Assembly: GCA_022710715.1 (NCBI GenBank)
Contig: JAKLGJ010000002.1
Coordinates: 147,791-211,790, forward strand
From: Candidatus Omnitrophota bacterium
GTDB taxonomy: Bacteria > Omnitrophota > Gorgyraeia > Gygaellales > Profunditerraquicolaceae
Length of the DNA: 64,000 nt
Reading direction: 5' to 3'
Shown: positions 1-64,000 of the stretch, in pieces
How the letters are laid out: every line of letters starts with the position of its first letter
How positions within the stretch are numbered: the first letter of the stretch is position 1
The notes under the pieces: model-generated
The model's input: the letters and a program-made list of their open reading frames with translations, nothing else
The model's database searches: none
What the model was told of the DNA's origin: nothing
Made by a program: the position numbers and the translations under genes

Positions 1-381
1 TTCAAGCAGGATTTTGCCCAGGTCGGTCCGGGCCACCAGCGGGTCGATCATTTCGTCGGGAGAATCCGGCCGCAAGTTTACCCAGAACGCGCTATTGGGA
101 AGGGTCAGGCCGATCTTGAAATAGGAAAGCAGGGTGGCGGCGGATCGATTCACCTGGAGAGCGGGCATATTTTTGTCGCTCCCTCTATCCAGCAGCAGAT
201 CAAAAGCGCGGGTGCGCGCGTTGTAACCGAGTGAACGCAGATGCACCGGGCGGAAAGCGTCGGCGATCATTCCCGCCTGCGGCGCAGCCGGGCCGGAAAC
301 GGCCGGACCGATCTGGGCGAATCCGCTCTGCTCGCAGATAAAAGAAACGATCAAAATAAGACTGCATATCTTTCGCAGCAT
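1..381 (-). CDS. hypothetical secreted protein, N-terminal part only (gene continues past window start)
   Basis: ATG at 381..379 on minus strand with open frame to the window edge (absent from ORF track because it runs off the window). N-terminus MLRKICSLILIVSFICEQSGFAQ has a signal-peptide-like hydrophobic stretch. No family recognised. Confidence 0.35.
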   Translation of the reverse strand, partial: MLRKICSLILIVSFICEQSGFAQIGPAVSGPAAPQAGMIADAFRPVHLRSLGYNARTRAFDLLLDRGSDKNMPALQVNRSAATLLSYFKIGLTLPNSAFWVNLRPDSPDEMIDPLVARTDLGKILLE

Positions 382-531
382 AGGTCTTTTCCAAAGTGAT
401 TAAATAGTGGGAAAAATAAATCTGCCTGTTTACAACAGGCAGGTCGTGCGTTTATCAGCCGTATTTAAGTATGCCTTATGGCGGGAGGTTTTTCAACCGT
501 TGAGAGCCGCGAAAAGAAAGCGTTTTCTTGA

Positions 532-1239
532 CTAAAACAAGAGCACGAATTCCCCGCGCGGCCGGTTTTGCGCAAAATGCGCGAGCAGCATCGCGGGTGT
601 CCCGCGCACCACTTCTTCGAACTTCTTGGTCAACTCGCGGGCGCAGACCACTTCCTTATCCGGACAGACCACCTGAAGGTCTTCCAGCGTGGAAACGATG
701 CGGTGGCAGGATTCATAGAAGATCACCGTGCACTCCAGTTTTTTCAATGCTTCCAGCCGGTTGCGCCGGGCCTGCGAGCGCGGCGGCAGGAAACCCTGGA
801 AATAAAACTGGTGCGCCGGTTTTCCCGAGACCACCAGAGCGTGCACGAATGCGGTTGGACCCGGAATAAAAACGATTGGAATGGCGTGCGTTATGGCGAG
901 ATTGATCAGGTTGTACCCGGGGTCGAGTATGCCCGGGGTGCCGGCGTCGGAGACCAGCGCGACATTCTTGCCCTCCTGCATCAGCTTGAGCAAAACATCG
1001 GCCTTGGTAAAGCGGTTGTGCTGAAAAAAACTGGTGGTGGGCGTTTTAATGTTGTACTGGTCGAGCAGGATCTTCGTGTGCCGGGTATCCTCGCAGGCGA
1101 TCATGTCCACGGATTGCAACGTTTCTATCGCGCGCAGAGTGATGTCTTTGAGATTCCCGATAGGCGTGCAGACGATAGAGAGCATCGACGGATTACTCGA
1201 CCGTGACGGATTTGGCCAGATTTCTCGGCTGGTCGACAT
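532..1239 (-). CDS. rsmI: 16S rRNA (cytidine1402-2'-O)-methyltransferase RsmI (tetrapyrrole-methylase fold)
   Basis: Motifs TPIGNLKDITLRAIETL and ACEDTRHT are typical of RsmI. ATG at 1239 overlaps the glmS 3' end; alternative ATG at 1185 is 7 nt downstream of the glmS stop. Confidence 0.8.
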   Translation of the reverse strand: MSTSREIWPNPSRSSNPSMLSIVCTPIGNLKDITLRAIETLQSVDMIACEDTRHTKILLDQYNIKTPTTSFFQHNRFTKADVLLKLMQEGKNVALVSDAGTPGILDPGYNLINLAITHAIPIVFIPGPTAFVHALVVSGKPAHQFYFQGFLPPRSQARRNRLEALKKLECTVIFYESCHRIVSTLEDLQVVCPDKEVVCARELTKKFEEVVRGTPAMLLAHFAQNRPRGEFVLLF

Positions 1240-3031
1240 CACAGCCGCGCATCACCGAAATATGATAGGCCAGAAGCTGCAGCGGGATAACCGTGATCAG
1301 CGGAGAGAACAGCTCTTCCACTGCCGGGATATAGATGACATCCTGGACCAGATCGGTGATCTTGTCGTCCCCTTCGGTGGCGATAGCGATGATCTTGCCT
1401 TTGCGGCTATGTATCTCCTGGATATTGGAGATCATTTTATCGTACACCCTCGACTGGGGCGCGATGCAGACCACAGCCCGGTACTCGTCGATCAAGGCGA
1501 TCGGCCCGTGCTTCATCTCTCCGGCGGCATACCCTTCGGCCGGAATATAAGAAATTTCTTTGAGTTTCAGGGCGCCTTCCAGAGCCGTGGGGAAATTGAT
1601 ATTGCGCCCCAGGAAGAGGAATGAGCCGAAGTGGGTGTGATGGTGAGCGACGTCGGCAATATCATCCTGATGTTTCAACACCTCCGCGATCAGCTGCGGG
1701 ATGTTCCGCAACAGGGCAATCCCCTTCTTTACTTCCGCAGCTGGCCGCAAGCCGCGGATCTGGGCCAGATAAAAAGCAAACAGGTACAGCGCGGTCAGCT
1801 GGGCGGTATAGGCCTTGGTCGAAGCGACCCCGATCTCGGGACCGGCATGGGTATAGATCACCCCGTCGGACTCGCGGGTCAGCGTCGAACCAAGAACATT
1901 GCAGATGGCCAGGATCGGGGATCCGTGTTCGCGGGCCTGCCGGATGCCCGCGAGGGTATCCGCGGTCTCGCCGGATTGGCTGATGGCGATAACCAGGGTG
2001 CCCTTGTCGATGAGCAGATCCCGGTAACGGAATTCGCTGGAGACATCCACAGCGACCGGGATGCCGCAGACGTTTTCGATAATATATTTGCCCACGATGC
2101 CGGCGTGATACGCCGTGCCGCAGGCAACGATAGCGATGGAAGATATTTCTTTCAGCCGGGTTTCGGGAATATGCTGCTCTTCGAAACCGATCGTTCCGGC
2201 GTCCTTATGGATACGCGCGTTGATCAGTTGTTCGATGATGCGCGGCTGTTCATTGATCTCCTTGAGCATGAAATGCTTATATCCCTGCTTCTCGGCCTGG
2301 GTGATGTCCCAGCTGATGCGCGAAACCTTCTGCGCGACGGGATTTCCCTGGATATCGGTGATGCGGCAGCCGTCCCGGCCCAGGACGACCATCTGGCGTT
2401 CTTCCAGGAAAATGATATCCTTGGTGGAGTCCAGGATTGCCGGCACGTCCGAAGCGATGAAATTCTCGTCTTTGCCCACGCCGACGATCAACGGGCTGCC
2501 CAGCCGGGCGCCGATAAGCTTATCCGGCTCTTTGCTGGCGATCACCCCGATGGCAAAAGAACCTTCCAGGCGGCCAAGCGTCCGGCGCACCGCCTCTTCC
2601 AGCGACGAATTCTCGAGGAACCGCTCGATCAGGTGAACGATGACCTCGGTGTCGGTCTGGCTGACAAAAGAATGTCCTTCTTTTTGCAGCTCTTCGCGCA
2701 GCAGCGCATAATTCTCGATGATGCCGTTATGCACCACCGCGATTTCCTGATGGCAATCGTAATGCGGATGGGCGTTGGCCTGCGTGGGTGCGCCGTGGGT
2801 CGCCCAGCGGGTATGCGCGATGCCAACAACTCCGTCGAGCGGTTTTTTCTCGAGGATGGCTTCCAGCGCCCTGATCTTACCCGGGGCCTTGCGCAGGGAG
2901 ATTTTGTTCTTGGAGGAGAGGATCAGGGCCATGCCGCTCGAATCGTATCCCCGGTATTCCAGACGCTTCAACCCGGTGAGCAGGATGTTTTGCGCAGACC
3001 TGTTGCCGATATAACCAACTATGCCACACAT
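1193..3031 (-). CDS. glmS: glutamine--fructose-6-phosphate aminotransferase (isomerising)
   Basis: N-terminus MCGIVGYIG (Cys-1 nucleophile) and two SIS domains. The ORF-track start at 3088 is upstream of the true MCGIVG start at 3031. Confidence 0.9.
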   Translation of the reverse strand: MCGIVGYIGNRSAQNILLTGLKRLEYRGYDSSGMALILSSKNKISLRKAPGKIRALEAILEKKPLDGVVGIAHTRWATHGAPTQANAHPHYDCHQEIAVVHNGIIENYALLREELQKEGHSFVSQTDTEVIVHLIERFLENSSLEEAVRRTLGRLEGSFAIGVIASKEPDKLIGARLGSPLIVGVGKDENFIASDVPAILDSTKDIIFLEERQMVVLGRDGCRITDIQGNPVAQKVSRISWDITQAEKQGYKHFMLKEINEQPRIIEQLINARIHKDAGTIGFEEQHIPETRLKEISSIAIVACGTAYHAGIVGKYIIENVCGIPVAVDVSSEFRYRDLLIDKGTLVIAISQSGETADTLAGIRQAREHGSPILAICNVLGSTLTRESDGVIYTHAGPEIGVASTKAYTAQLTALYLFAFYLAQIRGLRPAAEVKKGIALLRNIPQLIAEVLKHQDDIADVAHHHTHFGSFLFLGRNINFPTALEGALKLKEISYIPAEGYAAGEMKHGPIALIDEYRAVVCIAPQSRVYDKMISNIQEIHSRKGKIIAIATEGDDKITDLVQDVIYIPAVEELFSPLITVIPLQLLAYHISVMRGCDVDQPRNLAKSVTVE

Positions 3032-3079
3032 GGCGAGGTTTCCTTCTTTTGGCGGGCTGTTGTACGCGCTGCAATTTAA

Positions 3080-3154
3080 CGTCCCCACGGGGATTTGAAC
3101 CCCGGTCGAAAGCTTGAAAAGCTTTTGTCCTAGACCAGGCTAGACGATGGGGAC
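3080..3154 (-). tRNA. tRNA-Glu (anticodon TTC)
   Basis: Reverse complement GTCCCCATCGTCTAGCCTGGTCTAGGAC...GGTTCAAATCCCCGTGGGGACG folds as a cloverleaf. Anticodon loop TTTTCAA, acceptor GTCCCCA/TGGGGAC. Confidence 0.8.
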
Positions 3155-3160
3155 ATACAT

Positions 3161-5593
3161 CTATTCTTCTTCGTCGGCGATTACCGGAGCGGTGCAGGAA
3201 ACCCTGTCTTTGTCGTCCAGCTTGATCAAACGCACACCCTGCGCCGCCCTGCCGGTCGCGCGGATGTCTTTGATCGCGCAACGCAGGAAAACGCCGTGCT
3301 CGGTGATCACCATCAATTCATCATTGTCGCTGACGGACTTCATCCCGACAGCTTCGCCGTTCTTGTCGGTAACGGTAATATTAATAATACCTTTGCCGCC
3401 GCGGTTGGTCAAGCGATATTCTTCGATGGGAGTGCGCTTGGCAAACCCCAGTTCGGTGACGGTCAATACCGTCGTATCTTTCTGCGGCACGATCATCGCG
3501 ATAACCTCGTCCTTCTTGGCCAGCGAAATGCCGCGCACGCCTTTCGCTCCCCGGCCCATATCGCGCACCAGGTCCTCATTGAACCGGATGGCCTTGCCCT
3601 GCCGGGTGCCGATGAGCAGCTCTTGCTTGCCGTCCGTCATCGCCACGGTAATCAGCACATCGTCCTTTTCCAGGGAAATCCCGATGATCCCGCCTTTGCG
3701 CGGATTGCTGTAGGCGTCGAGTTTGGTCTTCTTGATCGCGCCCTGCCGGGTGACCATCACCAGGAACTTGTCCGGGCTGAATTCCCGAACCGGCACCGTA
3801 GAGCTGACCTGTTCTCCGGATTTCAGCTCCAGCAGGTTGACGATCGACTTTCCCTTGGACTGACGGCTGGCCTGCGGTATTTCATACACCTTGAGCCAGT
3901 AAACCTGTCCCTTATCGGTAAAGATGAGCAGGTATTCCTTGGTCGAGGCCACAAAGAGATGTTCGATGAAATCCTCTTCCTTGACTTCCGCGCCGGTAAC
4001 CCCCTTGCCTCCGCGTTTCTGTTTGCGGTAAGCGCTGACCGGCAGGCGTTTGATGTATCCGCCGTGGCTGATGGTCACCACCACGTCTTCGTCGGCGATC
4101 AAATCATCGATTTCCAGCTCTTCCACTTCGCCGACGATGTCGGTGCGGCGCGGGTCGCCGTATTTTTTCTTGAGTTCCGCCAGTTCGTCCTTGATGATTG
4201 CCTCGATCTTCTTCTCCGAAGCCAGGATGGCGCGGCACTGCTCTATCTTTTTAAGCAACTCCAGGTATTCGGCTTCGATCTTATCGCGCTCCAGGGCGGT
4301 CAACCGCTGCAGCTGCATCTCCAGGATCGCCTGCGCCTGTATCTCGGATAGCCCGAACTCCTTCACCAGGTTCTCTTTGGCCACCGGAACGGTCTTCGAG
4401 GTCTTGATGACTTTTATGATCCGGTCGATAAACTTCAGCGCGATCTTGTACCCTTCCAGGATATGCGCCCGCTTCAACGCTTTATCCAGCTCGAACTGCG
4501 TACGGCGGCGGATAATCACTTTGCGATGACCGATGTAGCACACCAGCAGCTCGCGTAAATTCAACACGCGCGGCCGGTTTTCCACCAAAGCCAGCATGAT
4601 GATGCCGAAGGTCGTCTCCAGCTGCGTGTGCTTGAAAAGCTGATTGAGCACGATCTGCGGCTCGACATCGCGCTTCAGTTCGAACACAATGCGCATGCCG
4701 TCCTTATCGGATTCGTCGCGTATATCGGAAATGCCCTCGATCTTTTTGTCTTCGCACAATCCCGCGGCAGCCTCTATCACGGCGGATTTCTGCACCTGAT
4801 ACGGGATCTCCGTCACAATGATCATATCCTTGCCGTTCTTCTGATGCTCGATGCTGGCGCGCGCGCGCACGATCACCTTGCCGCGACCGGTCAGATACGC
4901 TTCTTTGATCCCGGTCTTGCCGCAGATGACCCCGCCGGTGGCGAAATCCGGTCCCTTGATGAATTTCATCAGATCCTTGATCTCGGCGTCGGGATTATCG
5001 ATACAATACATGATTGCGTCCGCGACTTCATTCAGATTATGAGACGGGATGTTGGTCGCCATGCCTACGGCGATACCGCTGGAACCGTTGACCAAAAGAT
5101 TCGGCAAAGCGGACGGAAGCAATAACGGCTCCTTGAGAGAAGCGTCGAAATTGGGGCCGAAATTCACCGTATCTTTATCGATATCCCCGAGCATCTCGTC
5201 GGCTATCGCCGCCATCCTGGCTTCCGTGTAACGCATGGCCGCCGCGCTGTCCCCGTCGACGGATCCGAAGTTCCCCTGACCCTCGACAAGCGGATACCGC
5301 AAGGAAAAATCCTGCGCCATTCTGACCAGCGTGTCGTAAACAGCCGTGTCGCCGTGCGGATGATATTTACCCAGTACCTCGCCGACGATACGCGCGCATT
5401 TCTTATAGGGCTTCGAATGTTCCAGCCCCAGCTCCTGCATGGCGTATAAAACCCTGCGATGCACGGGCTTTAACCCGTCGCGCACATCGGGCAGGGCGCG
5501 GCCGACGATTACGGACATGGAATAATTCAGATACGCGTCCTTGACTTCGGTAACGATCTCAATAGGCACTATCTTTTCGTTTTGAGTATACAT
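3161..5593 (-). CDS. gyrA: DNA gyrase subunit A
   Basis: 810 aa. The block [29 protein letters not shown] is the canonical GyrA N-terminus. Confidence 0.95.
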
Positions 5594-5595
5594 GG

Positions 5596-8070
<2,475 letters not shown>

Positions 8071-8078
8071 TTATTGTA

Positions 8079-8414
8079 TCAAAGACCAGCGGATTTGCAA
8101 CTGTTTTTAATCGCCCGGGCCCGGCTGCTGCCGGTTGCGCCGACGCTCAAGCGGATATCCTTGATCTCTGCGCAGAAGGCCGCGAGCTTGTCTTTCAACT
8201 CCTGCCTGCGCAGGTTCAGATGATACAGCCGGCTTGACGAATCCACTTTTAATCCCAGCACGCCGTTGCGAAAATAAGCCACCGCGACATACCGGCGCTC
8301 CTGTTTGGTCAAAACCCTGTCCAGCCAATCGTCCGGACCCGGCGCGGGGCCGGCGCCGCCGTGTTTATGCAGATTATTAAGAACCGCCTGGACCGTCGTC
8401 TTGATGTCTTCCAT
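8079..8414 (-). CDS. DUF721-like small protein (the position recF-associated ORFs usually occupy)
   Basis: 111 aa ORF between dnaN and gyrB, abutting the dnaN stop. Size and position match DUF721/DciA-like proteins. The sequence match is weak. Confidence 0.45.
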   Translation of the reverse strand: MEDIKTTVQAVLNNLHKHGGAGPAPGPDDWLDRVLTKQERRYVAVAYFRNGVLGLKVDSSSRLYHLNLRRQELKDKLAAFCAEIKDIRLSVGATGSSRARAIKNSCKSAGL

Positions 8415-9506
8415 TTATCCCAGACGCATCGGCAGTACGATGTACACATACCCTTCGCTGCGCAGCACCGCGGGTTTCTCGCTGCCGGTTATTTCGATCT
8501 CCACTTTGTCCAGCGGAAGGTTCTTCAGAACGTCGATAAGATACCCGGGGTTGAATCCGATCACCAGCTCTTTACCCGAATACTCGCCGGAAATTTCCTC
8601 GCGCGACTCGCCCACATCCGGGGTCGATTTTGAGATCACCACCTTGTCTTTAAAAATCTCGAACTTCACCGCTTGATAATCCGGCGTCGCCAGCAAAGCT
8701 GCGCGTCGCACCGCAAGCAAAAACTGTTCGCGGTTAACCCTGATCTTGTGTTCGGCCGCCTGGGGAACCACCTGTTTGTAATCCGGGAACTCGCCCTCGA
8801 TCAACCGCGAAATGATGATCGAATCCTTAAAATCAAACAGGACCTGGTTCGGCCCGATCACCAGCGAAAGATCTCCCTCATCTTTAAGATTGCGCATCAG
8901 CTCCTGGATAGTTTTGAGGGGAACAATGATGCGAATTTCCTTATTGAAAGATTGTTTCAGTTTTTTAGTGCTGATGGCCAGCCGCTTGCCGTCCGTGGCT
9001 ACCAATGTGCAACTATTTTGGGAAAAAGCGAATAAAATACCGTTCAGGATATATCTGGTCTCATCCAAAGACACCGCGAAGGCGGTCTGGTTGAGCATCT
9101 GTTTCAATATCGACTGTTCGATCTGAATCACTTCCTTGTCTTTAAACTCCGGGAGTTTGGGGAATTCTTCCGCCGGCAACCCGATAATTTTAAACTGGCA
9201 TAGTTTGGTTTCTATGATCACAATATTATTCTTTTTTGTATTTATCTCTACTGTGGTTTCCGATAATTCACGGATAATATTGCTGAATCTTCGCGCCGGA
9301 AGAGTTATGGCGCCTGTCTCCAGGATATTCACAGGAATTACACAGCTTATTCCAATATTCAAATCCGTGGCGGTCAGGCGTAAAGAATCCTTGTGCGCTT
9401 CCAATAAAAAATTGGATAGTATAGGTAAGGTGGATTTGGTACTGATAACATTTTGTATGGTATCAATCCCCCGTAAGAGAACATCTTTATCAACCTTAAA
9501 TTTCAT
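8415..9506 (-). CDS. dnaN: DNA polymerase III beta sliding clamp
   Basis: 363 aa, N-terminus MKFKVDKDVLLRGIDTIQNVISTKSTLPILSNFLLEA, three-domain clamp length. Confidence 0.9.
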   Translation of the reverse strand: MKFKVDKDVLLRGIDTIQNVISTKSTLPILSNFLLEAHKDSLRLTATDLNIGISCVIPVNILETGAITLPARRFSNIIRELSETTVEINTKKNNIVIIETKLCQFKIIGLPAEEFPKLPEFKDKEVIQIEQSILKQMLNQTAFAVSLDETRYILNGILFAFSQNSCTLVATDGKRLAISTKKLKQSFNKEIRIIVPLKTIQELMRNLKDEGDLSLVIGPNQVLFDFKDSIIISRLIEGEFPDYKQVVPQAAEHKIRVNREQFLLAVRRAALLATPDYQAVKFEIFKDKVVISKSTPDVGESREEISGEYSGKELVIGFNPGYLIDVLKNLPLDKVEIEITGSEKPAVLRSEGYVYIVLPMRLG

Positions 9507-9646
9507 GGTACTCCTTTCTGTTATTAATAATATCTTAAATCAATAAATCATAGAATTAGTAATGGGTTTTGTTTCTGTTAAAAACTTCTTAATGCATTGT
9601 TAAAAAGAGCGTTAAAGAAAAAAGAACCTGTGAATATCCTTGGGGC

Positions 9647-10981
9647 TCATTGTTGAATGATGTGTATAAGTCTTCCCACCTTCTCTTTAAAACTGTCATT
9701 TACCCCCATCTCATCCTTGACTTTATTATATGAATGCAGGACGGTAGTGTGATCTTTTCCCCCAAAATGCGTCCCGATCTCGGGAAAAGACAGATCCGTG
9801 AGCTCGCGGCTCAAAAACATGGCGATTTGCCGGGGAATAACGATATTTTTATTGCGCCGGCGCATCTTGAGATCCTGCAAGGACACCCCGAATTCTTCGG
9901 CTACACAACGTTGAATAAAGTCAACCGTAACCAGCTTTTTCGGTTCCCGCAAAAGGTCTTTCAATACTTCTTTAGCCAGATCCAGGGTGATGGGTTTTTC
10001 TTCCAGCAGCGAATACGCGATAATGCGGATCAGGGCGCCTTCCAGCTCGCGGATATTGGTTTTGATCAGCTGCGCGATAAAAAAGATGACTTCATCGCTG
10101 ACCGTGACCGGTTCGCGCTCGATCTTCTTTTTTAAAATGGCCACCCGGGTTTCCAGGTCCGGCGGCTGCACGTCGGTGGTTAAGCCCCAGCTGAACCGCG
10201 ATACCAGGCGGTCCTGGAGATTTGCGATTTCCTTGGGGGTGCGGTCCGAGGAAATAATAATCTGTTTGTGCGCGTCATACAGCGCATTGAAGGTGTGAAA
10301 AAACTCTTCCTGCGTCGATTCTTTTCCGGCGATGAAATGGATATCGTCCAGCACCAGAACGTCGACATTGCGGAATTTCTGACGAAAGGCCGCGGTCGAA
10401 TGATGTTGAATGGCGTCGATCAATTCGTTGGTAAAGCGCTCCGAAGGCAGATAGCAGATTTTCAGCTGTCCGAAAGTTTCGCGGACATAATGACAGATCG
10501 CCTGCATGAGATGGGTTTTCCCCAGCCCCACGCCTCCGTAAATGAAAAGTGGATTATAGGTTTTGCCGGGCGCTTTGGCTACGGCCAGCGAATAAGCGTG
10601 CGCGTGCCGGTTTGAGGCGCCCAGGACGAAATTTTCAAAGGTGTAGCGGGGATTCAAAGAAAGGTCCTGGGGATACGTGACGGTTTTTACCGGCTCGCCC
10701 GAACCGGAGGCCTTACTTTGAACGTGGGCCCGGGCCGGGCTGACTTCGATCACCAGGTCAAGGTCTTCTTTTCCGGCTTGTTGTACTGCTGCCAGCAGCG
10801 CCGCGCGGTAATGTTGCTCCACCCAATCTTTGAAAAAACTGTCCGGCGCCAGAACGATCACGGTATGCTTGGATTTTTCTTTAAAGGTCAGCGGGGAAAT
10901 CCAGGTTTGAAAGACCGTTTCCGGAAGTTTAGCCTTGAGGAGTGTTTGGGCTTCTGCCCAGAGCTTCTGAACTTCAGACAT
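9647..10981 (-). CDS. dnaA: chromosomal replication initiator DnaA
   Basis: Walker A GGVGLGKTHL, AAA+ domain and C-terminal DnaA-box-binding HTH. Start preferred at MSEVQKLW (10981) rather than the track M at 11002. Confidence 0.9.
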   Translation of the reverse strand: MSEVQKLWAEAQTLLKAKLPETVFQTWISPLTFKEKSKHTVIVLAPDSFFKDWVEQHYRAALLAAVQQAGKEDLDLVIEVSPARAHVQSKASGSGEPVKTVTYPQDLSLNPRYTFENFVLGASNRHAHAYSLAVAKAPGKTYNPLFIYGGVGLGKTHLMQAICHYVRETFGQLKICYLPSERFTNELIDAIQHHSTAAFRQKFRNVDVLVLDDIHFIAGKESTQEEFFHTFNALYDAHKQIIISSDRTPKEIANLQDRLVSRFSWGLTTDVQPPDLETRVAILKKKIEREPVTVSDEVIFFIAQLIKTNIRELEGALIRIIAYSLLEEKPITLDLAKEVLKDLLREPKKLVTVDFIQRCVAEEFGVSLQDLKMRRRNKNIVIPRQIAMFLSRELTDLSFPEIGTHFGGKDHTTVLHSYNKVKDEMGVNDSFKEKVGRLIHIIQQ

Positions 10982-11225
10982 GGGTTTATTCACACAATCC
11001 ACAGGTTATACACAGAGTGCATAACTTTGTGGAAAACTTTTTTAGGACCGCACAGATCAACCGACAGATTTACAGCAAAAATCATTATACTCTCATTTTA
11101 AAAGTCGTCAACTAAAATAACCGTCCGCGCAGAACAAAATTCGGTTTTGCCCGGCAACAAACGATGGTCGCCTCCATGCACCGGCGTGGCGTAAACAAAT
11201 TTTGTCAGGGAGCAAAGACTAAGTG
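10982..11225. other. putative oriC: DnaA-box-like cluster plus AT-rich unwinding stretch in the dnaA/rpmH divergent intergenic region
   Basis: One-mismatch DnaA boxes at 10986-10994, 11006-11014 and 11028-11036 (the last inverted). One two-mismatch box at 10995-11003. AT-rich run at about 11070-11125. Confidence 0.5.
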
Positions 11226-11253
11226 TTGACAGAAGTTCGAATTGTGTTATAAT
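11226..11253 (+). promoter_or_regulatory. sigma70-type promoter for the rpmH operon
   Basis: TTGACA, a 16-nt spacer containing TGT (extended -10), then TATAAT. About 55 nt upstream of rpmH. Confidence 0.55.
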
Positions 11254-11308
11254 AAAAAAACTCAAATTCGGCAACCATTTTTTAAAGCACCAAGGAGAAC
11301 TATTTGCC

Positions 11309-11446
11309 ATGAAGAAAAATCTGACAACCCCATCCAACATTGTCGGCAAGCGCAGCCAGGGATTCCTCAAGCGCATGGCTTCGAAGGGCGGCAGAAACGT
11401 TGTGTCTGCTCGACGGAGAAAAGGAAGAAAAAAGCTTTGTATCTAA
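11309..11446 (+). CDS. rpmH: 50S ribosomal protein L34
   Basis: 45 aa (below the ORF-track size cutoff): [55 protein letters not shown] lies 10 nt upstream. Confidence 0.85.
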
Positions 11447-11661
11447 CGTTACAGAAGCTGTTTATCCACAGCATCGCCCTGTATCAACGCTATGTGAGCA
11501 GCCTGTTGCCTCACCATTGCCGCTTCCGGCCGAGCTGTTCCGAGTATGCCGTTGAGGCGGTGGTACGCCATGGATTTGTGCGAGGCGGATACAAAGCCCT
11601 GGCGCGCATTCTTCGCTGTCATCCCTTTTCCGGAAAATCCGGATACGATCCACTAATATAA
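11437..11661 (+). CDS. yidD: membrane protein insertion efficiency factor YidD
   Basis: C-terminal part of track ORF 11242..11661 has the YidD signature [44 protein letters not shown]. No in-frame ATG; a TTG/CTG start overlapping the rpmH 3' end is inferred. Confidence 0.7.
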
Positions 11662-11665
11662 CTCT

Positions 11666-13201
11666 ATGGAAAAACGACTGTTTTTAGCCATCGGACTTTC
11701 TTTTCTTATCCTTTTTGCCTGGGCGAAGTTGATGCCGCCAGCCACTAACCAGACGCAGGTTGCCCCCCCTGTGGAAAAAGCTGTTGAAATCAAAACCGAA
11801 AAAGTGATCGGTAAACCATTAATCACCGGAGAAAGCGAGCCGCCCGCAGAAAATAAAGAATTCGTGTTTTCTTTGCCCCTGCTGGATCTGTCTTTTAATG
11901 AACCCGAAGCCTCGATCGGCCAGGTAACATTTAAGAAATTTAATAGTTATAAGTATATGTTAATAAGTGGGTTACGCGTAGCTGATCCCGGAACCGCGTT
12001 CGTTAAACAATTTAGCGCTAACAACGAGCTAGAATATGTATATGCTGGGGGCGGATTACAAATTAGCAAGCGCTTTATATTTAAAGATTTGTATAACAAC
12101 GACGTAGAAATAAAAATCAGGAATACCGCTGCTTACCCTATCTCCATCAGTATTCCTATCAGCCTTGGTACTCTGGATTTCGAGATGAAATCCCGGAGCA
12201 TGCTGCAACAGCAATCCCCTATTCAAGACATCGCTGTTTCTGCCCAGGGGAAAATCACTTACCCCAATCCTAAAAAGTCGCAACTATTTGAAAATATTGG
12301 ATTTATAGGAATAAGAGAGCGATATTTTTGCACCATTATCCAGCCAGATGAGAAAGGATACTCCGGATTTGTGCGCCCAGCCGGAAAGAATGCTTTTGAT
12401 GTTGGTGTTGAATCTCCCGAATTGAAACTTGCTCCGGGAGAAGAGCGCGTGCATAAATTTAAACTGTATATCGGCCCGCAAGACGCCACCCTGCTCGCTT
12501 CTCGTAATCCGGAATGGAAAGCGTTGATTTATTTTGGTAAATTCGACTTTATTGCCCAAATTATGCTCGGCACGCTTTCTTTCACCCATAAAGTAGTGAA
12601 AAACTGGGGACTGGCGATTATAATTCTAAGCTTGCTGATTTATTTAGTGCTTTATCCGCTTACTATTAAGCAAATGCGCTCAATGAAAGAAATGCAGGTC
12701 TTGCAACCTAAAGTAGAGCAGCTTAAAGTTTTATACAAAGACAACAGCCAGCGAATGAATAAAGAATTAATGGAGCTTTATAAAGAGCATAAAGTTAATC
12801 CACTGGGTGGTTGTTTGCCTTTGTTGTTACAAATGCCTGTTTTCTTTACACTTTATCAGGTGTTGAATCGTTCTATCGCTTTAAAAGGTGCCGAGTTTTT
12901 ATGGATCAAAGATCTTTCTGAGCCAGATAAGCTGGCCATGTTGCCGGTTAATTTGCCGGTTGTCGGAGACCAATTTAATATTTTACCGATAATCATCGCG
13001 ATTATTATGTTTGTGCAACAGAAATTCTCGACCGCAGCGGCTACCGGGGAAGCTGCACAGCAACAGAAAATCATGATGATTGTATTTCCTTTTGTTTTTG
13101 GGCTGGTATTTTATCATATGCCATCCGGACTAGTATTATACTGGCTGGTGAATAGTCTTTTAATGATGCTTTATCAAATTAAGATTAGTAAGATTAGCTA
13201 A
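11666..13201 (+). CDS. yidC: membrane protein insertase YidC
   Basis: 511 aa with an N-terminal TM, large periplasmic domain and conserved C-terminal five-TM core. Confidence 0.9.
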   Translation: MEKRLFLAIGLSFLILFAWAKLMPPATNQTQVAPPVEKAVEIKTEKVIGKPLITGESEPPAENKEFVFSLPLLDLSFNEPEASIGQVTFKKFNSYKYMLISGLRVADPGTAFVKQFSANNELEYVYAGGGLQISKRFIFKDLYNNDVEIKIRNTAAYPISISIPISLGTLDFEMKSRSMLQQQSPIQDIAVSAQGKITYPNPKKSQLFENIGFIGIRERYFCTIIQPDEKGYSGFVRPAGKNAFDVGVESPELKLAPGEERVHKFKLYIGPQDATLLASRNPEWKALIYFGKFDFIAQIMLGTLSFTHKVVKNWGLAIIILSLLIYLVLYPLTIKQMRSMKEMQVLQPKVEQLKVLYKDNSQRMNKELMELYKEHKVNPLGGCLPLLLQMPVFFTLYQVLNRSIALKGAEFLWIKDLSEPDKLAMLPVNLPVVGDQFNILPIIIAIIMFVQQKFSTAAATGEAAQQQKIMMIVFPFVFGLVFYHMPSGLVLYWLVNSLLMMLYQIKISKIS

Positions 13202-13202
13202 T

Positions 13203-13391
13203 ATGGAAAAGAAAAGCATTTCGATTGAAATAGAAGCTAAAACCATAGAAGACGCTGTAAAAAGAGCGCTTAAGGAGATGAACGTTAAGCGGGATCAGGT
13301 TAAAATTGAAGTTTTGCGCGAGGAAGAAAAGGGTTTGTTTGGACAGGCTGGGGCTAAACTGGCTAAGATAAGAGTGACCATAGAGCATTGA
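13203..13391 (+). CDS. Jag/KhpB N-terminal-domain-only protein (truncated jag)
   Basis: 62 aa MEKKSISIEIEAKTIEDAVKRALKEMNVKRDQVKIEVLREEEKGLFGQAGAKLAKIRV matches the Jag_N domain. KH and R3H domains are absent. In the canonical position after yidC. Confidence 0.5.
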   Translation: MEKKSISIEIEAKTIEDAVKRALKEMNVKRDQVKIEVLREEEKGLFGQAGAKLAKIRVTIEH

Positions 13392-13392
13392 T

Positions 13393-13408
13393 TGTTTCAC
13401 GTGGAACA
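13393..13408. promoter_or_regulatory. parS centromere-like site
   Basis: TGTTTCACGTGGAACA is one mismatch from the consensus TGTTTCACGTGAAACA. Directly upstream of parAB. Confidence 0.7.
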
Positions 13409-13467
13409 ATCAAATTTGTCTATTGACAAACGGCGAAAATTTGAGAAAATAGTACCAGGTAGCCAAA

Positions 13468-13483
13468 TGTTTCACGTGGAACC
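13468..13483. promoter_or_regulatory. parS-like site (second copy)
   Basis: TGTTTCACGTGGAACC is two mismatches from consensus, 10 nt before the parA start. Confidence 0.55.
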
Positions 13484-13492
13484 ATATTTTAT

Positions 13493-14296
13493 ATGGGAAA
13501 AACAATAGCGGTTTGTAATCAAAAAGGCGGAACTGGTAAAACAACCTCGGCTATTAATCTTGCGGCGTATTTTGCTATCTTTGGGAAAAAGGTTTTATTG
13601 ATCGATCTGGATCCCCAAGCAAATGCTACCAGCGGAGTCGGAGTTGATAAACACAAGGTAAGCAAGAGTACCTACCACATTCTTCTGGAAGAATTTCCCA
13701 TAAAAGAAAGTCTCAAGAGCACCGCCATCGAAACTCTTTGGGTGGCTCCGGCGAATCTTGATCTTACTGGCGCTGAAGTGGAACTGGTGAGTACTCTGGG
13801 CCGTGAGTATCGGCTGAAAAAAGCTATTGAGCCGGAAAAAGAGCATTTCGACTATATCATTATTGACGCGCCTCCGTCGCTGGGTCTGCTTACCATTAAT
13901 GCGCTTTCCGCGGCAGACTCGATTCTCATCCCGGTACAATGCGAGTATTACGCTTTGGAAGGATTGACCCAGCTTATGAATACCTTCAATCTGGTTAAAA
14001 GTCATCTTAATCCTGAACTGACGATTGAAGGCGTGGTATTAACCATGGCGGATTTTCGCACTAATCTCACTAAGGAAGTGATCAATGAAGTTAAAAACTT
14101 TTTTAAAGATAAAGTGTATCATTCGATTATCCCGCGCAGTATCAAATTAGGGGAAGCTCCTAGTTATGGAAAGCCAGTTGCGCTATACGATAAGGAAAAT
14201 ATTGGCGCCAGAAAATATGAAGAGCTAGCCAAGGAAATTTTGGGAACACTAACCGTATCACCGTCTCGTGATACGGTTATCGAGCAGGAGGCTTAA
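13493..14296 (+). CDS. parA: chromosome partitioning ATPase ParA/Soj
   Basis: Deviant Walker A KGGTGKTT, 267 aa. Confidence 0.9.
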   Translation: MGKTIAVCNQKGGTGKTTSAINLAAYFAIFGKKVLLIDLDPQANATSGVGVDKHKVSKSTYHILLEEFPIKESLKSTAIETLWVAPANLDLTGAEVELVSTLGREYRLKKAIEPEKEHFDYIIIDAPPSLGLLTINALSAADSILIPVQCEYYALEGLTQLMNTFNLVKSHLNPELTIEGVVLTMADFRTNLTKEVINEVKNFFKDKVYHSIIPRSIKLGEAPSYGKPVALYDKENIGARKYEELAKEILGTLTVSPSRDTVIEQEA

Positions 14297-15174
14297 TGGA
14301 AAGAAAAGCGTTGGGAAAAGGAATAAGCGCATTGATCCCGGAGCCGGAAAAAGATCGCGGCGAAAAAATTGCGCTGATACCGACAGAACAAATTACTGCC
14401 AATCCGTTGCAGCCGCGCGAAGATTTTTCGTCGGAAGAATTAGATGACCTGGTTAGTTCGATCCGCGAAAAAGGGATTTTACAGCCGGTACTGGTAAGGC
14501 GTAAAGGCGACGCTTTTGAATTGATTGCCGGAGAACGCAGACTGCGGGCCGCAAAAATGTTAAGCCTGCAAGAGGTGCCAGTGATCATTAAAGATGTGGA
14601 TGATCGCGATTCGCTGGAGCTGGCATTAATTGAAAATGTACAACGGCAAAATCTCAATGTGATTGAAGAGGCGCGGGCTTTTCAGTACCTGATTGAAAAA
14701 TTCAATTTGACCCAGGAAGAGGTTAGCCAGGTAATCGGTAAGTCCCGGGAATCGGTAGCGAATATGTTGCGCTTGCTTAAACTTCCTACGGAAGTCCTGG
14801 ATGAGATTCGCGGCGGGAGAATGAGTTTTGGACATGGCCGGGCGCTGCTCGAGCTGCAGGACGAAAATCAACAGCGCAGGCTTGCCCAGACCACCATCTC
14901 TAAGTCATTGTCGGTAAGGGAGTTAGAAAATTTAGTTAAACATTCCCGTCCACGTTCGCGCAGATTGGCCATTACCGCTGCCGGGCTGGATCCATTTGTG
15001 TCTCTGCTGGAAGCAGAGCTTCAGCAGATCTTGGCGACTAAAGTGCGGATCATCAAAAGAAAAAAACGGGGTCGCATTGTGATCGATTTTTATTCCCAGG
15101 AAGACATGGAGCGCATTATTGGAAAAATGAGAGGAGAGACGAAACATGAATCAGGCAGTGCTCATTCTGATTAA
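14296..15174 (+). CDS. parB: chromosome partitioning protein ParB/Spo0J
   Basis: ParB box GERRLRAA plus an HTH and a C-terminal dimerisation region. Start overlaps the parA stop. Confidence 0.9.
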   Translation: MERKALGKGISALIPEPEKDRGEKIALIPTEQITANPLQPREDFSSEELDDLVSSIREKGILQPVLVRRKGDAFELIAGERRLRAAKMLSLQEVPVIIKDVDDRDSLELALIENVQRQNLNVIEEARAFQYLIEKFNLTQEEVSQVIGKSRESVANMLRLLKLPTEVLDEIRGGRMSFGHGRALLELQDENQQRRLAQTTISKSLSVRELENLVKHSRPRSRRLAITAAGLDPFVSLLEAELQQILATKVRIIKRKKRGRIVIDFYSQEDMERIIGKMRGETKHESGSAHSD

Positions 15175-15649
15175 GCCCGATGGTTTGAAAAAATCGTTAA
15201 CCGGCAATATTCTCACGCGCTTGTCAGAGACAAAGCTGGAAATAGTAGCTGCGAAAATGGTGCGGGTGTCCGATGAATTGGCCAAATCGCATTATCAGCA
15301 TTTAAAAGATAAACCATTCTTCCCGGAGTTGATAAAATATCTTAAAGGCGAATTACACGACCGTCTCAAGGTTATGGCGTTGATCTACTGGGGGAAGGAC
15401 GCGATCAAAAGATGCCGGGAGCTGGCAGGAGCGACGAATCCGGAAGAAGCCGATCCCACCTCCATTCGCGGATCGTACGGTCGCATCACCACTAAAGGTT
15501 TGTACGAGAACGTGATTCACGTCTCTTCGAATGAGGAAGATGCCTGCAGGGAGATCAAATTATGGTTTGATCCGCCGGAGATTATCGTCGATTTGTATCC
15601 GACAAAAGAAGAAATCTGCCGGGAATGCCGCAAACAGGGCTGGGCGTAA
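15146..15649 (+). CDS. ndk: nucleoside diphosphate kinase
   Basis: 167 aa NDK fold with active-site HxS context in NVIHVSSNEEDA. Overlaps the parB 3' end by 29 nt. Confidence 0.75.
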   Translation: MNQAVLILIKPDGLKKSLTGNILTRLSETKLEIVAAKMVRVSDELAKSHYQHLKDKPFFPELIKYLKGELHDRLKVMALIYWGKDAIKRCRELAGATNPEEADPTSIRGSYGRITTKGLYENVIHVSSNEEDACREIKLWFDPPEIIVDLYPTKEEICRECRKQGWA

Positions 15650-15662
15650 GAGAGAGGGCGCT

Positions 15663-16490
15663 ATGATTCAAAGCATGACCGGGTTTGGCAGGAGCGAAGG
15701 AAAGCTGGATTCATTCGGGATCGCGACCGTTGAGATCCGCAGCATCAATCACAAATTTCTGGAAGCGGTGATTCATCTCCCCGAGGGGTTTCTTTCGCTG
15801 GAGGACAAAATAAAAAAAGAGATCGAGTCCCGGGTTCAGCGGGGCAGGGTTACCTGCGTGATCAATATCGTTCAGCAGGTCAGCCGCGACGTCATGATCG
15901 ACGAGGATCTGGTAAAAAAATACGTCGGAGTGCTCAAGGGTTTGAGCAGAAAATACGGGCTTAAAGACGAATTGACCATTAATTCGGTGATCAGTCTCCC
16001 GGGAGTGCTGGCACTTTCTGAAAACAAGATTCCGACCCAGCGCATGTGGCCGCAGTTGAAACTGTTGCTGACCCAGGCTCTCGACGACCTTGTTTCGATG
16101 CGGGCCAAAGAAGGCAAGGCGCTTGCGCTGTTCCTTAAAGCGCGCAACGCGACGCTGAAGAAAGAGCTCGACGAGATAAAAGAGCGGTTTAAAAAAGTGG
16201 TCAAGGAAAAAGCCAACAAATTCGCCACCGACATGGAGCGGACCGCATTTTTGAAAGAGTCCGATATTACCGAGGAGATCGAGCGGCTGGATTACCATAT
16301 AAAAAATTTCCAGAGCAAGTGGGCGGTGAACGCTCCGCTGGGCAAAGAACTGGATTTCATTGCGCAGGAGATGCAACGCGAAGCCAATACCATGGGCGCG
16401 AAATCCTGCGATACGGATATATCCGGGAAGGTCGTCTTTATCAAGAGCCAGATCGAAAAGACCAGAGAACAGTTGCAGAATATCGTTTAA
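15663..16490 (+). CDS. yicC: YicC-family stress-induced protein (YicC_N + DUF1732)
   Basis: Characteristic N-terminus MIQSMTGFGR. The track ORF 15531 start would overlap ndk, so the ATG at 15663 is preferred. Confidence 0.8.
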   Translation: MIQSMTGFGRSEGKLDSFGIATVEIRSINHKFLEAVIHLPEGFLSLEDKIKKEIESRVQRGRVTCVINIVQQVSRDVMIDEDLVKKYVGVLKGLSRKYGLKDELTINSVISLPGVLALSENKIPTQRMWPQLKLLLTQALDDLVSMRAKEGKALALFLKARNATLKKELDEIKERFKKVVKEKANKFATDMERTAFLKESDITEEIERLDYHIKNFQSKWAVNAPLGKELDFIAQEMQREANTMGAKSCDTDISGKVVFIKSQIEKTREQLQNIV

Positions 16491-16494
16491 CTAC

Positions 16495-17112
16495 GTGCGC
16501 ATACTCAAGGCGAAGAAAAGCGGGCTGTTGTTCGTTATTTCCGGACCATCGGGATCAGGCAAGACCACGCTGGCCAACAGTTTGCTTGAGATCGGGGAAT
16601 TCCGGGGTCGCCTGGTGAAGAGCGTTTCGTTTACCACCCGGCCCAGGCGGACCGGTGAAAAGAATAAGCGGGACTATTTTTTCCTTACTGCCGCGGAATT
16701 CAAAAATCTGCGCCGGGCAAAAAAAATCCTTGAATGGACCAGGTATTTGGGGTATTATTACGGAACGGCCAGGGATTTTATCGAGGCCCAGATGGGAAAA
16801 GCCGAAGGCGTGCTCTTGTGTCTGGATATCAATGGCGCCCGGTCCATTAAGCGCGCATATCCCGATCGCGCAGTGACTATTTTTGTTAAACCGCCTTCGC
16901 TGAAAGATTTGCCTCTGCGCATTCAGAAGCGTTGCCGCACCACGCGCGTCGACGAGGTGCGCCGGAGGGTGAAGGTCGCCGAAAAAGAATTGCGCGCTGC
17001 GGGCAGCTATGATTATGTCCTGGTGAACAAGGACCTGAAGAAAGCGATCGCCCGTCTGCACAGGATTGTTCGAAGCCGTTTATCAAACTACAGGGCTGCA
17101 AGCCGCTCGTAG
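16495..17112 (+). CDS. gmk: guanylate kinase
   Basis: P-loop ISGPSGSGKTTL and TTRPRRTGE motif. A GTG start just after the yicC stop is inferred; the track start at 16360 overlaps yicC. Confidence 0.85.
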   Translation: MRILKAKKSGLLFVISGPSGSGKTTLANSLLEIGEFRGRLVKSVSFTTRPRRTGEKNKRDYFFLTAAEFKNLRRAKKILEWTRYLGYYYGTARDFIEAQMGKAEGVLLCLDINGARSIKRAYPDRAVTIFVKPPSLKDLPLRIQKRCRTTRVDEVRRRVKVAEKELRAAGSYDYVLVNKDLKKAIARLHRIVRSRLSNYRAASRS

Positions 17113-17158
17113 GCGGTTCTTGCAGCTTAGTTGTGTCAATACACAAGGGAGATCCGGT

Positions 17159-17365
17159 ATGGCATATGTATCGCTGGAGAAACTGTTGGATAAGACTGAC
17201 AGTTCGGTATTCAAGCTGGTTGTTCTGGCTTCCAAGAGGGCGCTGGAGATTGCCGAGGGACAGCCAAAGCTCACGGATAGCTTGAGCGTGACTGTTAAGC
17301 CGTCTATCATCGCTTTGCAGGAGATCATGGAAGGCAAAATAAAAGCGAAAGAGCTGAAGTCCTAG
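17159..17365 (+). CDS. rpoZ: DNA-directed RNA polymerase subunit omega
   Basis: 68 aa from MAYVSLEKLLDKTDSSVFKLVVLASKRALE. Canonical gmk-rpoZ-coaBC synteny. Confidence 0.75.
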   Translation: MAYVSLEKLLDKTDSSVFKLVVLASKRALEIAEGQPKLTDSLSVTVKPSIIALQEIMEGKIKAKELKS

Positions 17366-17366
17366 C

Positions 17367-17912
17367 ATGGGAAAACAAAAAAAGATTATACTCGGCGTCA
17401 CTGCCAGCGTGGCAATTTATAAAGCCTGCGAACTGGTACGGCGGCTCAAGGACAAGGGGTATGCTCTTGACGTGGTGATGACCGAGGACTCCAAGGAATT
17501 TATCCGTCCGATCCTGTTCGAGAGCCTGGCGGGTTCAAGCGTGCACAGCGGTCTTTTTACCGGTCCGACCAGCTGGGATATCGAACATGTTTCCCTCGCC
17601 GATAAAGCCGACCTGGTTTTAATCGCCCCGGCAACCGCCCATATCATCGCCAAGCTGGCAGCGGGACTGTGCGACGATCTCCTGTCGTGTGTGGTGTGCG
17701 CCACCAGAGCTCCGGTACTGATCTGCCCGGCGATGAACGAGAATATGTTTGTGCATCCCATCACCCGGCAGAATATCAAAAAGCTGGAGACGGCGGGATA
17801 TAGATTTGTGCAACCCAGAAAAGGGATGCTGGCGTGCGGTAAAGAAGGGGCCGGCTGTTTGGCTGAGGTTGAAACGATCGTGAAAGAAGTCGGGAAGATT
17901 TTGGCGACGTAG
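17367..17912 (+). CDS. coaC: phosphopantothenoylcysteine decarboxylase flavoprotein (CoaC domain only)
   Basis: 181 aa flavoprotein fold (GVTASVAIYK, PAMNENM). The CoaB ligase half is absent. The last 3 codons lie inside tRNA-Cys. Confidence 0.8.
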   Translation: MGKQKKIILGVTASVAIYKACELVRRLKDKGYALDVVMTEDSKEFIRPILFESLAGSSVHSGLFTGPTSWDIEHVSLADKADLVLIAPATAHIIAKLAAGLCDDLLSCVVCATRAPVLICPAMNENMFVHPITRQNIKKLETAGYRFVQPRKGMLACGKEGAGCLAEVETIVKEVGKILAT

Positions 17913-17977
17913 CCAAGCGGTAAGGCAGCTGTCTGCAAAACAGCTATTCAGCGGTTCGATTCCGCTCGTCGCCTCCA
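17903..17977 (+). tRNA. tRNA-Cys (anticodon GCA)
   Basis: Acceptor GGCGACG/CGTCGCC, discriminator T and encoded CCA. Anticodon stem-loop GCTGT-CTGCAAA-ACAGC, T-arm AGCGGTTCGATTCCGCT. Confidence 0.8.
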
Positions 17978-17992
17978 TTGTGCGGGTAGGAG

Positions 17993-18649
17993 ATGGCACG
18001 TCTCCGTAATTGTCTGAAGATTGAAAAGGCGATACTGTGGTATTTGGCGGGCCTGGTCGCCACAGACGGATGTTTAAGCAAAGACGCGCGGCACATCGAT
18101 ATTACTTCTAAAGATAGGCGATTTTTAAAAGCGTTGTGCGCGCGCATCGCGAGTAACTCGCGGGTATGTTCCAAGAATGTCGGTGGTCGGCCTTATGCGC
18201 GGGTGCAGTTGAGCAATAAATCCCTGTACGAGTTCTTTCTATCCATCGGATTAATGCCCCGCAAATCGTTAGTGCTGGGGAAATTGGCGGTGCCCGATAC
18301 GGGATTTGCGGATTTCTTGCGAGGAGTAATAGATGGCGACGGCAGTATCCGAAAGTGGAAGCATCCCGGGAATAAGAAAGAACAATGGAGCTTGCGTATT
18401 TATTCCGGCTCGCGTGAGTTTATTGGCTGGTTGCAGAAAGCCGCGAAGCGGGTGTTGGCTGTTCGCGGCAGGCTCTATCAGGAAAGAAGAACTCTTTGGA
18501 CATTGAAATACGGGAAAATGGTTTTAAAGGTGATCGCCCGGCGAAGTTATTACGACGGGTGTTTCGGATTGCCGAGAAAAACAGCGCTGGCAACAGCATG
18601 TTTAGCGTCTGATAGCGGATGGAAACGCAGCAAGACGGTTCTTAAGTAA
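17993..18649 (+). CDS. double-motif LAGLIDADG homing endonuclease, free-standing
   Basis: 218 aa with two LAGLIDADG motifs, LAGLVATDGCL and LRGVIDGDGSI, spaced as in a single-chain pseudo-dimer. Confidence 0.8.
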   Translation: MARLRNCLKIEKAILWYLAGLVATDGCLSKDARHIDITSKDRRFLKALCARIASNSRVCSKNVGGRPYARVQLSNKSLYEFFLSIGLMPRKSLVLGKLAVPDTGFADFLRGVIDGDGSIRKWKHPGNKKEQWSLRIYSGSREFIGWLQKAAKRVLAVRGRLYQERRTLWTLKYGKMVLKVIARRSYYDGCFGLPRKTALATACLASDSGWKRSKTVLK

Positions 18650-18656
18650 CGCGAGC

Positions 18657-18740
18657 GCCGGGGTGGCGGAACTGGCAGACGCACGAGACTTAAAATCTCG
18701 CGACCGTAAGGTTGTAAGGGTTCAACTCCCTTTCCCGGCA
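18657..18740 (+). tRNA. tRNA-Leu (anticodon TAA)
   Basis: Acceptor GCCGGGG/TCCCGGC (one G-T pair). Anticodon stem-loop CGAGA-CTTAAAA-TCTCG, long variable arm, T-arm GGGTTCAACTCCC. Confidence 0.8.
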
Positions 18741-18775
18741 TGTTTAAACTTTGTAACGGCAAAAGATAATCATTG

Positions 18776-18852
18776 CGGGCTCATAGCTCAGTTGGTTAGA
18801 GCGTTGCGTTGACATCGCAAAGGTCTGAGGTTCAAGTCCTCATGGGCCCACC
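18776..18852 (+). tRNA. tRNA-Val (anticodon GAC)
   Basis: GGGCTCATAGCTCAGTTGGTTAGAGC D-arm. Anticodon stem-loop TTGCG-TTGACAT-CGCAA, T-arm GGTTCAAGTCC, encoded CCA. Confidence 0.85.
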
Positions 18853-18860
18853 ATATTCCT

Positions 18861-20582
18861 ATGGAACTCGACATACTGCGTCATTCATGTTCTCACGTGA
18901 TGGCCAAAGCGGTCAAGCAGCTCTGGCCCGAGGTCAAGATCACCATCGGCCCTTCGATCGAAGACGGGTTTTATTACGACTTCGACAAGAAAGAGCCGTT
19001 TTCCGACGCTGATCTGGCGGCCATCGAGGGAAAGATGCGGGAGATCATCCGGCGCAACGAGCCGTTCGTGCGTCAGGAAATGTCCAAGCCGGAAGCCGAG
19101 GCGCTTTTCAACGGGCTCAAAGAACCCTATAAGATCGAGCTCATCCGCGCGATTGCCGACGAAAAAGTCTCGACATACAAAACCGGGGACGATTTTGTCG
19201 ATTTATGTCGCGGTCCGCATGTCGGATCCACCGGGGAGATCAAGGCTTTCAAATTGCTGTCGGTGGCCGGATCTTACTGGCACGGGATCGAGACCAATCC
19301 CATGCTCCAGCGGATCTACGGGACCTGTTTTGAGTCTCAAAAAGAGCTGGACGATTATTTGAAAGATCTGGAACAGAGAAAATTGCGTGATCACCGTAAG
19401 CTCGGTCCCGCATTAGAGCTCTTTGATATCTATCAGGAAGCAGCCGGCCCCGGGTTGGTTTTTTATCTGCCCAACGGAGCCCTGTTGCGTAAAATAATAG
19501 AGGATTACGAAAAAGAAGAGCATTTGAAACGCGGATACCAGCTGGTGATCACTCCGCACATAATGCAGGCAGAGCTCTGGAAAACGTCCGGTCACTGGGA
19601 TTATTACCGGGAGAATATGTATACGTTCAAGATAGACGAGAAAGAGTTTGTCTTGAAGCCGATGAACTGCCCCGGGCACATGCTTATCTATAAATCCAGG
19701 GTGCGCAGTTACCGCGACCTGCCCCTGCGTCTTTTCGAGCTGGGCACGGTTTACCGCCACGAGAAAGCCGGAGTAATGCACGGGTTGCTGCGGGTGCGCG
19801 GCTTCACCCAGGACGACGCGCACATCTTCTGTCTGCCGTCACAGGTCGAGACAGAGATACAATCCGTGGTGGAATTCGTGTTTACCACCATGAAAGTCTT
19901 CGGTTTTGACAAGATGGACATTGAGTTGAGCACCCGGCCTGCCAAATCGATCGGCTCGGACGAAGACTGGCGGCTGGCGACCGATGCGCTGGAGAATTCT
20001 TTAAAAGCGCTGGGGCTGTCCTATGAGATCAATGAAGGCGACGGGGCTTTTTACGGCCCGAAGATAGATATCAAATTAAAAGACGCTTTAAAACGCTCCT
20101 GGCAATGCGCGACCGTGCAATGCGACTTCAGTCTGCCTAAAAGGTTCGAACTGACGTATGTCGACGTTGACGGATCCGAGAAGCAGCCGATCATGCTGCA
20201 CCGGGTATTGCTGGGAAGCGTCGAGAGATTTACCGCCTGCTTGACCGAACAGTATATGGGCGATTTCCCTTTATGGCTGGCGCCGGTGCAGGTTCAGATC
20301 ATACCCATACGGGAAGATTTCCGGACGTACGCCGAGAGCGTGCGGTCGGCGCTGGAAGACAAAGGTATTCGCGCGGAGATTAATCTGCGCAACGAAACGC
20401 TTAACAAGCGCATCCGTCAGGCGGAGGTCGCCAGGATTCCCTATAGCGTGATAATCGGCGAACGGGAAGTTGCCTCGCGCACTGTTGCGGTCCGCAAGCG
20501 CCGCGATGGCGATCAGGGCGCTATGTCAGTCGACGATTTTATTGGCCAGGTGAGCCAGCAGATAAACACTCGCTCGCAGTAG
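18861..20582 (+). CDS. thrS: threonine--tRNA ligase (lacks N-terminal TGS domain)
   Basis: 573 aa beginning at the N2 editing-domain motif ILRHSCSHVMAKAVKQLWP. Class II catalytic core and C-terminal anticodon-binding domain. Confidence 0.9.
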   Translation: MELDILRHSCSHVMAKAVKQLWPEVKITIGPSIEDGFYYDFDKKEPFSDADLAAIEGKMREIIRRNEPFVRQEMSKPEAEALFNGLKEPYKIELIRAIADEKVSTYKTGDDFVDLCRGPHVGSTGEIKAFKLLSVAGSYWHGIETNPMLQRIYGTCFESQKELDDYLKDLEQRKLRDHRKLGPALELFDIYQEAAGPGLVFYLPNGALLRKIIEDYEKEEHLKRGYQLVITPHIMQAELWKTSGHWDYYRENMYTFKIDEKEFVLKPMNCPGHMLIYKSRVRSYRDLPLRLFELGTVYRHEKAGVMHGLLRVRGFTQDDAHIFCLPSQVETEIQSVVEFVFTTMKVFGFDKMDIELSTRPAKSIGSDEDWRLATDALENSLKALGLSYEINEGDGAFYGPKIDIKLKDALKRSWQCATVQCDFSLPKRFELTYVDVDGSEKQPIMLHRVLLGSVERFTACLTEQYMGDFPLWLAPVQVQIIPIREDFRTYAESVRSALEDKGIRAEINLRNETLNKRIRQAEVARIPYSVIIGEREVASRTVAVRKRRDGDQGAMSVDDFIGQVSQQINTRSQ

Positions 20583-20632
20583 CGGTTCGCGGCCGGTAGG
20601 CCGCAGGGCCCGCTGTTTGAGCCTCGAAGGAG

Positions 20633-21151
20633 GTGGTAGCAATAAAAAAATTCATACGCGTAAACGAACGGATCCGTGTTCCTGAAGTGCGGCTTATCGG
20701 CGCAGACGGCGCGCAGCTCGGGATCGTCTCAACCGACAAGGCCAGGGAGATTGCCACTCAAAGCGAACTGGATCTGGTGGAGGTGGCTCCCCAGTCGGTC
20801 CCCCCGGTGTGCCGGATCATGGATTTCAGCAAGTTCAAATACGACCAGGAAAAGAAGGAGCGCGAAGCCAAAAAACATTCGCGGCAAGGCAAATTGAAGG
20901 AGATCCGTCTGCATCCCAATATCGACGATCACGATCTGGGGATCAAGGTGAAGCAGGCAGTGGGATTCCTCAAGAAAAAAGACAAGGTGAAAGTCGATCT
21001 GTTCTTCAAAGGCAGGCAGATTGAGCATATGGATCTGGGCAGGAAAATCCTGGATAAATTCATTATAGATACGCAGAACGAGGCGCAGATTGAAAAAGAT
21101 CCCAGCCTGGAAGGCAGGATCATGAGCATGGTGCTGATTCCTAAAAAATAA
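20633..21151 (+). CDS. infC: translation initiation factor IF-3
   Basis: Conserved EVRLIGADGAQLGIV and PPVCRIMDFSKFKY. No ATG available; start is GTG 20633 or ATA 20642 after SD AAGGAGG. Confidence 0.85.
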   Translation: MVAIKKFIRVNERIRVPEVRLIGADGAQLGIVSTDKAREIATQSELDLVEVAPQSVPPVCRIMDFSKFKYDQEKKEREAKKHSRQGKLKEIRLHPNIDDHDLGIKVKQAVGFLKKKDKVKVDLFFKGRQIEHMDLGRKILDKFIIDTQNEAQIEKDPSLEGRIMSMVLIPKK

Positions 21152-21192
21152 CTGTGCCGTTGTGCGGTGAAATGGAAACGGAGTGAATACTC

Positions 21193-21402
21193 ATGGGTAA
21201 AGCAAAGCTGAAGACCAAGAAGGGCGTTGCCAAGCGGTTCAAATTCACCAAATCAGGAAAGATCAAATATCATCCCGCCAGCAAGGGGCATTTATTGACC
21301 AACAAAAAATCGTCCCGGATCCGCAGGCTGCGAAAAGCCCGGACGCTGGCCGGCAAGCAGGAGAAGTTTGTACGGAAGTTGCTGCCCCACGGAGCGGCAT
21401 AA
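21193..21402 (+). CDS. rpmI: 50S ribosomal protein L35
   Basis: 69 aa basic protein MGKAKLKTKKGVAKRFKFTKSGKIK in the infC-rpmI-rplT order. Confidence 0.85.
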   Translation: MGKAKLKTKKGVAKRFKFTKSGKIKYHPASKGHLLTNKKSSRIRRLRKARTLAGKQEKFVRKLLPHGAA

Positions 21403-21564
21403 GCGTTTAAAAACGTCTTCATAGGTTTGTAAGCGACGCAGGACAACGCGGGGGCGCCTCTTGGCAGATCACGCTTCCGTGAAGATGGTTCCCTGCGCGC
21501 AAAGGCGTATCGGCCTCCGGGGTGTCCCGGAGTTGAGAAAGTCCGCAAGAGAGGAGTACGTTCG
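21403..21564 (+). promoter_or_regulatory. unusually long structured spacer between rpmI and rplT (candidate ribosomal-protein leader / attenuator)
   Basis: 162 nt non-coding gap with GC-rich hairpins (CCGGGGTGTCCCGG, GGCGCC, CTTCCGTGAAG). Normally rpmI and rplT are nearly contiguous. Confidence 0.3.
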
Positions 21565-21921
21565 ATGACAAAAGTAAAACACAGCGCAGCTACGCGCGAA
21601 AGAAAAAAGAAAGTTTTGAAGCAGACAAAAGGCTTCTGGGGAGACCGCAGCAAGCAATTTCAGCAGGCTCGCCGGGCGCTCATGCACGCTCTGGTATACA
21701 GCTACCGGGATCGCAAGGTCCGCAAGCGCGAATTCCGCCAGCTCTGGATCGCGCGCATCAATGCCGCCTGCCGCGCTGAAGGGTTGACCTACAGCAAGTT
21801 TATCGCCGGTTTGAAAAAAGCCAATGTCGCGCTTGACCGTAAAATGCTCTCGGAGCTGGCGGTCAAAGAAACAGCGGTAATTAAAAAGCTGCTGGAACTG
21901 ATCAAACAGAAAGCGTCGTAA
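21565..21921 (+). CDS. rplT: 50S ribosomal protein L20
   Basis: 118 aa MTKVKHSAATRERKKKVLKQTKGFWG. Classic L20. Confidence 0.9.
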   Translation: MTKVKHSAATRERKKKVLKQTKGFWGDRSKQFQQARRALMHALVYSYRDRKVRKREFRQLWIARINAACRAEGLTYSKFIAGLKKANVALDRKMLSELAVKETAVIKKLLELIKQKAS

Positions 21922-21927
21922 GCGCAG

Positions 21928-22581
21928 ATGTATATTATCATTGTCGGCTGCGGCCGCGTGGGTTCGGAGCTTGCCAAACTGCTTTCAGGGGAAGGCCATG
22001 ATGTGGTGGTGGTCGACCGGGAGCAGAAATCGTTTGACCGGCTGGGCAACACCTTCAACGGGATTACGCTGGTCGGCAACGGGTTCGAACTGGAGCTGTT
22101 GCGGCATGCCGGCATTGAAAAAGCGGATGCTGTCTGTTCGGTCACCAACGGCGACAATACCAATTTGATCGTCGCGCAGGTCGCCCGCAAGATCTTCAAG
22201 GTCCCCAAAGTCATCGCCCGGGTGTACGACCCGCAACGGGCCAATCTCTACGATGCTCTCGGTCTGGATATTCTAAGCGGAACCATTCTTTTTGCGGCCA
22301 TGATCCGCGACAAGATCGTGGAAAGCCGTTTTTCCAGCTATCTGATCGAAAGCAAAGACGTCGGCGTGATCGAGATCGAAGTCAAAGGCGAGCTGGTCGG
22401 CAAACATGTCCACGAGATCAATGTCCCCGGCGAATTGATGGTCGTAGCCGTGCAGGACGTGCGCGGGGTGATTATCCCGGAGCCCAGAACAGTGCTCAAG
22501 GCCAAAGAAACGGTTATGGCGGTGGTTAAAGTCGCCAGCCTGGAAAAGATAAAAGAGTCGTTGAAGATCGCAGAGGGGTAA
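21928..22581 (+). CDS. trkA: Trk/Ktr K+ uptake regulatory subunit (RCK_N + RCK_C)
   Basis: NAD-binding Rossmann IIVGCGRVGSELAKLL plus a C-terminal RCK_C. Confidence 0.8.
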   Translation: MYIIIVGCGRVGSELAKLLSGEGHDVVVVDREQKSFDRLGNTFNGITLVGNGFELELLRHAGIEKADAVCSVTNGDNTNLIVAQVARKIFKVPKVIARVYDPQRANLYDALGLDILSGTILFAAMIRDKIVESRFSSYLIESKDVGVIEIEVKGELVGKHVHEINVPGELMVVAVQDVRGVIIPEPRTVLKAKETVMAVVKVASLEKIKESLKIAEG

Positions 22582-22584
22582 CGT

Positions 22585-23250
22585 ATGTATATCCTGATTG
22601 TCGGCGCGGGCAAAGTCGGTTATTTTCTGGCCAAGCGTCTTTGTCAGAGCAAGCATACGGTCAGCATCGTGGATAAACAGAAGGATATCTGCGAAGAGAT
22701 CGCCAAAGAGCTTGAAATCCTGGTCATTAACGGAGACGGATGCAATCCCGAGATCCTGGAAGAGGCCGGCGCGCGGCGCGCGGATGTGGTAGCTGCGGTG
22801 ACCGGAGAGGACGAGGACAATCTTATTATCTGCCAGCTGGCCAAGCAGGTGTTTAACGCCAAGCGCACCGTCGGCAGAGTGAACAATCCCGATAACGAAC
22901 GGGTTTTTGCCGAGCTGGAAGTGGATGTGCCGGTCGACGCCACCATGGTGATCGGCAAGATAATCGAGGAAGAGGTTTCTTTCTCCGACTTCGTGAACCT
23001 GATGAGCTTTAAACGGGGGAAACTGGCTATCGTGCGCGTGGACCTGTCTCCGGATTCGCCGGTGGTGAAGAAAGAACTCAAAGATATCCAGCTGCCCAAA
23101 GACTCGGTTCTGGTTTCGATCGTGCGGGGAGACGAGGTCATCGTGCCCAAGGGGAATACCGTTTTCGAGCCGGGGGACGATATCATCGCGCTGACCATGA
23201 TCGGCAACGAGCCGGAACTCTTCAAACTGCTCCTGGGCAGGGTGTCGTGA
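22585..23250 (+). CDS. trkA: Trk/Ktr K+ uptake regulatory subunit, second copy (RCK_N + RCK_C)
   Basis: ILIVGAGKVGYFLAKRL Rossmann motif. Paralogous to the preceding gene. Confidence 0.8.
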   Translation: MYILIVGAGKVGYFLAKRLCQSKHTVSIVDKQKDICEEIAKELEILVINGDGCNPEILEEAGARRADVVAAVTGEDEDNLIICQLAKQVFNAKRTVGRVNNPDNERVFAELEVDVPVDATMVIGKIIEEEVSFSDFVNLMSFKRGKLAIVRVDLSPDSPVVKKELKDIQLPKDSVLVSIVRGDEVIVPKGNTVFEPGDDIIALTMIGNEPELFKLLLGRVS

Positions 23251-23366
23251 TGAAGGTGCGATTGTTATTCGATATGGCCATTGGCATTGTCACCGAGCTG
23301 CTCTATGCGGGCAGCATTCTTCTCGCGGGATTCCTTGCCAGTCTTTTATTTTCCTTACTGCGATGA
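23250..23366 (+). CDS. 38-aa hydrophobic peptide, translationally coupled between trkA and trkH (hypothetical)
   Basis: MKVRLLFDMAIGIVTELLYAGSILLAGFLASLLFSLLR. ATGA overlaps with the trkA2 stop and the trkH start. Confidence 0.3.
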   Translation: MKVRLLFDMAIGIVTELLYAGSILLAGFLASLLFSLLR

Positions 23367-24865
23367 TTCTTAAACCCAGCCTGCAGGATTTCCGCATTAT
23401 CGGGTATTATTTAGGAAAGATCATTATCGGTCTCGCGGTACTGATGCTGCTGCCGCTGTTGATCGGGTTGATCCGGCGCGAATTCAATCCCTGCCTGGAT
23501 TATTGTGTCGGGATCGAAGTCGCGCTGATAATCGGCATGCTGTTGAAAAAGATCTGTTACACCGAAGCGGATTTGAACTGGATGGAGGGGATGATCGTGG
23601 TCGCCCTCGCCTGGGTCGTGGCGATGTTTTTTTCCGCCATCCCCCTCTGGTTGAGCGGTCACTGGCAGTCGTTCCTGGATGTGTGCTTTGAAACCATGTC
23701 CGGATTTGCCACCACCGGCTTAACCATGGTTCAGGATCTCGACCATCTGGCTTACGCGCACAATTTCTGGCGCCATCTGATCATGTTCGTCGGCGGCCAG
23801 GGCATCGTGATCATCGCGCTTTCGCTTTTTGTAAAAGGGGCTTCCGGCGCGTTCAAGATGTACGTGGGCGAGGCCCGCGACGAGAAGATACTGCCCAATG
23901 TCATCCACACCAGCCGGTTCATCTGGCTGGTCAGCCTGGTGTTCCTGGTCATGGGCACGCTGGCTCTGGGTATTGCCGGTCTGCTTGGCGGGATGAAACC
24001 GTTCAACGCTTTTTTCCACGGCGCCTGCATTTTTATGGCCGCCTTTGACACCGGCGGATTCGCCCCGCAATCCCAGAGCGTTCTGTACTATCACAGCGGT
24101 CTTTACGAAGTGATTACCATGGTAGTCATGATCCTGGGCGCGATCAACTTCAAGCTGCACTATCATCTCTGGAACGGCCATCCGCGCGAGATCGTCAGAA
24201 ATATCGAAACCCGGACGCTGTTTGTGACGATCCTGCTGACGTTCGCGCTTACCGGCTTCGGTCTCTGGCAGGCGCGCATTTATCCGCAGGCCATGGTGAT
24301 GTTCCGCAAGGGGTTTTATCAGTTGATCTCCGGGCATACCGGGACCGGATTCCAAACCGTGTACGCGTCGCAGTTCCTCGGCGACTGGAACGATCTGGCT
24401 CTGGTGGGCGTGATCTGCGCCATGGCTTTGGGCGGCGCGGCGTGCTCGACCACCGGCGCCATTAAAATGATCCGCATCGGCATCATCGCCAAGGCGTTGA
24501 TGCAGGATATCAAAAAGATCATTCTTCCGGAACGCGCGCTGGTGATGAAAAAATACCATCACATTAAGGACGTTTTTCTTAATGACTCCATGGCGCGTAC
24601 CGCGTTGAGCATTACGCTGGCGTATATCTTGTTGTACGGGTTGGGCGCGATTATCGGCATACTCTACGGGTATCCGTTCCTGTCGTCGTTGTTCGAGTCC
24701 ACGTCTGCCGCCGGCAATGTCGGACTTTCCTGCGGCATTACCCAGGCGTCCATGCCGGCAGGGCTTAAGATCACCTACATCGTGCAAATGTGGGCGGGAA
24801 GGCTGGAATTTATGTCGGTATTGACGCTGGCCGGATTTCTGGTTTCCACAGTGCGGGGGAAATGA
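23363..24865 (+). CDS. trkH: TrkH/KtrB-family potassium transporter
   Basis: 500 aa polytopic membrane protein with the repeated M1-P-M2 architecture of TrkH. Confidence 0.85.
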   Translation: MILKPSLQDFRIIGYYLGKIIIGLAVLMLLPLLIGLIRREFNPCLDYCVGIEVALIIGMLLKKICYTEADLNWMEGMIVVALAWVVAMFFSAIPLWLSGHWQSFLDVCFETMSGFATTGLTMVQDLDHLAYAHNFWRHLIMFVGGQGIVIIALSLFVKGASGAFKMYVGEARDEKILPNVIHTSRFIWLVSLVFLVMGTLALGIAGLLGGMKPFNAFFHGACIFMAAFDTGGFAPQSQSVLYYHSGLYEVITMVVMILGAINFKLHYHLWNGHPREIVRNIETRTLFVTILLTFALTGFGLWQARIYPQAMVMFRKGFYQLISGHTGTGFQTVYASQFLGDWNDLALVGVICAMALGGAACSTTGAIKMIRIGIIAKALMQDIKKIILPERALVMKKYHHIKDVFLNDSMARTALSITLAYILLYGLGAIIGILYGYPFLSSLFESTSAAGNVGLSCGITQASMPAGLKITYIVQMWAGRLEFMSVLTLAGFLVSTVRGK

Positions 24866-25365
24866 TGCTGCCGGCGCGCGCGCATATACTGATGTTTTGT
24901 TGTGCAGCTTTGACGGTAGCCGGCGCGATGTTTGCGCAGCCTTGCCGGGGGCAGGTGGTCAGCCCCGGAACGCTGGTCAGCGGCGCCAAGGAGTTCGACG
25001 GTAAAGAGGTGGTTGTGGAAGGCGAGGTTATCGGCGATGTCATGGTGCGCGGGCCGTATGCCTGGGTCAATGTGCTTGACGCAGGCGTTGCCATCGGCGC
25101 ATGGGTGCCGGTCGCTCAAACCCGGGATATCGTCGCTACCGGAAGTTACCGCGCGCAGGGGGATCGTGTACGAATCGCCGGGGTGTTCCATCGGGTGTGC
25201 CCGGAGCACGGCGGGGATATGGATATTCACGCGCAGGCGTGCACGAAGGTTGCGGCCGGCGCGGCGCGCAGACGCGCTGTCGATCAAGAGAAGAAAAAAC
25301 TGGCGCTGCGTTTATCGGGGATAGTGGTGTTGCTATGGATATTCAGTCGATTAAAAAATCGCTAG
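24864..25365 (+). CDS. hypothetical exported / membrane-anchored protein
   Basis: MMLPARAHILMFCCAALTVAGAMFAQP signal peptide and C-terminal hydrophobic LSGIVVLLWIF. ATGA overlap with the trkH stop; 3' end overlaps pheS. Confidence 0.4.
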
Positions 25366-26360
25366 AAGCGGATATAGCGGGCGCGCAATCCGCGCCAGAG
25401 CTCGATGCCGTACGGGTCAAATACCTGGGCAGGAAAGGCTTGCTTGCCCAGCTGACCGCAACCATTCCTTCGCTTGCCGTCGAGGAACGCGCGGCTTTCG
25501 GCAAGCAGGCGAACGAGCTCAAAGCGCACATCGTCGCTTTGCTGGATGAAAAGCAGCGTTCGCTGGGAGACCGGGCCGCCGGACCGTCCCGGTCAGGCGT
25601 GGATATCGGCATGCCGGCCATCCATCAAGACGTGGGGCGGCTGCATGTGTTGACCCAGATCATCCAGGAGATCAGCGAGATTTTCAAGAATATGGGTTTT
25701 ATCATCGTCGAGGGGCCGGAGATCGAGACCGAGTTCAATAATTTTACCGGTTTGAATATCCCGCTCGAGCATCCCTCGCGGGAAGCGTTCGACACCTTCT
25801 ATCTGCGACAGCCGGCACAGGCTACAGAGCGCCTGCTTTTGCGCAGCCAGACTTCGCCGGTGCAGATCCGGGCGATGAAAACGATGAAACCGCCGCTGGC
25901 GGTAGTAGCGCCGGGCAGGGTATACCGGCCTGACGCGGTCGACGCTTCGCATTCATTCATGTTCCACCAGATCGAGGGTTTTGTGGTTGACCGGGGAATT
26001 ACTTTCTCCGATCTTAAAGGCGTGCTGGAATATTTCGCCAGGGCGGTGTTTGGCCAGGACATCAAGATGCGTTTCCGGCCGCATTTCTTTCCGTTTACCG
26101 AGCCTTCGGCGGAAGTGGACATTTCCTGCATTATCTGCAAGCAAAAAGGCTGTTCGGTGTGCGGACGCAAGGGCTGGCTGGAAATACTGGGTTCGGGCAT
26201 GATCCACCCCAACGTGTTCAAACACGTCGGTTATGATCCTGCGGTGTATACCGGTTTTGCCTTCGGCATGGGCGTGGAACGCATCGCCATGCTGAAATAC
26301 GGAATTAACGATATCAGATTGTTTTATGAAAACGATCTGCGCTTCTTGAAACAATTCTAA
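25335..26360 (+). CDS. pheS: phenylalanine--tRNA ligase alpha subunit
   Basis: Class II core motifs FRPHFFPFTEPSAEVD and GMGVERIAM. Start chosen at MDIQSIKK (25335), not the upstream track start. Confidence 0.9.
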   Translation: MDIQSIKKSLEADIAGAQSAPELDAVRVKYLGRKGLLAQLTATIPSLAVEERAAFGKQANELKAHIVALLDEKQRSLGDRAAGPSRSGVDIGMPAIHQDVGRLHVLTQIIQEISEIFKNMGFIIVEGPEIETEFNNFTGLNIPLEHPSREAFDTFYLRQPAQATERLLLRSQTSPVQIRAMKTMKPPLAVVAPGRVYRPDAVDASHSFMFHQIEGFVVDRGITFSDLKGVLEYFARAVFGQDIKMRFRPHFFPFTEPSAEVDISCIICKQKGCSVCGRKGWLEILGSGMIHPNVFKHVGYDPAVYTGFAFGMGVERIAMLKYGINDIRLFYENDLRFLKQF

Positions 26361-26366
26361 CATACG

Positions 26367-28427
26367 ATGAAATTCTCTTATCAGTGGTTACAGGATTTTG
26401 TAGATGTGCGCATGACTCCCCGGGAGCTGGCCGATACGTTGACCATGGCCGGCCTGGAAGTAAAAGGGTGGGAGGAAAAACAGGGCGATACGGTTTTCGA
26501 GGCGGAGATCACCTCTAATCGGCCGGATTGGTTAAGTCTGATGGGTATTGCGCGGGAAGTTGCCGCGATCAGCGATCGCGCGATCAAGCAGCCCAAAGAT
26601 TGGGGGACAGGGAAGAAACCCGCACCCTCTTGCCGGAGCAGCGCTGCCGCGCAGTTTTCTATTGACCTTGAGGACCAAAGCGATTGTCCGCTGTACACGG
26701 CCAGGATCATCACCGGCGTGCGCGTCGGCCCGTCGCCGGAATGGTTGCGCCAGCGTCTGGAAGCGATCGGCTGTCGCAGCGTGAACAATGTCGTGGATAT
26801 TACCAACTATGTTTTATATGAGCTGGGAGAACCGCTGCATGCTTTCGACCTCGCCACTCTGGGCGGGAACATCATTCGTGTCCGTCGGGCGCGCGCAGGG
26901 GAAACCATCGCTACTATTGACGGCGTTCAGCGGCAGCTGTCCGGAGACATCCTGGTTATTGCGGACGAGAACCGGCCGGTCGCTGTGGCCGGGATCATGG
27001 GCGGCAAAGATACCGAAGTGATCGAGCGGACCACGGATATCCTTCTGGAGGCGGCACTGTTTAATCCGGTAGTGGTGCGCCGGGGCCGGCAAAAACTGGG
27101 CATGCAGAGCGAAGCGGCGTATCGCTTTGAACGGGGCGTCGATGCGGATACCGCGCTGGCGGCTTCACAGCGAGCCGCGGCGATGATACGCGAGATCTGC
27201 GGTGGCACGCCGGCATCGGTCAAAATCGCCGGACACGCCAGAGGGAAACCCCGCAGCATTTCGCTGCAGGTGAATGCGGTTAACCGCATGCTGGGCATCG
27301 GTCTTTCCGCCGCGAAAATAAAAACCATTTTAGTTGCGCTGGGTTTTACCGTCAAGACAAAAACCGCGGGCGTCCTTGCCGTCACGGTTCCCCCGTTCCG
27401 GCAGGATGCGCAGGGCGAGATCGACTTGATCGAAGAGGTCGCCCGCATCTACGGTTATGCGCGCATTCCTACCAGTCTGCCCAAAGTCACTTTGCAGTCC
27501 GCCGGCGTTGACCCGGCCGCGCGTATCGCCGGCATCAAACAGGTGCTGGTTTCTCTGGGGCTCGATGAAGTGATTACATACAGCCTGATCGACCGCAGGA
27601 CTCTCGCCGCAGAAGGGTTTTCCGATGAAAGCCTGATCGCCTTGCAGAACCCGTTGAATCAGGAGCAGGAGGTCTTGCGTCCGATCCTGCTGCCCAGCCT
27701 GGTGCGCTGCGTGGCGCACAATTTGCGGCAGCAGCAGTTCCCCATAGCCATTTTTGAGATCGCCAAAGGATTTTCCTTAACCGGCGCGTCTGTTCCGGCG
27801 GAATCATACCGGCTGGGCGTTGCTTTGTGCGGCGGCAGGCAGTGGTTGGCGGAGAAGGAGTATTCCTGCGTTCAGGACGACCCGGGATTTCTGCATCTCA
27901 AGGGTATTGTCGAGGTGCTTTTCGAGCGGCTGGGTATCGCTGCCGCCGAGTACGCTTTTACGCAGCAGGACGATTACCGCTGCGCCCTGACAGTCCGGGG
28001 CGAGCCTGTCGGTGCGCTGCGGCGGCTGGACAAAGCCAGTCTGGAGCGTAACGATATCAAAAACAGGGAAGTTTTTGCGTTGGAACTGTCGTTGGCGTCC
28101 CTGCTCCGGCAGCGTTCCTCCGGCAAAGCCTTTAAACCGTTTGCCCGGTTCCCGGGCATCTTAAGAGACATTAGCCTCGTGGTCAAAAACGATATTCCCG
28201 TCCAGGCCATCCTGGACGTGGTGCGTGACTCCGCCGGTTCTCTCCTGCAAAAGGCCGCTGTGGTCGATTTTTACCGCGGTCCGCATATTCCCCCCGGGCA
28301 TAAGAATTTCACCGTTTCCTGTTTTTATTGTTCGCCGGAGCGAACCTTGAGCGAAGAAGAAGTCGGGCAGGCGCATGCGCGAGTTACCGCGGCTTTGCAA
28401 CAACAGTGCGCGGCGGGTTTGCGCTGA
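26367..28427 (+). CDS. pheT: phenylalanine--tRNA ligase beta subunit (lacks B2 OB-fold tRNA-binding domain)
   Basis: N-terminus MKFSYQWLQDFV; B3/4, B5, B6/7 and C-terminal FDX-ACB domains. 686 aa versus about 800 in typical PheT. Confidence 0.9.
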   Translation: MKFSYQWLQDFVDVRMTPRELADTLTMAGLEVKGWEEKQGDTVFEAEITSNRPDWLSLMGIAREVAAISDRAIKQPKDWGTGKKPAPSCRSSAAAQFSIDLEDQSDCPLYTARIITGVRVGPSPEWLRQRLEAIGCRSVNNVVDITNYVLYELGEPLHAFDLATLGGNIIRVRRARAGETIATIDGVQRQLSGDILVIADENRPVAVAGIMGGKDTEVIERTTDILLEAALFNPVVVRRGRQKLGMQSEAAYRFERGVDADTALAASQRAAAMIREICGGTPASVKIAGHARGKPRSISLQVNAVNRMLGIGLSAAKIKTILVALGFTVKTKTAGVLAVTVPPFRQDAQGEIDLIEEVARIYGYARIPTSLPKVTLQSAGVDPAARIAGIKQVLVSLGLDEVITYSLIDRRTLAAEGFSDESLIALQNPLNQEQEVLRPILLPSLVRCVAHNLRQQQFPIAIFEIAKGFSLTGASVPAESYRLGVALCGGRQWLAEKEYSCVQDDPGFLHLKGIVEVLFERLGIAAAEYAFTQQDDYRCALTVRGEPVGALRRLDKASLERNDIKNREVFALELSLASLLRQRSSGKAFKPFARFPGILRDISLVVKNDIPVQAILDVVRDSAGSLLQKAAVVDFYRGPHIPPGHKNFTVSCFYCSPERTLSEEEVGQAHARVTAALQQQCAAGLR

Positions 28428-28445
28428 AGCGCGACGCCAAAAAGC

Positions 28446-28474
28446 TTGACGAGTAACAGGGCATGTGGTATAGT
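28446..28474 (+). promoter_or_regulatory. sigma70-type promoter driving the non-coding transcript downstream of pheT
   Basis: TTGACG, 17-nt spacer, TATAGT (preceded by TGG). Confidence 0.5.
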
Positions 28475-28480
28475 GAAGCC

Positions 28481-28664
28481 GAAAAAAGAGAAGGCTAGAT
28501 TTCCCTGCCGTGTTCGTTGGTTGCTTTGATAATTGGTGAACCAACACCACCATATCGGATGCCACACCTTCTGCGCGGTCTAAGACCGCACAGAGAGGCA
28601 TCCACCTGTACCTAAATGGTTCAGCCATCAAAGAAGCCAACGGCACAGTGCGGGGATTTTTTTT
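28481..28664 (+). ncRNA. ssrS: candidate 6S RNA (SsrS-like)
   Basis: About 185 nt transcript from the promoter above, with no ORF. Folds as one long imperfect hairpin with a large central bubble; ends in a T8 tract. See finding. Confidence 0.45.
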
Positions 28665-28744
28665 GCTCCCCGGAATCATTCGGTGGGCAAAATCCCCGTG
28701 TCTAGATTCGCGAGGCCAATCTGCGGGGTGAAGACGGAGCACGG

Positions 28745-30070
28745 ATGAATCCTCACGAACTGTTCGATCAGCAACCAGGCGCGACGGATTTCGCGACGTT
28801 GCCGCTGTCGGTGCGCATGCGTCCCAGAAGCCTGGACGAATTTATCGGCCAGGAGCACGTTGTTGGCAAAGGTAAATTATTGCGTCGCGCCATCGAGGCC
28901 GACCGGATCAGCTCCGTGGTTTTGTTCGGTCCTCCCGGCGTAGGCAAAACTTCTCTGGCGTACTGTATCGCCACGACCACCAAATCACATTTCTGCGTCA
29001 TCAATGCCACCACTTCCGGCGTGGACGAGCTTCGCCGGATGATCGCGCAGGCAAAACAACGCAAACGCGACAGCGGCCACAAAAGCATTCTTTTTATCGA
29101 CGAGATCCATCGGTTCAACAAGGCCCAGCAGGACGTTCTCCTGCCCGACGTGGAAGACGGCAATCCCATTTTGATCGGCGCCACGGTGCATAATCCGTTT
29201 TTTTATCTCGCCGCGCCGCTGGTTTCCCGTTCGCTGGTGCTGGAATTGAAGGCTCTTTCCGTTGAGGCGATTCAAACGCTTCTGGTCAGGGCGCTGGGAG
29301 ACGGCGAACGCGGGCTGGGCGGCCGCGCGATTAAGGCCGACGCCGATGCGCTTGTTTTTCTGGCTACTGCCTGTGAAGGAGACGCCCGCCGCGCGCTCAA
29401 CAGTCTTGAGCTGGCGGCATTGAGCACGCCGGCGGCCGCAGACGGGAGCGTCCCTATAGACCTGCAGACAGCTGCGGAATCGATACAGAAAAAACCCGTG
29501 GTCTACGACAGGGATGAAGACGGCCATTACGATACAGCTTCGGCTTTTATCAAATCCATGCGCGGCTCCGATCCGGACGCAGCCGTTTACTGGATGGCTA
29601 AAATGCTCTATGCCGGCGAAGATCCGCGTTTTATTGCCCGCAGGGTATGCATCCTGGCCGCCGAAGACGTAGGCAACGCCGATCCGCTCGCATTGGTGCT
29701 GGCCAACTCCGCGCTGCAGGTGATCGAATTTGTGGGCATGCCGGAGGCGCGCATCCCGCTCGCCCAGGCGGTCATCTATGTCGCCTGCGCGCCCAAATCC
29801 AACGCGTCGTATCTGGCGATCGATAAAGCGACTGCCGCTATCGAAAAAGACACCGTGCAGGAAGTGCCGGAGCATCTCAAGGACAGTTCGTATTCCGGAG
29901 CAGAACAGCTGGGCCACGGCAAAGGGTATAAATACAGCCATGATTATGAAGACCATTACGTGAAACAGCAGTATACCCGCAAAAAAGTGCGTTTCTACGA
30001 ACCGACGAGCATGGGGTATGAGGCGAAAATCAGACAACGGCTGGAGAAACTGCGCGGCAGCCAGCGCTAA
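28745..30070 (+). CDS. rarA: replication-associated recombination protein A (AAA+ ATPase)
   Basis: Walker A GPPGVGKTS and Walker B ILFIDEIHRFNKAQQD, with C-terminal MgsA domains. Confidence 0.9.
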   Translation: MNPHELFDQQPGATDFATLPLSVRMRPRSLDEFIGQEHVVGKGKLLRRAIEADRISSVVLFGPPGVGKTSLAYCIATTTKSHFCVINATTSGVDELRRMIAQAKQRKRDSGHKSILFIDEIHRFNKAQQDVLLPDVEDGNPILIGATVHNPFFYLAAPLVSRSLVLELKALSVEAIQTLLVRALGDGERGLGGRAIKADADALVFLATACEGDARRALNSLELAALSTPAAADGSVPIDLQTAAESIQKKPVVYDRDEDGHYDTASAFIKSMRGSDPDAAVYWMAKMLYAGEDPRFIARRVCILAAEDVGNADPLALVLANSALQVIEFVGMPEARIPLAQAVIYVACAPKSNASYLAIDKATAAIEKDTVQEVPEHLKDSSYSGAEQLGHGKGYKYSHDYEDHYVKQQYTRKKVRFYEPTSMGYEAKIRQRLEKLRGSQR

Positions 30071-30087
30071 CGGCGAGGAATGAAACC

Positions 30088-30756
30088 ATGATAGTCAGCG
30101 AACAAAAGCCTTTTGAAGAAATTCTCCGGATGCTTAAGGGCAAAGACCGCGTTTTTCTGGTCGGCTGCGGCGACTGCGCGACCGCGTGCAAATCGGGCGG
30201 CCTGGAGCAGCTCGCAGAGATGGATAAACTGCTCAACGCGCAGGGCAAGCAGGTTGTGGGGCAGGCTGTTCCGGATTCCACCTGTGTCGCGGCGAAACTG
30301 AAGAGCGAATTGTCCCGGCATATGCCGCAGTTGCGGCAGGCCGAGGCGGTGGTGGTCTGTTCGTGCGGATTGGGTGTGCAGGCGGTAAAAGACAACGACC
30401 GTTTTAACCTGTTGGTGGTGCCGGGATGCAACAGTATTGCCGCTACGGTCATGGACGCCCAGGGGAACTTTCTGGAAAAGTGTTCATTATGCGGCCAGTG
30501 CCTGCTGGGAACCACCGGCGGCACCTGCCCCATGTCGCTGTGCCCCAAGGGTTTATTGAATGGTCCCTGCGGAGGGATGAATAAAGGCAAGTGCGAGCTC
30601 GATGATCAGCGTGATTGCGCCTGGGTGCTCATTTACCGTGAATTGGAAAAGCGCTCGCAACTGGATATGTTCAAAAAAATCAACCCGCCGCGCGATTTTT
30701 CGAAGACGCGTAAGCCTTACAAAAAAACGATGATACGCACATCAGCCTCCGGATAG
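30088..30756 (+). CDS. MTHFR_C-like Cys-rich zinc-ribbon protein
   Basis: Motifs LVGCGDCATACKSGG, CPKGLLNGPCGG and many Cys, as in the C-terminal-like domain partnered with MetF in acetogens. Confidence 0.6.
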   Translation: MIVSEQKPFEEILRMLKGKDRVFLVGCGDCATACKSGGLEQLAEMDKLLNAQGKQVVGQAVPDSTCVAAKLKSELSRHMPQLRQAEAVVVCSCGLGVQAVKDNDRFNLLVVPGCNSIAATVMDAQGNFLEKCSLCGQCLLGTTGGTCPMSLCPKGLLNGPCGGMNKGKCELDDQRDCAWVLIYRELEKRSQLDMFKKINPPRDFSKTRKPYKKTMIRTSASG

Positions 30757-30775
30757 CGTCGGGATAAAAGCTCTG

Positions 30776-31381
30776 GTGTCCGGGTTAAAAAAAGCATATA
30801 ATATCCCTATGGAAAAGCGCAAAGAATTAAGGGTTGCGGCGTTGACAAAAGGCCAAATTCGTACTACAATTTTAGATAGACTGAACAATCAGAAGGAGGA
30901 ACGCCGGAAGAGGAAAAACGCTTTAATAGCGGGAAAGCTTTTTCGGACTCGCGTGTTCAAGTGGGCAAAGATAGTGATGTTTTACAAAGCGCTACCCGGT
31001 GAGGTCGATACTGCAGAGATGATAAAAAAAGCGATAGCTTTAGGTAAGATGGTCGTAGTCCCCGTGTGCGGACATGATAAAACAATTATCCCCTGTATTT
31101 TGAAGCTCGGCGGAAAATTGTTGCGCGGACCATATGGTATATGGGAGCCGGCGGTAAAACGATCCGTTGATCCCAAGAAGATAGACCTGGTCATTGTGCC
31201 TGGCCTTGCATTTTCTTTGAAAGGCAAGCGTCTGGGTAGAGGCAAGGGATATTACGACCGTTTCTTAAAAAGACTCTCCCGTCGCGCCGCCACTGTCGGC
31301 GTGGCATTCGACTTCCAAATCTTACCGGATCTGCCTACCACCCCACTGGACGTAGACGTACAACGCGTTGTCTTTGCCTGA
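30776..31381 (+). CDS. ygfA: 5-formyltetrahydrofolate cyclo-ligase
   Basis: Motifs VVPGLAFSLKGKRLGRGKGYYDRFL and ATP-binding-like ALIAGKLF. Alternative ATG at 30809. Confidence 0.8.
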   Translation: MSGLKKAYNIPMEKRKELRVAALTKGQIRTTILDRLNNQKEERRKRKNALIAGKLFRTRVFKWAKIVMFYKALPGEVDTAEMIKKAIALGKMVVVPVCGHDKTIIPCILKLGGKLLRGPYGIWEPAVKRSVDPKKIDLVIVPGLAFSLKGKRLGRGKGYYDRFLKRLSRRAATVGVAFDFQILPDLPTTPLDVDVQRVVFA

Positions 31382-31492
31382 CGCCGACAACCTCGGTTCG
31401 CATCAGAGGTTCAAGCCCGTCCTTTCCCGCTTCAAACTGCGCTGATCATTAACCATGAGTACTGTTTTGTCAAGACAGGAGGTTGTTTATAC

Positions 31493-33046
31493 ATGTTGAA
31501 TATGTTCATTTTCCTAGGAATCGCCCTGATCGCGGCGTTTCTGGGTTATCTCGGCCGCCGATTCGTGGCCGAAAAGAAAACCCAGGATGCTGAAGCCAGA
31601 GCCAGATTCATCATCGACCAGGCCAAGAAAGAAGTGGAAGACCGGCACCGCGCCGCGGAACTGGAAGCAAAAGACCTGTTGTTCAAGATGCGCCAGGATT
31701 TCGAGCAGCAGACCAAAGATCGCCGCCAGGAAATCGCTTCGCTGGAGAAACGATTGACCCAGAAAGAGGAAAATATCGATCGGCGGCTTGATTTGCTGGA
31801 GAAGAAAGAAAAAGACATCGAAACCAGACAGGACAATCTGAAAAAACTCGAGGATTCCTTCAAAGCCAAAGAGAACCAGTTGCACCTGTTGATCGCGGAA
31901 GAGAAAGAGCGGTTGCAGAGGATCGCTTCATTGTCTCTGGAAGAGGCGCGGCATATACTTTTGAACCGCTTGAACGAGGAATTGAACGCCGAGAAGGCGG
32001 TGTTGATCAAGAAACAGGAAGAAGACCTGCGTAATAGCGTGGAGAAAAAAGCCATTGAGATCGTCAGCCTGGCCATTCATCGCTGCTCGGTTGAGCAGAC
32101 CGTGGAATCGACGGTCAGCGTGGTCAATCTGCCCAACGATGAAATGAAAGGAAGAGTTATCGGCCGCGAGGGGCGCAATATCCGGGCCCTGGAAATGGCT
32201 ACCGGCGTCGATGTGATTATCGACGATACCCCGGAAGCGATAACTCTGTCCTGCTTTGACCCCGTGCGCAGGGAGATCGCCCGGTTAAGCGTGGAGAAGC
32301 TCATTTCCGACGGAAGAATCCATCCGGGGCGCATTGAGGAAGTGGTGGAGAAGACCAAGAAGGAAATGGAAGAGAAGATCAAAGAAGTGGGAGAGAAGAC
32401 CATCTTTGAAGCCGGCGTGGACAATCTGCATCCGGAACTGGTAAAATTGCTCGGAAGGTTGAAATACCGTACCAGCTTCGGTCAGAACGCGCTGCAGCAT
32501 TCCATGGAAGTCTCGTTTTTGATGGGCGTGATGGCGTCGGAAATCGGGCTGGATTTCAAACTTGCCCGACGCATCGGACTCCTGCACGATATCGGTAAAG
32601 CGCTTGATTTCCAGATCGAAGGCACCCATGCCAAGATCGGCGCGGATACCGCGCGCAAGTTCAACGAATCCCAGGAAGTTATTCATGCCATTGCCGCGCA
32701 CCACGAAGAGACCGAATTGACCAGCGCGTATGCGGTCCTGGCTGTCGCTGCCGACGCGATCAGCGCTGCCCGTCCGGGCGCGCGCCGCGAGACGCTGGAA
32801 ACGTATATCAAGCGTCTGGATAAGCTCGAATCCATCGCAAATCTGTTCAAGGGCGTGGATAAATCCTATGCCATTCAGGCCGGTCGCGAAATACGCATTA
32901 TCGTGCAACCGGAGAAGATCTCCGATTCCGACGCGGTGAATATGTCGCGGGAGATCCGCAAGAAAATAGAGGAAGGCATGGAGTATCCGGGTCAGATCAA
33001 AGTAACGGTTATTCGCGAGACACGGGCCATCGAGTACGCGAAATAG
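31493..33046 (+). CDS. rny: ribonuclease Y
   Basis: N-terminal TM, long coiled-coil, KH domain ([15 protein letters not shown]) and HD domain (LLHDIGKA). Confidence 0.9.
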
Positions 33047-33062
33047 AAGGGCGCGCGAGCCT

Positions 33063-33854
33063 ATGAAAATACTGTTTATCGGCGATACGGTAGGCAATCC
33101 GGGGAGAGAGGCTTTGCGGCAACTGGTGCCGGTACTGCGCAAGGAGTTTGATCTCGACCTGGTGATTGCCAACGCGGAAAACTCCTCCGGCGGCTCGGGC
33201 ATTACTCCGAAAACCGCGCAGGAAATGTTCGACGCCGCGGTCGATGTGCTGACTTCCGGAGACCACATCTGGAAGCGCAAAGAAATCTTCGAGCTCATCC
33301 GCGCGGAACCGCGCATCCTGCGTCCTATCAATTTTCCCGTCGGCGCTCCCGGAGCGGGCTTCGGGATATTCAAGACCCCTGCCGGAGTGCCCGTGGGGGT
33401 GATCAACGTTTTAGGCAGGGTTTTCCTGGATCCGCTGGAATGTCCATTCCGCGCCGTGCGCAAGGCGGTTGATGAGATCTCCCGGCAGACGCGAGTGATC
33501 ATCGTGGATATCCACGCCGAAGCTACGTCGGAAAAGATCGCCATGGGTTGGTTTCTCGACGGCGAGGTATCCGCGGTACTGGGCACGCATACGCATGTGC
33601 AGACTGCGGATGAGCGCGTCCTGCCGCGCGGCACTGCCTATATCAGCGATGTCGGCATGGCCGGTCCCTTTGATTCGGTGCTGGGCCGGCGCGTGGAGGA
33701 TGTCCTCGAGCGGTTTATTTCCTGCGTGCCGGTGCGTTTTGAGGTCGCCGACGGCAATGTTCAGCTGCACGGGGTAGTCGTGGATATCGACGAACATACC
33801 GGCAAAGCCCGGTCTATCCAGCGCATACAAAGACCTGTTTCCGCCATTCCTTAA
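33063..33854 (+). CDS. ymdB: YmdB-like metallophosphoesterase (2',3'-cyclic-nucleotide phosphodiesterase family)
   Basis: MKILFIGDTVGNPGR and conserved GDHIW / GTHTHVQTAD metal ligands. Directly follows rny as in Firmicutes. Confidence 0.8.
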   Translation: MKILFIGDTVGNPGREALRQLVPVLRKEFDLDLVIANAENSSGGSGITPKTAQEMFDAAVDVLTSGDHIWKRKEIFELIRAEPRILRPINFPVGAPGAGFGIFKTPAGVPVGVINVLGRVFLDPLECPFRAVRKAVDEISRQTRVIIVDIHAEATSEKIAMGWFLDGEVSAVLGTHTHVQTADERVLPRGTAYISDVGMAGPFDSVLGRRVEDVLERFISCVPVRFEVADGNVQLHGVVVDIDEHTGKARSIQRIQRPVSAIP

Positions 33855-33858
33855 AAGA

Positions 33859-35787
33859 ATGAGACAATCTTTTCTGAAACCGGGCGCATGGTGCAATGGT
33901 TTGTTGACTGCGGGTGTTTTGCTGGCCCTGCTGTGCGGGCGCACGCCGTCCGCAGTCGCCGGGGAAGGCGACCTGGAATATGTTCTGGACGCCGCAGCCA
34001 CCACCATCGATTTGCCGGAAGTCCTCAAGCCGTCCGTCGATATCAGCGGCCGGGGTTTTCATTTTAACCCCAGCTGGCCGCAGACACTGGCCAGCCCTTC
34101 TGCGATCGAATCCTGGCAGTCGGCGCTGGGATTCAGCCACATCTATCGGCTGCAGTATAATCTCTGGGAGATCAGCGGGCTCGCAGGCAACAAGGAGCTG
34201 CAGAATACGCTGCTCTCCAATTACGAGAAGCTGATCCGGCAGATCAGCCAGTCCGGGGGAGCGGTGATCCTGAATATCTTCAGCATCCCTCCCGGCCAGG
34301 GGAAGGTTCTGGACAAGAAAAGCTCGCCCGTAGACGTAAAGCTCTTTAAACAGCAAGTCAAGGATTTTATCCGCTATTTCAGTTGCACCAGGCGCTACAC
34401 CGTCTGGTACGAGGTCTGGAGCGCGCCCGATCTCGACGATTTTTTCCTCGGCCGCCAGCAGGAGTATTTGAGCCTGTATAAGGCGGTTGCCGAGAGTGTC
34501 AGCGAGCTGGAGCGGGAATATAAACTGCATATTCCGGTAGGCGGCCCTTCCTCGAGCTGGTGGTTCCGTAACGCCGAAGGCAATACCGTGCTCACGCCGG
34601 AACGCAGCCTGGTCTATGAACTGATCCGTTTCGCCTATCACAACCGCCTTCCGCTCGACTTTATCTCCTGGCACGCCTATTCTTCCGACCAGAAAGTGGA
34701 GAAGGAGAATACCGCGTATAATAAACACGCGGTGGCGTTGATCCGCGAATGGCTGGGATATTTTAACCTTTCCAACGTGCGCCTGATCGTCGATGAGTGG
34801 AATTTCGATACGGGCTTGAACATCTCCCCGGAGAGAAGCGTCGGATCGTGCGTCGCCGCCAGCTATATCCCCGGCCGCCTGAAAAACATGTATGAAGCAG
34901 GCATCGATGCGCAGGTTTTCTTTTCGCTCGAGGATTTTCAAGACAACAAAGAAGGCGTGCAGCGTAATGTCGGGGCCTTTTGGTTTACCCAAAAGGCGTT
35001 TGCCTATGAAGGCGGACCCAAACCGATGTTCACGGTGTTCAAGATGCTCTCGCTGTTGGGACCGCAGTTTTTCCCCGCAGCGGGAAAGTTCAGCGACGAT
35101 TTCGTGGGAGTGCTTCCCACCAGGGGGGCAGACCGGCTGGTGTTGCTCGTGTATAACTACAGCGACCCGGATACGTTCAGGAGCGTTCTTTCCCGCAGCA
35201 TCGCTCATTTAAACGAGGACGAGCGCCGGTCCCTGCTCGATTTGATTAAAAGCGACAGGCTGGACAAGGTTTTGCATCGGCAGATCAATATCTCGGGATT
35301 GCGTTTATCCGCCCGGGCCAAGAATTTGCTGAACAAAGCGCTTGAGCTCAATGATTGCGCGACGCGTTTTGCGGTCACTCCGAGGAATGTGCGCTTGATC
35401 GTCAAGAATTTCAAAGAAGACTGCAGCTTGCAGCGTTACGTTCTCGATGCCGGCTCTCCGGTTGAGCCCCTGGCCGCTCCCCGGGAAGAGCGCATTCTCG
35501 GAAAATCGGATGAGCACCAGATCGCGTTGACCCTTGCGCCGTATTCGGTCGAGCTTCTGGTTTTTGCGCGCAAGCCCAAAGAAGAAAAGCCTCCGGTTGA
35601 AGTCGTGCCGGAGCAATTGCCGCCGCCGCAGGAACAACCGGCTGCCGCGCCCTCGCCGGTTCCTGCCGCTGTTGCGGTCGAACCCGCGCCGAAATCGGAA
35701 GCCGAGAAAAAAGAAGAACCGGCTGCGCAGACGGATAATGCCACAGTTGTAGTGCCGCCGGGTGAGCCGCAGCCGCATAATCAATAA
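33859..35787 (+). CDS. secreted TIM-barrel glycoside-hydrolase-like protein with C-terminal Pro/Ala/Glu-rich tail
   Basis: Signal peptide. Blocks YEVWSAPDL and IVDEWNFD resemble GH39/GH5 acid-base and nucleophile strands. Family assignment uncertain. Confidence 0.5.
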   Translation: MRQSFLKPGAWCNGLLTAGVLLALLCGRTPSAVAGEGDLEYVLDAAATTIDLPEVLKPSVDISGRGFHFNPSWPQTLASPSAIESWQSALGFSHIYRLQYNLWEISGLAGNKELQNTLLSNYEKLIRQISQSGGAVILNIFSIPPGQGKVLDKKSSPVDVKLFKQQVKDFIRYFSCTRRYTVWYEVWSAPDLDDFFLGRQQEYLSLYKAVAESVSELEREYKLHIPVGGPSSSWWFRNAEGNTVLTPERSLVYELIRFAYHNRLPLDFISWHAYSSDQKVEKENTAYNKHAVALIREWLGYFNLSNVRLIVDEWNFDTGLNISPERSVGSCVAASYIPGRLKNMYEAGIDAQVFFSLEDFQDNKEGVQRNVGAFWFTQKAFAYEGGPKPMFTVFKMLSLLGPQFFPAAGKFSDDFVGVLPTRGADRLVLLVYNYSDPDTFRSVLSRSIAHLNEDERRSLLDLIKSDRLDKVLHRQINISGLRLSARAKNLLNKALELNDCATRFAVTPRNVRLIVKNFKEDCSLQRYVLDAGSPVEPLAAPREERILGKSDEHQIALTLAPYSVELLVFARKPKEEKPPVEVVPEQLPPPQEQPAAAPSPVPAAVAVEPAPKSEAEKKEEPAAQTDNATVVVPPGEPQPHNQ

Positions 35788-35789
35788 CC

Positions 35790-37121
35790 ATGACCGATCC
35801 CGCTGAAGATCTGTTTATGTCCGCCGCGCAGAAAAACAAAGGCCGGCAGATTTATACCGTATCCCAGGTTACGCACGACATTCAACTGCTGCTGGGTGAA
35901 ACATTTTCCGGCATCTGGGTGGAAGGCGAGCTGTCGAACGTGCGGCCCGCCTCCAGCGGTCACTATTATTTTTCGCTGAAAGACGAGAGCGCGTTGCTGT
36001 CGGGAGTGCTGTTCAGCCGCACTGCCGCCGGCGTCAAATTTAAGCTGGAAGACGGATTGAAAGTCGTTTGTTTCGGAAATATCGACGTGTATCCTCCCCG
36101 GGGGCAGTATCAGCTGATCATTGAGAAGATCGAACCCAAGGGAATGGGCGGGCTCCAGCTCGCTCTGGAACAACTCAAGGCCAGGCTGGAGAAAGAAGGA
36201 TTGTTCGCCGCCGAACACAAGCGGCCGATCCCGTATTTGCCGGCGCGCATCGGGGTAGTGACTTCGCTCACCGGCGCGGCGATCAAGGACATTTTCAAGG
36301 TTCTGGAGCGCAGGTTTAAAGACGTGCATATTGTGGTCGCTGCGGTCAAAGTGCAGGGCGAGGGCGCCCGGGAGGAGATCGCCCGGGCCATAGAAGATTT
36401 TAACCTTTTCAACCGTACGGCGCCTGTGCAGGAACGGATCGAGGTGCTCATCGTGGGCCGTGGCGGCGGGAGCATGGAGGATCTCTGGGCGTTTAATGAA
36501 GAATGTGTGGCCCGGGCGATTTACGCTTCAGCTATCCCGGTTATTTCCGCGGTCGGCCATGAACGGGACTGGACCATTGCGGACCTGGTGGCGGATCTTC
36601 GCGCCCCGACCCCTTCTGCCGCGGCGGAAGTGGTCATTCCCCTGAAAGAGGATCTGGAGAGCCGCTTGACGCACGTCCTGCAGCGATTGCGCGCCGCTTT
36701 CGCGGATGCTCTGGAGTATCGGAAAAAGGATCTGCTGGAGCTGGTGCACCGGTTGCGCTTGAGCATCGAACATCTCTGGGAGCTGGATGGTCACGCGTTT
36801 GCGGCGGCGCAGGCCGCATTGCAGCGGGTTAACCCCGCAGTGTTGATCCCGGAATATAAAGACAAATTGATCGATCTTGCCCGGCAGATCTATGTGCGCA
36901 TGGATCAGTATATCCGCCTGCACGGCGCAGAGTTTTCCGGAGTGACCGAAAAACTCTCCAGCCTGAATCCGCTGAATATCTTGAGTCGGGGATACAGCGT
37001 CACGTTTAAGCTCCCCGCCGCGACGATCATCAAGGATGCGGAAAGCGTCGCGCCGGGAGAGACCATCAAAACGCAGTTACATAAGGGTTCGATTATCAGC
37101 ACGGTAACGCAGGTGCAATGA
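35790..37121 (+). CDS. xseA: exodeoxyribonuclease VII large subunit
   Basis: OB-fold N-terminus and catalytic core, 443 aa. Confidence 0.9.
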   Translation: MTDPAEDLFMSAAQKNKGRQIYTVSQVTHDIQLLLGETFSGIWVEGELSNVRPASSGHYYFSLKDESALLSGVLFSRTAAGVKFKLEDGLKVVCFGNIDVYPPRGQYQLIIEKIEPKGMGGLQLALEQLKARLEKEGLFAAEHKRPIPYLPARIGVVTSLTGAAIKDIFKVLERRFKDVHIVVAAVKVQGEGAREEIARAIEDFNLFNRTAPVQERIEVLIVGRGGGSMEDLWAFNEECVARAIYASAIPVISAVGHERDWTIADLVADLRAPTPSAAAEVVIPLKEDLESRLTHVLQRLRAAFADALEYRKKDLLELVHRLRLSIEHLWELDGHAFAAAQAALQRVNPAVLIPEYKDKLIDLARQIYVRMDQYIRLHGAEFSGVTEKLSSLNPLNILSRGYSVTFKLPAATIIKDAESVAPGETIKTQLHKGSIISTVTQVQ

Positions 37122-37147
37122 ACAGCACGACCGGGAAGGAGCGGTGA

Positions 37148-37384
37148 ATGGCCGAGATAAAATTCGAAGAAGCGCTGAAGAAACTGGAAAAGATCGTCGA
37201 AGACCTGGAAAAGGGTGATCTGTCGCTGGATGAAGGTCTGAAGAAATATCAGGAGGGGATTGAGCTGGCCAGGGTCTGTTCCCAGAAACTCGATTCCGCG
37301 AAGAAGAAAATAGACGTATTGGCTAAAAATAAAAAAGGGGAATTCGAGTTGAAGCCCCTGGATGAAAGCAAACTGGAAGAATAA
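37148..37384 (+). CDS. xseB: exodeoxyribonuclease VII small subunit
   Basis: 78 aa MAEIKFEEALKKLEKIVEDLEKGDLSLDEGLKKYQEGIELAR. Confidence 0.85.
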   Translation: MAEIKFEEALKKLEKIVEDLEKGDLSLDEGLKKYQEGIELARVCSQKLDSAKKKIDVLAKNKKGEFELKPLDESKLEE

Positions 37385-39257
37385 TATGCTCCTGGAACAT
37401 ATCACCGGCGCTCAAGACGTCAGGAAACTCAAACCCGAACAGCTCTCCCTGCTGGCGCAGGAAGTGCGTTTGCGCATGCTGGAGGTGGTCTGCCGGACCG
37501 GCGGACACCTGGCTTCCAGTCTCGGCGCCGTCGAGTTGATCGTAGCGTTGCATTATTGCCTGGATACGCCGCGGGACAAGATCATTTTCGACGTCGGCCA
37601 TCAGGCTTACGCGCACAAGATCCTTACCGGCAGGAATAAGGAATTCGCCACGCTGCGCCAGGCCGGGGGGATCAGCGGATTCCCGTCCCGGGACGAATCC
37701 GATTACGATACGTTTTATTCCGGGCACAGTTCCACCGCAGTCTCGCAGGCTCTGGGCCTGGCGTGCGCCCGCGATTATCTCGCGGCGCAGGAAAGCTTCC
37801 GGGTGGTGGCGGTTATCGGCGACGGCTCATTGAGCGGCGGCATTTGTTTCGAAGGTCTCAACAACGCCGGCCATCTCAAGAAAGACATGCTGGTGGTTTT
37901 GAACACCAATGAATTGAGTATCGCCCCTAACGTGGGAGCGATCAGCACCTATCTGAACAAGCTCATTTCCCTGCCTATCTATAACCGTTTCCGCGGGGCG
38001 TTCGATAATTTCCTCGAATCCCGCGTTCCCAGAGGAAGGCGGCTCAAGGCCATGGCCACGAAATTCGAAGAAGGCCTCAAAGGGCTGTTTATCCCGGGGA
38101 TGCTCTTCGAAGAGCTGGGATTTCGCTATTTCGGGCCGCTGGACGGCCACAATATCGAGAAACTGATCCCGACGCTGAAAAATATCTTGAGCATCAAAGG
38201 GCCCAAGCTGCTGCATGTCATTACCAAAAAAGGTAAAGGATACGCTCCCGCGGAAAATAACCCGGTGAGGTTTCACGGCGTAGGGCCGTTCGAGCTGTCT
38301 ACCGGACGGGCGCTGGGAGATGGCGCGAGCCCCGAAAAGACGTTTACCCGCGCTTTCAGCGATACCATGCTCAAACTCGCCGGGACGGATGACAAATTAG
38401 TCGCCATCACCGCGGCCATGCCGGAAGGGACCGGACTCGACGGTTTCCGGGACGCGCATCCCAAAAGGTTTTTCGACGTAGGCATCGCCGAAGAGCACGC
38501 GCTTTGTTTTGCCGCGGGATTATGCGCCGCGGGGCTGCGGCCGGTGGTCGCGCTCTACTCCACCTTTATGCAGCGGGCGTTCGACCAGATCGTCGAGGAT
38601 ATCGCCCTGCAGCACCTGCCGGTGATAATTGCGCTTGACCGCGCGGGGATTGTGGGGGAAGATGGAGTAACGCATCAGGGCATATTCGATATCGCCGGTC
38701 TGCGCATGGTGCCGAATCTCGTGCTGATGGCTCCGATGGACGGCGTGGAGCTGGAGATGATGTTCGGGTTTGCCGCTGCGGGCAACGCTGCGACGGTGAT
38801 CAGGTATCCTAAAGGCGTTTGCTCGACGGCAGGAGAATCGGGGCAACCGCGTCCGCCGATTGCGCTGGGTAAGCCGCAGATACTGCGGGAAGGAAAAGCG
38901 TACGTGATTTTCGCGCTGGGCAGTATGGTCTATCCGGCCTGGGAAGCGGCGGAGTTGCTCGCCGCCGAGGGGCTTTCCGGTACCGTGGTCAACAGCCGTT
39001 TTGCCAAGCCGCTGGATAGAGGGTTGATCAAACAGATCGCCGCGCGCGCCCCGCATATTTTTACCATTGAAGAAGGAATTCTTGAGGGCGGATTCGGCAG
39101 CGCAGTCATGGAGACTCTCGGTCTGCCGGTGGTCAGAATGGGGTTGCCGGGCGAGTTCATCGCTCACGGCAAGCGCAGCGCTTTGCTGGAGAAATACGGT
39201 TTAACTGCCGCGGGTATCGCCCGCGGGATCAAGGAGTCGATACGCCGCCATGATTAA
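37362..39257 (+). CDS. dxs: 1-deoxy-D-xylulose-5-phosphate synthase
   Basis: TPP motif GDGSLSGGICFEGLNNAG and transketolase-like domains. Start 37362 overlaps xseB by 23 nt; alternative ATG at 37386. Confidence 0.9.
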   Translation: MKANWKNNMLLEHITGAQDVRKLKPEQLSLLAQEVRLRMLEVVCRTGGHLASSLGAVELIVALHYCLDTPRDKIIFDVGHQAYAHKILTGRNKEFATLRQAGGISGFPSRDESDYDTFYSGHSSTAVSQALGLACARDYLAAQESFRVVAVIGDGSLSGGICFEGLNNAGHLKKDMLVVLNTNELSIAPNVGAISTYLNKLISLPIYNRFRGAFDNFLESRVPRGRRLKAMATKFEEGLKGLFIPGMLFEELGFRYFGPLDGHNIEKLIPTLKNILSIKGPKLLHVITKKGKGYAPAENNPVRFHGVGPFELSTGRALGDGASPEKTFTRAFSDTMLKLAGTDDKLVAITAAMPEGTGLDGFRDAHPKRFFDVGIAEEHALCFAAGLCAAGLRPVVALYSTFMQRAFDQIVEDIALQHLPVIIALDRAGIVGEDGVTHQGIFDIAGLRMVPNLVLMAPMDGVELEMMFGFAAAGNAATVIRYPKGVCSTAGESGQPRPPIALGKPQILREGKAYVIFALGSMVYPAWEAAELLAAEGLSGTVVNSRFAKPLDRGLIKQIAARAPHIFTIEEGILEGGFGSAVMETLGLPVVRMGLPGEFIAHGKRSALLEKYGLTAAGIARGIKESIRRHD

Positions 39258-39456
39258 TGTCCATATCGACGGACAACGCTGCAAGGGGTGTTATCTGTGT
39301 ATTGCCGTCTGTCCCCGCAAGTCATTGGGCGTTGCCGCCGTTTTGAATAAAAAAGGGGTCAAGCCGGTGGAGTTCAAGAAAGGCGCCGAATGCATCGGCT
39401 GCCGTTTTTGCGCCACCATGTGTCCCGATTGCTGTATCGAAATCGAGAAAGAATAG
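39250..39456 (+). CDS. 2-oxoacid:ferredoxin oxidoreductase delta subunit (2x[4Fe-4S] ferredoxin)
   Basis: Two CxxCxxCxxxCP clusters: CKGCYLCIAVCP and CIGCRFCATMCP. Confidence 0.75.
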   Translation: MINVHIDGQRCKGCYLCIAVCPRKSLGVAAVLNKKGVKPVEFKKGAECIGCRFCATMCPDCCIEIEKE

Positions 39457-39459
39457 ACA

Positions 39460-40509
39460 ATGTCGGATACGCGGATATTGATGAGCGGTAATGATGCGAT
39501 CGCCGAAGGCGCGATACGGGCCGGCTGCCGTTTCTATGCCGGGTACCCCATTACGCCGCAGAATGAACTGACCGCCTATATGGCCGAACATATGCCCGAG
39601 TCGGGAGGCGTCGCCATTCAGGCGGAATCCGAACTGGCGGCGATCAATATGGTTTTCGGCGCCGCGGCCGCCGGCGCGCGGGCCATGACTTCTTCGTCGA
39701 GCCCGGGCATCAGTCTCAAGCAGGAAGGCATTTCCTACCTGGCCGGCGCAGAGCTGCCCGGAGTGATCGTGAATATGATGCGCGGCGGTCCGGGATTGGG
39801 CAATATCGCGCCTTCGCAATCGGATTACTTCCAGGCCACCAGGGGCGGCGGTCACGGCGACTATCGCTGTCTGGTTCTGGCGCCCGCCTCGGTGGAAGAG
39901 GCGTTCGGTCAGATGTTTGAAGCGTTTGACCGCGCCGACCGTTATCGCAACCCGGTGATCATTCTGGGAGACGGGATGCTGGGGCAGATGATGGAACCGC
40001 TCTCCGTGAGCCCCGGCCGGATCAAGTCCTACGCAAAACCCTGGGCGTTGACCGGTTGCAAAGGCAGGGCGCCGAATATTATTCGCTCCCTGTATTTGAA
40101 AGACGGCGCGCTGGAAGATGTCAATCTGCGTCTGCAGAAAAAATACGCGCTCATGCGGCGCACGGAGCAACGCTGGGAATCCGCCTGTCTGGATGATGCC
40201 CGGGTGGTGGTGGTGGCTTACGGGGGCATGTTCCGGATCGTCAAAGGAGCGGTGCGCAAGCTGCGTGAAGCCGGCAAGAAAATCGGCCTGATCCGCCCGA
40301 TCAGCCTGTGGCCGTTTCCCGACCGGGCATTTGAACCGTTGCTGAAAAAGCGTCTCTCTTATCTGGCGGTGGAGATGTCCTATGGCCAGATGATCGAAGA
40401 TGTCCGCCTGGCGCTGTGCACCCGCCAGCCGATAGAATTTCTGGGTCGGGCCGGGGGAGGCATCCCGACGGAAGAAGCGATCATCAAAAAAATCAAAACG
40501 ATGCTCTGA
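39460..40509 (+). CDS. 2-oxoacid:ferredoxin oxidoreductase alpha subunit
   Basis: N-terminal MSGNDAIAEGAIRAGCRFYAGYPITP is typical of KorA/PorA/VorA. Confidence 0.85.
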   Translation: MSDTRILMSGNDAIAEGAIRAGCRFYAGYPITPQNELTAYMAEHMPESGGVAIQAESELAAINMVFGAAAAGARAMTSSSSPGISLKQEGISYLAGAELPGVIVNMMRGGPGLGNIAPSQSDYFQATRGGGHGDYRCLVLAPASVEEAFGQMFEAFDRADRYRNPVIILGDGMLGQMMEPLSVSPGRIKSYAKPWALTGCKGRAPNIIRSLYLKDGALEDVNLRLQKKYALMRRTEQRWESACLDDARVVVVAYGGMFRIVKGAVRKLREAGKKIGLIRPISLWPFPDRAFEPLLKKRLSYLAVEMSYGQMIEDVRLALCTRQPIEFLGRAGGGIPTEEAIIKKIKTML

Positions 40510-41237
40510 TGGAAAAAATCTACGCGCACCCTCAATCGCTGTATAACGTCTCCTCGCATTACTGCGCCGGATGCGGCCACGGCATCGCGCACCGCCTGGT
40601 CGCGGAAGCGGTGGACGAGCTGGGCATTCGCGAGAAAGTGATCGCGATTGCGCCGGTAGGCTGCGCGGTGCTGGCGTATGATTACTGGAATTTCGATTGC
40701 ACCGAGGCCGCGCATGGCCGGGCGCTGGCAGTGGCTACTGCAATCAAACGGGTGCGCCCGGACAATGTGGTGTTTACCTATCAGGGAGACGGCGACCTGG
40801 CGGCGATCGGGACCAACGAAACCATTCATACCGCCAACCGCGGAGAGAATCTCACCGTGATTTTTATTAATAATGCCGTGTACGGAATGACCGGCGGGCA
40901 GATGGCGCCTACCTCGCTGATCGGACAGAAGACCGCCACCACCCTTAAAGGGCGGGACCCCGCGTTACAGGGGTATCCTTTGAAGATTTCGGAGTTGCTC
41001 GCGCAGCTGCCCGGCGTTAAATATGTGGAACGGGTTGCGTTGATCTCCCCGGCGGAAATAAATAAAGCCAGGCAGGCGGTGCTCCTGGCGTTACGTAACC
41101 AGATCGAAGGAGTGGGGTTTTCCCTGGTAGAAATGCTTTCGCCGTGTCCGACCTACTGGGGGATGTCGGCGCAAGCCGCGATGGGCTGGATCAAGGAAAC
41201 CATGATCAAGGAATTCCCCTTGGGAAGAATAAAATGA
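40509..41237 (+). CDS. 2-oxoacid:ferredoxin oxidoreductase beta subunit (TPP-binding)
   Basis: CxGCGH motif YCAGCGHGI and TPP-binding GDGD. ATGA overlap with the alpha stop. Confidence 0.85.
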   Translation: MEKIYAHPQSLYNVSSHYCAGCGHGIAHRLVAEAVDELGIREKVIAIAPVGCAVLAYDYWNFDCTEAAHGRALAVATAIKRVRPDNVVFTYQGDGDLAAIGTNETIHTANRGENLTVIFINNAVYGMTGGQMAPTSLIGQKTATTLKGRDPALQGYPLKISELLAQLPGVKYVERVALISPAEINKARQAVLLALRNQIEGVGFSLVEMLSPCPTYWGMSAQAAMGWIKETMIKEFPLGRIK

Positions 41238-41788
41238 ACGAAACGCGTATTATTATCGCCGGTTACGGCGGGCAGGGCATATTGCTGCTGGGTAAAATAC
41301 TGGCGCAAGCCGCGATGCAGGAAGGAAAGCGCGTTACCTTTCTGCCCGCCTATGGGGCGGAGGTGCGCGGCGGCACAGCCAACTGCATGGTAGTTGTTTC
41401 CGATGAAGAGATCGGTTCGCCTTTTGTCGAGCAGGCGGATGTTCTGGTAGCGATGAACGAGCCGTCGCTGCGCCGTTTCGAGGGCCGCCTCAAGCCGCGC
41501 GGCGTGATGATCGTGAACAGCTCTCTGGCTCAACCGCCTGCCGGACGCGCCACAGGCGCGGTCAGCGTCCCCTTTACGGATATCGCTCTGAAGCTGGGTA
41601 ACGCCCGGTCCGCCAATATGGTAGCGTTGGGCTGTTGCGCGGCGAGCACACAGGTAGTCGCATTGAAGACGATCTCGCGCATTCTTCAGGATTTTGCCGG
41701 AAAGACGAATAAGCAACTGGGCGAGATCAATCAGCAGGCTTTGCTTGCCGGCAGCAAAGCCTGTACGCCCGGCGCATCGCAGCGTTAA
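41234..41788 (+). CDS. 2-oxoacid:ferredoxin oxidoreductase gamma subunit
   Basis: IIAGYGGQGILLLGKILAQAA N-terminus. ATGA overlap with the beta stop. Confidence 0.8.
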   Translation: MNETRIIIAGYGGQGILLLGKILAQAAMQEGKRVTFLPAYGAEVRGGTANCMVVVSDEEIGSPFVEQADVLVAMNEPSLRRFEGRLKPRGVMIVNSSLAQPPAGRATGAVSVPFTDIALKLGNARSANMVALGCCAASTQVVALKTISRILQDFAGKTNKQLGEINQQALLAGSKACTPGASQR

Positions 41789-41820
41789 ACGGGCGAAGCG
41801 TTATTAAAAAGGAATAAACT

Positions 41821-43137
41821 ATGGTTCGAGTCCGTTTTGCTCCCAGTCCCACGGGGTTTTTGCATATAGGCGGGGCGCGCACCGCGTTGTTCAACTGGTT
41901 CTACGCCCAGGCCCAGGGCGGTAAATTCATCCTGCGTATCGAAGATACCGACGCCGCGCGTTCCAGACCGGAATATGTCGACGAGATACTCTTGAGCCTG
42001 AAATGGCTGGGATTCAACTGGGACGAGATCTACTATCAAAGCCAGCGTTTCGACATCTACCGCCGGTACGCCCAACAGCTGGTCAGCGAAGGAAAGGCCT
42101 ACGTGGCCGAAAAACTTCCCGACCAGCCGGCAGGCGGCCAGGCGATTATACTCAAGATGCTGCCGCAGCAGGTCAAGCTCAACGATCTGATCCGCGGACA
42201 GATCGAGTTCGACACCGCGGTGATCAAAGATCAGGTGCTCATCAAATCAGACGGCACGCCGACCTATAATTTCGCCTGCGTCATCGATGACGCCCTGATG
42301 CAGATCACGCATGTCATCCGCGGCGACGACCATATCTCGAACACTCCCAAACAGATCGTGCTCTATCAGGCCCTGGGGTTCGCGGTGCCGGAATTCGCGC
42401 ATCTGCCTTTGATCCTGGCCAAGGCCGGGGGGCGGCTTTCCAAGCGCAAAGGCGCTACGGCCATCTCGGAATACCGTCAGATGGGGTACCTTTCCGAAGC
42501 CCTGGTGAATTTTCTCCTGCTGCTGGGGTGGTCCCCCGGAGCGGATCGCGAGATCATCGGGCTCAAAGAAGCGATCGGCCTTTTCGACATCCGCAAGGTG
42601 AACAAAACCGCGGCAGTGCTTGATCTGGATAAGCTGGACTGGATCAACAGCCAGTATCTGCGCGCCATGTCGCCGCAGGACTTACTGACAGTGCTCGTGC
42701 CGCTGCTGGCGGAGAAGGGGTATATCGAAAAAGAAAAATTTGATAGCAATTATGTGCTTTCTTTGATACAATTATTTCAATCGCGCATGTCCACGCTGCA
42801 CGATTTCGTGGAGCGGTCGGATTTCTTTTTTGTCGATCAACCGGCGATGGATCCCGCCGCGCAGGAGAAATTTTTGTCCGGTGACCACTCCCGGGAATTC
42901 TCCCTGTTTATCCGGCGGCTGGAGGGTCTGGCGGATTTCAGTCCGGCAACCATTGAGGCCGGTTTTCGCGAGATGGCCCAGGAACTGGGCATGGAAGCCA
43001 AGCAACTGGTGCATCCGGTACGGGTAGCCCTGACCGGGAAAACCGTGGGCCCGGGACTGTTTGAGTTGGTCTACTACTTGGGTAAAGAGCGGACTAAACA
43101 GCGCTTGATCAGATGGGTAAAAAGGGAGGTTGCATGA
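41821..43137 (+). CDS. gltX: glutamate--tRNA ligase
   Basis: HIGH motif (PSPTGFLHIGGARTA) and KMSKS-equivalent LSKRKG. 438 aa. Confidence 0.9.
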   Translation: MVRVRFAPSPTGFLHIGGARTALFNWFYAQAQGGKFILRIEDTDAARSRPEYVDEILLSLKWLGFNWDEIYYQSQRFDIYRRYAQQLVSEGKAYVAEKLPDQPAGGQAIILKMLPQQVKLNDLIRGQIEFDTAVIKDQVLIKSDGTPTYNFACVIDDALMQITHVIRGDDHISNTPKQIVLYQALGFAVPEFAHLPLILAKAGGRLSKRKGATAISEYRQMGYLSEALVNFLLLLGWSPGADREIIGLKEAIGLFDIRKVNKTAAVLDLDKLDWINSQYLRAMSPQDLLTVLVPLLAEKGYIEKEKFDSNYVLSLIQLFQSRMSTLHDFVERSDFFFVDQPAMDPAAQEKFLSGDHSREFSLFIRRLEGLADFSPATIEAGFREMAQELGMEAKQLVHPVRVALTGKTVGPGLFELVYYLGKERTKQRLIRWVKREVA

Positions 43138-43298
43138 CACGAAAGGCCCTTCTGCTTTTATTGCTTTGGTGTAGTTCGATTCTGTGTTGCGGCTGCAATA
43201 CGGTTGGCGGCGCGGCTAAAGGCGCGGCTGATGGAGCGAAAAAGGACTACGAGGAAGCAAAAAAGGCGGATGCATGGTTGCAGGAAAATCTCTGGTAA
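43134..43298 (+). CDS. entericidin-like small lipoprotein
   Basis: 54 aa MTRKALLLLLLWCSSILCCGCNTVGGAAKGAADGAKK. Lipobox-like Cys followed by CNT and a Gly/Ala/Lys-rich tail, as in EcnA/B. Confidence 0.5.
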   Translation: MTRKALLLLLLWCSSILCCGCNTVGGAAKGAADGAKKDYEEAKKADAWLQENLW

Positions 43299-43383
43299 CC
43301 CATCTGCGTGCGCATGCACGCGGTCGAATGTATAAAAATACCACGCAATGGCGTACTGTATAGTATATAGGAAAGAGCCCTGA

Positions 43384-43414
43384 TGATTCAGGGCTCTTGT
43401 CTTTAAAGAAAACG
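43384..43414 (+). terminator. rho-independent terminator
   Basis: AGAGCCCTGA-TGAT-TCAGGGCTCT hairpin followed by TGTCTTT. Confidence 0.6.
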
Positions 43415-43448
43415 TTTTCAAAATCGGCACAATAAATTTGTTTTCAAA

Positions 43449-43883
43449 ATGAAAAAAGTGTATACTTATTTCGAGGTCTCTATGCCCAGGGGAATGACAG
43501 TCCTAGAGCTTGTAGTGGTGGTCATGATTATCGGCATTATTGCCGCATTGGCAATTCCCAATCTTTCTATCTCATTGGAGCGCAGCAGGATAAAAGAGGC
43601 GGAATTCAACCTTATGGCGATCTACAATGCCGAGAAGCGGTTTTATTTATACAACGGCAGCGAAACCTATTATTATGCTTCCGGAGCCAATGCCTTGCAG
43701 GGGATAAACGAGAATCTATCCCTGAACCTGGAAGCCAAGTATTTCCGGTATGCGGTCGCGAATAACGGCGCGGGCGGTTTTATCGCTATGGCTACGCGCC
43801 TGGACGGTATGTGCAGAAACGAAAATATGACGGTTACTGCTGACAACAGCAACATAACCAAGGGGTGCACGGGGAAATGGTGA
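43449..43883 (+). CDS. type IV pilin / GspG-like pseudopilin (prepilin N-methylation motif)
   Basis: Class III signal MPRG|MTVLELVVVVMIIGIIAALAIP with Glu at +5. Start could be 43485. Confidence 0.75.
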   Translation: MKKVYTYFEVSMPRGMTVLELVVVVMIIGIIAALAIPNLSISLERSRIKEAEFNLMAIYNAEKRFYLYNGSETYYYASGANALQGINENLSLNLEAKYFRYAVANNGAGGFIAMATRLDGMCRNENMTVTADNSNITKGCTGKW

Positions 43884-45304
43884 ACAAAATCGGAACGAAA
43901 ACAATGCTGATTGCCGCGGCAGCGGCGCTGTTGGTTACGGTTATCGCAGGCATAGTGATAGCCAAAACCAAGAGCATCAAATACCTGCCCCAGGATTATT
44001 CCATGGAGATGCTCAAGCAGGACTATAAAAACAACCCTATCGAGCTGTCGGGCGTAGATTGCGCGACTGCGCCGGAGGCGCAGGCGTATTTTAACTGCCA
44101 GGCGTGTACCACGTTGCGGCAGTTGCTCTGCAAAGACTGTTGTTTTTTAGGCACTCCGGCTAACGGTCAGCTGCGCTGTGTTGATGGGGATCCTGCTTAT
44201 TGCGACACCAAGCCGGGACTGCCTTTTGATACCGACAACAACTCCTGTCCTGCGGCCCAGTGCACAGAGACATCCTGCCAGAATCAACAACCGCCGGAAA
44301 CGGATTGTCTTGCCGGCGTGCAGCTTAACCAGTATCAGTACCTGGGGTGTCCGAAGACCACTGAACCTGCCCCGAAAGCGGGATCGGATTGTATAGGTAA
44401 TGAGGATACGTCCTGGTATTGCAGTAGCGGCGCTCTGGACGCCCGTCCGGCGTGTACTCCCCGCGCTAATTTTTTTCTACCCTCGGGCGCGCCGCTTCAG
44501 GATTGCGGCATGCTTCCACCGTACGATCTGATTGACGGGCAGCCGGAAGAGCTGTATAAACATAAAGACACGCCTATGGGGCCATGGCATTTTCCCGAAG
44601 ACTCCCGGTGTGATAATAACTGGGCAAAGTGTTTCGAGTATGCGGTAAACCCGGATTATGCGGCTTGCGTGAAGACCTGTAAGGATACAGCCAAAGCGCG
44701 GGAGGATTGCGCAGCCCAACAGAAATGTTGCACGGAAGCTGTTTGTCCCGACGAAACGCCATCGGGCATCGTGAATTGTCCTCACCGCAGCAGCCCGTTA
44801 GATCCCATGCAGGCCTGCGATAAGCGCATTGCCAAGCAGTGCGATACCACCTACGCCACTGCGCCCTGCAATACGATCATCAAAAGATATAACGAGTGGC
44901 TTTTGAGCGGCGAGGCCCCTGATTGCTTCCAGCCTGTTGACCCGTCGCAGAAATTCAAGTACCGGTTTGTCGCGCGCAGCAACGAAAAGATCACCATTAC
45001 CTGGCAGGTATTGTGCAATGCCGTTAAGAAAGGCAATCCCGACGAGTCCGACCGCATGTTTTATACCATGGTCAGAGTCCGGGATGAAGACGGGGGCCAG
45101 CCGGCGCATAACAGCATTATTCATCAGCGGTCCTTCCAGAACAAGTTTTTTATCAGCGCCGCGACCACGATTCCCGCCGGTTACTTGCAGGCGGGGAAGG
45201 CATACACCGCAGAAATCTATTATTATATCCCTTTACTGCAGAATGAAGAGCTGCAAATGAACGTCGAATATTTACAGCTGATTTTACATCGCAGTCGCGA
45301 ATAA
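43865..45304 (+). CDS. cysteine-rich secreted / membrane-anchored protein, unknown function
   Basis: 479 aa; N-terminal TM/signal anchor, about 36 Cys in the first 380 residues, Cys-free beta-rich C-terminal about 100 aa. No family recognised; overlaps the upstream pilin gene. Confidence 0.6.
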   Translation: MHGEMVNKIGTKTMLIAAAAALLVTVIAGIVIAKTKSIKYLPQDYSMEMLKQDYKNNPIELSGVDCATAPEAQAYFNCQACTTLRQLLCKDCCFLGTPANGQLRCVDGDPAYCDTKPGLPFDTDNNSCPAAQCTETSCQNQQPPETDCLAGVQLNQYQYLGCPKTTEPAPKAGSDCIGNEDTSWYCSSGALDARPACTPRANFFLPSGAPLQDCGMLPPYDLIDGQPEELYKHKDTPMGPWHFPEDSRCDNNWAKCFEYAVNPDYAACVKTCKDTAKAREDCAAQQKCCTEAVCPDETPSGIVNCPHRSSPLDPMQACDKRIAKQCDTTYATAPCNTIIKRYNEWLLSGEAPDCFQPVDPSQKFKYRFVARSNEKITITWQVLCNAVKKGNPDESDRMFYTMVRVRDEDGGQPAHNSIIHQRSFQNKFFISAATTIPAGYLQAGKAYTAEIYYYIPLLQNEELQMNVEYLQLILHRSRE

Positions 45305-45311
45305 ACAGGAG

Positions 45312-46130
45312 GTGGGTATGAAGCGCATTATAACCGGAATCTGCGTATGGCTTTTGCTCTGTGCGGTAGCGGCGCTGGCCGAGGAAGCGGAAATGCCGGC
45401 AGCGTTGCCTCCTACGGTAACCGAGATCAAAGGCGCGCAGACCGCGGAATTAAGCCCGGCACGATATCCGGTTTTTAAAAGTTTCCCTTCGGGGGATGCT
45501 CCGACGTGCCAGGCATACTTGAGCACTCTTTTCGACGAAGAGGAAGCCACGACCTCTGGAGAGGCGCAGAGCGGGTTGAGCCTGGCGCCCATTCAATTGA
45601 CCAGCAAATTCGGCAGCCCCGGCGTTCCCGCCGGCGATGAAGCGCGCTGGGAGCCGGTTCAGGGATTGAAGCTGGCGACTTTTACCGTGCCGAGCGAATA
45701 CCGGAAAACCGCCAAGATACTGATTACCTGGACTGTCCGGGTAAACGGCATTCCCACGGCGCTGAATATCAGGCCTAATCTCTGCTCAAACTGGGCGGGG
45801 ACCTCGGTGCAGGGTTTTCCCGAAGGCCAGTTGATCACCAAGCTCTATATCAATAAGATTCCCACAAGCAAAGAAGTGGAAATAACCGTTCCGGCGTCAT
45901 CGGACCTGGTCATAAGCCAGCCTCGTCCGCCGGCGCCCACCGGCTGCGATCCCACTCTGACCGGTTCATATCTGATCTCTCCGGACCAGTTTTCCGACAA
46001 GCAATTGCCGGCGAAGCTGACCAACATCGAGATCTGGTGGAAGAATGATACTTCGATGAAGCTGGTTTCGGAGGGCGACTGGAGAAATATGATCATTACT
46101 TTTATGCCGCTGGGCAAAGATCAAAATTAA
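45312..46130 (+). CDS. secreted protein of unknown function, paralog A
   Basis: Signal peptide. Shares TVTEIKGA, EYRKTAKILITWTVRV, DPTLTGSYLISP, IEIWW and ITFMPLG blocks with the next gene. Confidence 0.65.
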   Translation: MGMKRIITGICVWLLLCAVAALAEEAEMPAALPPTVTEIKGAQTAELSPARYPVFKSFPSGDAPTCQAYLSTLFDEEEATTSGEAQSGLSLAPIQLTSKFGSPGVPAGDEARWEPVQGLKLATFTVPSEYRKTAKILITWTVRVNGIPTALNIRPNLCSNWAGTSVQGFPEGQLITKLYINKIPTSKEVEITVPASSDLVISQPRPPAPTGCDPTLTGSYLISPDQFSDKQLPAKLTNIEIWWKNDTSMKLVSEGDWRNMIITFMPLGKDQN

Positions 46131-46161
46131 GCATTGAGGGATAAGAAAAAGGAGGGGAGAG

Positions 46162-47004
46162 ATGAGAACCGTTATAATCGTAGTAGGCATCTGTTTATTG
46201 ATCACCGGTTTGGCCTGGGCCGGCGAGAAAGCCACCATGCCCGTCGCCAGAGCTCCGGAGGTTACGGAGATCAAAGGCGCTGACGCCGCGCAGCTGGCGC
46301 CGGCGATTTTTCCGCAATTTATCGCCAAACACGAAACGGATAATCCCACCTGCGAAGATTGGCTGGCAGGTCTTAGCGGCACGCGGATGAGAAACCTGCA
46401 GAGCCCTTATGCCCGGGATGCAGGAGCTTGGTGGGGAGGTGTCGAGGTCAAGGCGGATCCTGCCCATCCTAACCAGGGCACCCAGATAATCACTGCGAAT
46501 GCCGGCAAGTGGCAGCTTCTTCCCGGATTGAGCAAGGCTAATTTCAGGATCCCGGAGGAATACCGCAAAACCGCGAAGTTACTGATCACCTGGACCGTGC
46601 GCGTAGAAGGCCGGGCCTATCCTGTCTGCGACTATAATTTGACCCAAAACTGTTTCCATGCCTGGCCGGACCTGTGTCATCCCTGGCATGGCAAAGCGTA
46701 TCTGTCCTTCTCGAAAGGCAATGTCTCGACCAAGGTTTATGTCAATGGCTCACCGGTGAGCGAGTCGTTCACCCTGGAAGTGCCCGGTCCCGGACAGGTC
46801 AGCGGCAATCAGCCCTATGACCCGACATTGACCGGCAGCTTTTTGATCTCTCCTGCAGAATTAGGGCTGGAGGAATTTCCGGCGGTGATCCGTTCTATCG
46901 AAATCTGGTGGCAGAACGAAACGGCAATGCATGTTACCAGTCCGGCGCACATGCGCACCATGTCGATCACCTTTATGCCGCTGGGCGAATCGCTGGCAGA
47001 TTAA
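46162..47004 (+). CDS. secreted protein of unknown function, paralog B
   Basis: Signal peptide; same conserved blocks (EVTEIKGA, EYRKTAKLLITWTVRV, DPTLTGSFLISP, IEIWW, ITFMPLG). Confidence 0.65.
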   Translation: MRTVIIVVGICLLITGLAWAGEKATMPVARAPEVTEIKGADAAQLAPAIFPQFIAKHETDNPTCEDWLAGLSGTRMRNLQSPYARDAGAWWGGVEVKADPAHPNQGTQIITANAGKWQLLPGLSKANFRIPEEYRKTAKLLITWTVRVEGRAYPVCDYNLTQNCFHAWPDLCHPWHGKAYLSFSKGNVSTKVYVNGSPVSESFTLEVPGPGQVSGNQPYDPTLTGSFLISPAELGLEEFPAVIRSIEIWWQNETAMHVTSPAHMRTMSITFMPLGESLAD

Positions 47005-47013
47005 ACGGAGACC

Positions 47014-47898
47014 GTGCATACGGTGTTTATGAAAAAGCAAGGCGTGACGTTCATCGAAATCCTGGTTTCCCTGGTCATCCTGAGCCTGATCCTGTCGGCA
47101 GTAGCTGCCGCGCTTTTTGGCGGGTTCAGGATGCTCAAGCAGGCGGAATTCAAGTCAAGGGCCATGGGTATTGCCTATTTCAAGATGAGCCAGGCCTTGA
47201 GCAAAACCTATTCCGGCAGCCTGAATAACACCACTGTGCCGCAACTGTGGACCGGGTTCAATGATACCGAGGCGGAATTCTTCTGGAGCATTACGGCCAC
47301 TCCCGAGGAATCGGATAAAGCCCACATTCCGTACAAGAACATTACCGTTGTTTGCAGCTATGCCATAAAGAATCCCGATGGCACGCTGGATAAACCCAGA
47401 GAAGTCCGTTTGAGCAATATCATTCCGTATCCGTATATCCACAGCCGGTCGAAGAAGGTCGATTGGAACGAAACCACCGGTAATTATCCGCTGGCTCTGA
47501 ACGCTTCGCAATCGGATAGGCCTGATCCCGCCGACTTTAAGGATATTCTTTCGCCGGAAGTCATTAGTTTTAACTTCGAAGTGAACAAGGACCTGGTGGT
47601 GCTCTATAATCTGGCTATCGAGCATGAGCCGGATTTTGCCGATCAGGAACCGCCGCCGGGCAATCAGACCGTGTATACCGAGTGCCTGATGGACAATAAC
47701 GCAATCTGGGGCATTACCACCCGCACCCCGATCATCAGCCAGCCGTTCATTAATAACGCCCTGGTCATCCAGAACGTATCCGCGGAGCCGCATACGCTGC
47801 AAATCCGCTGGTGCAAGGATCCCTCGAAGGGCAAAGTGAAACTGCGGTCATACGAGATTACCGTTCTAGCCTATGAAAATATTACCTGGATCCAATAG
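47014..47898 (+). CDS. large minor pseudopilin (GspK/PilX-like size) with prepilin signal
   Basis: MHTVFMKKQG|VTFIEILVSLVILSL class III signal with Glu+5. 294 aa with several N-x-S/T sequons. Confidence 0.7.
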   Translation: MHTVFMKKQGVTFIEILVSLVILSLILSAVAAALFGGFRMLKQAEFKSRAMGIAYFKMSQALSKTYSGSLNNTTVPQLWTGFNDTEAEFFWSITATPEESDKAHIPYKNITVVCSYAIKNPDGTLDKPREVRLSNIIPYPYIHSRSKKVDWNETTGNYPLALNASQSDRPDPADFKDILSPEVISFNFEVNKDLVVLYNLAIEHEPDFADQEPPPGNQTVYTECLMDNNAIWGITTRTPIISQPFINNALVIQNVSAEPHTLQIRWCKDPSKGKVKLRSYEITVLAYENITWIQ

Positions 47899-48448
47899 CG
47901 GCTTTACGCTGCTCGAGCTGATTATCTCGGCGGTGATCGCGGTTATCGTCTTTATGGGAGTTTTGAACACCAGCACGTTTACCTGCAGGCAGATCACGTT
48001 GTATGTGGAGCGGTATAATATGTATTCCCAGATCGACCTGGCCCTGCAGGATATGCAGGCGCGTCTGCCCGCTGCAGTCGAGATCGCCGCCAACAGCATT
48101 CTCGATTCCAGCGATCCTGACGATAGCAAAACACGCTTCACCTTTCAAGGCGAGTCCGATATTTTCAGGATTACCCCGGATAACCTGGCGGACAATGCCC
48201 GGTATACATACGAGATCGATCCTGCCAACAATCTGGTGTTGCGCAAGGAAGTAAACGGCAATGTAGTGACTACCGTTCTGGTCGAAGGAAAATTCCTGCC
48301 CGAAGTGCATTTCGGGTGGGATGAAGAGCCGAATTTTTTAAAGATCACGCTTACTGCCCGCAGTCCGCGAAAACAGTTGTCCGGATTGACTCAACAAATC
48401 GCCAAAGTCGAAGGAGTCAGGCTTTGGTTCATTAACGCGGTCGAATGA
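47873..48448 (+). CDS. minor pseudopilin (GspJ-like size) with prepilin signal
   Basis: MKILPGSNSG|FTLLELIISAVIAV. 191 aa; overlaps the previous gene by 26 nt. Confidence 0.7.
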   Translation: MKILPGSNSGFTLLELIISAVIAVIVFMGVLNTSTFTCRQITLYVERYNMYSQIDLALQDMQARLPAAVEIAANSILDSSDPDDSKTRFTFQGESDIFRITPDNLADNARYTYEIDPANNLVLRKEVNGNVVTTVLVEGKFLPEVHFGWDEEPNFLKITLTARSPRKQLSGLTQQIAKVEGVRLWFINAVE

Positions 48449-48756
48449 TAGCTACCGTCATCGGCGTACTGATTACCATACTGTCCTTAATGGTTGCCTT
48501 TTTTCTCTCCATAGGCAACGTCCATCATTTGGTGGAAGCCGATTTTCTCAACAAAGCCCAGTCTAACGCCGTCCTTAATACTCTGCAGGTGGGGCAGTTG
48601 CGGTACCGGGATAAGACCCTGAACGATACGCAGACCACGCATAATGGCTCGATAGGGCATCTGCGCAGCGTGGCTAATAAAGACTACAGCAATGTGACTT
48701 ATCAGATCAGGCTGGAAGACGCCAGCAATATTACGGTCAATGTCACGATTAAATAA
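48445..48756 (+). CDS. small membrane protein (pilin-like hydrophobic N-terminus, no G-F-T-L-I-E motif)
   Basis: 103 aa MIATVIGVLITILSLMVAFFLSIG... ATGA overlap with the preceding gene. Confidence 0.4.
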   Translation: MIATVIGVLITILSLMVAFFLSIGNVHHLVEADFLNKAQSNAVLNTLQVGQLRYRDKTLNDTQTTHNGSIGHLRSVANKDYSNVTYQIRLEDASNITVNVTIK

Positions 48757-49198
48757 CCGGAGGGTTGTCGATATGTTCAGATCCGCTCGGAATCATCTGC
48801 GGGGATTTACCTTGATCGAGTTGGTCATCGTGGTGATTATTATCGGTATTCTGGCCACCGTGGCCACGGTGAATTATATCGGGACAATTGAAAAAGGCCG
48901 GGCCAGCGAAGCCAAGACCACGCTGGCGCAGATCCGCACTGCCTGGAGCAACTACTATCTTGAACACCAGGCCGCCCCCGGAAGCTTTGCCGACCTCGAG
49001 TTGAATGAGACGGCTTTTCCCGGGCCCGCCAATTGCAATGAAGGGCATTTTTTCCGCTACGGTATTACCGGCACCACGGCCTTCGCCTGGCGCTGTACCT
49101 CCAACGGTAAGAAGCCCAACGTGGACAACCTCCGCCGCTATAATATCACCATGGATCTGGAAAACGGCTCCTGGGGAGGGACTCCCGGGCATTTTTGA
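48740..49198 (+). CDS. type IV pilin / GspG-like major pseudopilin
   Basis: LRG|FTLIELVIVVIIIGILATVA, a near-consensus prepilin motif, followed by a pilin-like ASEAKTTLAQIRTA helix. Likely start MFRSARNHLRG at 48773. Confidence 0.75.
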   Translation: MSRLNNRRVVDMFRSARNHLRGFTLIELVIVVIIIGILATVATVNYIGTIEKGRASEAKTTLAQIRTAWSNYYLEHQAAPGSFADLELNETAFPGPANCNEGHFFRYGITGTTAFAWRCTSNGKKPNVDNLRRYNITMDLENGSWGGTPGHF

Positions 49199-49224
49199 TC
49201 CCATTTCCCGGCGCGAAAACCTTC

Positions 49225-49253
49225 TTTACACCCACCTTAAAATCGGGTATAAT
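49225..49253 (+). promoter_or_regulatory. sigma70-type promoter upstream of tRNA-Gln
   Basis: TTTACA, 17-nt spacer, TATAAT, about 30 nt before the tRNA. Confidence 0.5.
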
Positions 49254-49284
49254 TCTTTAATCACTCCAGCAGGAAGATTTTATT

Positions 49285-49355
49285 GCCCTGTAGTGCAATG
49301 GTAGCACGACTGACTCTGGATCAGTTAATCATGGTTCGAGTCCATGCGGGGCAAT
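49285..49355 (+). tRNA. tRNA-Gln (anticodon CTG)
   Basis: T1:A72 first pair as in tRNA-Gln; acceptor TGCCCTG/CGGGGCA. Anticodon stem-loop CTGA-CTCTGGA-TCAG, T-arm CATGGTTCGAGTCCATG. No encoded CCA. Confidence 0.75.
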
Positions 49356-49425
49356 TTTCTCTCCGGCGCATCGCGGGATGCGCCATCGCTACCGTTTGAT
49401 CAAAGCCAGAGAACGGAGGTACAGC

Positions 49426-49962
49426 ATGGCCGACCTTTTTCAGGAAAAATGGATGAAAGGCGTTGCCGTTACCACTACAGTACTCGCGGTCATGACCGCC
49501 ATTGCCGCTGCGCGCGGCGCTGCCTGCGGCGCCAGAACCCAGCTTTTAACCGCCATTGAAGGTAGTAAATGGGCGTATTATCAGGCTAAGAGCATCAAAC
49601 AGAATCTGGCCGAGACGCAGAAGAACGCTTTTGAGGCCGATATACTCGGCGCGGTCAATGCCGAACAGAAAGCTGCCTACGAAAACAAGTTGCGCACTAC
49701 CGGCGCGGAAATAGCCCGTTATGACAAGGAAAAAAACGATATCAAGCTGGAGGCGGAGAAGGTCGGTAAAGAGAACGCATTGCTCGGCAAAAAGGCAAAC
49801 CGTTTCTCCGTTTCGGTGGTTTTTTTCCAGATCGCAATCATGCTTGCCTCGGTTGCCGCTTTGCTCAAGAAAAAAGAGCTGTGGATCATCGGTTTGTTCT
49901 TCGGCGTGATCGCCGCAGTGTATCTGGGGTACGGCCTGTTCTTGCCGCCCTTATTGTTTTAA
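49426..49962 (+). CDS. hypothetical two-TM membrane protein with coiled-coil middle (DUF4337-like)
   Basis: MADLFQEKWMKGVAVTTTVLAVMTAIAAARGA with SKWAYYQAKSIKQ, and a C-terminal TM. Family assignment from memory only. Confidence 0.4.
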   Translation: MADLFQEKWMKGVAVTTTVLAVMTAIAAARGAACGARTQLLTAIEGSKWAYYQAKSIKQNLAETQKNAFEADILGAVNAEQKAAYENKLRTTGAEIARYDKEKNDIKLEAEKVGKENALLGKKANRFSVSVVFFQIAIMLASVAALLKKKELWIIGLFFGVIAAVYLGYGLFLPPLLF

Positions 49963-49965
49963 TGC

Positions 49966-51651
49966 ATGGAAACCCCTAAACCATCCACCAATTTTGTCCG
50001 GGAGATCATCGATGAGGACCTGGCTGCAGGCAGGAACGGCGGCCGGGTGCATACGCGTTTTCCTCCGGAGCCGAATGGTTACCTGCATATCGGCCACGCC
50101 AAGAGCATCTGTCTGAATTTCGGCATCGCCCGGGATTACAAAGGATTGTGCAACCTGCGTTTCGACGATACCAATCCCGAGACCGAAGACGTGGAGTACG
50201 TCCAGTCCATCATGGAAGACGTGCGCTGGCTGGGGTTCGACTGGCAGCAGCGTTTGTTCTACGCGTCCGATTATTTCCAGCAACTCTATGACTATGCCGT
50301 GACGCTGATCAGAAAAGGCAAAGCGTTTGTGTGCGACCAGTCGCTGGAAGAAATGCGCAAGTCGCGGGGCACCATCACCGAGCCGGGTACGGCAAGTCCG
50401 TACCGCAACCGCAGCGTGGAAGAGAACCTGGATCTGTTTGCCCGCATGCGCAACGGCGAGTTCGCAGACGGCGCCAGAGTCCTGCGCGGCAAGATCGATA
50501 TGGCGCATCCGAACCTCTTGATGCGCGATCCGGTGTTCTACCGGATCCGGAAAGCCGCGCATCATCGTACCGGTTCAAAGTGGTGCCTGTATCCGACGTA
50601 TGATTATACGCACGGCATTTGCGATTCGCTGGAGGGCATTACCCATTCTATCTGCACGCTTGAATTTGAAGTGCACCGCCCGCTCTACGACTGGATACTC
50701 AACGAGCTGGGTATTCATCATCCCCGGCAGATCGAATTCGCGCGGCTGAATTTGAGCAATACTCTTTTGAGCAAACGCAAACTGCTGGAATTGGTGCAGA
50801 AAAAGCATGTCGACGGATGGTCTGACCCGCGCATGCCGACCATTTCCGGGCTGCGCCGCCGCGGGTATACTCCGGAAGCGATCCGCAGATTCTGCGATCA
50901 GATCGGCGTGGCTAAAGTCGACAGCATCGTCGACCTGGTGCTGCTGGAAAACTCGATCCGGGAGGAATTGAATAAAACCGCTCCCCGCGCCATGGCGGTG
51001 CTGCGGCCGGTTAAACTGATTATCGACAATTATCCTCCGGAGCAGGTCGAAGCATTCGAGGCGGTGAATAATCCCGAGATGCCGGCGGCCGGAACGCGCA
51101 CGGTCCCGTTCAGCCGCGAGTTATATATAGAGCAGGAAGATTTCCGGGAGGCGCCGCCGAAGCAGTTTTACCGCTTGAGCCCCGGGCGGGAAGTGCGGTT
51201 GCGTTATGCCTATCTGGTGACCTGCGTGAGCGTGGCAAAAGATCCGCAAACCGGCGCGATCCGGGAAATACATTGTACCTATGATCCCGCGACCCGGGGC
51301 GGCAACGCCCCTGATAACCGCAAAGTCAAAAGTACCATTCACTGGGTATCGGCGCAGCATGCGATTGAGGCCCCGGTGCGCTTGTACGACAACCTTTTCA
51401 CCAAGCGCGACCCCGGCGAGGTTGCCGAAGGCCAGGATTTCACCGTGACGCTCAATCCTAAATCACTGGAAACGCTTACCGGAAGCAAGCTGGAACCGGG
51501 ATTGGCCCGGGCCCTGCCGGGCAGCCGGTATCAGTTCGAGCGCGTGGGATATTTTACCGTTGATATGCAGGACAGCTCTGCGGGCCGGCCGGTGTTTAAC
51601 CGTATCGTCACCCTGCGGGACACCTGGGCAAAAATTGAAAGTAAGTTGTAG
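49966..51651 (+). CDS. glnS: glutamine--tRNA ligase
   Basis: HIGH motif [17 protein letters not shown]-type motif, and the two C-terminal beta-barrel anticodon-binding domains. Confidence 0.9.
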
Positions 51652-51781
51652 CGTTGTTGACGGGATTCGTTGTATAATAGGTGCATATTTGGCGTGCCCG
51701 GCGCGCATAAGGAATTTCGTCGGTACGCGCTCTCTAGCGTTATGCCCAATCCAATAGGATGGATTGGCATCGCATTTCTAT

Positions 51782-51869
51782 GCGAGGATGGCGGAATTGG
51801 CAGACGCGACAGTTTGAGGGGCTGTTGGTTGCATAAACTGTGAGGGTTCAACTCCCTCTCCTCGCACCA
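51782..51869 (+). tRNA. tRNA-Leu (anticodon GAG)
   Basis: Acceptor GCGAGGA/TCCTCGC plus A and CCA. Anticodon stem-loop ACAGT-TTGAGGG-GCTGT, long variable arm, T-arm GAGGGTTCAACTCCCTC. Confidence 0.85.
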
Positions 51870-51871
51870 AA

Positions 51872-51912
51872 TAAAAAAGGGACGGGTTTATATTAAACCC
51901 GTCCCTTTTTTT
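51872..51912. terminator. bidirectional rho-independent terminator
   Basis: GGGACGGGTTTATATTAAACCCGTCCC hairpin flanked by an A-tract upstream and a T-tract downstream. Lies between convergent tRNA-Leu (+) and the response regulator gene (-). Confidence 0.7.
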
Positions 51913-51922
51913 AAGGCTTCCT

Positions 51923-52858
51923 TCAAGGCTCTTTGCGTTTGTCTACGACGTAATTGCTCCCGGGCAGGCTTTTGGCATAGGATTTCAATTCAGCGCCGAT
52001 TTCCCCGATTTGCGCGACGTGGTCGATTTTGATGTGCTGGTTGGTCACCACTCCGATACCGACTGAAAGCAGGGGGAACTTACGCTCCTGGCCCTGGCGG
52101 TCATGCGCAACGATATAGCCATTCGCCCGGTCGGTTTCGTTATAGAAGGTGGGAGAGACCGCATCGAAGGTGGCGATGATCGTGGTGCAGAGCACATCCA
52201 TTTTGGCGATAGTGGTGATCACCACGTAATCGTCGCCGCCGATATGTCCGACGAAATCCTCGGGATTGCCATGTTCCTGAACGGTTTTAAGCAATATGCG
52301 CGCAGTCTCCTTGATTACCCGGTCTCCGTGTTGGAACCCGTACGTGTCGTTATACGCCTTGAATTTGTTCAAATCGACATAACAAACGGCAAAAGCGTCT
52401 TTACTGCCCAGCCGGCGGTTTAATTCATCCAGGATGGAGACATTGCCGGGCAGGCGGGTCAGGGGATTGGCTTCGAGATCGATGCCGGAGCGGCGCAGGA
52501 TCATCCGGATATGCGCGATCAGCTCCTTTGGTTCAAACGGTTTGACGATATAATCATCCGCTCCCGCTTCGATGCCGTCCACCTTATCTGTCAACTCGCC
52601 CTTGCCGGTAACCATGATAATCGGCAGGTGGCGCAGGAGAATATCTTTTTTGATCCTGCGGCAGAATTCACGGCCGTCCATGCGGGGCATCTTGTAGTCC
52701 ACCAGGACCAGGTCGGGAACCTTCGTCTCGATGGCCTTCAGGGCTTCTTCTCCGTTACCCGCCTCGGTAACTTCGTACTTTTCGTCTTCCAGGGTAATTC
52801 TGATCACGTCGCGGATATCCGGATCGTCGTCGACAACGAGAATCTTAATGCTTGGCAT
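51923..52858 (-). CDS. response regulator: REC domain + GGDEF-family domain with non-canonical GGDDY site
   Basis: REC with phospho-acceptor context LVLVDYKMPRMDG. GGDEF fold (RLPGNVSILDELNRRL, DLNKFKAYNDTYGFQHGD) but signature reads HIGGDDYVV. Confidence 0.8.
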   Translation of the reverse strand: MPSIKILVVDDDPDIRDVIRITLEDEKYEVTEAGNGEEALKAIETKVPDLVLVDYKMPRMDGREFCRRIKKDILLRHLPIIMVTGKGELTDKVDGIEAGADDYIVKPFEPKELIAHIRMILRRSGIDLEANPLTRLPGNVSILDELNRRLGSKDAFAVCYVDLNKFKAYNDTYGFQHGDRVIKETARILLKTVQEHGNPEDFVGHIGGDDYVVITTIAKMDVLCTTIIATFDAVSPTFYNETDRANGYIVAHDRQGQERKFPLLSVGIGVVTNQHIKIDHVAQIGEIGAELKSYAKSLPGSNYVVDKRKEP

Positions 52859-52873
52859 ACAATCCCAGCTCCT

Positions 52874-54361
52874 TTATTGAGCGACCGGGAGGGTGAAGCT
52901 GAAGGTAGAACCGGCCCCGGCCGAGCTCTTTACCCAGATGGTTCCTTTGTGCGCTTCGATGATATGCTTGACCATGGCCAATCCCAGCCCCGTGCCCTTG
53001 ACTTCCTGATTGATGGTGGAATCCACGCGGTAAAATTCCACGAAGAGATTGTTAACCGCGTCTTCGGGAATGCCGCAGCCGGTATCGGCGATATCTATCT
53101 GCACCCGGCTGTTTTTCTGCGCCGCTCTTACCGTAATGGTCCCGCCCGGCGTATACTTGACGGCATTATTAATCAGGTTGATGCACACCCGTTTGATCTG
53201 TCCGTAATCGGCCAGTACCTCGGGTAGCGCAGCGTCAACATCCAGCCGGAATGCAATCTGTTTTTCCTTCATCTGCACCGCCAGCAGGTCGGCGACTTCC
53301 TCGACGACATTCCGCACATTCAGCGGGACGAGTTTTAAAGTGATCCGGCCCGATTCGATGCGGGCGATGTCCAGCAGGTCATTGACGAATGAAACGAGCT
53401 CGTCGCTGTGCTTGTTGATCTTTTCCAGGCGTTTATGCACCTCTTCGGGAATAGCGCCAAGTTTGCCCGAGAGCAGGATAGAGGCGTATCCTTTGATCGA
53501 AGTAAGGGGGGTGCGCAGCTCATGAGAAACATTGGAAACGAAATCGTTTTTGCGCTGGCTGATGCGCTTGACTTCTTCCAGCGCTACGCTTAATTCTCTC
53601 GTACGTTCTTCCACCCGCTTTTCCAGCTCTTGATGCGCCTGCCAGGTTTTTTCGAAAAGACGGGCGTTCTCCAGCGCCTGACCGATCTGATTCGCCAGGA
53701 TGTTCATTAATTCTTCATCCCCTTCGTTAATGATCAGATCGGGGTCGGTTGAACCGACAAAAAGGAACCCCTTATTGCCTTCTTTCGGCAGGATGGGAGA
53801 GATAACGAAAGAAATGACTTTGAAGGTTTTCTTTATCTGTTCTCTCAATTGCCGGTCGACCTGCGGCGATACCGACGACATGCCTTTTTCATTATTGATC
53901 ATCTGGTGGAACGCGTCGCTCTGCGCCTGGACGAATTGCCGGATAGCTTCGAGCTCCTCTTCCGCGTAGTTGAGCTCCAGATAAAAGATATAATTGCCGG
54001 TAAACTCATTGCGTAAAAATGCCGCGGCTTTCTCGAACCCGAGATTTTCCACCAGCTCCTGCTCGATCTTGCCGAAAATCTGCGTTTCGTCCAGCGTCGA
54101 ACTGATCGAGCGGGTCAGCTTTTGCAGGGTGTAAAGACCGTTGACCTTCTTATCCAGTTCTTCCTGCGTTTTGTTCAGTTCGATATCGGTGCGCACGACC
54201 AGCTTGGCCTGTTCATCCATCTCGTCCAGGGTGTATTTGAGATTGTTGACCGAGGTCTCAAGCTGGCTGACCTGTCCGATCTTCAGAACCAGCACGATTG
54301 CCAGGGCGATGCATCCGGCAAAGCTCGCCAGGCCCAGTATCATCATCAGGAAGTCAAACAT
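52874..54361 (-). CDS. sensor histidine kinase (TM anchor - coiled coil - GAF - HisKA - HATPase_c)
   Basis: H-box SHELRTPLTSIKGYASIL; N, G1 (DTGCGIP) and G2 (GTGLGLAMVK) boxes. Confidence 0.85.
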   Translation of the reverse strand: MFDFLMMILGLASFAGCIALAIVLVLKIGQVSQLETSVNNLKYTLDEMDEQAKLVVRTDIELNKTQEELDKKVNGLYTLQKLTRSISSTLDETQIFGKIEQELVENLGFEKAAAFLRNEFTGNYIFYLELNYAEEELEAIRQFVQAQSDAFHQMINNEKGMSSVSPQVDRQLREQIKKTFKVISFVISPILPKEGNKGFLFVGSTDPDLIINEGDEELMNILANQIGQALENARLFEKTWQAHQELEKRVEERTRELSVALEEVKRISQRKNDFVSNVSHELRTPLTSIKGYASILLSGKLGAIPEEVHKRLEKINKHSDELVSFVNDLLDIARIESGRITLKLVPLNVRNVVEEVADLLAVQMKEKQIAFRLDVDAALPEVLADYGQIKRVCINLINNAVKYTPGGTITVRAAQKNSRVQIDIADTGCGIPEDAVNNLFVEFYRVDSTINQEVKGTGLGLAMVKHIIEAHKGTIWVKSSAGAGSTFSFTLPVAQ

Positions 54362-54363
54362 AA

Positions 54364-55617
54364 TTATGCCTCAATAATAAGTATGGAAATAGTCTGGTTC
54401 TGGAAATACGCCTGTCCGTGGTAGCTGGTGGATAAGAGCGGGGCCAGCTCCCCATGGGTATACACGCCGATTATCGGGGTCTCCGGGTCAAGGGTTTCCC
54501 GGATAAGCTCGAGTTCTTTCTTTATCTCGCGGCGTAACGAAACCGCGCGGGGGAATGAATTGAAAATAATCGCCATCTTCGACGAATCGTTCTTGTGAAA
54601 ACGGTAGGATTGCGATGCCAGATGCGTTTTGGCTTCATTGAGCGCTTCCCGTGTTGCCTCCAGACAGGTTTCTTTGGTGCTGATCATCAAACGCACGGAA
54701 CTGCCGGTTTGCACGTTCCCCCGGCAGACCAGGGAACCGTCGTCGCCTATAGAGGTCACGTTGCGCAGGAGATATTCCTGTTGCCCGGGCACGCGCATCC
54801 CGAAAGGATAGAGAATGGACAACTTTTTGAATTCTTTCTTGAGCCGGGAGATGTCATAGTTGAGATATTCTTCATAGATACCGATCGCCGGCTGGTCGTC
54901 GATGGAAACGATGATGTTGTCGTATGCCTGGGTGATCGTATGGGGTTTCCCCAATGGTTTCCAGCCGTGTTTCAACCCCAGTCCGAAATTGAATTTTCCT
55001 CCCCAGAGGATTCCTATGCAGGCGTTATTGAGGATCGTGGTGTTAAAGAAAAGCGAATCGCGGCCGGCCAGCGCCGGATTGGAAATCGACGCCCCGATGC
55101 AGGGAAAGCTTCGGCCCAGTTTAGACTGCAGACCGGTCATGAATTGCGCTCCGGATTCTTCCATGCGGTCAAAGAGCAGGAAGCTTAAGGTCCGGGAGAC
55201 ATTCTGGAAGCCGTACAGAAGCTTTTCTCCCAGATCTTCTCCGGCAGCAGTGCTGGTGGCAAATTCGTTGGTTTTAGTGTAGGCGGTGTTGAAATAAACC
55301 CCCTCGGGGAAGCCGATGAGCATGACGACAAGCCCGTGATTGAAAATGCCTTTTTCCGTGATGAGCGCCGAAGAATTTGAGCCGAAAATGGGGACGTCGC
55401 CGAGGAAGGTGTTGAGATGCTTGATCAGTGCGACTGACGAGAAATCCGCGGTACTGAACGTGAGCACCAGATCGATCTTTTCTTTGCTGGCTTTTCTTGA
55501 TTTTGCCTGCCGGACCGCCTCTTCTGAAGCAGCGATCTCGTTCTTCTCAAGACTTACGCCAACGCCTATGTCGATCATTATTTTGTCAGTTCGATAGCGG
55601 TCGTTTAATCGCACCAT
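54364..55617 (-). CDS. FIST-domain sensory protein (FIST_N + FIST_C)
   Basis: 417 aa; IDIGVGVS N-terminus and overall FIST architecture. Heads the 3-gene operon with the HK and RR. Confidence 0.65.
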   Translation of the reverse strand: MVRLNDRYRTDKIMIDIGVGVSLEKNEIAASEEAVRQAKSRKASKEKIDLVLTFSTADFSSVALIKHLNTFLGDVPIFGSNSSALITEKGIFNHGLVVMLIGFPEGVYFNTAYTKTNEFATSTAAGEDLGEKLLYGFQNVSRTLSFLLFDRMEESGAQFMTGLQSKLGRSFPCIGASISNPALAGRDSLFFNTTILNNACIGILWGGKFNFGLGLKHGWKPLGKPHTITQAYDNIIVSIDDQPAIGIYEEYLNYDISRLKKEFKKLSILYPFGMRVPGQQEYLLRNVTSIGDDGSLVCRGNVQTGSSVRLMISTKETCLEATREALNEAKTHLASQSYRFHKNDSSKMAIIFNSFPRAVSLRREIKKELELIRETLDPETPIIGVYTHGELAPLLSTSYHGQAYFQNQTISILIIEA

Positions 55618-55704
55618 ATTTTATAGCAGTATATACCAGCGAGGGGGAAAGGTCAACAAATTTGATTGACCGGGTTACAAAATATGTTAATATATATACT
55701 GCAT

Positions 55705-55792
55705 TTCAACCAGTGGCCCCATCGTCTAGCCTGGTCTAGGACGGATGGTTCTCAGCCATTAAACACCGGTTCAAATCCGGTTGGGGCTACCA
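55705..55792 (+). tRNA. tRNA-Glu (anticodon CTC)
   Basis: GGCCCCATCGTCTAGCCTGGTCTAGGAC... Anticodon stem-loop GATGG-TTCTCAG-CCATT, T-arm CCGGTTCAAATCCGG, encoded CCA. Coordinates include the CCA. Confidence 0.8.
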
Positions 55793-55802
55793 AATCTTCC
55801 GC

Positions 55803-56465
55803 ATGAAAACCGACTGCGATTATCAGCGGCTCAATTCCTCCGACGAACGCCCTGAAAAAGACCCCTTTACTGAAAGCAGATATCGGCAATTCGTCCGTTA
55901 TTTACCAACCATGTCAAAAGTAGTTCTTGATGTCGGCTGTAATGCCGGCAGGGGGGGCATGGTGCTTAGGCGGGAGCGTAAAGATTTGCAACTGATTGGG
56001 CTGGATTGCGTTACGGCTCACCTCAAAAAGATCCCTTCGGATATCTATCAGCAACTTCTTTGTTGTTCCGCCACGAGCATAGCTTTAGATGATGCGTCCG
56101 TAGATGCGGTTGTTGCCGGAGAGTTCATTGAGCACATCTATGCGCAGGATGTTGCAAAAACTCTGCAGGAGTGCTGGCGTGTCCTGCGCAAGGGAGGCAG
56201 GTTGCTGCTGACCACCCCGAATCCGGATTTCCTGCTGCTCAAGGCAAGAGGGAAAAGCGTGCTTGGGGGGCCGCACGTTTCCCAGCATAATCCCCGCGAA
56301 CTTATTCGTCTTCTCCACTCTATCGGCTTTTGCCCGGTCAAGATCGCCGGCAGCGGCCGGGTTTCTTCTCTGCTGGGAGAACATTTTCCCGTGTTCTCCT
56401 GTTACGGCAGCTACCTCGCCCTCGCCGACAAACCCGCAGACGCTTTCCCCAACCCAATGCGGTAA
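55803..56465 (+). CDS. class I SAM-dependent methyltransferase (Methyltransf_11-like)
   Basis: Motif I VLDVGCNAGRGG and post-I acidic residue LIGLD; GGRLLLTTPNPD. Starts 11 nt after the tRNA-Glu CCA. Confidence 0.7.
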   Translation: MKTDCDYQRLNSSDERPEKDPFTESRYRQFVRYLPTMSKVVLDVGCNAGRGGMVLRRERKDLQLIGLDCVTAHLKKIPSDIYQQLLCCSATSIALDDASVDAVVAGEFIEHIYAQDVAKTLQECWRVLRKGGRLLLTTPNPDFLLLKARGKSVLGGPHVSQHNPRELIRLLHSIGFCPVKIAGSGRVSSLLGEHFPVFSCYGSYLALADKPADAFPNPMR

Positions 56466-57281
56466 AAAGAGTTACAATAATATTATTCCCTCATTAAAAA
56501 TTAATAAAATTTATCGTTAGATTTGTCGACTTCGCGCGTCTATTATAGCGGAGAAGACAAATGCCTTCATGCGCTAGAAAACATCGATTAACAGGATCGC
56601 TTATTTACCATATCTTCAATCGCGGCAATAGCCGCAAGGTCATCTTTTGTGATGAGTCGGATTGCATTTTCTTCAAATGTCTCCTTAAAAAATACATTGA
56701 ACTGTTCTCTATACAGATTTATCACTGGGTAATCATGCCCAATCATTATCATTTATTGCTGGAGATTGCCGAGCCGCGGTTAATTTCGCGGGTCATGGCC
56801 GGCCTTAATGTTTCATACACCAGGCATTTTCACCGGAAATATGAGACATATGGTCTATTGTGGCAAGGAAGATTTAAATCGCAGCCGGTGCAGAAAGAGT
56901 CTTATCTTTTTGCCTGCGGCAGATATATCGAGCGAAACCCGGTGAGGAAGAACATAGTATCGGTCGCCGCGGAGTATGCACATAGCAGCGCGCGGTTTTA
57001 TTGCCTGGGGGAGAATGATGACATCACCTGCGAGGATCCGTATTTTCGGGAGTTCGGCCGGAGCTTAAACGATGCGCAGGCGCATTATGCGCGTTATTTA
57101 CTTGGGTTCGATCGGACTGAAGAAAGCCAATTCCGCAAAATTGATATTCCCTTAGGGGATAGAATCTTTGTGAATAAGTTGCGGAAGGAGAGGGGGCTTT
57201 ATGTCCCTGCCGGTCCAGGAAAACCGCGAGCGAATATCATTGCAACTAATTGCTAGACTAATATTTGGGGAAAGCGTCTGC
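56466..57281 (+). mobile_element. putative small insertion carrying the RAYT/IS200-like transposase (boundaries not defined)
   Basis: AT-rich DNA and a transposase gene next to a tRNA gene. No terminal inverted repeats or REP hairpins identified. Confidence 0.3.
56561..57256 (+). CDS. IS200/IS605-family HUH (Y1) transposase, RAYT-like
   Basis: HUH motif NHYHLLLE and catalytic Tyr context RYIERNPVR. The gene and the 95-nt stretch before it look AT-rich against the GC-rich surroundings. Confidence 0.75.
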   Translation: MPSCARKHRLTGSLIYHIFNRGNSRKVIFCDESDCIFFKCLLKKYIELFSIQIYHWVIMPNHYHLLLEIAEPRLISRVMAGLNVSYTRHFHRKYETYGLLWQGRFKSQPVQKESYLFACGRYIERNPVRKNIVSVAAEYAHSSARFYCLGENDDITCEDPYFREFGRSLNDAQAHYARYLLGFDRTEESQFRKIDIPLGDRIFVNKLRKERGLYVPAGPGKPRANIIATNC

Positions 57282-58550
57282 CTAGAAGGAGAGTTCTTCG
57301 GTGCTCACGATTTTGACCTGGCCGTTATCCTGAATATCGCCTGAAACTTCAATGATCACCAGATCATTTTCCTGGGCTCCGGAGAGTATCTGGGCATAAT
57401 CGCTGGTAAAGTATCCCACGGAAACCGAGCGTGTCTGCACTACTCCGATCTGTCCCTCATCGGGATTGCCCTGAATGGAAGCAGCGGGAATAACCAGCAA
57501 CTGGAAAGCTTCGTTAACATTGATCAGGGCGCTGGAAGGCACCATGAGGGCATTGTCCAGTTCAACAATGCTTAAGTCCGCCCGGCTGAACATCCCCGGC
57601 AGCAACAGTCCTTCGTCATTCTTCACCTTGAGCTTAACCGTAAGGGTCCGGCTTTTTCCTTCCACAATCGGGAAGATATATTCCACGAATCCCTGAAAAG
57701 GTATGGTCGGGTAGGCGTCGACATAAATCTTGGCTTTCTGCCCGATCTTGACTTTCTCGATATCGCGCTCGACCACGCCGACTTCCACGAAGACGTTCTT
57801 GATCTCGAACAGGGAGCCAACCTTATCCTGGGAAGTGACGAATTCGCCTTCTTCCGCATCGCGCGGCCCCATCACGCCGTCTTTGGTGGCGTATATCTTG
57901 GTTTTCTTCATTTCGTTTTCCGCGATCTGCAGTTCGCTGCGCGCGGTTTCCAGCTGGTAGCGAGCGCTTTCTACTTCCAATTCGATTTGTTCCATCTTGG
58001 ATTTGATAATCGCGCCGGCTTCATAGAGTTTTTTATGGATTTCCAGTTGTTTAAGCACGGAATTGTACCCTGCCTGCGCGGAATGGAATTTGCTCTGGGC
58101 GTATACATATTTCAGCTCGGCGTCGCGGGAGTTGAGGATGGCAATAAGGTCGCCCTTTTTGATCTTCTCGCCTTCGCGGAAAAAGATCTTTTCGATCACG
58201 CCGTTGATTTCAAAGCGCAATTCGACTTCGGTTTCGCCTTTGACCGTGCCCATGACCGGAAGCACGTCGATAAATTTAGGCGCGACTTTCAAACGCAGGG
58301 TGCGGGCTTGCGGCAGAATGGTTTCCGCGGGCGCCAGCGGTTGGCCGTCTTTGCCTTGCGTTTCAGGCGATTCCGGCGCCTGCTCTCCGGAAGTCTTTTG
58401 CTGGACGGTTTCTTTTATTTTCTCTATGGTTTCGGGAATGGAGGCGTCCGGGCCGACTTTCAAATAGGTCTTGAGCATTCCCCAGCCGATGAAGACGATC
58501 CAGAATAAGACCACCAGGCCCAGCAGCAGCTTGGCAATTTTTGCGCCCAT
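57282..58550 (-). CDS. RND efflux membrane fusion protein (periplasmic adaptor subunit)
   Basis: N-terminal TM, coiled-coil hairpin, lipoyl/beta-barrel/MP domains. 422 aa. Confidence 0.8.
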   Translation of the reverse strand: MGAKIAKLLLGLVVLFWIVFIGWGMLKTYLKVGPDASIPETIEKIKETVQQKTSGEQAPESPETQGKDGQPLAPAETILPQARTLRLKVAPKFIDVLPVMGTVKGETEVELRFEINGVIEKIFFREGEKIKKGDLIAILNSRDAELKYVYAQSKFHSAQAGYNSVLKQLEIHKKLYEAGAIIKSKMEQIELEVESARYQLETARSELQIAENEMKKTKIYATKDGVMGPRDAEEGEFVTSQDKVGSLFEIKNVFVEVGVVERDIEKVKIGQKAKIYVDAYPTIPFQGFVEYIFPIVEGKSRTLTVKLKVKNDEGLLLPGMFSRADLSIVELDNALMVPSSALINVNEAFQLLVIPAASIQGNPDEGQIGVVQTRSVSVGYFTSDYAQILSGAQENDLVIIEVSGDIQDNGQVKIVSTEELSF

Positions 58551-58610
58551 ACAGCCTCCTTTACCATCATTGTAAATGAAACCACCGTATAAGTAAACGG
58601 TTTTTTCCGG

Positions 58611-61600
58611 TTATTTTCTGACCAGCCGGAAATCAACGAAGATCATGTATACGCAGGGAATGATCAGCAGCGTCAGCACGGTGGAAACCGTCATGCCTCC
58701 GATGACCGTGATGGCCAGCGGCGCCCAGAGGTTCGAAGATTCGCTCTTGTCCAGGGCCATGGGGATCAGCCCCAGTATCGTGGTCAACGAGGTCATCATG
58801 ATCGGACGCAAGCGGTGCAACGAGGATTCTATTACCGCTTTACGCACGGTCATCAGGTAATCCGGATTCTTGCGCACAAAATTGATGCGGTCCACCAGAA
58901 CAATGGCGTTGTTGACCACAATGCCGAAAAGCATGATCCCGCCGATAAGCACGCCGGTGCCTACCGGTTTGTTGGTGTAGCGCAGCGCCAGAATCGCGCC
59001 GATGATCGCCAGCGGAACGGTGGCCATGATGATAAATGGCTGCGCCATCGATTCAAACAGGCTGGCCAGCACCATATATACCAGAATCAGGGCGCCCACG
59101 ACTGCGACCACCAGCTCTTTCTGGGTATTGACCATTTTTTCGTAATTGCCGCCCAGTTCCCAGCGGTAATCCAGAGAAGGCAATTGCAGCTCGGTCAGCG
59201 CCTGTTTAACCAGGTCCGCGGCAGTGCCCAGAGCGGTGCCGCCGGTATTCGCGCTGACCTGGACCATGCGCGATTTGTTTTTGCGCCAGATCTCGCTGGG
59301 ACCGACCTCGAATTTAAATTCCGCGATCTGGGTTAAAAATACCGGATGGCCGTCAGGGGTAACGAAACTGGTCCGGCGCAGCGCTTCAAATGAATTGCGG
59401 AAGCGCTCTTCTATACGGACAATGGTTTCGGTTTCTTTCGCTTCTTTGTCCGGCGCGGCGTCGGTTTTCTTGATCCCCGCGAAGGAAGTGGCTATGCCTT
59501 CCCGCGCGCTGGAATAAGAATCTTTGATGCGCACCATCGGTTCTTCTTTCCCGCGGTAACGGGTGGCGACCAGGCCGCGGGTATTGGTATGCAGCGCCAG
59601 GGCGATATTTTCTACGGTCAGCCCGAACAGCGCCGCCTGGCGCTTATCGATGTTGAAATGCAGCTCCGGCCGGCCTTCGCGCATGCGTATTTTAGTGTCG
59701 GTAAATTTGGGGATGCCCTGGACTTTCTGCGCGATCTGGATGGCCAGATCTTTGAGCCGGTCGTAGTCGTAGCCGAATATATCGATGATGATTTCCTTGG
59801 TCCCCACCTCTTCCTGTTCCTCGAAATAAATGAACGCCGGGTCCAGCGAGGCGGTCAGGGGGCGCAATTGTCCCATGACTTCCGCCGAGGAAAGCCGTCT
59901 CTTTTTGAACGGCACCAGTTCCACGAAGATCTTCGCCGACCAGGGCTCGACTTTCGCGGTAGAGGTTTTGATGTCGGGGAACTGCTTGAGGATCTTTTCG
60001 ACTTTCTCCACCACTTTGTTGGTCACGTCGATCCGGGTGCCGGTAGGCATTTCGATGAAGACGGTGAATTTGTTCTGTTCGGCGATCCCGATGAATTCCT
60101 TTTCCAGCTTTTTGCCTTCATTAAGAGCGTACATGAACGCGATCGCGGCGAGGATGACCAGCAGATAACGCAGGGCGATGATCACGGAGATGATCCCCCG
60201 GTAGAGATTCTGCATCAGCCGGATAAATCCTCGGTGTATGCGCTTGAGCAAACCGGGTTTCTTCTGCGGCTGCGCCGGATCGGGCAGGGAAACCGGGATG
60301 CGGGAGAGCATCAGCGGAACGATGGTCAACGCGGTCAAGAGCGAGGCGAGCAGAGAGAAGGTGATGGTTAAAGCGATCCCGCTGTAGAGCTGCTGGATCT
60401 CCTTGTTGATGAAGACCAGGGGAAGGAAAACGATTACCGAGGTGATCGTGGAGGTCACAATGGCCAGATACATCTCGTCCGCACCTTCCACCGCGCATTT
60501 CTTTTCCACTCCCGGGAAATGCAGATGCCGCTGCTCGATGATCTCGTCGCGTTTTTTGAAGACGTTATCCATAACCACAATGGCGTTATCCACGAGCATG
60601 CCCACGCCCAGGGCCAGACCGCTCAAAGAGATGACGTTCAGGGACAGGTTGGTTGCCCACATCAGGAAAAGGGTGAACAAAAGTGAGAAGGGGATGCAGG
60701 ACCCGATAATGTTGACCAGGCGAAAATCCCGCAGAAAAATAAGCAGGACCGCGACCGCCAGCAATGCGCCGACTAACAGCGAGGATTTGACCTGATTGAT
60801 GGCCTGCTGGATCACTTCGGCCTGGTTGAACGTCAGGTTGATCTGGATGTCTTTATCCACGATCCCGCGCAACTTGGCTACTTCTTCATGGATATGTTTG
60901 GATATCTTGACGGTGTTGGCGGTGGATTCTTTCTGCACGTAGATGGACACCACGGGATTGGCGTTGAGGCGGGCGAACGCCACCGGATCGAGATAGGAAT
61001 CTTTGACCTGGGCGACGTCCTTGAGCCGGATGACCGAGCCTTCCTTGGTGGTGGCTACCGCCAGGTTTTCGATGTCCGCAAGCGACTTGAACTCCCCGAT
61101 GGTCCGGACCAGGTATTTATTCCTGTCCCCATAAACTTCGCCGGCCATGGAGTTCTCGTTGTTCACGTTGATGATATCCACCAGCCGGTTAATGGGGAGC
61201 CCGTAGGCCTGTAATTTGCGCTGGTCGACGTCGATAATGATCTTGCCTTCGCGGCCTCCGGCGACTTCGGCATTCGCCACGCCTTCGACTCTCTGGATGC
61301 GGTCTTTGACGGTTTCGTCGACGATCTTGCGCAACTGTTCGGGGCTGCGGTTGACTCTGCTGGTTACTGCCAGGATCATGATCGGCACGTCCATATATTC
61401 GTATTTAGCCACGACGGGTTTTTCGATTTCCTGGGGGAGCCTGTTGCGGATGCGGTTGAATTTCTCGCGCACCTCCAGGGCGGCAAAATCCATGTTGATC
61501 CCCGGTTCGAATTCCAGGATAACGGTGGAGTTGCCTTCCTTGGAGATAGAGATGAGATTTTTGAGATGGGTGGCGCCGCCGACCGCTTCTTCCACCAGTT

Positions 61601-61796
61601 TGGTGATGCGTTTCTCTACTTCGGAAGCAGGCATGCCGCCGCGCACGTCGATATTGATGGTGATATCGCCGAAGGCGATATTGGGCATCATTTCCACGGG
61701 CAGCTGCATGAATGCTACGCAGCCGGCCAGGACAATGCCCAGCAGGAACATGAAGGTCAATGTCGGCCTTCGGACGGAAATATCGGGAATCGTCAT
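58611..61796 (-). CDS. RND efflux transporter permease subunit (AcrB/CzcA superfamily)
   Basis: 1061 aa, 12 TM helices with two large periplasmic loops. The NAIVVMDN and LRPIMMTSLTTILG motifs are characteristic. Confidence 0.9.
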   Translation of the reverse strand: MTIPDISVRRPTLTFMFLLGIVLAGCVAFMQLPVEMMPNIAFGDITINIDVRGGMPASEVEKRITKLVEEAVGGATHLKNLISISKEGNSTVILEFEPGINMDFAALEVREKFNRIRNRLPQEIEKPVVAKYEYMDVPIMILAVTSRVNRSPEQLRKIVDETVKDRIQRVEGVANAEVAGGREGKIIIDVDQRKLQAYGLPINRLVDIINVNNENSMAGEVYGDRNKYLVRTIGEFKSLADIENLAVATTKEGSVIRLKDVAQVKDSYLDPVAFARLNANPVVSIYVQKESTANTVKISKHIHEEVAKLRGIVDKDIQINLTFNQAEVIQQAINQVKSSLLVGALLAVAVLLIFLRDFRLVNIIGSCIPFSLLFTLFLMWATNLSLNVISLSGLALGVGMLVDNAIVVMDNVFKKRDEIIEQRHLHFPGVEKKCAVEGADEMYLAIVTSTITSVIVFLPLVFINKEIQQLYSGIALTITFSLLASLLTALTIVPLMLSRIPVSLPDPAQPQKKPGLLKRIHRGFIRLMQNLYRGIISVIIALRYLLVILAAIAFMYALNEGKKLEKEFIGIAEQNKFTVFIEMPTGTRIDVTNKVVEKVEKILKQFPDIKTSTAKVEPWSAKIFVELVPFKKRRLSSAEVMGQLRPLTASLDPAFIYFEEQEEVGTKEIIIDIFGYDYDRLKDLAIQIAQKVQGIPKFTDTKIRMREGRPELHFNIDKRQAALFGLTVENIALALHTNTRGLVATRYRGKEEPMVRIKDSYSSAREGIATSFAGIKKTDAAPDKEAKETETIVRIEERFRNSFEALRRTSFVTPDGHPVFLTQIAEFKFEVGPSEIWRKNKSRMVQVSANTGGTALGTAADLVKQALTELQLPSLDYRWELGGNYEKMVNTQKELVVAVVGALILVYMVLASLFESMAQPFIIMATVPLAIIGAILALRYTNKPVGTGVLIGGIMLFGIVVNNAIVLVDRINFVRKNPDYLMTVRKAVIESSLHRLRPIMMTSLTTILGLIPMALDKSESSNLWAPLAITVIGGMTVSTVLTLLIIPCVYMIFVDFRLVRK

Positions 61797-61799
61797 GTT

Positions 61800-64000
61800 C
61801 TAGGTTAACTCATACCATCTGCCCGGGCCGAGGGGGCCTTTGCCGATGATACGTTTTTTATCCACCAGTTCTTTTAAATCTCTTGCCGCCGTGGGGATGG
61901 AAATATGCAACAGGTCCGCGTATTCCTTGCGGGTAATCTTTTTAAGTGTTTTCAGCTTCTCCAGGAGCTCCGCCTGCCGCGGGCTCACTTCGGCCGTTGC
62001 GCTTGTTGATTCGGCGGCAAGAGGAGTGGTTGGTTCGGCCGCCGGGACGGTTTCCCTGGCCGCCGGTTCCGCGGTTTGTCTGCGCTCGATCGTTTCTGCT
62101 GCTTTCTCGGGCAGTATCGGTTGGGCGGGAGCCGGTCGCGGCGCAGGTTTAGACCGGGGTTCGGCTCTGGTTGCTTTCTGCCGCTGGGCCAGTAATGCCT
62201 GCTGTTGTTTGCGCTGATCTTCGATTTCCTGGTGCAGATCGGCGATATGTTGCTCTCTCTCTGCGAGCTGTTTCTGCACTTCAATGATCTGTTTTTCCCG
62301 TTCGCTCACTGCGATCTTGTATCCCTGCAGCTGGCTTTGGAGTTTTGCTGAAAGATCCCCCATTTCCTTCTGCTTTTCTTCCAGGGAACGGTGCAGCTGT
62401 TCCATTTCCCCTCTTTTGCTGGCGACGGAAGAATCATGCTGGGTTTTCTGCTCTTCTATATGCCGTTGCAGATTCGCGATGTGTTTTTCTTTTTCCTGCA
62501 GCTGCGTCTGTATCTCGGCGAGTTGTTTTTCGCGTTCGCCTAGACTGGATGCATGCGAGGTTTGCTGGTGGCGGAGCTGTTCGGTAAGCGCGGAAAGCTT
62601 GGCTTGTTCAGCCGCCAACTCCGTCTGCATTTTTTGTTTGAGTATCTCTACGTCGGCAGCCGGGATTACCGGCTCCGGCGTCGCCGCAACCTGCGGTTGT
62701 GCCTGCTCCGCGGGCGCTGGTTGTGTATGCACGGGCGTTCCCGGCAAAACCGCCACGCCTTCGGCTTGAACCGGACTGCTTTTCGCGGGCTCTTCCCAGG
62801 TCACCAGCGCAGGAGAGGGCAGCCAGGGGAAGGTTTCCATAAGCAAGACGTAGGCTGCGGGGATGAAAACCAGCGTGAGAAAAGTCGATGAGATCAACCC
62901 GCCCATGACTGTCAGCGACATGGGCGCCTGCAATTCTGATCCTTCGCCGATGCCCAGGGCCAGCGGCAGCAAACCAAGGATGGTGGTTAAGGAGGTCATG
63001 AGAATGGGGCGCAGACGTATGCGGCTGGCTTCGATCGCCGCCTCCAGAGGAGAGTATCCTTCCTGACGCAGGGAGTTGATGAATTCTATGAGCACGATGC
63101 CGTTGTTGACGGCAATACCGCCGAGCATGATGATGCCCAGGTAGGCCACGACGCTCAAGGGGGTCCGGGTGATAAACAGAGAGAACGCCACGCCGATCAA
63201 TGAAAGCGGAACGGTGAACATGATCAGCAGCGGTTGCCATAACGATTCGAATTCGGCGGCCATGATCATATAGACCAGGATAATGGCGAAGGTCAAAGCG
63301 AAGGCCAGACTGGCGAAAGATTCTTTCATGCGCTGTTGTTCACCGGCCAGCTCGACCGAATAATCCATGGGAATGGTGGTTCTGCGCAATGCCGCAAGAA
63401 TAGTGTTGATGTCGTCGGCAATGCGGGAGAAATTCCGTTTATAGATGTTGGCGGTGACGATCACGCTGCGCTGCTGATCGATGCGCTTGATCTCGGTAGG
63501 GCCGGTGCCTTTGGTCAAATACGCCAGATCGGAAAGGGAGACGTCCATGCCCAGGGGGGAATGCACCAGCAGGTGGCGCAGGTTATTCAGGGCGTTTCTA
63601 TCCTGTGGCCGCAGCCGCACGCGGATGTCCACATCCTCTTCGATATTCTTTTCTTTGAACTTGGTCGCCACATAGCCTTTTAAGGCGACTTGAGAAGTGA
63701 CGGCGATATCGCGCACCGAGAGACCATAGAGCGAAGCCTTGTCCTTGCGGACCAGCAATTTAGTTTCCGGGCTCGGCGGCGACATGCTGCTTTTTACGCC
63801 GTAGACGCCGGAAATGTTCTTGAGCTTGCTTTCGATAATGGAAGCGAAGGTGGAGAGGCGGCGCAGGTCGGCGCCCTTGAGCTCGATGGCAATAGGCGCT
63901 CCCTGTTCGAGAGCGCTGCCCAGGGATGTTTCCTGGGCGATATATTCTATCTGCGCGCGTTCGGTTTCCTCTTTTTCCAGCCGCCCTTTGAGAAACTGGA
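61800..64000 (-). CDS. second RND permease, 5'-partial, with about 330-aa C-terminal cytoplasmic extension (coiled-coil repeats + winged-HTH-like domain)
   Basis: Reading frame continues open past the track M at 63785 to the window end (translation ...ELKGADLRRLSTFASIIESKLKNISGVYGVKSSMSPPSPE...). RND C-terminal half motifs NNGIVLIEF and LRPILMTSLTTILGLLPLAL, then a Q/E-rich repeat region, then C-terminal ITRKEYADLLHISIPTAARDLKELVDKKRIIGKGPLGPGRWYEL. Confidence 0.8.
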   Translation of the reverse strand, partial: QFLKGRLEKEETERAQIEYIAQETSLGSALEQGAPIAIELKGADLRRLSTFASIIESKLKNISGVYGVKSSMSPPSPETKLLVRKDKASLYGLSVRDIAVTSQVALKGYVATKFKEKNIEEDVDIRVRLRPQDRNALNNLRHLLVHSPLGMDVSLSDLAYLTKGTGPTEIKRIDQQRSVIVTANIYKRNFSRIADDINTILAALRRTTIPMDYSVELAGEQQRMKESFASLAFALTFAIILVYMIMAAEFESLWQPLLIMFTVPLSLIGVAFSLFITRTPLSVVAYLGIIMLGGIAVNNGIVLIEFINSLRQEGYSPLEAAIEASRIRLRPILMTSLTTILGLLPLALGIGEGSELQAPMSLTVMGGLISSTFLTLVFIPAAYVLLMETFPWLPSPALVTWEEPAKSSPVQAEGVAVLPGTPVHTQPAPAEQAQPQVAATPEPVIPAADVEILKQKMQTELAAEQAKLSALTEQLRHQQTSHASSLGEREKQLAEIQTQLQEKEKHIANLQRHIEEQKTQHDSSVASKRGEMEQLHRSLEEKQKEMGDLSAKLQSQLQGYKIAVSEREKQIIEVQKQLAEREQHIADLHQEIEDQRKQQQALLAQRQKATRAEPRSKPAPRPAPAQPILPEKAAETIERRQTAEPAARETVPAAEPTTPLAAESTSATAEVSPRQAELLEKLKTLKKITRKEYADLLHISIPTAARDLKELVDKKRIIGKGPLGPGRWYELT

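Follow-up and report, generated by a model that had tools for sequence, protein, structure and literature searches.

The 218-aa open reading frame (ORF) at positions 17,993–18,649 of the window (the whole 64,000-nt stretch of Omnitrophota DNA analyzed here) is probably one half of a small mobile cassette, in which a selfish, free-standing homing endonuclease gene (HEG) and the tRNA-Leu(UAA) gene that adjoins it downstream spread together by intronless homing. We read the ORF as an active selfish homing element because its presence is polymorphic among close relatives, because truncated remnants of it occur, and because the tRNA-Leu allele is swapped along with it. The same comparison of related genomes speaks against the explanations offered in an initial annotation of this DNA, by which the gene would be either a relic without its intron or a nuclease or maturase that has been domesticated.

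The endonuclease gene and its tRNA neighbors

The features of the locus are as follows.

17,367–17,912, + strand: coaC-like flavoprotein gene, context (Pfam Flavoprotein, E = 1.3e-34)
17,903–17,977, + strand: tRNA-Cys(GCA), the usual upstream neighbor of the element (ARAGORN; Rfam tRNA, 68.2 bits)
17,978–17,992, + strand: 15-nt spacer ttgtgcgggtaggag, with AGGAG abutting the ATG (read from the sequence)
17,993–18,649, + strand: LAGLIDADG homing endonuclease gene, free-standing, single-chain, 218 aa (ORF list, Pfam PF14528, AF2, Foldseek)
18,044–18,076, + strand: LAGLIDADG motif 1, LAGLVATDGCL, residues 18–28, predicted catalytic D25 (family alignment; AF2 helix 12–25)
18,317–18,349, + strand: LAGLIDADG motif 2, LRGVIDGDGSI, residues 109–119, predicted catalytic D116 (family alignment; AF2 helix 102–116)
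18,650–18,656, + strand: 7-nt spacer from the ORF stop codon to tRNA-Leu (read from the sequence)
18,657–18,740, + strand: tRNA-Leu(UAA), 'GCCGGGG' allele, the gene with which the element travels (ARAGORN, Rfam)
18,777–18,853, + strand: tRNA-Val(GAC), where the segment swapped between L095 and L099 ends on the right (ARAGORN, Rfam)
18,861–20,582, + strand: thrS, context, the host marker used for sampling relatives (ORF list)

The start codon of the ORF is the ATG at 17,993, which we take to be the true start because the N-terminus of the family is conserved at M1, R5, L8 and I10; the database version of the protein, P0001 (201 aa, 92% query coverage), is without part of this conserved N-terminus. 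Gene callers often shorten the ORFs of this family or run them on through adjacent tRNA genes. Pfam LAGLIDADG_3 (PF14528) matches the ORF in two stretches with an E value of 2.4e-13. The Hom_end and PI-PfuI subdomains give only weak Pfam matches that fall under their cut-offs, and LAGLIDADG_WhiA is also under threshold (20.9 bits versus a cut-off of 23.2).

The AF2 model of the 218-aa protein (pLDDT 89.2, pTM 0.87) consists of two alpha-beta-beta-alpha-beta-beta-alpha halves, a predicted pseudo-dimeric fold, and by both Pfam and AF2 these two LAGLIDADG halves account for the whole protein with no extra domain. The top Foldseek match is I-Tsp061I (E = 1.4e-11, TM 0.69–0.73), followed by I-DmoI and I-AniI, with WhiA also listed. 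I-Tsp061I/I-DmoI are the best match in sequence (E = 6e-9) as well as in structure, at 16–20% identity. These enzymes (PDB 2dch, 1b24 and others) share with the ORF product a single-chain, two-motif fold of ∼190–220 aa, but they are encoded in archaeal rRNA introns, whereas the present family is bacterial, lies outside introns and is linked to a tRNA gene. We conclude that the ORF is an intact LAGLIDADG homing endonuclease gene, the modeled fold of which is confidently I-Tsp061I/I-DmoI-like. The single-chain protein with two motifs described in the initial annotation is thus upheld by the ORF, by the two Pfam stretches and by the AF2 model. Motif 1 begins at residue 18 as given there; motif 2 occupies residues 109–119 and not the vicinity of residue 120.

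An acidic residue had also been pointed out in each motif, and D25 and D116 are both present and conserved. Across 81 family members, position 25 is Asp in 79, with a single Glu and a single gap, and D116 is kept together with G117 in all 81. The family alignment contains 46 near-invariant positions (≥95% identical), and close family pairs have dN/dS values of 0.06–0.19, indicating purifying selection on intact copies. The composition of the ORF (GC 0.499, GC3 0.557) can be set against GC3 values of 0.50–0.68 in neighboring genes and a GC of 0.535 for the window. On these figures the composition of the gene has approached that of its host for the most part, though not completely.

The ORF, which has tRNA genes on both sides and a conserved start Met of its own, lies outside any intron or intein. 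By the ARAGORN and Rfam coordinates the gap after tRNA-Cys is 15 nt, as originally measured, and the gap before tRNA-Leu is 7 nt rather than 8 nt. ARAGORN reports the flanking tRNAs (Cys, Leu and Val) as complete and uninterrupted, no host ORF encloses the gene, and neither a Hint splicing domain nor a host protein was found around the endonuclease. The gene is free-standing, in agreement with the first reading. A group I intron core, which had been raised as a check, is without an Intron_gpI match: an Rfam search of 17,000–19,600 at E ≤ 10 returned the three tRNAs and chance-level matches, with no other ribozyme among them. A consensus scan for a promoter or terminator belonging to the ORF itself did not exceed shuffle expectation.

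Upstream, the coaC-like gene, for which NCBIfam coaBC/coaC models match in the N-terminal half, overlaps tRNA-Cys by its last 10 nt. The ORF had been suggested to explain why this coaC is a stand-alone gene, but this suggestion is not supported: relatives with an empty site, L089, L090 and L144 among them, have the same stand-alone coaC, and there too it ends at or overlaps tRNA-Cys. The Cys–Leu tRNA order presumably recalls the glyW-cysT-leuZ arrangement of E. coli; a blastn search of the Omnitrophota Cys–Leu block against E. coli genomes gave no match.

Genomic position and occupancy of the family

The family comprises at least 467 database proteins, and the window copy shares no more than 58% identity with its nearest relative. 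We compared 80 genome loci, the hosts of which include Omnitrophota, several CPR lineages and MAGs labeled Deltaproteobacteria and Armatimonadota. In ∼75 of the 80, the ORF ends 0–10 nt before tRNA-Leu(UAA) or reads into the tRNA gene, with no in-frame stop ahead of tRNA-Leu in 25 of 75 loci; the downstream tRNA-Leu is complete and uninterrupted in ∼75. The upstream neighbor is tRNA-Cys in most of the 80 loci and tRNA-Val or tRNA-Thr in some, and the usual distances are 5–25 nt from tRNA-Cys and 0–10 nt to tRNA-Leu. At L007, tRNA-Thr lies upstream and tRNA-Leu(UAA) is still directly downstream of the ORF, and the link to tRNA-Leu is likewise kept in five loci with the order Cys-Val-ORF-Leu (L034, L038, L046, L050 and L066). 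Judged by these gene orders, the element is tied to tRNA-Leu(UAA) and not to the tRNA cluster as such. The initial annotation overlooked this tie.

Searches for a carrier or an earlier description were negative. A tblastn search of 50,697 phage records recovered LAGLIDADG proteins of only 23–27% identity, a scan of IMG/VR yielded no viral relative of the family, and a full-text literature search found no account of a tRNA-Leu-linked bacterial LAGLIDADG family. Apparently, then, this large selfish gene family just upstream of tRNA-Leu(UAA) has so far gone undescribed.

The conserved synteny of the 80 loci, which were anchored on the LAGLIDADG protein, first suggested a core gene. Close relatives were sampled with the thrS product (ThrRS) as the query, an anchor that leaves the sample unbiased with respect to the HEG, and this gave 61 informative loci, with empty sites coming from Omnitrophota. 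A full ORF is present in only 6 of the 61. The Cys–Leu spacer measures 4–61 nt in 40 loci and 76–436 nt in 15, and the sequences of empty-site spacers are not conserved. When the family HMM was run on the 76–436-nt spacers, nothing convincing appeared except three truncated remnants, which retain the C-terminal 120 aa (L132), the last 41 aa (L086) and the last 13 codons (L108). Occupancy is scattered on the ThrRS tree: the 9 occupied tips call for 7 Fitch changes, where the random mean is 8.5. HEG identity is partially correlated with host ThrRS identity (r = 0.53), and no near-identical HEG was seen in divergent hosts. We reject a fixed, vertically inherited core gene of Omnitrophota, given that most ThrRS-anchored relatives have empty sites.

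A more specific form of vertical inheritance, in which the ORF encodes a domesticated LAGLIDADG protein with a host role, for example that of a WhiA-like factor that binds DNA or RNA and serves the tRNA operon, is also unlikely. Such a protein would account for the strong purifying selection, for near-invariant positions shared across phyla, for the constant genomic position, for the partial congruence with ThrRS, for a GC content that is largely host-like and for the appearance of WhiA among the structural matches. It does not fit the low and scattered occupancy with its remnants, nor the fact that two near-identical genomes, L095 and L099, differ in the presence of the ORF. WhiA has lost the catalytic acidic residues, ends in an HTH domain and is conserved throughout the lineages that host it; the family, in contrast, keeps both Asp residues, has no WhiA-like HTH or other extra domain and is sporadically present. 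What the two have in common is a two-domain LAGLIDADG fold encoded by an ordinary chromosomal gene (WhiA, PDB 3hyi).

tRNA-Leu alleles, 5′ stubs and the putative target

The swap that supports homing is seen in this pair of genomes. From tRNA-Val through thrS, the occupied L095 and the empty L099 share 97.8% identity, and one indel is all that separates their tRNA-Cys genes. Between tRNA-Cys and tRNA-Val, L095 has the ORF and a GCCG-type tRNA-Leu, and L099 has an 11-nt spacer and a GGGC-type tRNA-Leu. The difference is confined to the ORF plus tRNA-Leu, and identity resumes at tRNA-Val. The tRNA-Leu allele has been exchanged with the ORF between two essentially identical tRNA neighbors, which is the pattern of co-conversion. 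The closest empty-site relatives of the window (L081–L083, ThrRS 80–81% identical) have a 'GGGCAAG' tRNA-Leu allele, and the HEG-less tRNA-Leu alleles of L099 and L081 (GGGCAAGTGGTGGAATGGCATACACGA...) are candidate substrates for the enzyme.

The same association is found more widely. The tRNA-Leu allele type is associated with occupancy in Fisher tests, which ignore relatedness. For loci matched at ThrRS identity >0.65, the similarity of tRNA-Leu is 0.72–0.74 between empty and occupied sites versus 0.80–0.84 between empty sites, and the effect for tRNA-Cys and tRNA-Val in this matched comparison is small or inconsistent; tRNA-Leu alone among the three tRNAs clearly tracks occupancy. Among GGGC-type genes, departures from the empty-site consensus within the first ∼30 nt occur in 17 of 17 copies linked to a HEG, as against 9 of 43 at empty sites. 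The substitutions of HEG-linked tRNA-Leu genes fall in the acceptor and D-arm and are mostly absent from empty-site copies. L042, which is HEG-linked and GGGC-type, has a D-arm like that of the empty sites, its differences being confined to the part that begins with the anticodon stem. The tRNA-Leu(UAA) gene linked to the window ORF may accordingly be regarded as a putative cleavage-resistant copy of the target.

Eight loci (L007, L014, L017, L018, L046, L066, L038 and L050) have a tRNA-Leu 5′ stub of 14–32 nt directly upstream of the ORF, and these stubs argue for a break inside the tRNA gene. Their ends fall in the D-arm to anticodon-stem region. Seven of these eight stubs, all but that of L050, are of the allele type opposite to that of the complete tRNA downstream. 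The HEGs of the stub loci are 42–71% identical to one another, and their nearest relatives have no stubs. A stub search of the 15 nt upstream of the ATG found no clear stub in the window, where the spacer at 17,978–17,992 matches the tRNA-Leu 5′ end at only ∼9/13 positions, under the search threshold; other loci have exact tRNA-Leu 5′ stubs in this place, and this spacer is possibly, though not certainly, a decayed one.

These observations also bear on where the enzyme would cut. In principle, the target could be the tRNA-Cys/tRNA-Leu intergenic spacer or junction, with the allele differences in tRNA-Leu resulting from mere hitch-hiking: the ORF lies exactly between these two genes in most loci, and empty spacers of 4–20 nt are short enough for a 20–22-bp site to span both tRNA ends. 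We consider this distinctly improbable, given that the link to tRNA-Leu persists with Thr (L007) or Val (five loci) upstream and that the stubs put the break within the tRNA gene. The lack of conservation in empty-site spacers also counts against it.

It is very doubtful that the ORF is the relic of an endonuclease encoded by a former group I intron in tRNA-Leu(UAA) from which the ribozyme has disappeared. In cyanobacteria and plastids, an old group I intron classically resides in tRNA-Leu(UAA), and the closest solved structures are those of intron-encoded enzymes. That intron, however, sits in the anticodon loop, whereas the stubs end between the D-arm and the anticodon stem. In addition to the negative Rfam search, the flanks of the ORF are just 15 and 7 nt, the downstream tRNA-Leu gene is complete and uninterrupted in ∼75 loci, and across hundreds of loci no family member is found inside a folded group I intron. 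We give almost no credence to the idea that the ORF is cargo of a larger integrative element that attaches at a tRNA gene. Elements of this sort typically have part of a tRNA end duplicated beside the inserted DNA, but L095 and L099 differ by the ORF and tRNA-Leu only, the loci compared have no further inserted gene between coaC and thrS, and the duplicated piece is the tRNA 5′ end rather than the 3′ end.

Proposed homing with a replacement tRNA

In the homing mechanism that we favor, the enzyme would recognize HEG-less tRNA-Leu(UAA) genes and cut them internally, at ∼nt 22–32 in the D-arm to anticodon-stem region. Repair of the break by recombination with an occupied allele would bring in the ORF plus the donor's complete tRNA-Leu, amounting to intronless homing with co-conversion. 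The essential tRNA would never be lost in this process because a complete tRNA-Leu is copied along with the ORF. Two things would protect the occupied allele: at most a short 5′ stub is left of the old target, and the tRNA-Leu that accompanies the ORF is substituted in the acceptor and D-arm. Having no promoter of its own, the ORF is probably transcribed with the tRNA operon and may be released or shortened by tRNA processing. Over time, copies would decay and be deleted, and the sites would be invaded again.

The closest analogue of the tRNA-Leu-linked family is SegB of phage T4, a free-standing GIY-YIG HEG in the T4 tRNA gene cluster that recognizes tRNA gene sequence and, on homing, brings in neighboring tRNA genes at the expense of the recipient's own (PMC2330249). 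Both are endonuclease genes standing free among tRNA genes, and the carry-over of tRNA genes by SegB matches the swap of ORF plus tRNA-Leu between L095 and L099. The two systems differ in enzyme class (GIY-YIG versus LAGLIDADG) and in setting, since SegB acts in phage genomes during co-infection and the family resides in bacterial chromosomes of several phyla. The conserved core recognized by SegB is the T-psi-C motif, whereas in the family the D-arm/anticodon-stem of one specific tRNA is implicated.

More generally, intronless homing by the T4 Seg and Mob endonucleases has been reviewed (PMC3984707, PMC2988022). There, as in the family, the endonuclease gene adjoins its target gene instead of lying inside it, and the allele linked to the HEG has a divergent sequence. 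In the T4 systems, alleles that lack the HEG are cut and flanking markers are co-converted on repair, a course of events to which we liken the family on the basis of comparative anatomy. Unlike the T4 systems, the family appears to target a single essential tRNA gene and to replace it with a complete copy, a 5′ stub of the old gene remaining at some loci, and several of its ORFs have no stop codon before the tRNA. LAGLIDADG endonucleases are also encoded by insertion sequences in CPR rRNA genes (PMC11270868). These belong to the same superfamily, occur in organisms shared with the family (CPR) and target conserved RNA genes, but they sit inside the rRNA genes as intervening sequences; the terms 'tRNA', 'free-standing' and 'intergenic' are all absent from the text of that report.

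A bolder interpretation, which we advance tentatively and with somewhat less than even confidence, is that the family acts as a gene drive for bacterial tRNA alleles, attacking the essential tRNA-Leu(UAA) with a resistant replacement aboard. An attack on this essential and usually single-copy gene would be affordable because a complete, resistant tRNA is carried. Each homing event would overwrite the tRNA-Leu allele of the host, at times leaving a 5′ stub behind. HEGs that strike essential RNA genes are normally tolerated by virtue of a self-splicing intron that removes them from the transcript; the family seems to bring a spare copy of the tRNA gene that it destroys, which is a different solution.

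The same appears to hold for tRNA-Cys, one gene upstream, and another LAGLIDADG family that is only distantly related; no tRNA-Cys stubs were seen upstream of the ORFs of this second family. If this is true, HEG–tRNA cassettes would represent a general and so far undescribed intron-free route into essential RNA genes and would drive sequence turnover in tRNAs, not only in Omnitrophota and CPR but also in further phyla. Confirmation would extend the known strategies of selfish nucleases by a new one and would make available a large set of natural single-chain meganucleases that are compact (∼219 aa) and the target of which is conserved and predictable. For the Omnitrophota, it would mark this tRNA cluster as a recombination hot spot and explain why tRNA-Leu(UAA) occurs in two markedly different alleles among close relatives.

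Free-standing LAGLIDADG ORF in a tRNA cluster

Pfam LAGLIDADG_3 matches two stretches of the window protein (E 2.4e-13), bearing out the initial annotation of a 218-aa ORF with two LAGLIDADG motifs. Motif 1 (LAGLVATDGCL, residues 18–28) lies where it had been placed, and motif 2 (LRGVIDGDGSI) occupies residues 109–119 instead of starting near residue 120. With the tRNA genes placed by ARAGORN and Rfam, the ORF starts 15 nt after tRNA-Cys, as first described, and ends 7 nt, not 8 nt, before tRNA-Leu:

17903–17977, tRNA-Cys(GCA), ARAGORN and Rfam
17993–18649, + strand, LAGLIDADG ORF, 218 aa
18657–18740, tRNA-Leu(UAA), ARAGORN and Rfam
18777–18853, tRNA-Val(GAC), ARAGORN and Rfam
18861–20582, ThrRS ORF (thrS), 573 aa

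Rfam detects no intron or ribozyme in 17000–19600 at E ≤ 10, in agreement with a free-standing gene; with no intron detected there, the suggestion of a maturase or an intron-less relic is not supported. The 64-kb window has one copy of the endonuclease, AGGAG directly abuts the ATG of its ORF, and a consensus scan of the stretches between the window tRNAs picked up neither a promoter nor a terminator signal exceeding chance. ORF composition (GC 0.499; GC3 0.557, with adjoining genes at 0.50–0.68) is largely, though not completely, host-like. The stop codon of coaC lies inside tRNA-Cys (17903–17912), an overlap of 10 nt. Because coaC also overlaps or abuts tRNA-Cys in relatives without the homing endonuclease gene (HEG) (L089, L090 and L144), this is a trait of the lineage and no consequence of insertion, and the endonuclease does not account for the stand-alone coaC as had been suggested. 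The window ThrRS ORF begins directly at MELDILRHSCSHVMA, and its 573-aa length recurs in relatives; since bacterial ThrRS typically runs to ~640 aa and carries a TGS domain at its N-terminus, that of the window lineage may, judging from ORF length, lack this domain.

An AF2 model of the window protein, made from an alignment of 30 sequences (pLDDT 89.2, pTM 0.87), consists of two halves, each alpha-beta-beta-alpha-beta-beta-alpha. The closest solved relative is I-Tsp061I (sequence E 6e-9; Foldseek E 1.4e-11, TM 0.69–0.73), and I-DmoI is also among the best; both are archaeal intron enzymes, and the maturases I-AniI and bI3, like WhiA, stand below them in the structural ranking. The acidic residues are conserved: among 81 family members, position 25 is Asp in 79, with a single Glu and a single gap, and position 116 is Asp in all 81. 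Forty-six positions are ≥95% identical in this set. The retained Asp residues, together with dN/dS of 0.06–0.19 in the closest family pairs, suggest that intact copies are maintained as probable active nucleases.

Family spread and site occupancy

A protein search with the window endonuclease returned at least 467 matches, nearly all ~219 aa and for the most part from Omnitrophota; among the 120 matches listed, identity to the window protein is 44–58%, with no relative above 58%. Among 1.84 billion cluster representatives, 473 matched at E ≤ 1e-10, 31 of them at E ≤ 1e-30, and phage and viral sequence searches found no phage or viral relative. GTDB species genomes scanned for the family gave 122 loci, the best 80 of which represent Omnitrophota, a range of CPR lineages (Andersenbacteria, Saccharibacteria, Sungiibacteriota, Doudnabacteria, Giovannonibacteria, Paceibacterota and Parcubacteria) and MAGs labelled Deltaproteobacteria (a complete 2.7-Mb genome among them) or Armatimonadota. 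Gene models for the family vary between database entries: P0001 gives the window protein in a 201-aa version, 92% of the ORF, and P0061 (L028:4001–4825) has a ~55-aa insertion in its C-terminal half. The N-terminal extensions of P0029 and P0090 (35 and 23 residues) share the stretch VVRQLSAKQLF, whose likeness to translated tRNA-Cys read-through at the C-terminus of a second LAGLIDADG family (...RELSAKQLFTGS...) suggests that they are probably tRNA-Cys read-through as well.

Directly 3' of the ORF lies tRNA-Leu(UAA) in ~75 of the best 80 of 122 loci. The usual upstream neighbour is tRNA-Cys, with the ATG often just 5–25 nt past its end. In L007, however, tRNA-Thr is upstream of the ORF (Tyr and Gly are downstream), and the order is Cys-Val-ORF-Leu in L034, L038, L046, L050 and L066; tRNA-Leu, and not tRNA-Cys, is therefore the gene to which the HEG is linked. 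Omnitrophota share the wider gene order gmk-coaC-Cys-ORF-Leu-Val-thrS-infC, and the tRNA neighbours alone are kept around the ORF in other phyla.

Because the 80 endonuclease-anchored loci cannot show absence, relatives were sampled through the neighbouring ThrRS, providing the comparison with ORF-less relatives that had been proposed initially. Among 80 metagenome loci with ThrRS 68–83% identical to the window, 61, all Omnitrophota, were informative in having both tRNA-Cys and tRNA-Leu(UAA) upstream of thrS. The Cys–Leu spacer is 4–61 nt (empty) in 40 of these 61 loci, 76–436 nt in 15 and 674–806 nt, with a full ORF, in 6. None of the three closest window relatives (L081–L083, ThrRS 80–81% identical) carries the ORF: the spacer is 14 nt in L081 and L082 and 109 nt in L083, where the family HMM detects no remnant. 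The same HMM identifies truncated remnants elsewhere: L132 retains the C-terminal 120 aa and, in another frame, a piece of the N-terminus; L086 retains the last 41 aa; and L108 retains, within a 61-nt spacer, the last 13 codons. Occupancy is scattered on the ThrRS tree (7 parsimony changes for 9 occupied tips vs a random mean of 8.5), and HEG identity follows ThrRS identity moderately (r 0.53; control CoaC vs ThrRS, r 0.87). The domesticated nuclease envisaged at first is contradicted by this sporadic distribution, with a full ORF in just 6 of 61 ThrRS-anchored loci and remnants in three more. Empty sites, remnants, scattered occupancy and the moderate correlation together indicate invasion, decay and loss of a selfish homing endonuclease gene, not a domesticated core gene.

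Spacers of 76–436 nt with no similarity to the endonuclease family detectable by the HMM are present in L097, L109, L151, L159, L128, L130, L158, L083, L118, L160, L142, L127 and L137; they might reflect complete decay of the ORF or some other insertion. Some short 'empty' spacers beside a tRNA-Leu of the GCCG type (defined by its acceptor stem), namely those of L102, L107, L131 and L152 (14–29 nt), read ...TTAATTA(A/G)AAT..., much like the end of the ORF, with its stop and 3' spacer, at occupied loci such as L028 and L033; these may be near-complete ORF deletions, or native sequence lending the ORF its stop. No tRNA-Leu was found between Cys and Val in L121, and L109 and L128 share a D-loop variant with the HEG-linked alleles of L023 and L140.

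Linked tRNA-Leu alleles and 5' stubs

Two sharply different tRNA-Leu(UAA) alleles exist in Omnitrophota, with acceptor stems GCCGGGG... (GCCG type) and GGGCAAG... (GGGC type). In the ThrRS-anchored set, 6 of 9 full or partial ORFs are linked to a GCCG-type tRNA-Leu, and 43 of 55 empty sites have the GGGC type (Fisher p 0.012, relatedness ignored). At matched ThrRS identity, tRNA-Leu similarity is lower between occupied and empty loci (0.72–0.74) than between empty loci (0.80–0.84) where ThrRS identity exceeds 0.65, and in 5 of 6 ThrRS bins it is lower than between occupied loci (0.68–0.80). For tRNA-Cys and tRNA-Val, the difference by occupancy at matched ThrRS identity is small or inconsistent.

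The loci L095 and L099, the clearest example, are 97.8% identical in thrS and tRNA-Val, and a single indel separates their tRNA-Cys genes. The stretch from tRNA-Cys to tRNA-Val contains the ORF and a GCCG-type tRNA-Leu in L095, whereas in L099 it consists of an 11-nt spacer and a GGGC-type tRNA-Leu. Identity drops from 97.8% downstream of the cluster to 87.4% upstream, on the coaC side (segments compared, L095:530–2290 vs L099:1–1718 and L095:2998–4915 vs L099:1759–3671), which points to a recombination breakpoint coinciding with the endonuclease locus. The Cys-Leu-Val block of L114 and L111 is 74% identical inside flanks of 87–93%, a block replacement of the same kind. By these comparisons, the HEG appears to move together with its own tRNA-Leu copy.

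In eight occupied loci, a 14–32-nt stub from the 5' end of a tRNA-Leu immediately precedes the ORF.

tRNA-Leu stubs and the complete downstream tRNA-Leu
L007, L014, L017, L018: stub exact, GGGCAAGTGGTGGA...; downstream GCCG type
L046, L066: stub GGGC type, two mismatches; downstream GCCG type
L038: stub GCCG type; downstream GGGC type
L050: stub GCCG type; downstream GCCG type

In five of these loci, the stub ends between tRNA positions 22 and 32. In the other three (L007, L017 and L018), tRNA-derived sequence extends into the first ORF codons, to position ~20–24, and the ORF ATG is that of AATGGCA in the tRNA D-loop. The window ORF begins with ATGGCACG, the same as L007, and the 15 nt upstream of its ATG match tRNA-Leu weakly (~9/13). 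Because the stub-bearing HEGs are 42–71% identical among themselves and their nearest relatives have no stubs, the exact stubs are unlikely to be one ancient relic. Over a 5' stretch of ~30 nt, which spans the 5' strand of the acceptor stem, the D-arm and the bases just past it, 17 of 17 HEG-linked GGGC-type alleles differ from the empty-site consensus, compared with 9 of 43 empty-site alleles (Fisher 8e-9, relatedness ignored); the HEG-linked allele of L042 is a partial exception that differs only from the anticodon stem onward.

A second, distantly related LAGLIDADG ORF lies between coaC and tRNA-Cys in six relatives (L102:3964–4653, L107:1671–2441, L109:2744–3508, L110:3931–4704, L114:4040–4807 and L152:813–1583). 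These ORFs of ~229–257 aa are 24–26% identical to the window protein, and five of the six have no stop codon and run through the entire tRNA-Cys gene. They are linked to a distinct tRNA-Cys allele (GGCGTGGTACCC... in place of GGCGACGTAGCC...), and no tRNA-Cys stub was seen in the six relatives. This family looks like the same HEG-plus-tRNA cassette design, directed at the neighbouring tRNA.

Proposed homing process and expression

We propose that the enzyme would make its cut in the D-arm/anticodon-stem region of tRNA-Leu(UAA) genes that lack the HEG. Repair by recombination with an occupied allele would bring in the ORF along with the whole tRNA-Leu gene of the donor, the recipient's old tRNA-Leu gene would be lost or cut down to a 5' stub, and substitutions in the linked tRNA-Leu allele would protect the occupied allele. 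Such a process would be intronless homing (PMC3984707). The analysis shows the class of the enzyme, the constancy of its site, the polymorphism and remnants among relatives, the swapped tRNA-Leu allele and the stubs. We infer cleavage, its exact target, linked-allele immunity and co-transcription with the tRNAs.

The closest precedent comes from phage T4, where the free-standing endonuclease SegB, encoded within the tRNA cluster, has tRNA sequence in its site and takes the surrounding tRNA genes along when it homes (PMC2330249), although SegB is a GIY-YIG nuclease and the window family is LAGLIDADG. Free-standing homing endonucleases and intronless homing are already established; what appears to be new is a cross-phylum bacterial LAGLIDADG family with a putative target inside an essential tRNA gene, of which it would supply a replacement copy. 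Full-text literature searches turned up no account of a tRNA-Leu-linked LAGLIDADG family in bacteria, and 'tRNA' occurs nowhere in the CPR rRNA-insertion study.

The gap after the upstream tRNA is 5–17 nt in 24 of 48 measurable loci, which leaves little room for a ribosome-binding site before the ORF. At the other end, 25 of 75 family loci, including nearly all CPR ones, have no in-frame stop before tRNA-Leu (L008, L017, L025, L027, L031, L032, L042, L043, L045, L047, L056–L059, L062, L064, L066, L068, L070–L074, L076 and L077). Their frames terminate within the tRNA gene, in many cases at the anticodon TAA or after ~47 nt, or else past its end; the L008 ORF reads through the entire tRNA-Leu. 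If RNase P cuts at the tRNA-Leu 5' end, the predicted mRNAs of these 25 loci would carry no stop codon.

Follow-up and report, generated by a model that had tools for sequence, protein, structure and literature searches.

A probable canonical 6S RNA gene directly upstream of rarA in a Candidatus Omnitrophota bacterium

The gap between pheT and rarA in this Candidatus Omnitrophota bacterium very probably contains ssrS, which encodes a canonical 6S RNA with a length of some 162-166 nt and occupies positions 28499-28660 on the + strand of the window (the whole 64,000-nt stretch of DNA that was analysed); we put the probability of this reading at roughly 0.93. That this RNA acts as a 6S RNA is predicted from homology. 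The RNA is an ordinary copy in a well-known family and the gene yields little new knowledge on 6S RNA biology; the residual novelty lies in the combined array of rarA and ygfA downstream and in an operon coupling that is possible but unproven. The immediate gains are an ssrS annotation for a genome of a candidate phylum in which hardly any experiments have been done, and the observation that, throughout Omnitrophota and in neighbouring PVC lineages, 6S RNA is picked up by the standard Rfam model at a single fixed and easily searched site 5' of rarA. In the literature searched, no publication combines 6S RNA with Omnitrophota.

Results

The identification rests in the first place on a cmsearch of the whole window with Rfam 15, in which the 6S/SsrS model RF00013 matched positions 28499-28660 (+) along its full length (model positions 1-187 of 187) with 67.4 bits and an E value of 3.8e-11, which exceeds the curated gathering score of 46.4 bits by 21 bits. 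This full-length match supports the original prediction, in which a 6S RNA had been proposed here from the letters of the DNA. RF00013 is the single non-tRNA family over threshold in the window. When the other Rfam families were rescanned permissively on 28380-28780, the next best matches had E values of 0.84-4.3, far under their gathering scores; RF00013 alone thus has an E value below 0.8 on this stretch, in a comparison that takes in the other noncoding RNA models. Riboswitch or leader, tmRNA, SRP RNA, RNase P and Ms1 identities were rejected, as no Rfam model besides RF00013 reached its gathering score at 28380-28780. The earlier claim that the region holds no credible ORF is likewise upheld: the + strand ORFs across it are all of 32 aa or less, none of them credible, and two antisense ORFs, 28161-28742 (193 aa) and 28325-28567 (80 aa), were rejected as coding, with no Pfam match.

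The RNA has the rod-like fold expected of the family (about 150-200 nt; stem, helix, bubble and apical stem), the parts of which are as follows.

28499-28660, + strand: 6S RNA (ssrS); RF00013 67.4 bits, our own covariance model 117.9 bits, fold z -8.0
28502-28530, + strand: closing stem, 5' strand, pairing with 28627-28656; its helices 1 and 2 are 99.0% and 92.7% paired among homologs
28627-28656, + strand: closing stem, 3' strand, pairing with 28502-28530
28537-28543 and 28617-28623, + strand: internal (downstream, P2) helix, UGAACCA with UGGUUCA; helix 4, 92.2% paired, its 5' strand being the predicted pRNA template
28544-28556, + strand: central bubble, 5' strand, ACACCACCAUAUC, 13 nt
28604-28616, + strand: central bubble, 3' strand, ACCUGUACCUAAA, 13 nt; with the 3' strand of P2 (to 28624) it makes up the predicted release hairpin
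28557-28603, + strand: apical arm, a stem and a terminal hairpin; helix 5, 94.2% paired

As a whole, the features on which the prediction was built (promoter, stems, bubble and a T8 run) were found at essentially the coordinates it had given them. The closing stem that it proposed is present, at 28502-28530 with 28627-28656, and so are the internal stem, the bubble of 13 nt on each strand, the apical stem and the terminal hairpin, each of which was confirmed in the sequence. One detail needed correction: a stretch of the closing stem described as 17 bp with one mismatch and one G-U does have that mismatch and that G-U, its length being 16 positions and not 17. This stretch, CGTTGGTTGCTTTGAT (28515-28530) with ATCAAAGAAGCCAACG (28627-28642), is 88% complementary: 14 of its positions form Watson-Crick pairs, one is a G-U pair and one is a G/A mismatch. 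Next to the internal helix, GG at 28535-36 is able to pair with CC at 28625-26, provided that G28624 bulges. The apical stem, GGAUGCC at 28557-63 with GGCAUCC at 28597-28603, is a perfect 7 bp, and the terminal hairpin above it (28570-28594) is 92% complementary.

On the + strand the 6S RNA folds with a minimum free energy (MFE) of -75.2 kcal/mol (z -8.0), a stability that none of 200 dinucleotide shuffles equals. The MFE structure of the isolated RNA has two small bubble hairpins in place of the internal helix, so that the fold of the free RNA around the bubble is ambiguous. One of these, a 5' bubble-strand hairpin UGGUG-AACCAA-CACCA, was dropped as a conserved feature, the registers shifting among homologs; its mean z in 57 homologs is -0.9, with 12 of the 57 under -1.64 and the window itself at -1.4. 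Compared with the Rfam consensus, the RNA has a shortened apical arm (162 nt versus ~184), model positions ~85-113 being deleted, and this truncation leaves it about 20 nt shorter than the E. coli and gamma-proteobacterial 6S RNAs. The 6S RNA of Aquifex aeolicus is similarly compact, at ~160 nt. With the E. coli and gamma-proteobacterial 6S RNAs (ssrS, RF00013), this RNA shares the covariance-model family and the layout.

The 6S RNA has a housekeeping-sigma promoter of its own, at the level of sequence, and a run of U after its closing stem.

28446-28474, + strand: sigma70-type ssrS promoter; -35 TTGACG at 28446-51, 17-nt spacer, extended -10 TGgTATAGT at 28466-74
28481-28498, + strand: predicted 5' leader, GAAAAAAGAGAAGGCUAG, placed from the promoter position, with a start at ~28481-28482
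28657-28664, + strand: U8 tract, directly 3' of the closing stem

The promoter originally pointed out, TTGACG and TATAGT (28469-28474) at 17 nt, is present and carries in addition a TG at 28466-28467 that makes an extended -10, so that the site agrees with consensus at 10 of 12 positions. Promoter-like sites number two in the 600-nt region, against 0.3 expected from shuffles. Among 57 homologs, 35 have an extended -10 promoter (TTGAYT, 16-18 nt, TGnTATAMT) within 70 nt upstream; in random windows drawn from these loci the rate is 0.9%. The -10 element ends 24 nt before the fold in the window, and 22-32 nt before it in the closest relatives, which implies a short 5' leader. The extent first given to the RNA stands as to promoter and fold and is amended at the 5' end, where the predicted start lies ~17 nt 5' of the fold and the leader is probably trimmed away. 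In B. subtilis, 5' leaders or precursor segments of 6S-1 are removed by RNases (PMC10578484), and a short 5' precursor segment is likely here too. The 57 loci fall into two classes of promoter distance: the 22-32 nt of the closest relatives leaves an A-rich leader, and in deeper Omnitrophota lineages (e.g. our loci L027, L032, L037, L063 and L077) the -10 ends just 4-5 nt before the fold, which implies an RNA without leader.

At the other end, the T8 noted earlier after the 3' strand of the closing stem lies at 28657-28664, directly after that stem, a point of difference from E. coli 6S RNA. A run of at least five T at the end of the closing stem occurs in 46/57 homologs against a background of 1.9%. 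A terminator scan of the region reported no standard short-hairpin intrinsic terminator; it is silent at U8 because its rule accepts hairpins with loops of 3-8 nt only. With the G+C-rich base of the closing stem before it, U8 probably marks a leaky site of intrinsic termination or the 3' end of the RNA.

Conservation was assessed with a covariance model of our own, built from 17 copies, whose + strand matches constitute the set of 57 homologs. In the alignment of these 57, which was fitted to the model and thus favours the modelled structure, 93.9% of the cells in that structure are paired, as compared to 36.6-49.7% when the partners are slid by 1-3 columns, and 23 of the 36 pairs have changed on both sides (155 cells); none of 500 shuffles reaches the observed values. 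An independent analysis of 17 sequences with MAFFT and RNAalifold recovered these helices and counted 10 covarying pairs. Compensatory changes are found at 10/18 pairs in helices 1-2 of the closing stem and at 6/7 pairs in helix 5 of the apical stem, and across the 57 homologs covariation backs the closing stem, bubble and apical stem that had been drawn from the single sequence. The sequence around the bubble is conserved as well: UGAACC and GGUUCA are invariant in the 17 close homologs, and the bubble motifs (5' xUGAxCC-A; 3' CCCACCUG ... GGUUCA), which align with the RF00013 consensus, are invariant in the 17 and nearly so in the 57. The same holds for the comparison with E. coli-type 6S RNAs, where UGAaCC-A (5') and CCACCUG...GGUUCA (3') align with the Rfam consensus.

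The RNA is also conserved in place. By RarA, the nearest relatives, no more than 74% identical, are Candidatus Omnitrophota metagenome-assembled genomes (MAGs), which places the window in that phylum; next come MAGs with a Verrucomicrobiota or Planctomycetota label. An identical RarA is found on 13 metagenomic contigs, the longest of which measures 914 kb; ENA contigs ERZ27257456 k141_570614 and ERZ761563 NODE_5 carry it. In 16 of the 19 close loci an RF00013 match above gathering lies directly 5' of rarA and in the orientation of that gene, and 17 of the 19 distant loci have a match above gathering too, among them L071 with the RNA displaced. Of the loci with sequence 5' of rarA, nearly all have a + strand match to our own model directly before that gene. 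In L071 (1718-1895, a Verrucomicrobiia MAG) the 6S RNA lies ~1.6 kb 5' of rarA and does not directly adjoin it. Three copies (L002:2868-3001, L076:3309-3442 and L054:2123-2256) are just 134 nt long, without the apical terminal hairpin, yet are full-length matches; they may be natural minimal 6S variants.

These data bear on two other explanations. That the hairpin arose by chance, or that the region is a repeat element or encodes its RNA on the opposite strand, might be suggested by the minus strand, which folds well too (z -5.8) and gives weak mirror-image matches to our model. Those matches are ~100 bits weaker than the + strand ones (in the window 18.9 versus 117.9 bits), and the strand is fixed by U28506-G28652, a G-U pair in 56 of the 57 homologs whose minus-strand counterpart would be a C/A mismatch. 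The promoter and the U-tract are oriented for the + strand, and there is one copy per locus at a fixed syntenic site, unlike a dispersed repeat, which together leave this explanation a negligible likelihood. Only slightly less improbable is that we are dealing with a decayed 6S-like relic, or with a divergent paralogue that has another RNA polymerase target (as in Ms1, which binds the core enzyme, or in a 6S-2-like RNA). The shortened apical arm and the moderate Rfam score would fit such an origin, and a second 6S copy is possible beyond the 64 kb covered. Decay is at odds with the strong purifying selection that is evident from the alignment, where 49 columns are invariant among 17 homologs whose RarA is at most 74% identical to that of the window, and with helices kept by compensatory change; the promoter is conserved, and the best match to any other family has an E value of 0.84. 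A canonical 6S RNA on the + strand is the reading with which we continue.

Within that reading, C28545 is predicted to be the start of product RNA (pRNA) synthesis, on the basis of alignment and sequence context. In RF00013 it is aligned to the column that we take to be that of the E. coli pRNA start, U44, and the start of the predicted pRNA, GUU.GGU..., resembles the B. subtilis 6S-1 pRNA, GUUCGGUCAAAACU. With C28545 as template the pRNA would begin with G, and not with A as in E. coli. C28545 has A28546 on its 3' side, and the pRNA predicted from this start, 5'-GUUGGUUCACC, carries GG as nucleotides 4/5. An A on the 3' side of the start site and a GG at nucleotides 4/5 or 5/6 of the pRNA are reported as hallmarks across phyla (PMC8414754).

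An element for pRNA-induced rearrangement is also present, in the form of a predicted release hairpin. In E. coli-type 6S RNAs, a release hairpin forms when the 3' bubble strand pairs with the 3' side of the downstream helix (PMC8876501), and the predicted hairpin is of the same kind: the 3' bubble strand pairs with GGUUCAG, 28606-08 with 28622-24 and 28610-12 with 28618-20. The rearrangement predicted here is thus this E. coli-type 3' hairpin and not the central-bubble collapse helix of 6S-1 (PMC8876501). In the window it has -5.2 kcal/mol and a z of -2.7 against shuffles of the bubble strand; in the 57 homologs the mean z is -1.9, with 30/57 under -1.64, and 25/57 sequester at least 5 of the 7 arm nucleotides, so that roughly half of these RNAs, and no more, show it clearly. 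Its arms covary, as CUGAAACC/GGUUCAG, GUGAAC/GUUCAC and UGGUGA/UCACCA.

The genes around the RNA are given below, and pheS, pheT, rarA/mgsA, the DUF5981 gene, ygfA and the gene for RNase Y (rny) are all on the + strand.

26367-28427, + strand: pheT, 5' neighbour of the 6S RNA
28745-30070, + strand: rarA/mgsA (MgsA_C, E 4.7e-70), conserved 3' neighbour of the 6S RNA
30088-30756, + strand: DUF5981 gene, 222 aa, methylene-tetrahydrofolate reductase C-terminal-like (PF12225, E 5e-32)
30776-31381, + strand: 5-formyltetrahydrofolate cyclo-ligase gene, ygfA (PF01812, E 7.7e-42); the ENA gene call starts at ~window 30809 and has 190 aa

The 6S RNA is therefore found in the linkage to ygfA and rarA that supports membership of the family. 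The original prediction had called upon ygfA, which does lie 2.1 kb 3' of the 6S RNA on the same strand, and the case from synteny is stronger than was claimed: rarA, which directly adjoins the RNA, is likewise known to lie next to 6S RNA in Firmicutes (PMC8414754). The order pheS-pheT-[6S]-rarA-(DUF5981)-ygfA-rny recurs across Omnitrophota, and loci labelled Verrucomicrobiota have the shorter order [6S]-rarA-ygfA-rny. The DUF5981 gene, a second folate-related gene of the 6S array, is present in many, not all, related loci. The other RNA genes of the window are seven tRNA genes from the Rfam scan, with a cluster of three at 17.9-18.9 kb.

3080-3154, - strand: tRNA gene
17903-17974, + strand: tRNA gene
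18657-18740, + strand: tRNA gene
18777-18850, + strand: tRNA gene
49284-49354, + strand: tRNA gene
51782-51866, + strand: tRNA gene
55715-55789, + strand: tRNA gene

Discussion

The mechanism that we propose for this RNA is that of 6S RNAs at large, open-promoter mimicry on the housekeeping holoenzyme (PMC8876501, PMC8414754, PMC3299989). The RNA would mimic an open promoter and fill the active-site channel of the sigma70-type holoenzyme, and transcription would be damped under nutrient scarcity. Upon return of NTPs, the polymerase would use the 5' bubble strand as a template from C28545 onward to make a pRNA, 5'-GUUGGUUCACCAAUU, the synthesis of which would open the UGAACCA/UGGUUCA helix. The freed 3' strand of P2 and the 3' bubble strand would then form the hairpin at 28606-28624, an E. 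coli-type release hairpin, after which the 6S:pRNA complex would leave the polymerase. As to the making of the RNA, the primary transcript probably starts near 28481 and sheds a ~17-nt leader, and the closing stem with U8 probably works as a leaky terminator, by which rarA and later genes may be transcribed in part through read-through.

The surroundings of the gene combine what is known from two distant groups. Linkage of 6S RNA to ygfA is found in Proteobacteria and some others (PMC9130861), with co-transcription of ssrS and ygfA in E. coli (PMC2848244), and in almost all Lactobacillales, as with 6S-1 of B. subtilis, the 6S RNA is linked to rarA (PMC8414754). As in E. coli, ygfA is here downstream on the same strand (PMC2848244), with the difference that rarA and the DUF5981 gene intervene and that the host belongs to an uncultivated phylum of the PVC group. 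As in Lactobacillales and for B. subtilis 6S-1, rarA adjoins the 6S RNA (PMC8414754); here it is downstream on the same strand, whereas in lactic acid bacteria it is upstream of the 6S RNA and in B. subtilis the orientation is opposite (PMC8414754). That rarA, the neighbour reported in Firmicutes, and ygfA, the one reported in Proteobacteria, here stand together in one same-strand array hints that the linkage is old or was repeatedly selected, and this joint array offers a comparative handle on the unexplained association of 6S RNA with ygfA and rarA.

The position directly 5' of rarA raises the question of whether the RNA might be a 6S-shaped, cis-acting 5' leader of the rarA mRNA, which would control rarA and the ygfA genes by termination or by occlusion of the ribosome-binding site and would have no role in trans on RNA polymerase. 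We consider this very improbable, if somewhat less so than the explanations weighed above. In its favour, the window has no separate + strand promoter-like site between the 6S RNA and rarA (none was found in 28665-28744), the 3' strand of the closing stem could instead pair perfectly over 10 nt with a segment further downstream, and in six related loci the rarA ATG is 0-5 nt from the 3' end of the 6S RNA (L018:3340-3502, L055:3341-3499, L007:3312-3472, L010:2029-2185, L054:2123-2256 and L076:3309-3442). Against it, the curated 6S model finds its match in more than 30 genomes and the bubble motifs are kept though they would have no role in an attenuator; a U-tract stands between the 6S RNA and rarA in 46/57 loci, and the spacer between the two varies from 0 to ~260 nt among related loci. 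Co-transcription is itself no argument against a role in trans, since it is normal for a true 6S RNA such as that of the E. coli ssrS-ygfA unit (PMC2848244). The alternative raised with the original prediction, a rarA leader with a different conserved structure, does not apply either, as the conserved structure 5' of rarA is the 6S fold.

For a canonical 6S RNA acting in trans, co-transcription with rarA is then a matter of how the RNA is made. In the window, read-through from the 6S RNA into rarA across the 80-84-nt gap is plausible but unproven. Co-transcription is almost certain in L018 and L055, where the rarA ATG abuts the 6S RNA and no U-tract follows. In all six loci with an abutting ATG, the 6S RNA would have to be excised from the transcript of rarA, and the closing stem would extend over the ribosome-binding site of that gene, a site that it might also mask. 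A broader proposal, which we offer tentatively and regard as possible rather than likely, is that the 6S RNA of Omnitrophota and related PVC lineages is processed from the 5' end of a conserved 6S-rarA-(DUF5981)-ygfA-rny transcript, in which the closing stem and U-tract would be a leaky terminator; this would tie the output of the fork-rescue ATPase RarA and of the folate enzymes to 6S synthesis and maturation. If true, it would give a functional reason for the long-noted synteny of 6S RNA with rarA and ygfA.

The spacer between the 6S RNA and rarA has some features of its own. In the window, the 80-nt spacer (28665-28744) was rejected as a structured element, its fold having a z of -1.2 against shuffles. 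A perfect 10-nt inverted repeat is found at 28651-28660 and 28689-28698 (CGGGGATTTT and AAAATCCCCG), and in the MFE structure of a read-through transcript the 3' closing strand of the 6S RNA, with the U-tract, can pair with 28689-28698 instead of with the 5' strand of the 6S RNA; the 28689-28698 arm also begins a hairpin, AUCCCCG...CGGGGU (28692-28730), that is like the hairpin P2 seen in relatives. Many Omnitrophota relatives have, between the 6S U-tract and rarA, a conserved spacer of two hairpins, for which there is no Rfam match and of which the window lacks P1. The loci with this spacer are as follows.

L004:1811-1935: two-hairpin spacer
L043:3351-3490: two-hairpin spacer
L003:3359-3490: two-hairpin spacer
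L024:2031-2155: two-hairpin spacer
L011:3344-3490: two-hairpin spacer
L012:2814-2925: two-hairpin spacer
L030:2238-2312: two-hairpin spacer

Its layout is AUUGAGGCC-[P1, ~17 bp, ACAACUUACGG/CGUAAGUUGU]-GGCCGAAAUAAUCCCG-[P2]-CGGGAUAAC-N-AUG(rarA). It could be a processing site (e.g. for RNase III) or a rarA leader, and its P1 shows compensatory changes, with ACAAC/GUUGU, ACGAC/GUCGU, AUAAC/GUUAU and AAUUU/AAAUU in different loci.

What the first reader, a model, noticed from the sequence alone, without database searches (positions are those of the whole stretch)
43449..49198. Orphan prepilin gene cluster with a cysteine-rich protein and a duplicated secreted protein: candidate novel pilus-tip / surface-filament module
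Within 5.7 kb, four ORFs carry unmistakable class III (prepilin peptidase) signal sequences. These are MPRG|MTVLEL, KKQG|VTFIEIL, SNSG|FTLLEL and HLRG|FTLIEL, each with Glu at +5. Two have major-pilin/GspG-like size and helices (43449.., 48773..). Two have minor-pseudopilin sizes of 294 and 191 aa. A further 103-aa protein has a pilin-like TM but no cleavage motif. Co-oriented between them, with overlapping or near-abutting ends, sit a 479-aa protein with about 36 cysteines and two paralogous signal-peptide proteins. There is no assembly ATPase, platform protein, prepilin peptidase or secretin in the cluster. The pilin set therefore appears to be an accessory cargo or tip module that depends on machinery encoded elsewhere. 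In known type IV pilus and T2SS systems, minor pilins prime the filament and present a large non-pilin adhesin such as PilY1/PilC. Here the non-pilin partners are three unrelated-looking secreted proteins with no family I recognise. The arrangement pilin, Cys-rich protein, two paralogs, three minor pilins, pilin is compact and apparently co-transcribed. It starts after a terminator at 43384-43414 and ends before the tRNA-Gln promoter.
Basis: partly seen in the sequence, partly recalled or inferred. Interest (0 to 1): 0.8.

Follow-up and report, generated by a model that had tools for sequence, protein, structure and literature searches.

The report
Accessory pilus-tip gene cassette in Omnitrophota
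This is a real, conserved operon from an uncultured Omnitrophota bacterium that most likely builds an alternative tip for a type IV pilus-like filament, combining a spare set of minor pilins with new secreted proteins predicted to have a TNF/C1q-like fold, which are candidate adhesins for attaching to surfaces or host cells.

Summary
Eight co-oriented, tightly packed genes lie at 43449-49198. Four carry prepilin cleavage/methylation motifs above NCBIfam's curated cut-off. One is a 103-aa leaderless pilin-like protein. Three are Sec-type secreted proteins with no Pfam, NCBIfam or PDB sequence match.

The genome is a Candidatus Omnitrophota MAG. The order A-B-C-D-E-F (pilin, Cys-rich protein, secreted protein, pilin, pilin, small protein) is invariant in 13 distinct loci at 25-40% identity. 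In four lineages it sits directly upstream of a PilM/GspM/secretin/ATPase/platform operon.

That machine is far commoner than the cassette. It normally carries its own major pilins plus H-, I- and J-position minor pilins. Profile comparison shows A, D and E are paralogues of those H, I and J pilins, so B, C and F are the novel parts.

Best reading: an accessory priming/tip module, comparable to alternative minor-pilin/PilY1 sets. It is a new variant of a known kind. No machinery lies in the 64-kb window. The rest of the genome could not be searched.

The parts
43373..43398 (+). Hairpin (10-bp stem AAGAGCCCTG / CAGGGCTCTT, 6-nt loop) after the small lipoprotein-like ORF. It is a likely terminator that separates the gltX unit from the cassette.
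   Evidence: Read from the sequence. The T tail is weak, and the consensus scan did not call it.
43449..43883 (+). Gene A (O1): prepilin, MPRG|MTVLEL with Glu5, 144 aa (or 133 aa from 43482). It is a paralogue of the H-position minor pilin of the canonical operon.
   Evidence: TIGR02532 23.8 bits. hhalign of family A against the canonical H-position pilins gives 99.9%, E 5e-36, 134 columns. Present in all 13 loci.
43877..45304 (+). Gene B (O2): secreted Cys-rich protein of 475 aa. The longest ORF runs from 43865; the ENA gene call starts at 43904. It has 31 Cys, 11 of them invariant in the family. A conserved IKYLP motif follows the signal peptide. The C-terminal domain of about 120 aa is a beta-sandwich. 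The extreme C-terminus is conserved (hydrophobic strand + R-x-R-E).
45312..46130 (+). Gene C1 (O3): Sec-secreted protein, 270-272 aa, paralogue of O4. It is the orthologue of the C gene in the second cassette copy of relative L011.
   Evidence: 38% identity to O4. BLAST and neighbour-joining tree. No family hit.
46162..47004 (+). Gene C2 (O4): Sec-secreted protein, 280 aa, predicted to have a C1q/TNF-like jelly-roll core (residues ~118-272).
47014..47898 (+). Gene D (O5): prepilin KKQG|VTFIEIL, 294 aa. It is an I-position (GspI/PilV-class) minor pilin with a family-specific C-terminal extension of about 160 aa.
   Evidence: TIGR02532 20.7 bits. Weak N-terminal hits to PilV and XpsI. hhalign of D residues 15-137 against the canonical I-position pilin: 97.4%, E 1.5e-11. 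The PDB profile search matches only the alpha1 helix.
47873..48448 (+). Gene E (O6): prepilin SNSG|FTLLEL, 191 aa, a J-position (GspJ/PilW/ComGF-class) minor pilin.
   Evidence: TIGR02532 18.1 bits. ComGF hit over residues 9-97. hhalign of E residues 5-168 against the canonical J-position pilin: 98.1%, E 8e-14.
48445..48756 (+). Gene F (O7): 103-aa leaderless pilin-like protein. It has an invariant M-I start, a hydrophobic and then amphipathic helix of about 55 residues, a short beta-rich tail, and no Gly-1 or Glu5. It occupies the K position. Its start overlaps the end of gene E by 4 nt (ATGA).
   Evidence: Alignment A5. N-termini in 14 loci. No hit in Pfam, NCBIfam or PDB, and none to the H/I/J profiles.
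48740..49198 (+). O8: prepilin HLRG|FTLIEL, 141-152 aa, a major-pilin/GspG-like pilin. It is related to the pilins that follow the platform gene in machine operons. It is present after the cassette only in this genome and in L011.
   Evidence: TIGR02532 29.7 bits, N_methyl 32.7 bits. BLAST to L009_g14 and L011_g7. Pilin2 HMM.
49170..49189 (+). Terminator-like hairpin whose T run overlaps the O8 stop codon. It marks the 3' end of the operon, ahead of the tRNA-Gln promoter at 49225-49253.

Best explanation
The cluster is an accessory minor-pilin/tip (priming) cassette of the type IV filament machine found in Omnitrophota. That machine consists of a PilM-like protein, a GspM-like protein, a small 120-aa protein, a secretin, a PilB/GspE-class ATPase with an MshEN c-di-GMP motif, and a GspF/PilC platform.

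Shown here:
- Gene A is a paralogue of the machine operon's H-position pilin. D is an I-position pilin with an added C-terminal domain. E is a J-position pilin.
- F sits where a K-class pilin would sit. Like K-class pilins it lacks Glu5, but it is tiny and has no leader peptide.
- B and C (duplicated here as O3 and O4) are Sec-exported proteins. Their conserved domains are predicted to be TNF/C1q-like jelly rolls.

Inferred:
- After processing by a prepilin peptidase encoded elsewhere, D, E and F form the initiation complex at the inner membrane. A links it to the major pilin (O8 or the machine's own pilins).
- B and C dock on this complex in the periplasm, in the role PilY1/PilC plays in type IVa pili. 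They are then carried to the filament tip.
- Their TNF/C1q-like heads, a fold typical of trimeric fibre tips and lectins, and the Cys-rich region of B bind a surface or host ligand.
- The cassette would give the shared machine an alternative, specialised tip, as the multiple minor-pilin/PilY1 sets of Myxococcus and the two priming sets of Synechocystis do.
For: 1. Four prepilin motifs above the curated cut-off.
2. The A-B-C-D-E-F content and order are invariant in 13 distinct loci at 25-40% identity.
3. The genes are tightly packed. A/B overlap by 7 nt in the loci with gene calls starting at the equivalent codon, and E/F overlap by 4 nt here and in several loci. This fits co-translation of stoichiometric partners.
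4. The cassette lies directly upstream of the PilM-GspM-secretin-ATPase-platform operon in L009/L010/L024, L014/L022, L015 and L016. The machine components were identified.
5. hhalign: A = H-position (E 5e-36), D = I-position (E 1.5e-11), E = J-position (E 8e-14).
6. In L011 the block B-C-D-E-F is duplicated as a unit. B and C therefore travel with their own D-E-F set, as PilY1 does with its minor pilins (PMC7541494).
7. Canonical machine operons end after the J-position pilin. No K-like or PilY1-like gene was recognised downstream; most of these downstream ORFs were inspected only by N-terminal sequence.
9. The extreme C-terminus of B is conserved to the last residue. This recalls the C-terminal beta-strand that PilC/PilY1 donates to PilK (PMC12918778).
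10. Type IVa pilus genes are reported in nearly all Omnitrophota genomes and are linked there to host attachment (PMC10066038).
Against: - No direct evidence shows that B or C contacts the pilins. No complex modelling could be run.
- The B model is poor overall (pLDDT 39.5, three-sequence alignment). Its fold assignment is therefore tentative, and jelly rolls are common folds.
- The machine's best family hits are split between T2SS (GspD, GspF, GspM) and T4P (PilB, PilM). No retraction ATPase is seen in the operons. A secretion role is therefore equally compatible with the machinery.
- The machinery and prepilin peptidase of this particular genome were not found, because only 64 kb could be searched.
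- F matches nothing, so calling it a K-equivalent rests only on position, size and the lack of Glu5.
- In the B and C models the last strand is part of the jelly roll. It may not be free to act as a donor strand.
Confidence: 0.6

Rival explanations
1. This is a pseudopilus set with co-encoded cargo. A, D, E and F are pseudopilins of a T2SS-like or secreting type IV pilus system. B, C1 and C2 are its exported substrates, released into the medium and not retained on the tip. They would be comparable to TcpF and CofJ, which are encoded in type IVb pilus operons, bind the tip minor pilin through an N-terminal segment and are secreted.
For: - The machine components score best or near-best against GspD, GspF and GspM. 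No PilT-like gene is in the operons.
- B and C have Sec signal peptides, each followed by a conserved N-terminal motif: IKYLP... in B and MPxxxAPxV... in C. These could be recognition segments like those of TcpF and CofJ (PMC6048534, PMC9565799, PMC10120004).
- TNF-like lectins and Chlamydia Pgp3 are soluble secreted proteins.
Against: - B and C are embedded between the H-like and I-like pilin genes, with an overlapping start for B, in every locus. They are duplicated together with D-E-F. That pattern is typical of structural partners rather than cargo.
- The ATPase carries an MshEN c-di-GMP motif typical of MSHA/PilB-type pilus ATPases.
- Tip binding followed by release is not exclusive of the tip model.
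Confidence: 0.25
2. B and C are periplasmic or outer-membrane-associated accessory factors. Examples would be assembly chaperones, redox or metal-binding partners of the Cys-rich protein, or cell-envelope proteins. On this view they are merely co-regulated with an alternative minor-pilin set and never leave the cell.
For: - B has 31 Cys, including conserved CxxC and CC motifs. These could bind metals or act in redox chemistry.
- M. xanthus PilY1 needs a periplasmic cytochrome-like helper (PMC8833165).
- No sequence or complex evidence places B or C on the filament.
Against: - There is no CxxCH or other cofactor motif, and no Pfam hit in eight family members.
- The TNF/C1q fold is overwhelmingly an extracellular ligand-binding head.
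- The strict gene order inside the pilin set is unexplained by this reading.
Confidence: 0.1
3. The cluster is a decaying orphan remnant of a pilus operon that is no longer functional in this genome.
For: No machinery lies within the 64-kb window. The cassette is detached from the machine in this and several other genomes.
Against: - All eight ORFs are intact, with conserved motifs.
- The identical proteins are recovered from at least six independent assemblies or metagenomes.
- The detached arrangement is itself conserved across divergent genomes (L007, L011, L013, L018-L021, L023).
- Extra copies have been retained: O3/O4 here and a second cassette copy in L011.
Confidence: 0.04

Closest known systems
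Type IVa pilus core minor-pilin/PilY1 operons (P. aeruginosa fimU-pilVWXY1E; the multiple minor-pilin/PilY1 clusters of M. xanthus)
   Same: - A compact operon of an H-like linker pilin plus I- and J-class minor pilins.
- A large non-pilin, Sec-exported protein is encoded with them.
- The set can be detached from the machine genes.
- Alternative sets exist in one lineage and duplicate as units (PMC7541494).
   Different: - There is no PilY1/PilC beta-propeller. The non-pilin partners are a Cys-rich protein and one or two TNF/C1q-like jelly-roll proteins.
- They are encoded between H and I, not after K.
- The K-position protein is 103 aa, has no leader and matches no known pilin.
- The I-class pilin carries an extra domain of about 160 aa.
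T2SS pseudopilus tip GspH-I-J-K
   Same: - The H-I-J gene order.
- The tip-position subunit lacks Glu5.
- The associated machine has GspD-, GspF- and GspM-like components.
   Different: - No GspK-like large alpha-domain pilin is present.
- No member reaches the curated gspG/H/I/J cut-offs; only the N-terminal helices match.
- Three extra secreted proteins are embedded in the set.
Type IVb pilus tip systems (ETEC CofB/CofJ, V. cholerae TcpB/TcpF)
   Same: Operon-encoded secreted proteins that engage a beta-rich, trimeric, lectin-like tip (PMC6048534, PMC9565799). This is a precedent for threefold-symmetric adhesive tips on type IV pili.
   Different: In type IVb pili the trimer is a single large minor pilin. 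Here the TNF/C1q-like domains are on non-pilin proteins, and there are three distinct small pilin-like subunits. There is no sequence relationship.
C1q/TNF-like fibre-tip and lectin domains (Photorhabdus TNF-like lectin 9ib6, Chlamydia Pgp3, Bacillus BclA and the F-ENA tip fibrillum, phage tail-fibre tips, Bdellovibrio Bd2734)
   Different: - Sequence identity is only 8-15%, and no C1q or TNF Pfam hit was found.
- There is no collagen-like or coiled-coil stalk.
- The genomic context is a pilin operon.
- Trimerisation was not tested.
Alternative priming sets in cyanobacteria (Synechocystis; bioRxiv 10.64898/2026.02.12.705559) and the beta-strand complementation model (PMC12918778)
   Same: The concept that one machine uses distinct minor-pilin sets to build specialised filaments. 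The concept that lineage-specific proteins or domains replace PilY1 as the 'tip plug'.
   Different: In cyanobacteria the plug is a beta-solenoid domain within PilX. Here the candidate plug is made of separate TNF/C1q-like proteins. Donor-strand pairing was not modelled.

Membership tests
Type IV pilin / pseudopilin superfamily (class III signal peptide) | N-terminal cleavage/methylation motif (G|F/M/V-x-x-x-E) followed by a hydrophobic alpha1 helix | tested here: met
   TIGR02532 is above its 16.3-bit cut-off for O1, O5, O6 and O8. N_methyl hits. PDB profile hits to pilin alpha1 helices. O7 (F) does not meet it: it has no leader, no Gly-1 and no Glu5.
Type IV pilin / pseudopilin superfamily (class III signal peptide) | Processing by a prepilin peptidase (PilD/GspO) encoded in the genome | not testable with these tools
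   No Peptidase_A24-type gene was found among the window ORFs scanned. The rest of the genome (contigs of 234 kb and 914 kb) could not be read.
Core minor-pilin (H-I-J-K) initiation set of type IV filaments | Syntenic H-, I- and J-class minor pilins | tested here: met
   hhalign against the H-, I- and J-position pilins of the lineage's canonical operons: A 99.9%, D 97.4%, E 98.1%, in the same order. The H/I/J classes of the canonical genes themselves were assigned by position and size and by weak PilV, XpsI and ComGF hits.
Core minor-pilin (H-I-J-K) initiation set of type IV filaments | A K-class (GspK/PilX) minor pilin lacking Glu5 | tested here: inconclusive
   F is in the K position and lacks Glu5. 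However, it is 103 aa, has no leader, and shows no similarity to any profile or PDB chain.
PilY1/PilC tip adhesins | C-terminal beta-propeller domain (Pfam Neisseria_PilC / PilY1 family) | tested here: not met
   No Pfam or NCBIfam hit for B or C in 8 and 17 family members. The predicted folds are jelly rolls, not propellers.
PilY1/PilC tip adhesins | Extreme C-terminal beta-strand that complements the K-class pilin | not testable with these tools
   The B C-terminus is conserved to the last residue. No multimer modelling was available.
T2SS (Gsp) pseudopilins GspG/H/I/J/K | Scores above the curated equivalog cut-offs for gspG, gspH, gspI and the other Gsp pseudopilins | tested here: not met
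   The best scores are gspG 42.6 bits against a cut-off of 88.85 (O8) and gspH 31.9 against 80. All matches cover the N-terminal helix only.
C1q/TNF-like jelly-roll superfamily | Jelly-roll beta-sandwich of TNF/C1q topology | tested here: met
C1q/TNF-like jelly-roll superfamily | Trimeric assembly | not testable with these tools
   Only monomer prediction was available.
Verru_Chthon cassette (TIGR02596/TIGR02599) and Amuc_1098-1102 pilus-like cluster | Scores above the family cut-offs | tested here: not met
   Verru_Chthon cassette proteins C and D hit only at E 0.001-0.1, far below their cut-offs. Only the relatives' PilM-like and secretin proteins hit Amuc_1101 and Amuc_1098, and only weakly.

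The most novel reading that the evidence does not exclude
B, C and, where duplicated, C' assemble through their TNF/C1q-like domains into a (hetero)trimeric head. This head caps a three-subunit D-E-F initiation complex. It would be a PilY1-independent tip architecture in which a threefold adhesin matches the pseudo-threefold minor-pilin tip. The apical subunit F would be a leaderless pilin that needs no prepilin peptidase. The cassette would then be the host- or prey-recognition device of these ultra-small Omnitrophota, swappable on a common machine.
Probability: 0.2. Interest if true: 0.75.

Novelty: new variant of a known kind. Interest (0 to 1): 0.55.

Why it matters
Type IV filament tips decide what a pilus binds and whether it assembles at all. 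So far the known non-pilin tip proteins are PilY1/PilC-type propellers and MshQ, alongside pilin-like tip proteins such as CpaL and the large type IVb minor pilins.

This cassette would add a different solution: TNF/C1q-like jelly-roll proteins, a Cys-rich protein and a leaderless pilin-like subunit, grafted onto a paralogous H-I-J pilin set.

Omnitrophota are uncultured nanobacteria thought to attach to, or prey on, other cells through pili. This cassette therefore names concrete candidate attachment proteins that can be modelled, expressed and localised. It also gives three sharply bounded protein families (B, C and F) that currently have no annotation.

Tried and rejected
- Sequence searches for B and C found nothing: Pfam, NCBIfam, and PDB by phmmer and by profile.
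- The word-indexed homologue search for the Cys-rich protein failed twice, returning only P0017 and P0018. Cys-rich words saturate the candidate list. As a result its AF2 alignment had three sequences and the model is poor.
- The afdb50 fold library was unavailable.
- B and C share no detectable sequence similarity by BLAST or hhalign, despite the similar predicted fold. The extension of D shows none to B or C.
- I first read D-E-F as a reversed K-J-I order, judging by size. I rejected this after hhalign showed D = I-class and E = J-class.
- I considered the Verru_Chthon cassette, the Amuc_1100 cluster and ComP_DUS as homes for these proteins. All are below cut-off.
- I looked for the machinery in the window by tblastn and Pfam and found none.
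- I tried to find this organism's machine through a metagenome scan with the PilM-like profile. No hit came from the metagenomes that carry this strain's cassette (3300025715, 3300019247), so no link could be made.
- No CxxCH haem motif is present in B.

Full report
**1. Observation**

The region 43449-49198 holds eight co-oriented ORFs on the + strand, with short gaps or overlaps between them. I label them as follows.

| Label | Coordinates | Length | Description |
|---|---|---|---|
| A / O1 | 43449-43883 | 144 aa | prepilin |
| B / O2 | 43865-45304 | 479 aa (true start probably 43877, 475 aa) | Cys-rich secreted protein |
| C1 / O3 | 45312-46130 | 272 aa | secreted protein |
| C2 / O4 | 46162-47004 | 280 aa | secreted protein, paralogue of O3 |
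| D / O5 | 47014-47898 | 294 aa | prepilin |
| E / O6 | 47873-48448 | 191 aa | prepilin |
| F / O7 | 48445-48756 | 103 aa | leaderless pilin-like protein |
| O8 | 48740-49198 | 152 aa | prepilin |

- O1, O5, O6 and O8 all pass NCBIfam's curated cut-off for the prepilin cleavage/methylation domain TIGR02532 (23.8, 20.7, 18.1 and 29.7 bits against 16.3). Each has Glu at +5.
- All other pilin-family hits (GspG, GspH, PilA, PilV, ComG and others) are far below cut-off and cover only the N-terminal helix.
- O2, O3, O4 and O7 match nothing significant in Pfam or NCBIfam (O7 has only sub-threshold Pfam hits), and nothing in the PDB by sequence.
- O3 and O4 are 38% identical. O2 has 31 cysteines, not about 36.
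- The flanks are gltX plus a small lipoprotein-like ORF upstream, and tRNA-Gln, a DUF4337 gene and glnS downstream.
- A hairpin at 43373-43398 precedes the cluster. A hairpin with a T run overlaps the O8 stop, and a near-consensus promoter precedes tRNA-Gln.

**2. Source and conservation**

O4 is encoded, residue for residue, on contigs from ENA, NCBI, JGI and Logan. These include GCA_035453765.1 (234-kb contig) and a 914-kb ENA contig. NCBI names the organism Candidatus Omnitrophota bacterium.

The word-indexed search found only 16 clusters of O4 relatives. Looking up their contigs, together with one scan of GTDB species genomes, gave 13 distinct loci.

HMMs built for each gene family show the same six genes in the same order, A-B-C-D-E-F, in every one of these loci, at 25-40% identity.

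- C is duplicated in tandem in the window, in L020 and in L021.
- In L011, which shares the window's gltX context, the whole B-C-D-E-F block is present twice.
- O4 is closest to the C gene of L011's first block, and O3 to that of the second.
- A and B overlap by 7 nt in the loci with gene calls starting at the equivalent codon. This argues that O2 starts at 43877.

A profile of the C family, searched exhaustively against 1.84 billion representative proteins, finds 152 proteins. Of these, 144 score below 1e-10, and nearly all are 70-370 aa long (one 848-aa outlier; the shortest ones are probably fragments). The family is therefore small and sharply bounded.

**3. Link to a machine**

In L009/L010, L014/L022, L015 and L016 the cassette is followed by a six-gene machine operon and then pilins. 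It follows directly, or after one radical-SAM gene. The operon encodes:
- a PilM-like protein of about 500 aa;
- a GspM-like protein;
- a protein of about 120 aa;
- a secretin;
- a PilB/GspE-class ATPase with an MshEN c-di-GMP-binding motif;
- a GspF/PilC platform protein.

Family scores for these components are split between T2SS and T4P models. None of them, and no prepilin peptidase, is present in the 64-kb window. The window is otherwise housekeeping and lies near the replication origin: dnaA, dnaN, gyrBA, yidC, parAB, aminoacyl-tRNA synthetase genes and others.

**4. The machine has its own pilins, and the cassette is a paralogous extra set**

A metagenome scan with the PilM-like profile found 244 loci, of which 80 were kept. 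The operon PilM-GspM-P121-secretin-ATPase-platform is highly conserved among them. It is normally followed by:
- one to three major-type pilins;
- an H-position pilin of about 130-145 aa;
- an I-position pilin of about 115-137 aa;
- a J-position pilin of about 190-230 aa;
- then ORFs with no recognisable K-like or PilY1-like gene (most inspected only by N-terminal sequence).

Among roughly 27 loci with at least 6 kb of upstream sequence, none has the cassette. Only L024, a close relative of L009, does.

Profile-profile comparison gives:

| Cassette gene | Canonical counterpart | hhalign result |
|---|---|---|
| A | H-position pilin | 99.9%, E 5e-36, full length |
| D, residues 15-137 | I-position pilin | 97.4%, E 1.5e-11 |
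| E, residues 5-168 | J-position pilin | 98.1%, E 8e-14 |
| F | none | no match |

The cassette is therefore H-[B-C]-I-J-F. The I-class pilin carries a family-specific extension of about 160 aa. F sits in the position where K-class pilins normally sit.

F always begins M-I followed by a hydrophobic helix. It has no leader, no Gly-1 and no Glu5. In the window the in-frame stop just upstream rules out a longer N-terminus.

**5. Folds of the non-pilin proteins**

- the F-ENA tip fibrillum;
- cyanophage tail-fibre tips;
- C1q heads;

Foldseek against viral models finds C1q-domain, collagen-like and tail-fibre proteins.

B and C show no sequence similarity to each other.

Other features of B:
- 11 invariant cysteines, including CxxC and CC motifs;
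- a conserved IKYLP motif right after the signal peptide;
- an extreme C-terminus conserved to the last residue (hydrophobic strand + R-x-R-E/Q).

**6. Mechanism**

*Shown:* a conserved operon that unites a paralogous H-I-J minor-pilin set with three lineage-specific proteins. It is repeatedly fused to a type IV filament machine. B and C travel and duplicate together with D-E-F.

*From the literature:*
- Minor pilins plus PilY1 form a priming complex that ends up at the pilus tip (PMC7541494).
- Lineages can hold several alternative sets for one machine (PMC7541494; bioRxiv 10.64898/2026.02.12.705559).
- PilC/PilY1, MshQ and CpaL lock into the tip by donating or completing a C-terminal beta-strand of the K-class subunit (PMC12918778).
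- Type IVb tips are trimeric and bind operon-encoded secreted proteins (PMC6048534, PMC9565799).
- Type IVa pili are near-universal in Omnitrophota and are linked there to host attachment (PMC10066038).

*Inferred:* D, E and F form an alternative initiation complex, and A links it to the major pilin. B and C, with C' in this genome, are the non-pilin tip subunits that replace PilY1. Their TNF/C1q-like heads would act as ligand-binding and possibly trimeric modules.

I put this reading at about 0.6. The main rival, at about 0.25, is that B and C are pilus- or T2SS-dependent secreted proteins in the manner of TcpF and CofJ. The two readings are not mutually exclusive.

**7. Comparison and novelty**

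The cassette works like a minor-pilin/PilY1 set. It fails the membership tests for PilY1/PilC (no propeller) and for the Gsp pseudopilins (below cut-off). It has an unprecedented K-position protein.

I found no paper combining type IV pili, minor pilins and TNF-like domains. I rate it a new variant of a known kind.

**8. Limits**

- No multimer modelling was possible.
- The B fold is tentative.
- The H/I/J classes of the canonical pilins are assigned by position, size and weak hits.
- The remainder of this genome could not be searched, so the prepilin peptidase and machinery for this particular cassette remain inferred.

Noticed in passing
window 3161-11002 and 11666-15174: The window spans the chromosomal origin region. 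On the - strand lie gyrA, gyrB, dnaN and dnaA. On the + strand lie yidC, parA and parB. The cumulative GC-skew minimum is at about 8-10 kb, and an AT-rich stretch (GC 0.41) lies at 12-14 kb. In relatives L007 and L013 the cassette also lies next to glmS-gyrA-gyrB.
   Followed up: partly
window 17993-18649: A LAGLIDADG-type homing-endonuclease-like ORF (218 aa, PF14528, E 2e-13) sits free-standing between tRNA-Cys (17903-17977) and tRNA-Leu (18657-18740).
   Followed up: no
L007 17557-20703: GyrB of a relative is called as a 1264-aa protein containing an intein (Intein_splicing between the GyrB domains). The window's GyrB is 817 aa without one.
   Followed up: no
window 58611-63785 (- strand): An RND (AcrB-type) transporter appears as two adjacent ORFs. 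One is 1061 aa and matches ACR_tran positions 3-749. The other is 661 aa and matches positions 713-1020. A HlyD-type adaptor lies next to them at 57282-58550. The pair could be a split gene, a frameshift or two partial paralogues.
   Followed up: no
window 56561-57256: An IS200-like Y1 transposase gene lies downstream of a methyltransferase gene.
   Followed up: no
L028-L103 (for example L073 17189-19582, L076 17148-20285): The widespread Omnitrophota-type PilM-GspM-secretin-ATPase-platform operon carries major pilins plus H-, I- and J-position pilins. No recognisable K-class minor pilin or PilY1-like gene follows; the next genes are unrelated. How these filaments are capped is unclear.
   Followed up: partly
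L009 16940-18658; window 51923-55617: The machine's ATPase has an MshEN-type c-di-GMP-binding motif (63 bits against a cut-off of 38). The window encodes a response-regulator-GGDEF protein, a histidine kinase and a FIST protein about 3 kb downstream of the cassette. The proximity may be coincidental.
   Followed up: no
window 43113-43298: A small lipoprotein-like ORF (61 aa; called as 54 aa) overlaps the end of gltX. It is conserved in the same position in relative L011 (50 aa). It has no family assignment.
   Followed up: no
L014 12516-13379; L016 ~12700-14200: In two lineages a radical-SAM gene is inserted between the cassette and the machine operon. AmmeMemoRadiSam-like ORFs also often follow the canonical pilin set.
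   Followed up: no
L017, L022 record titles: Two MAGs that carry the cassette are labelled 'uncultured Planctomycetales/Planctomycetia bacterium'. Their loci are identical to Omnitrophota-type loci (L007, L014). This is probably automated mis-assignment of taxonomy.
   Followed up: no
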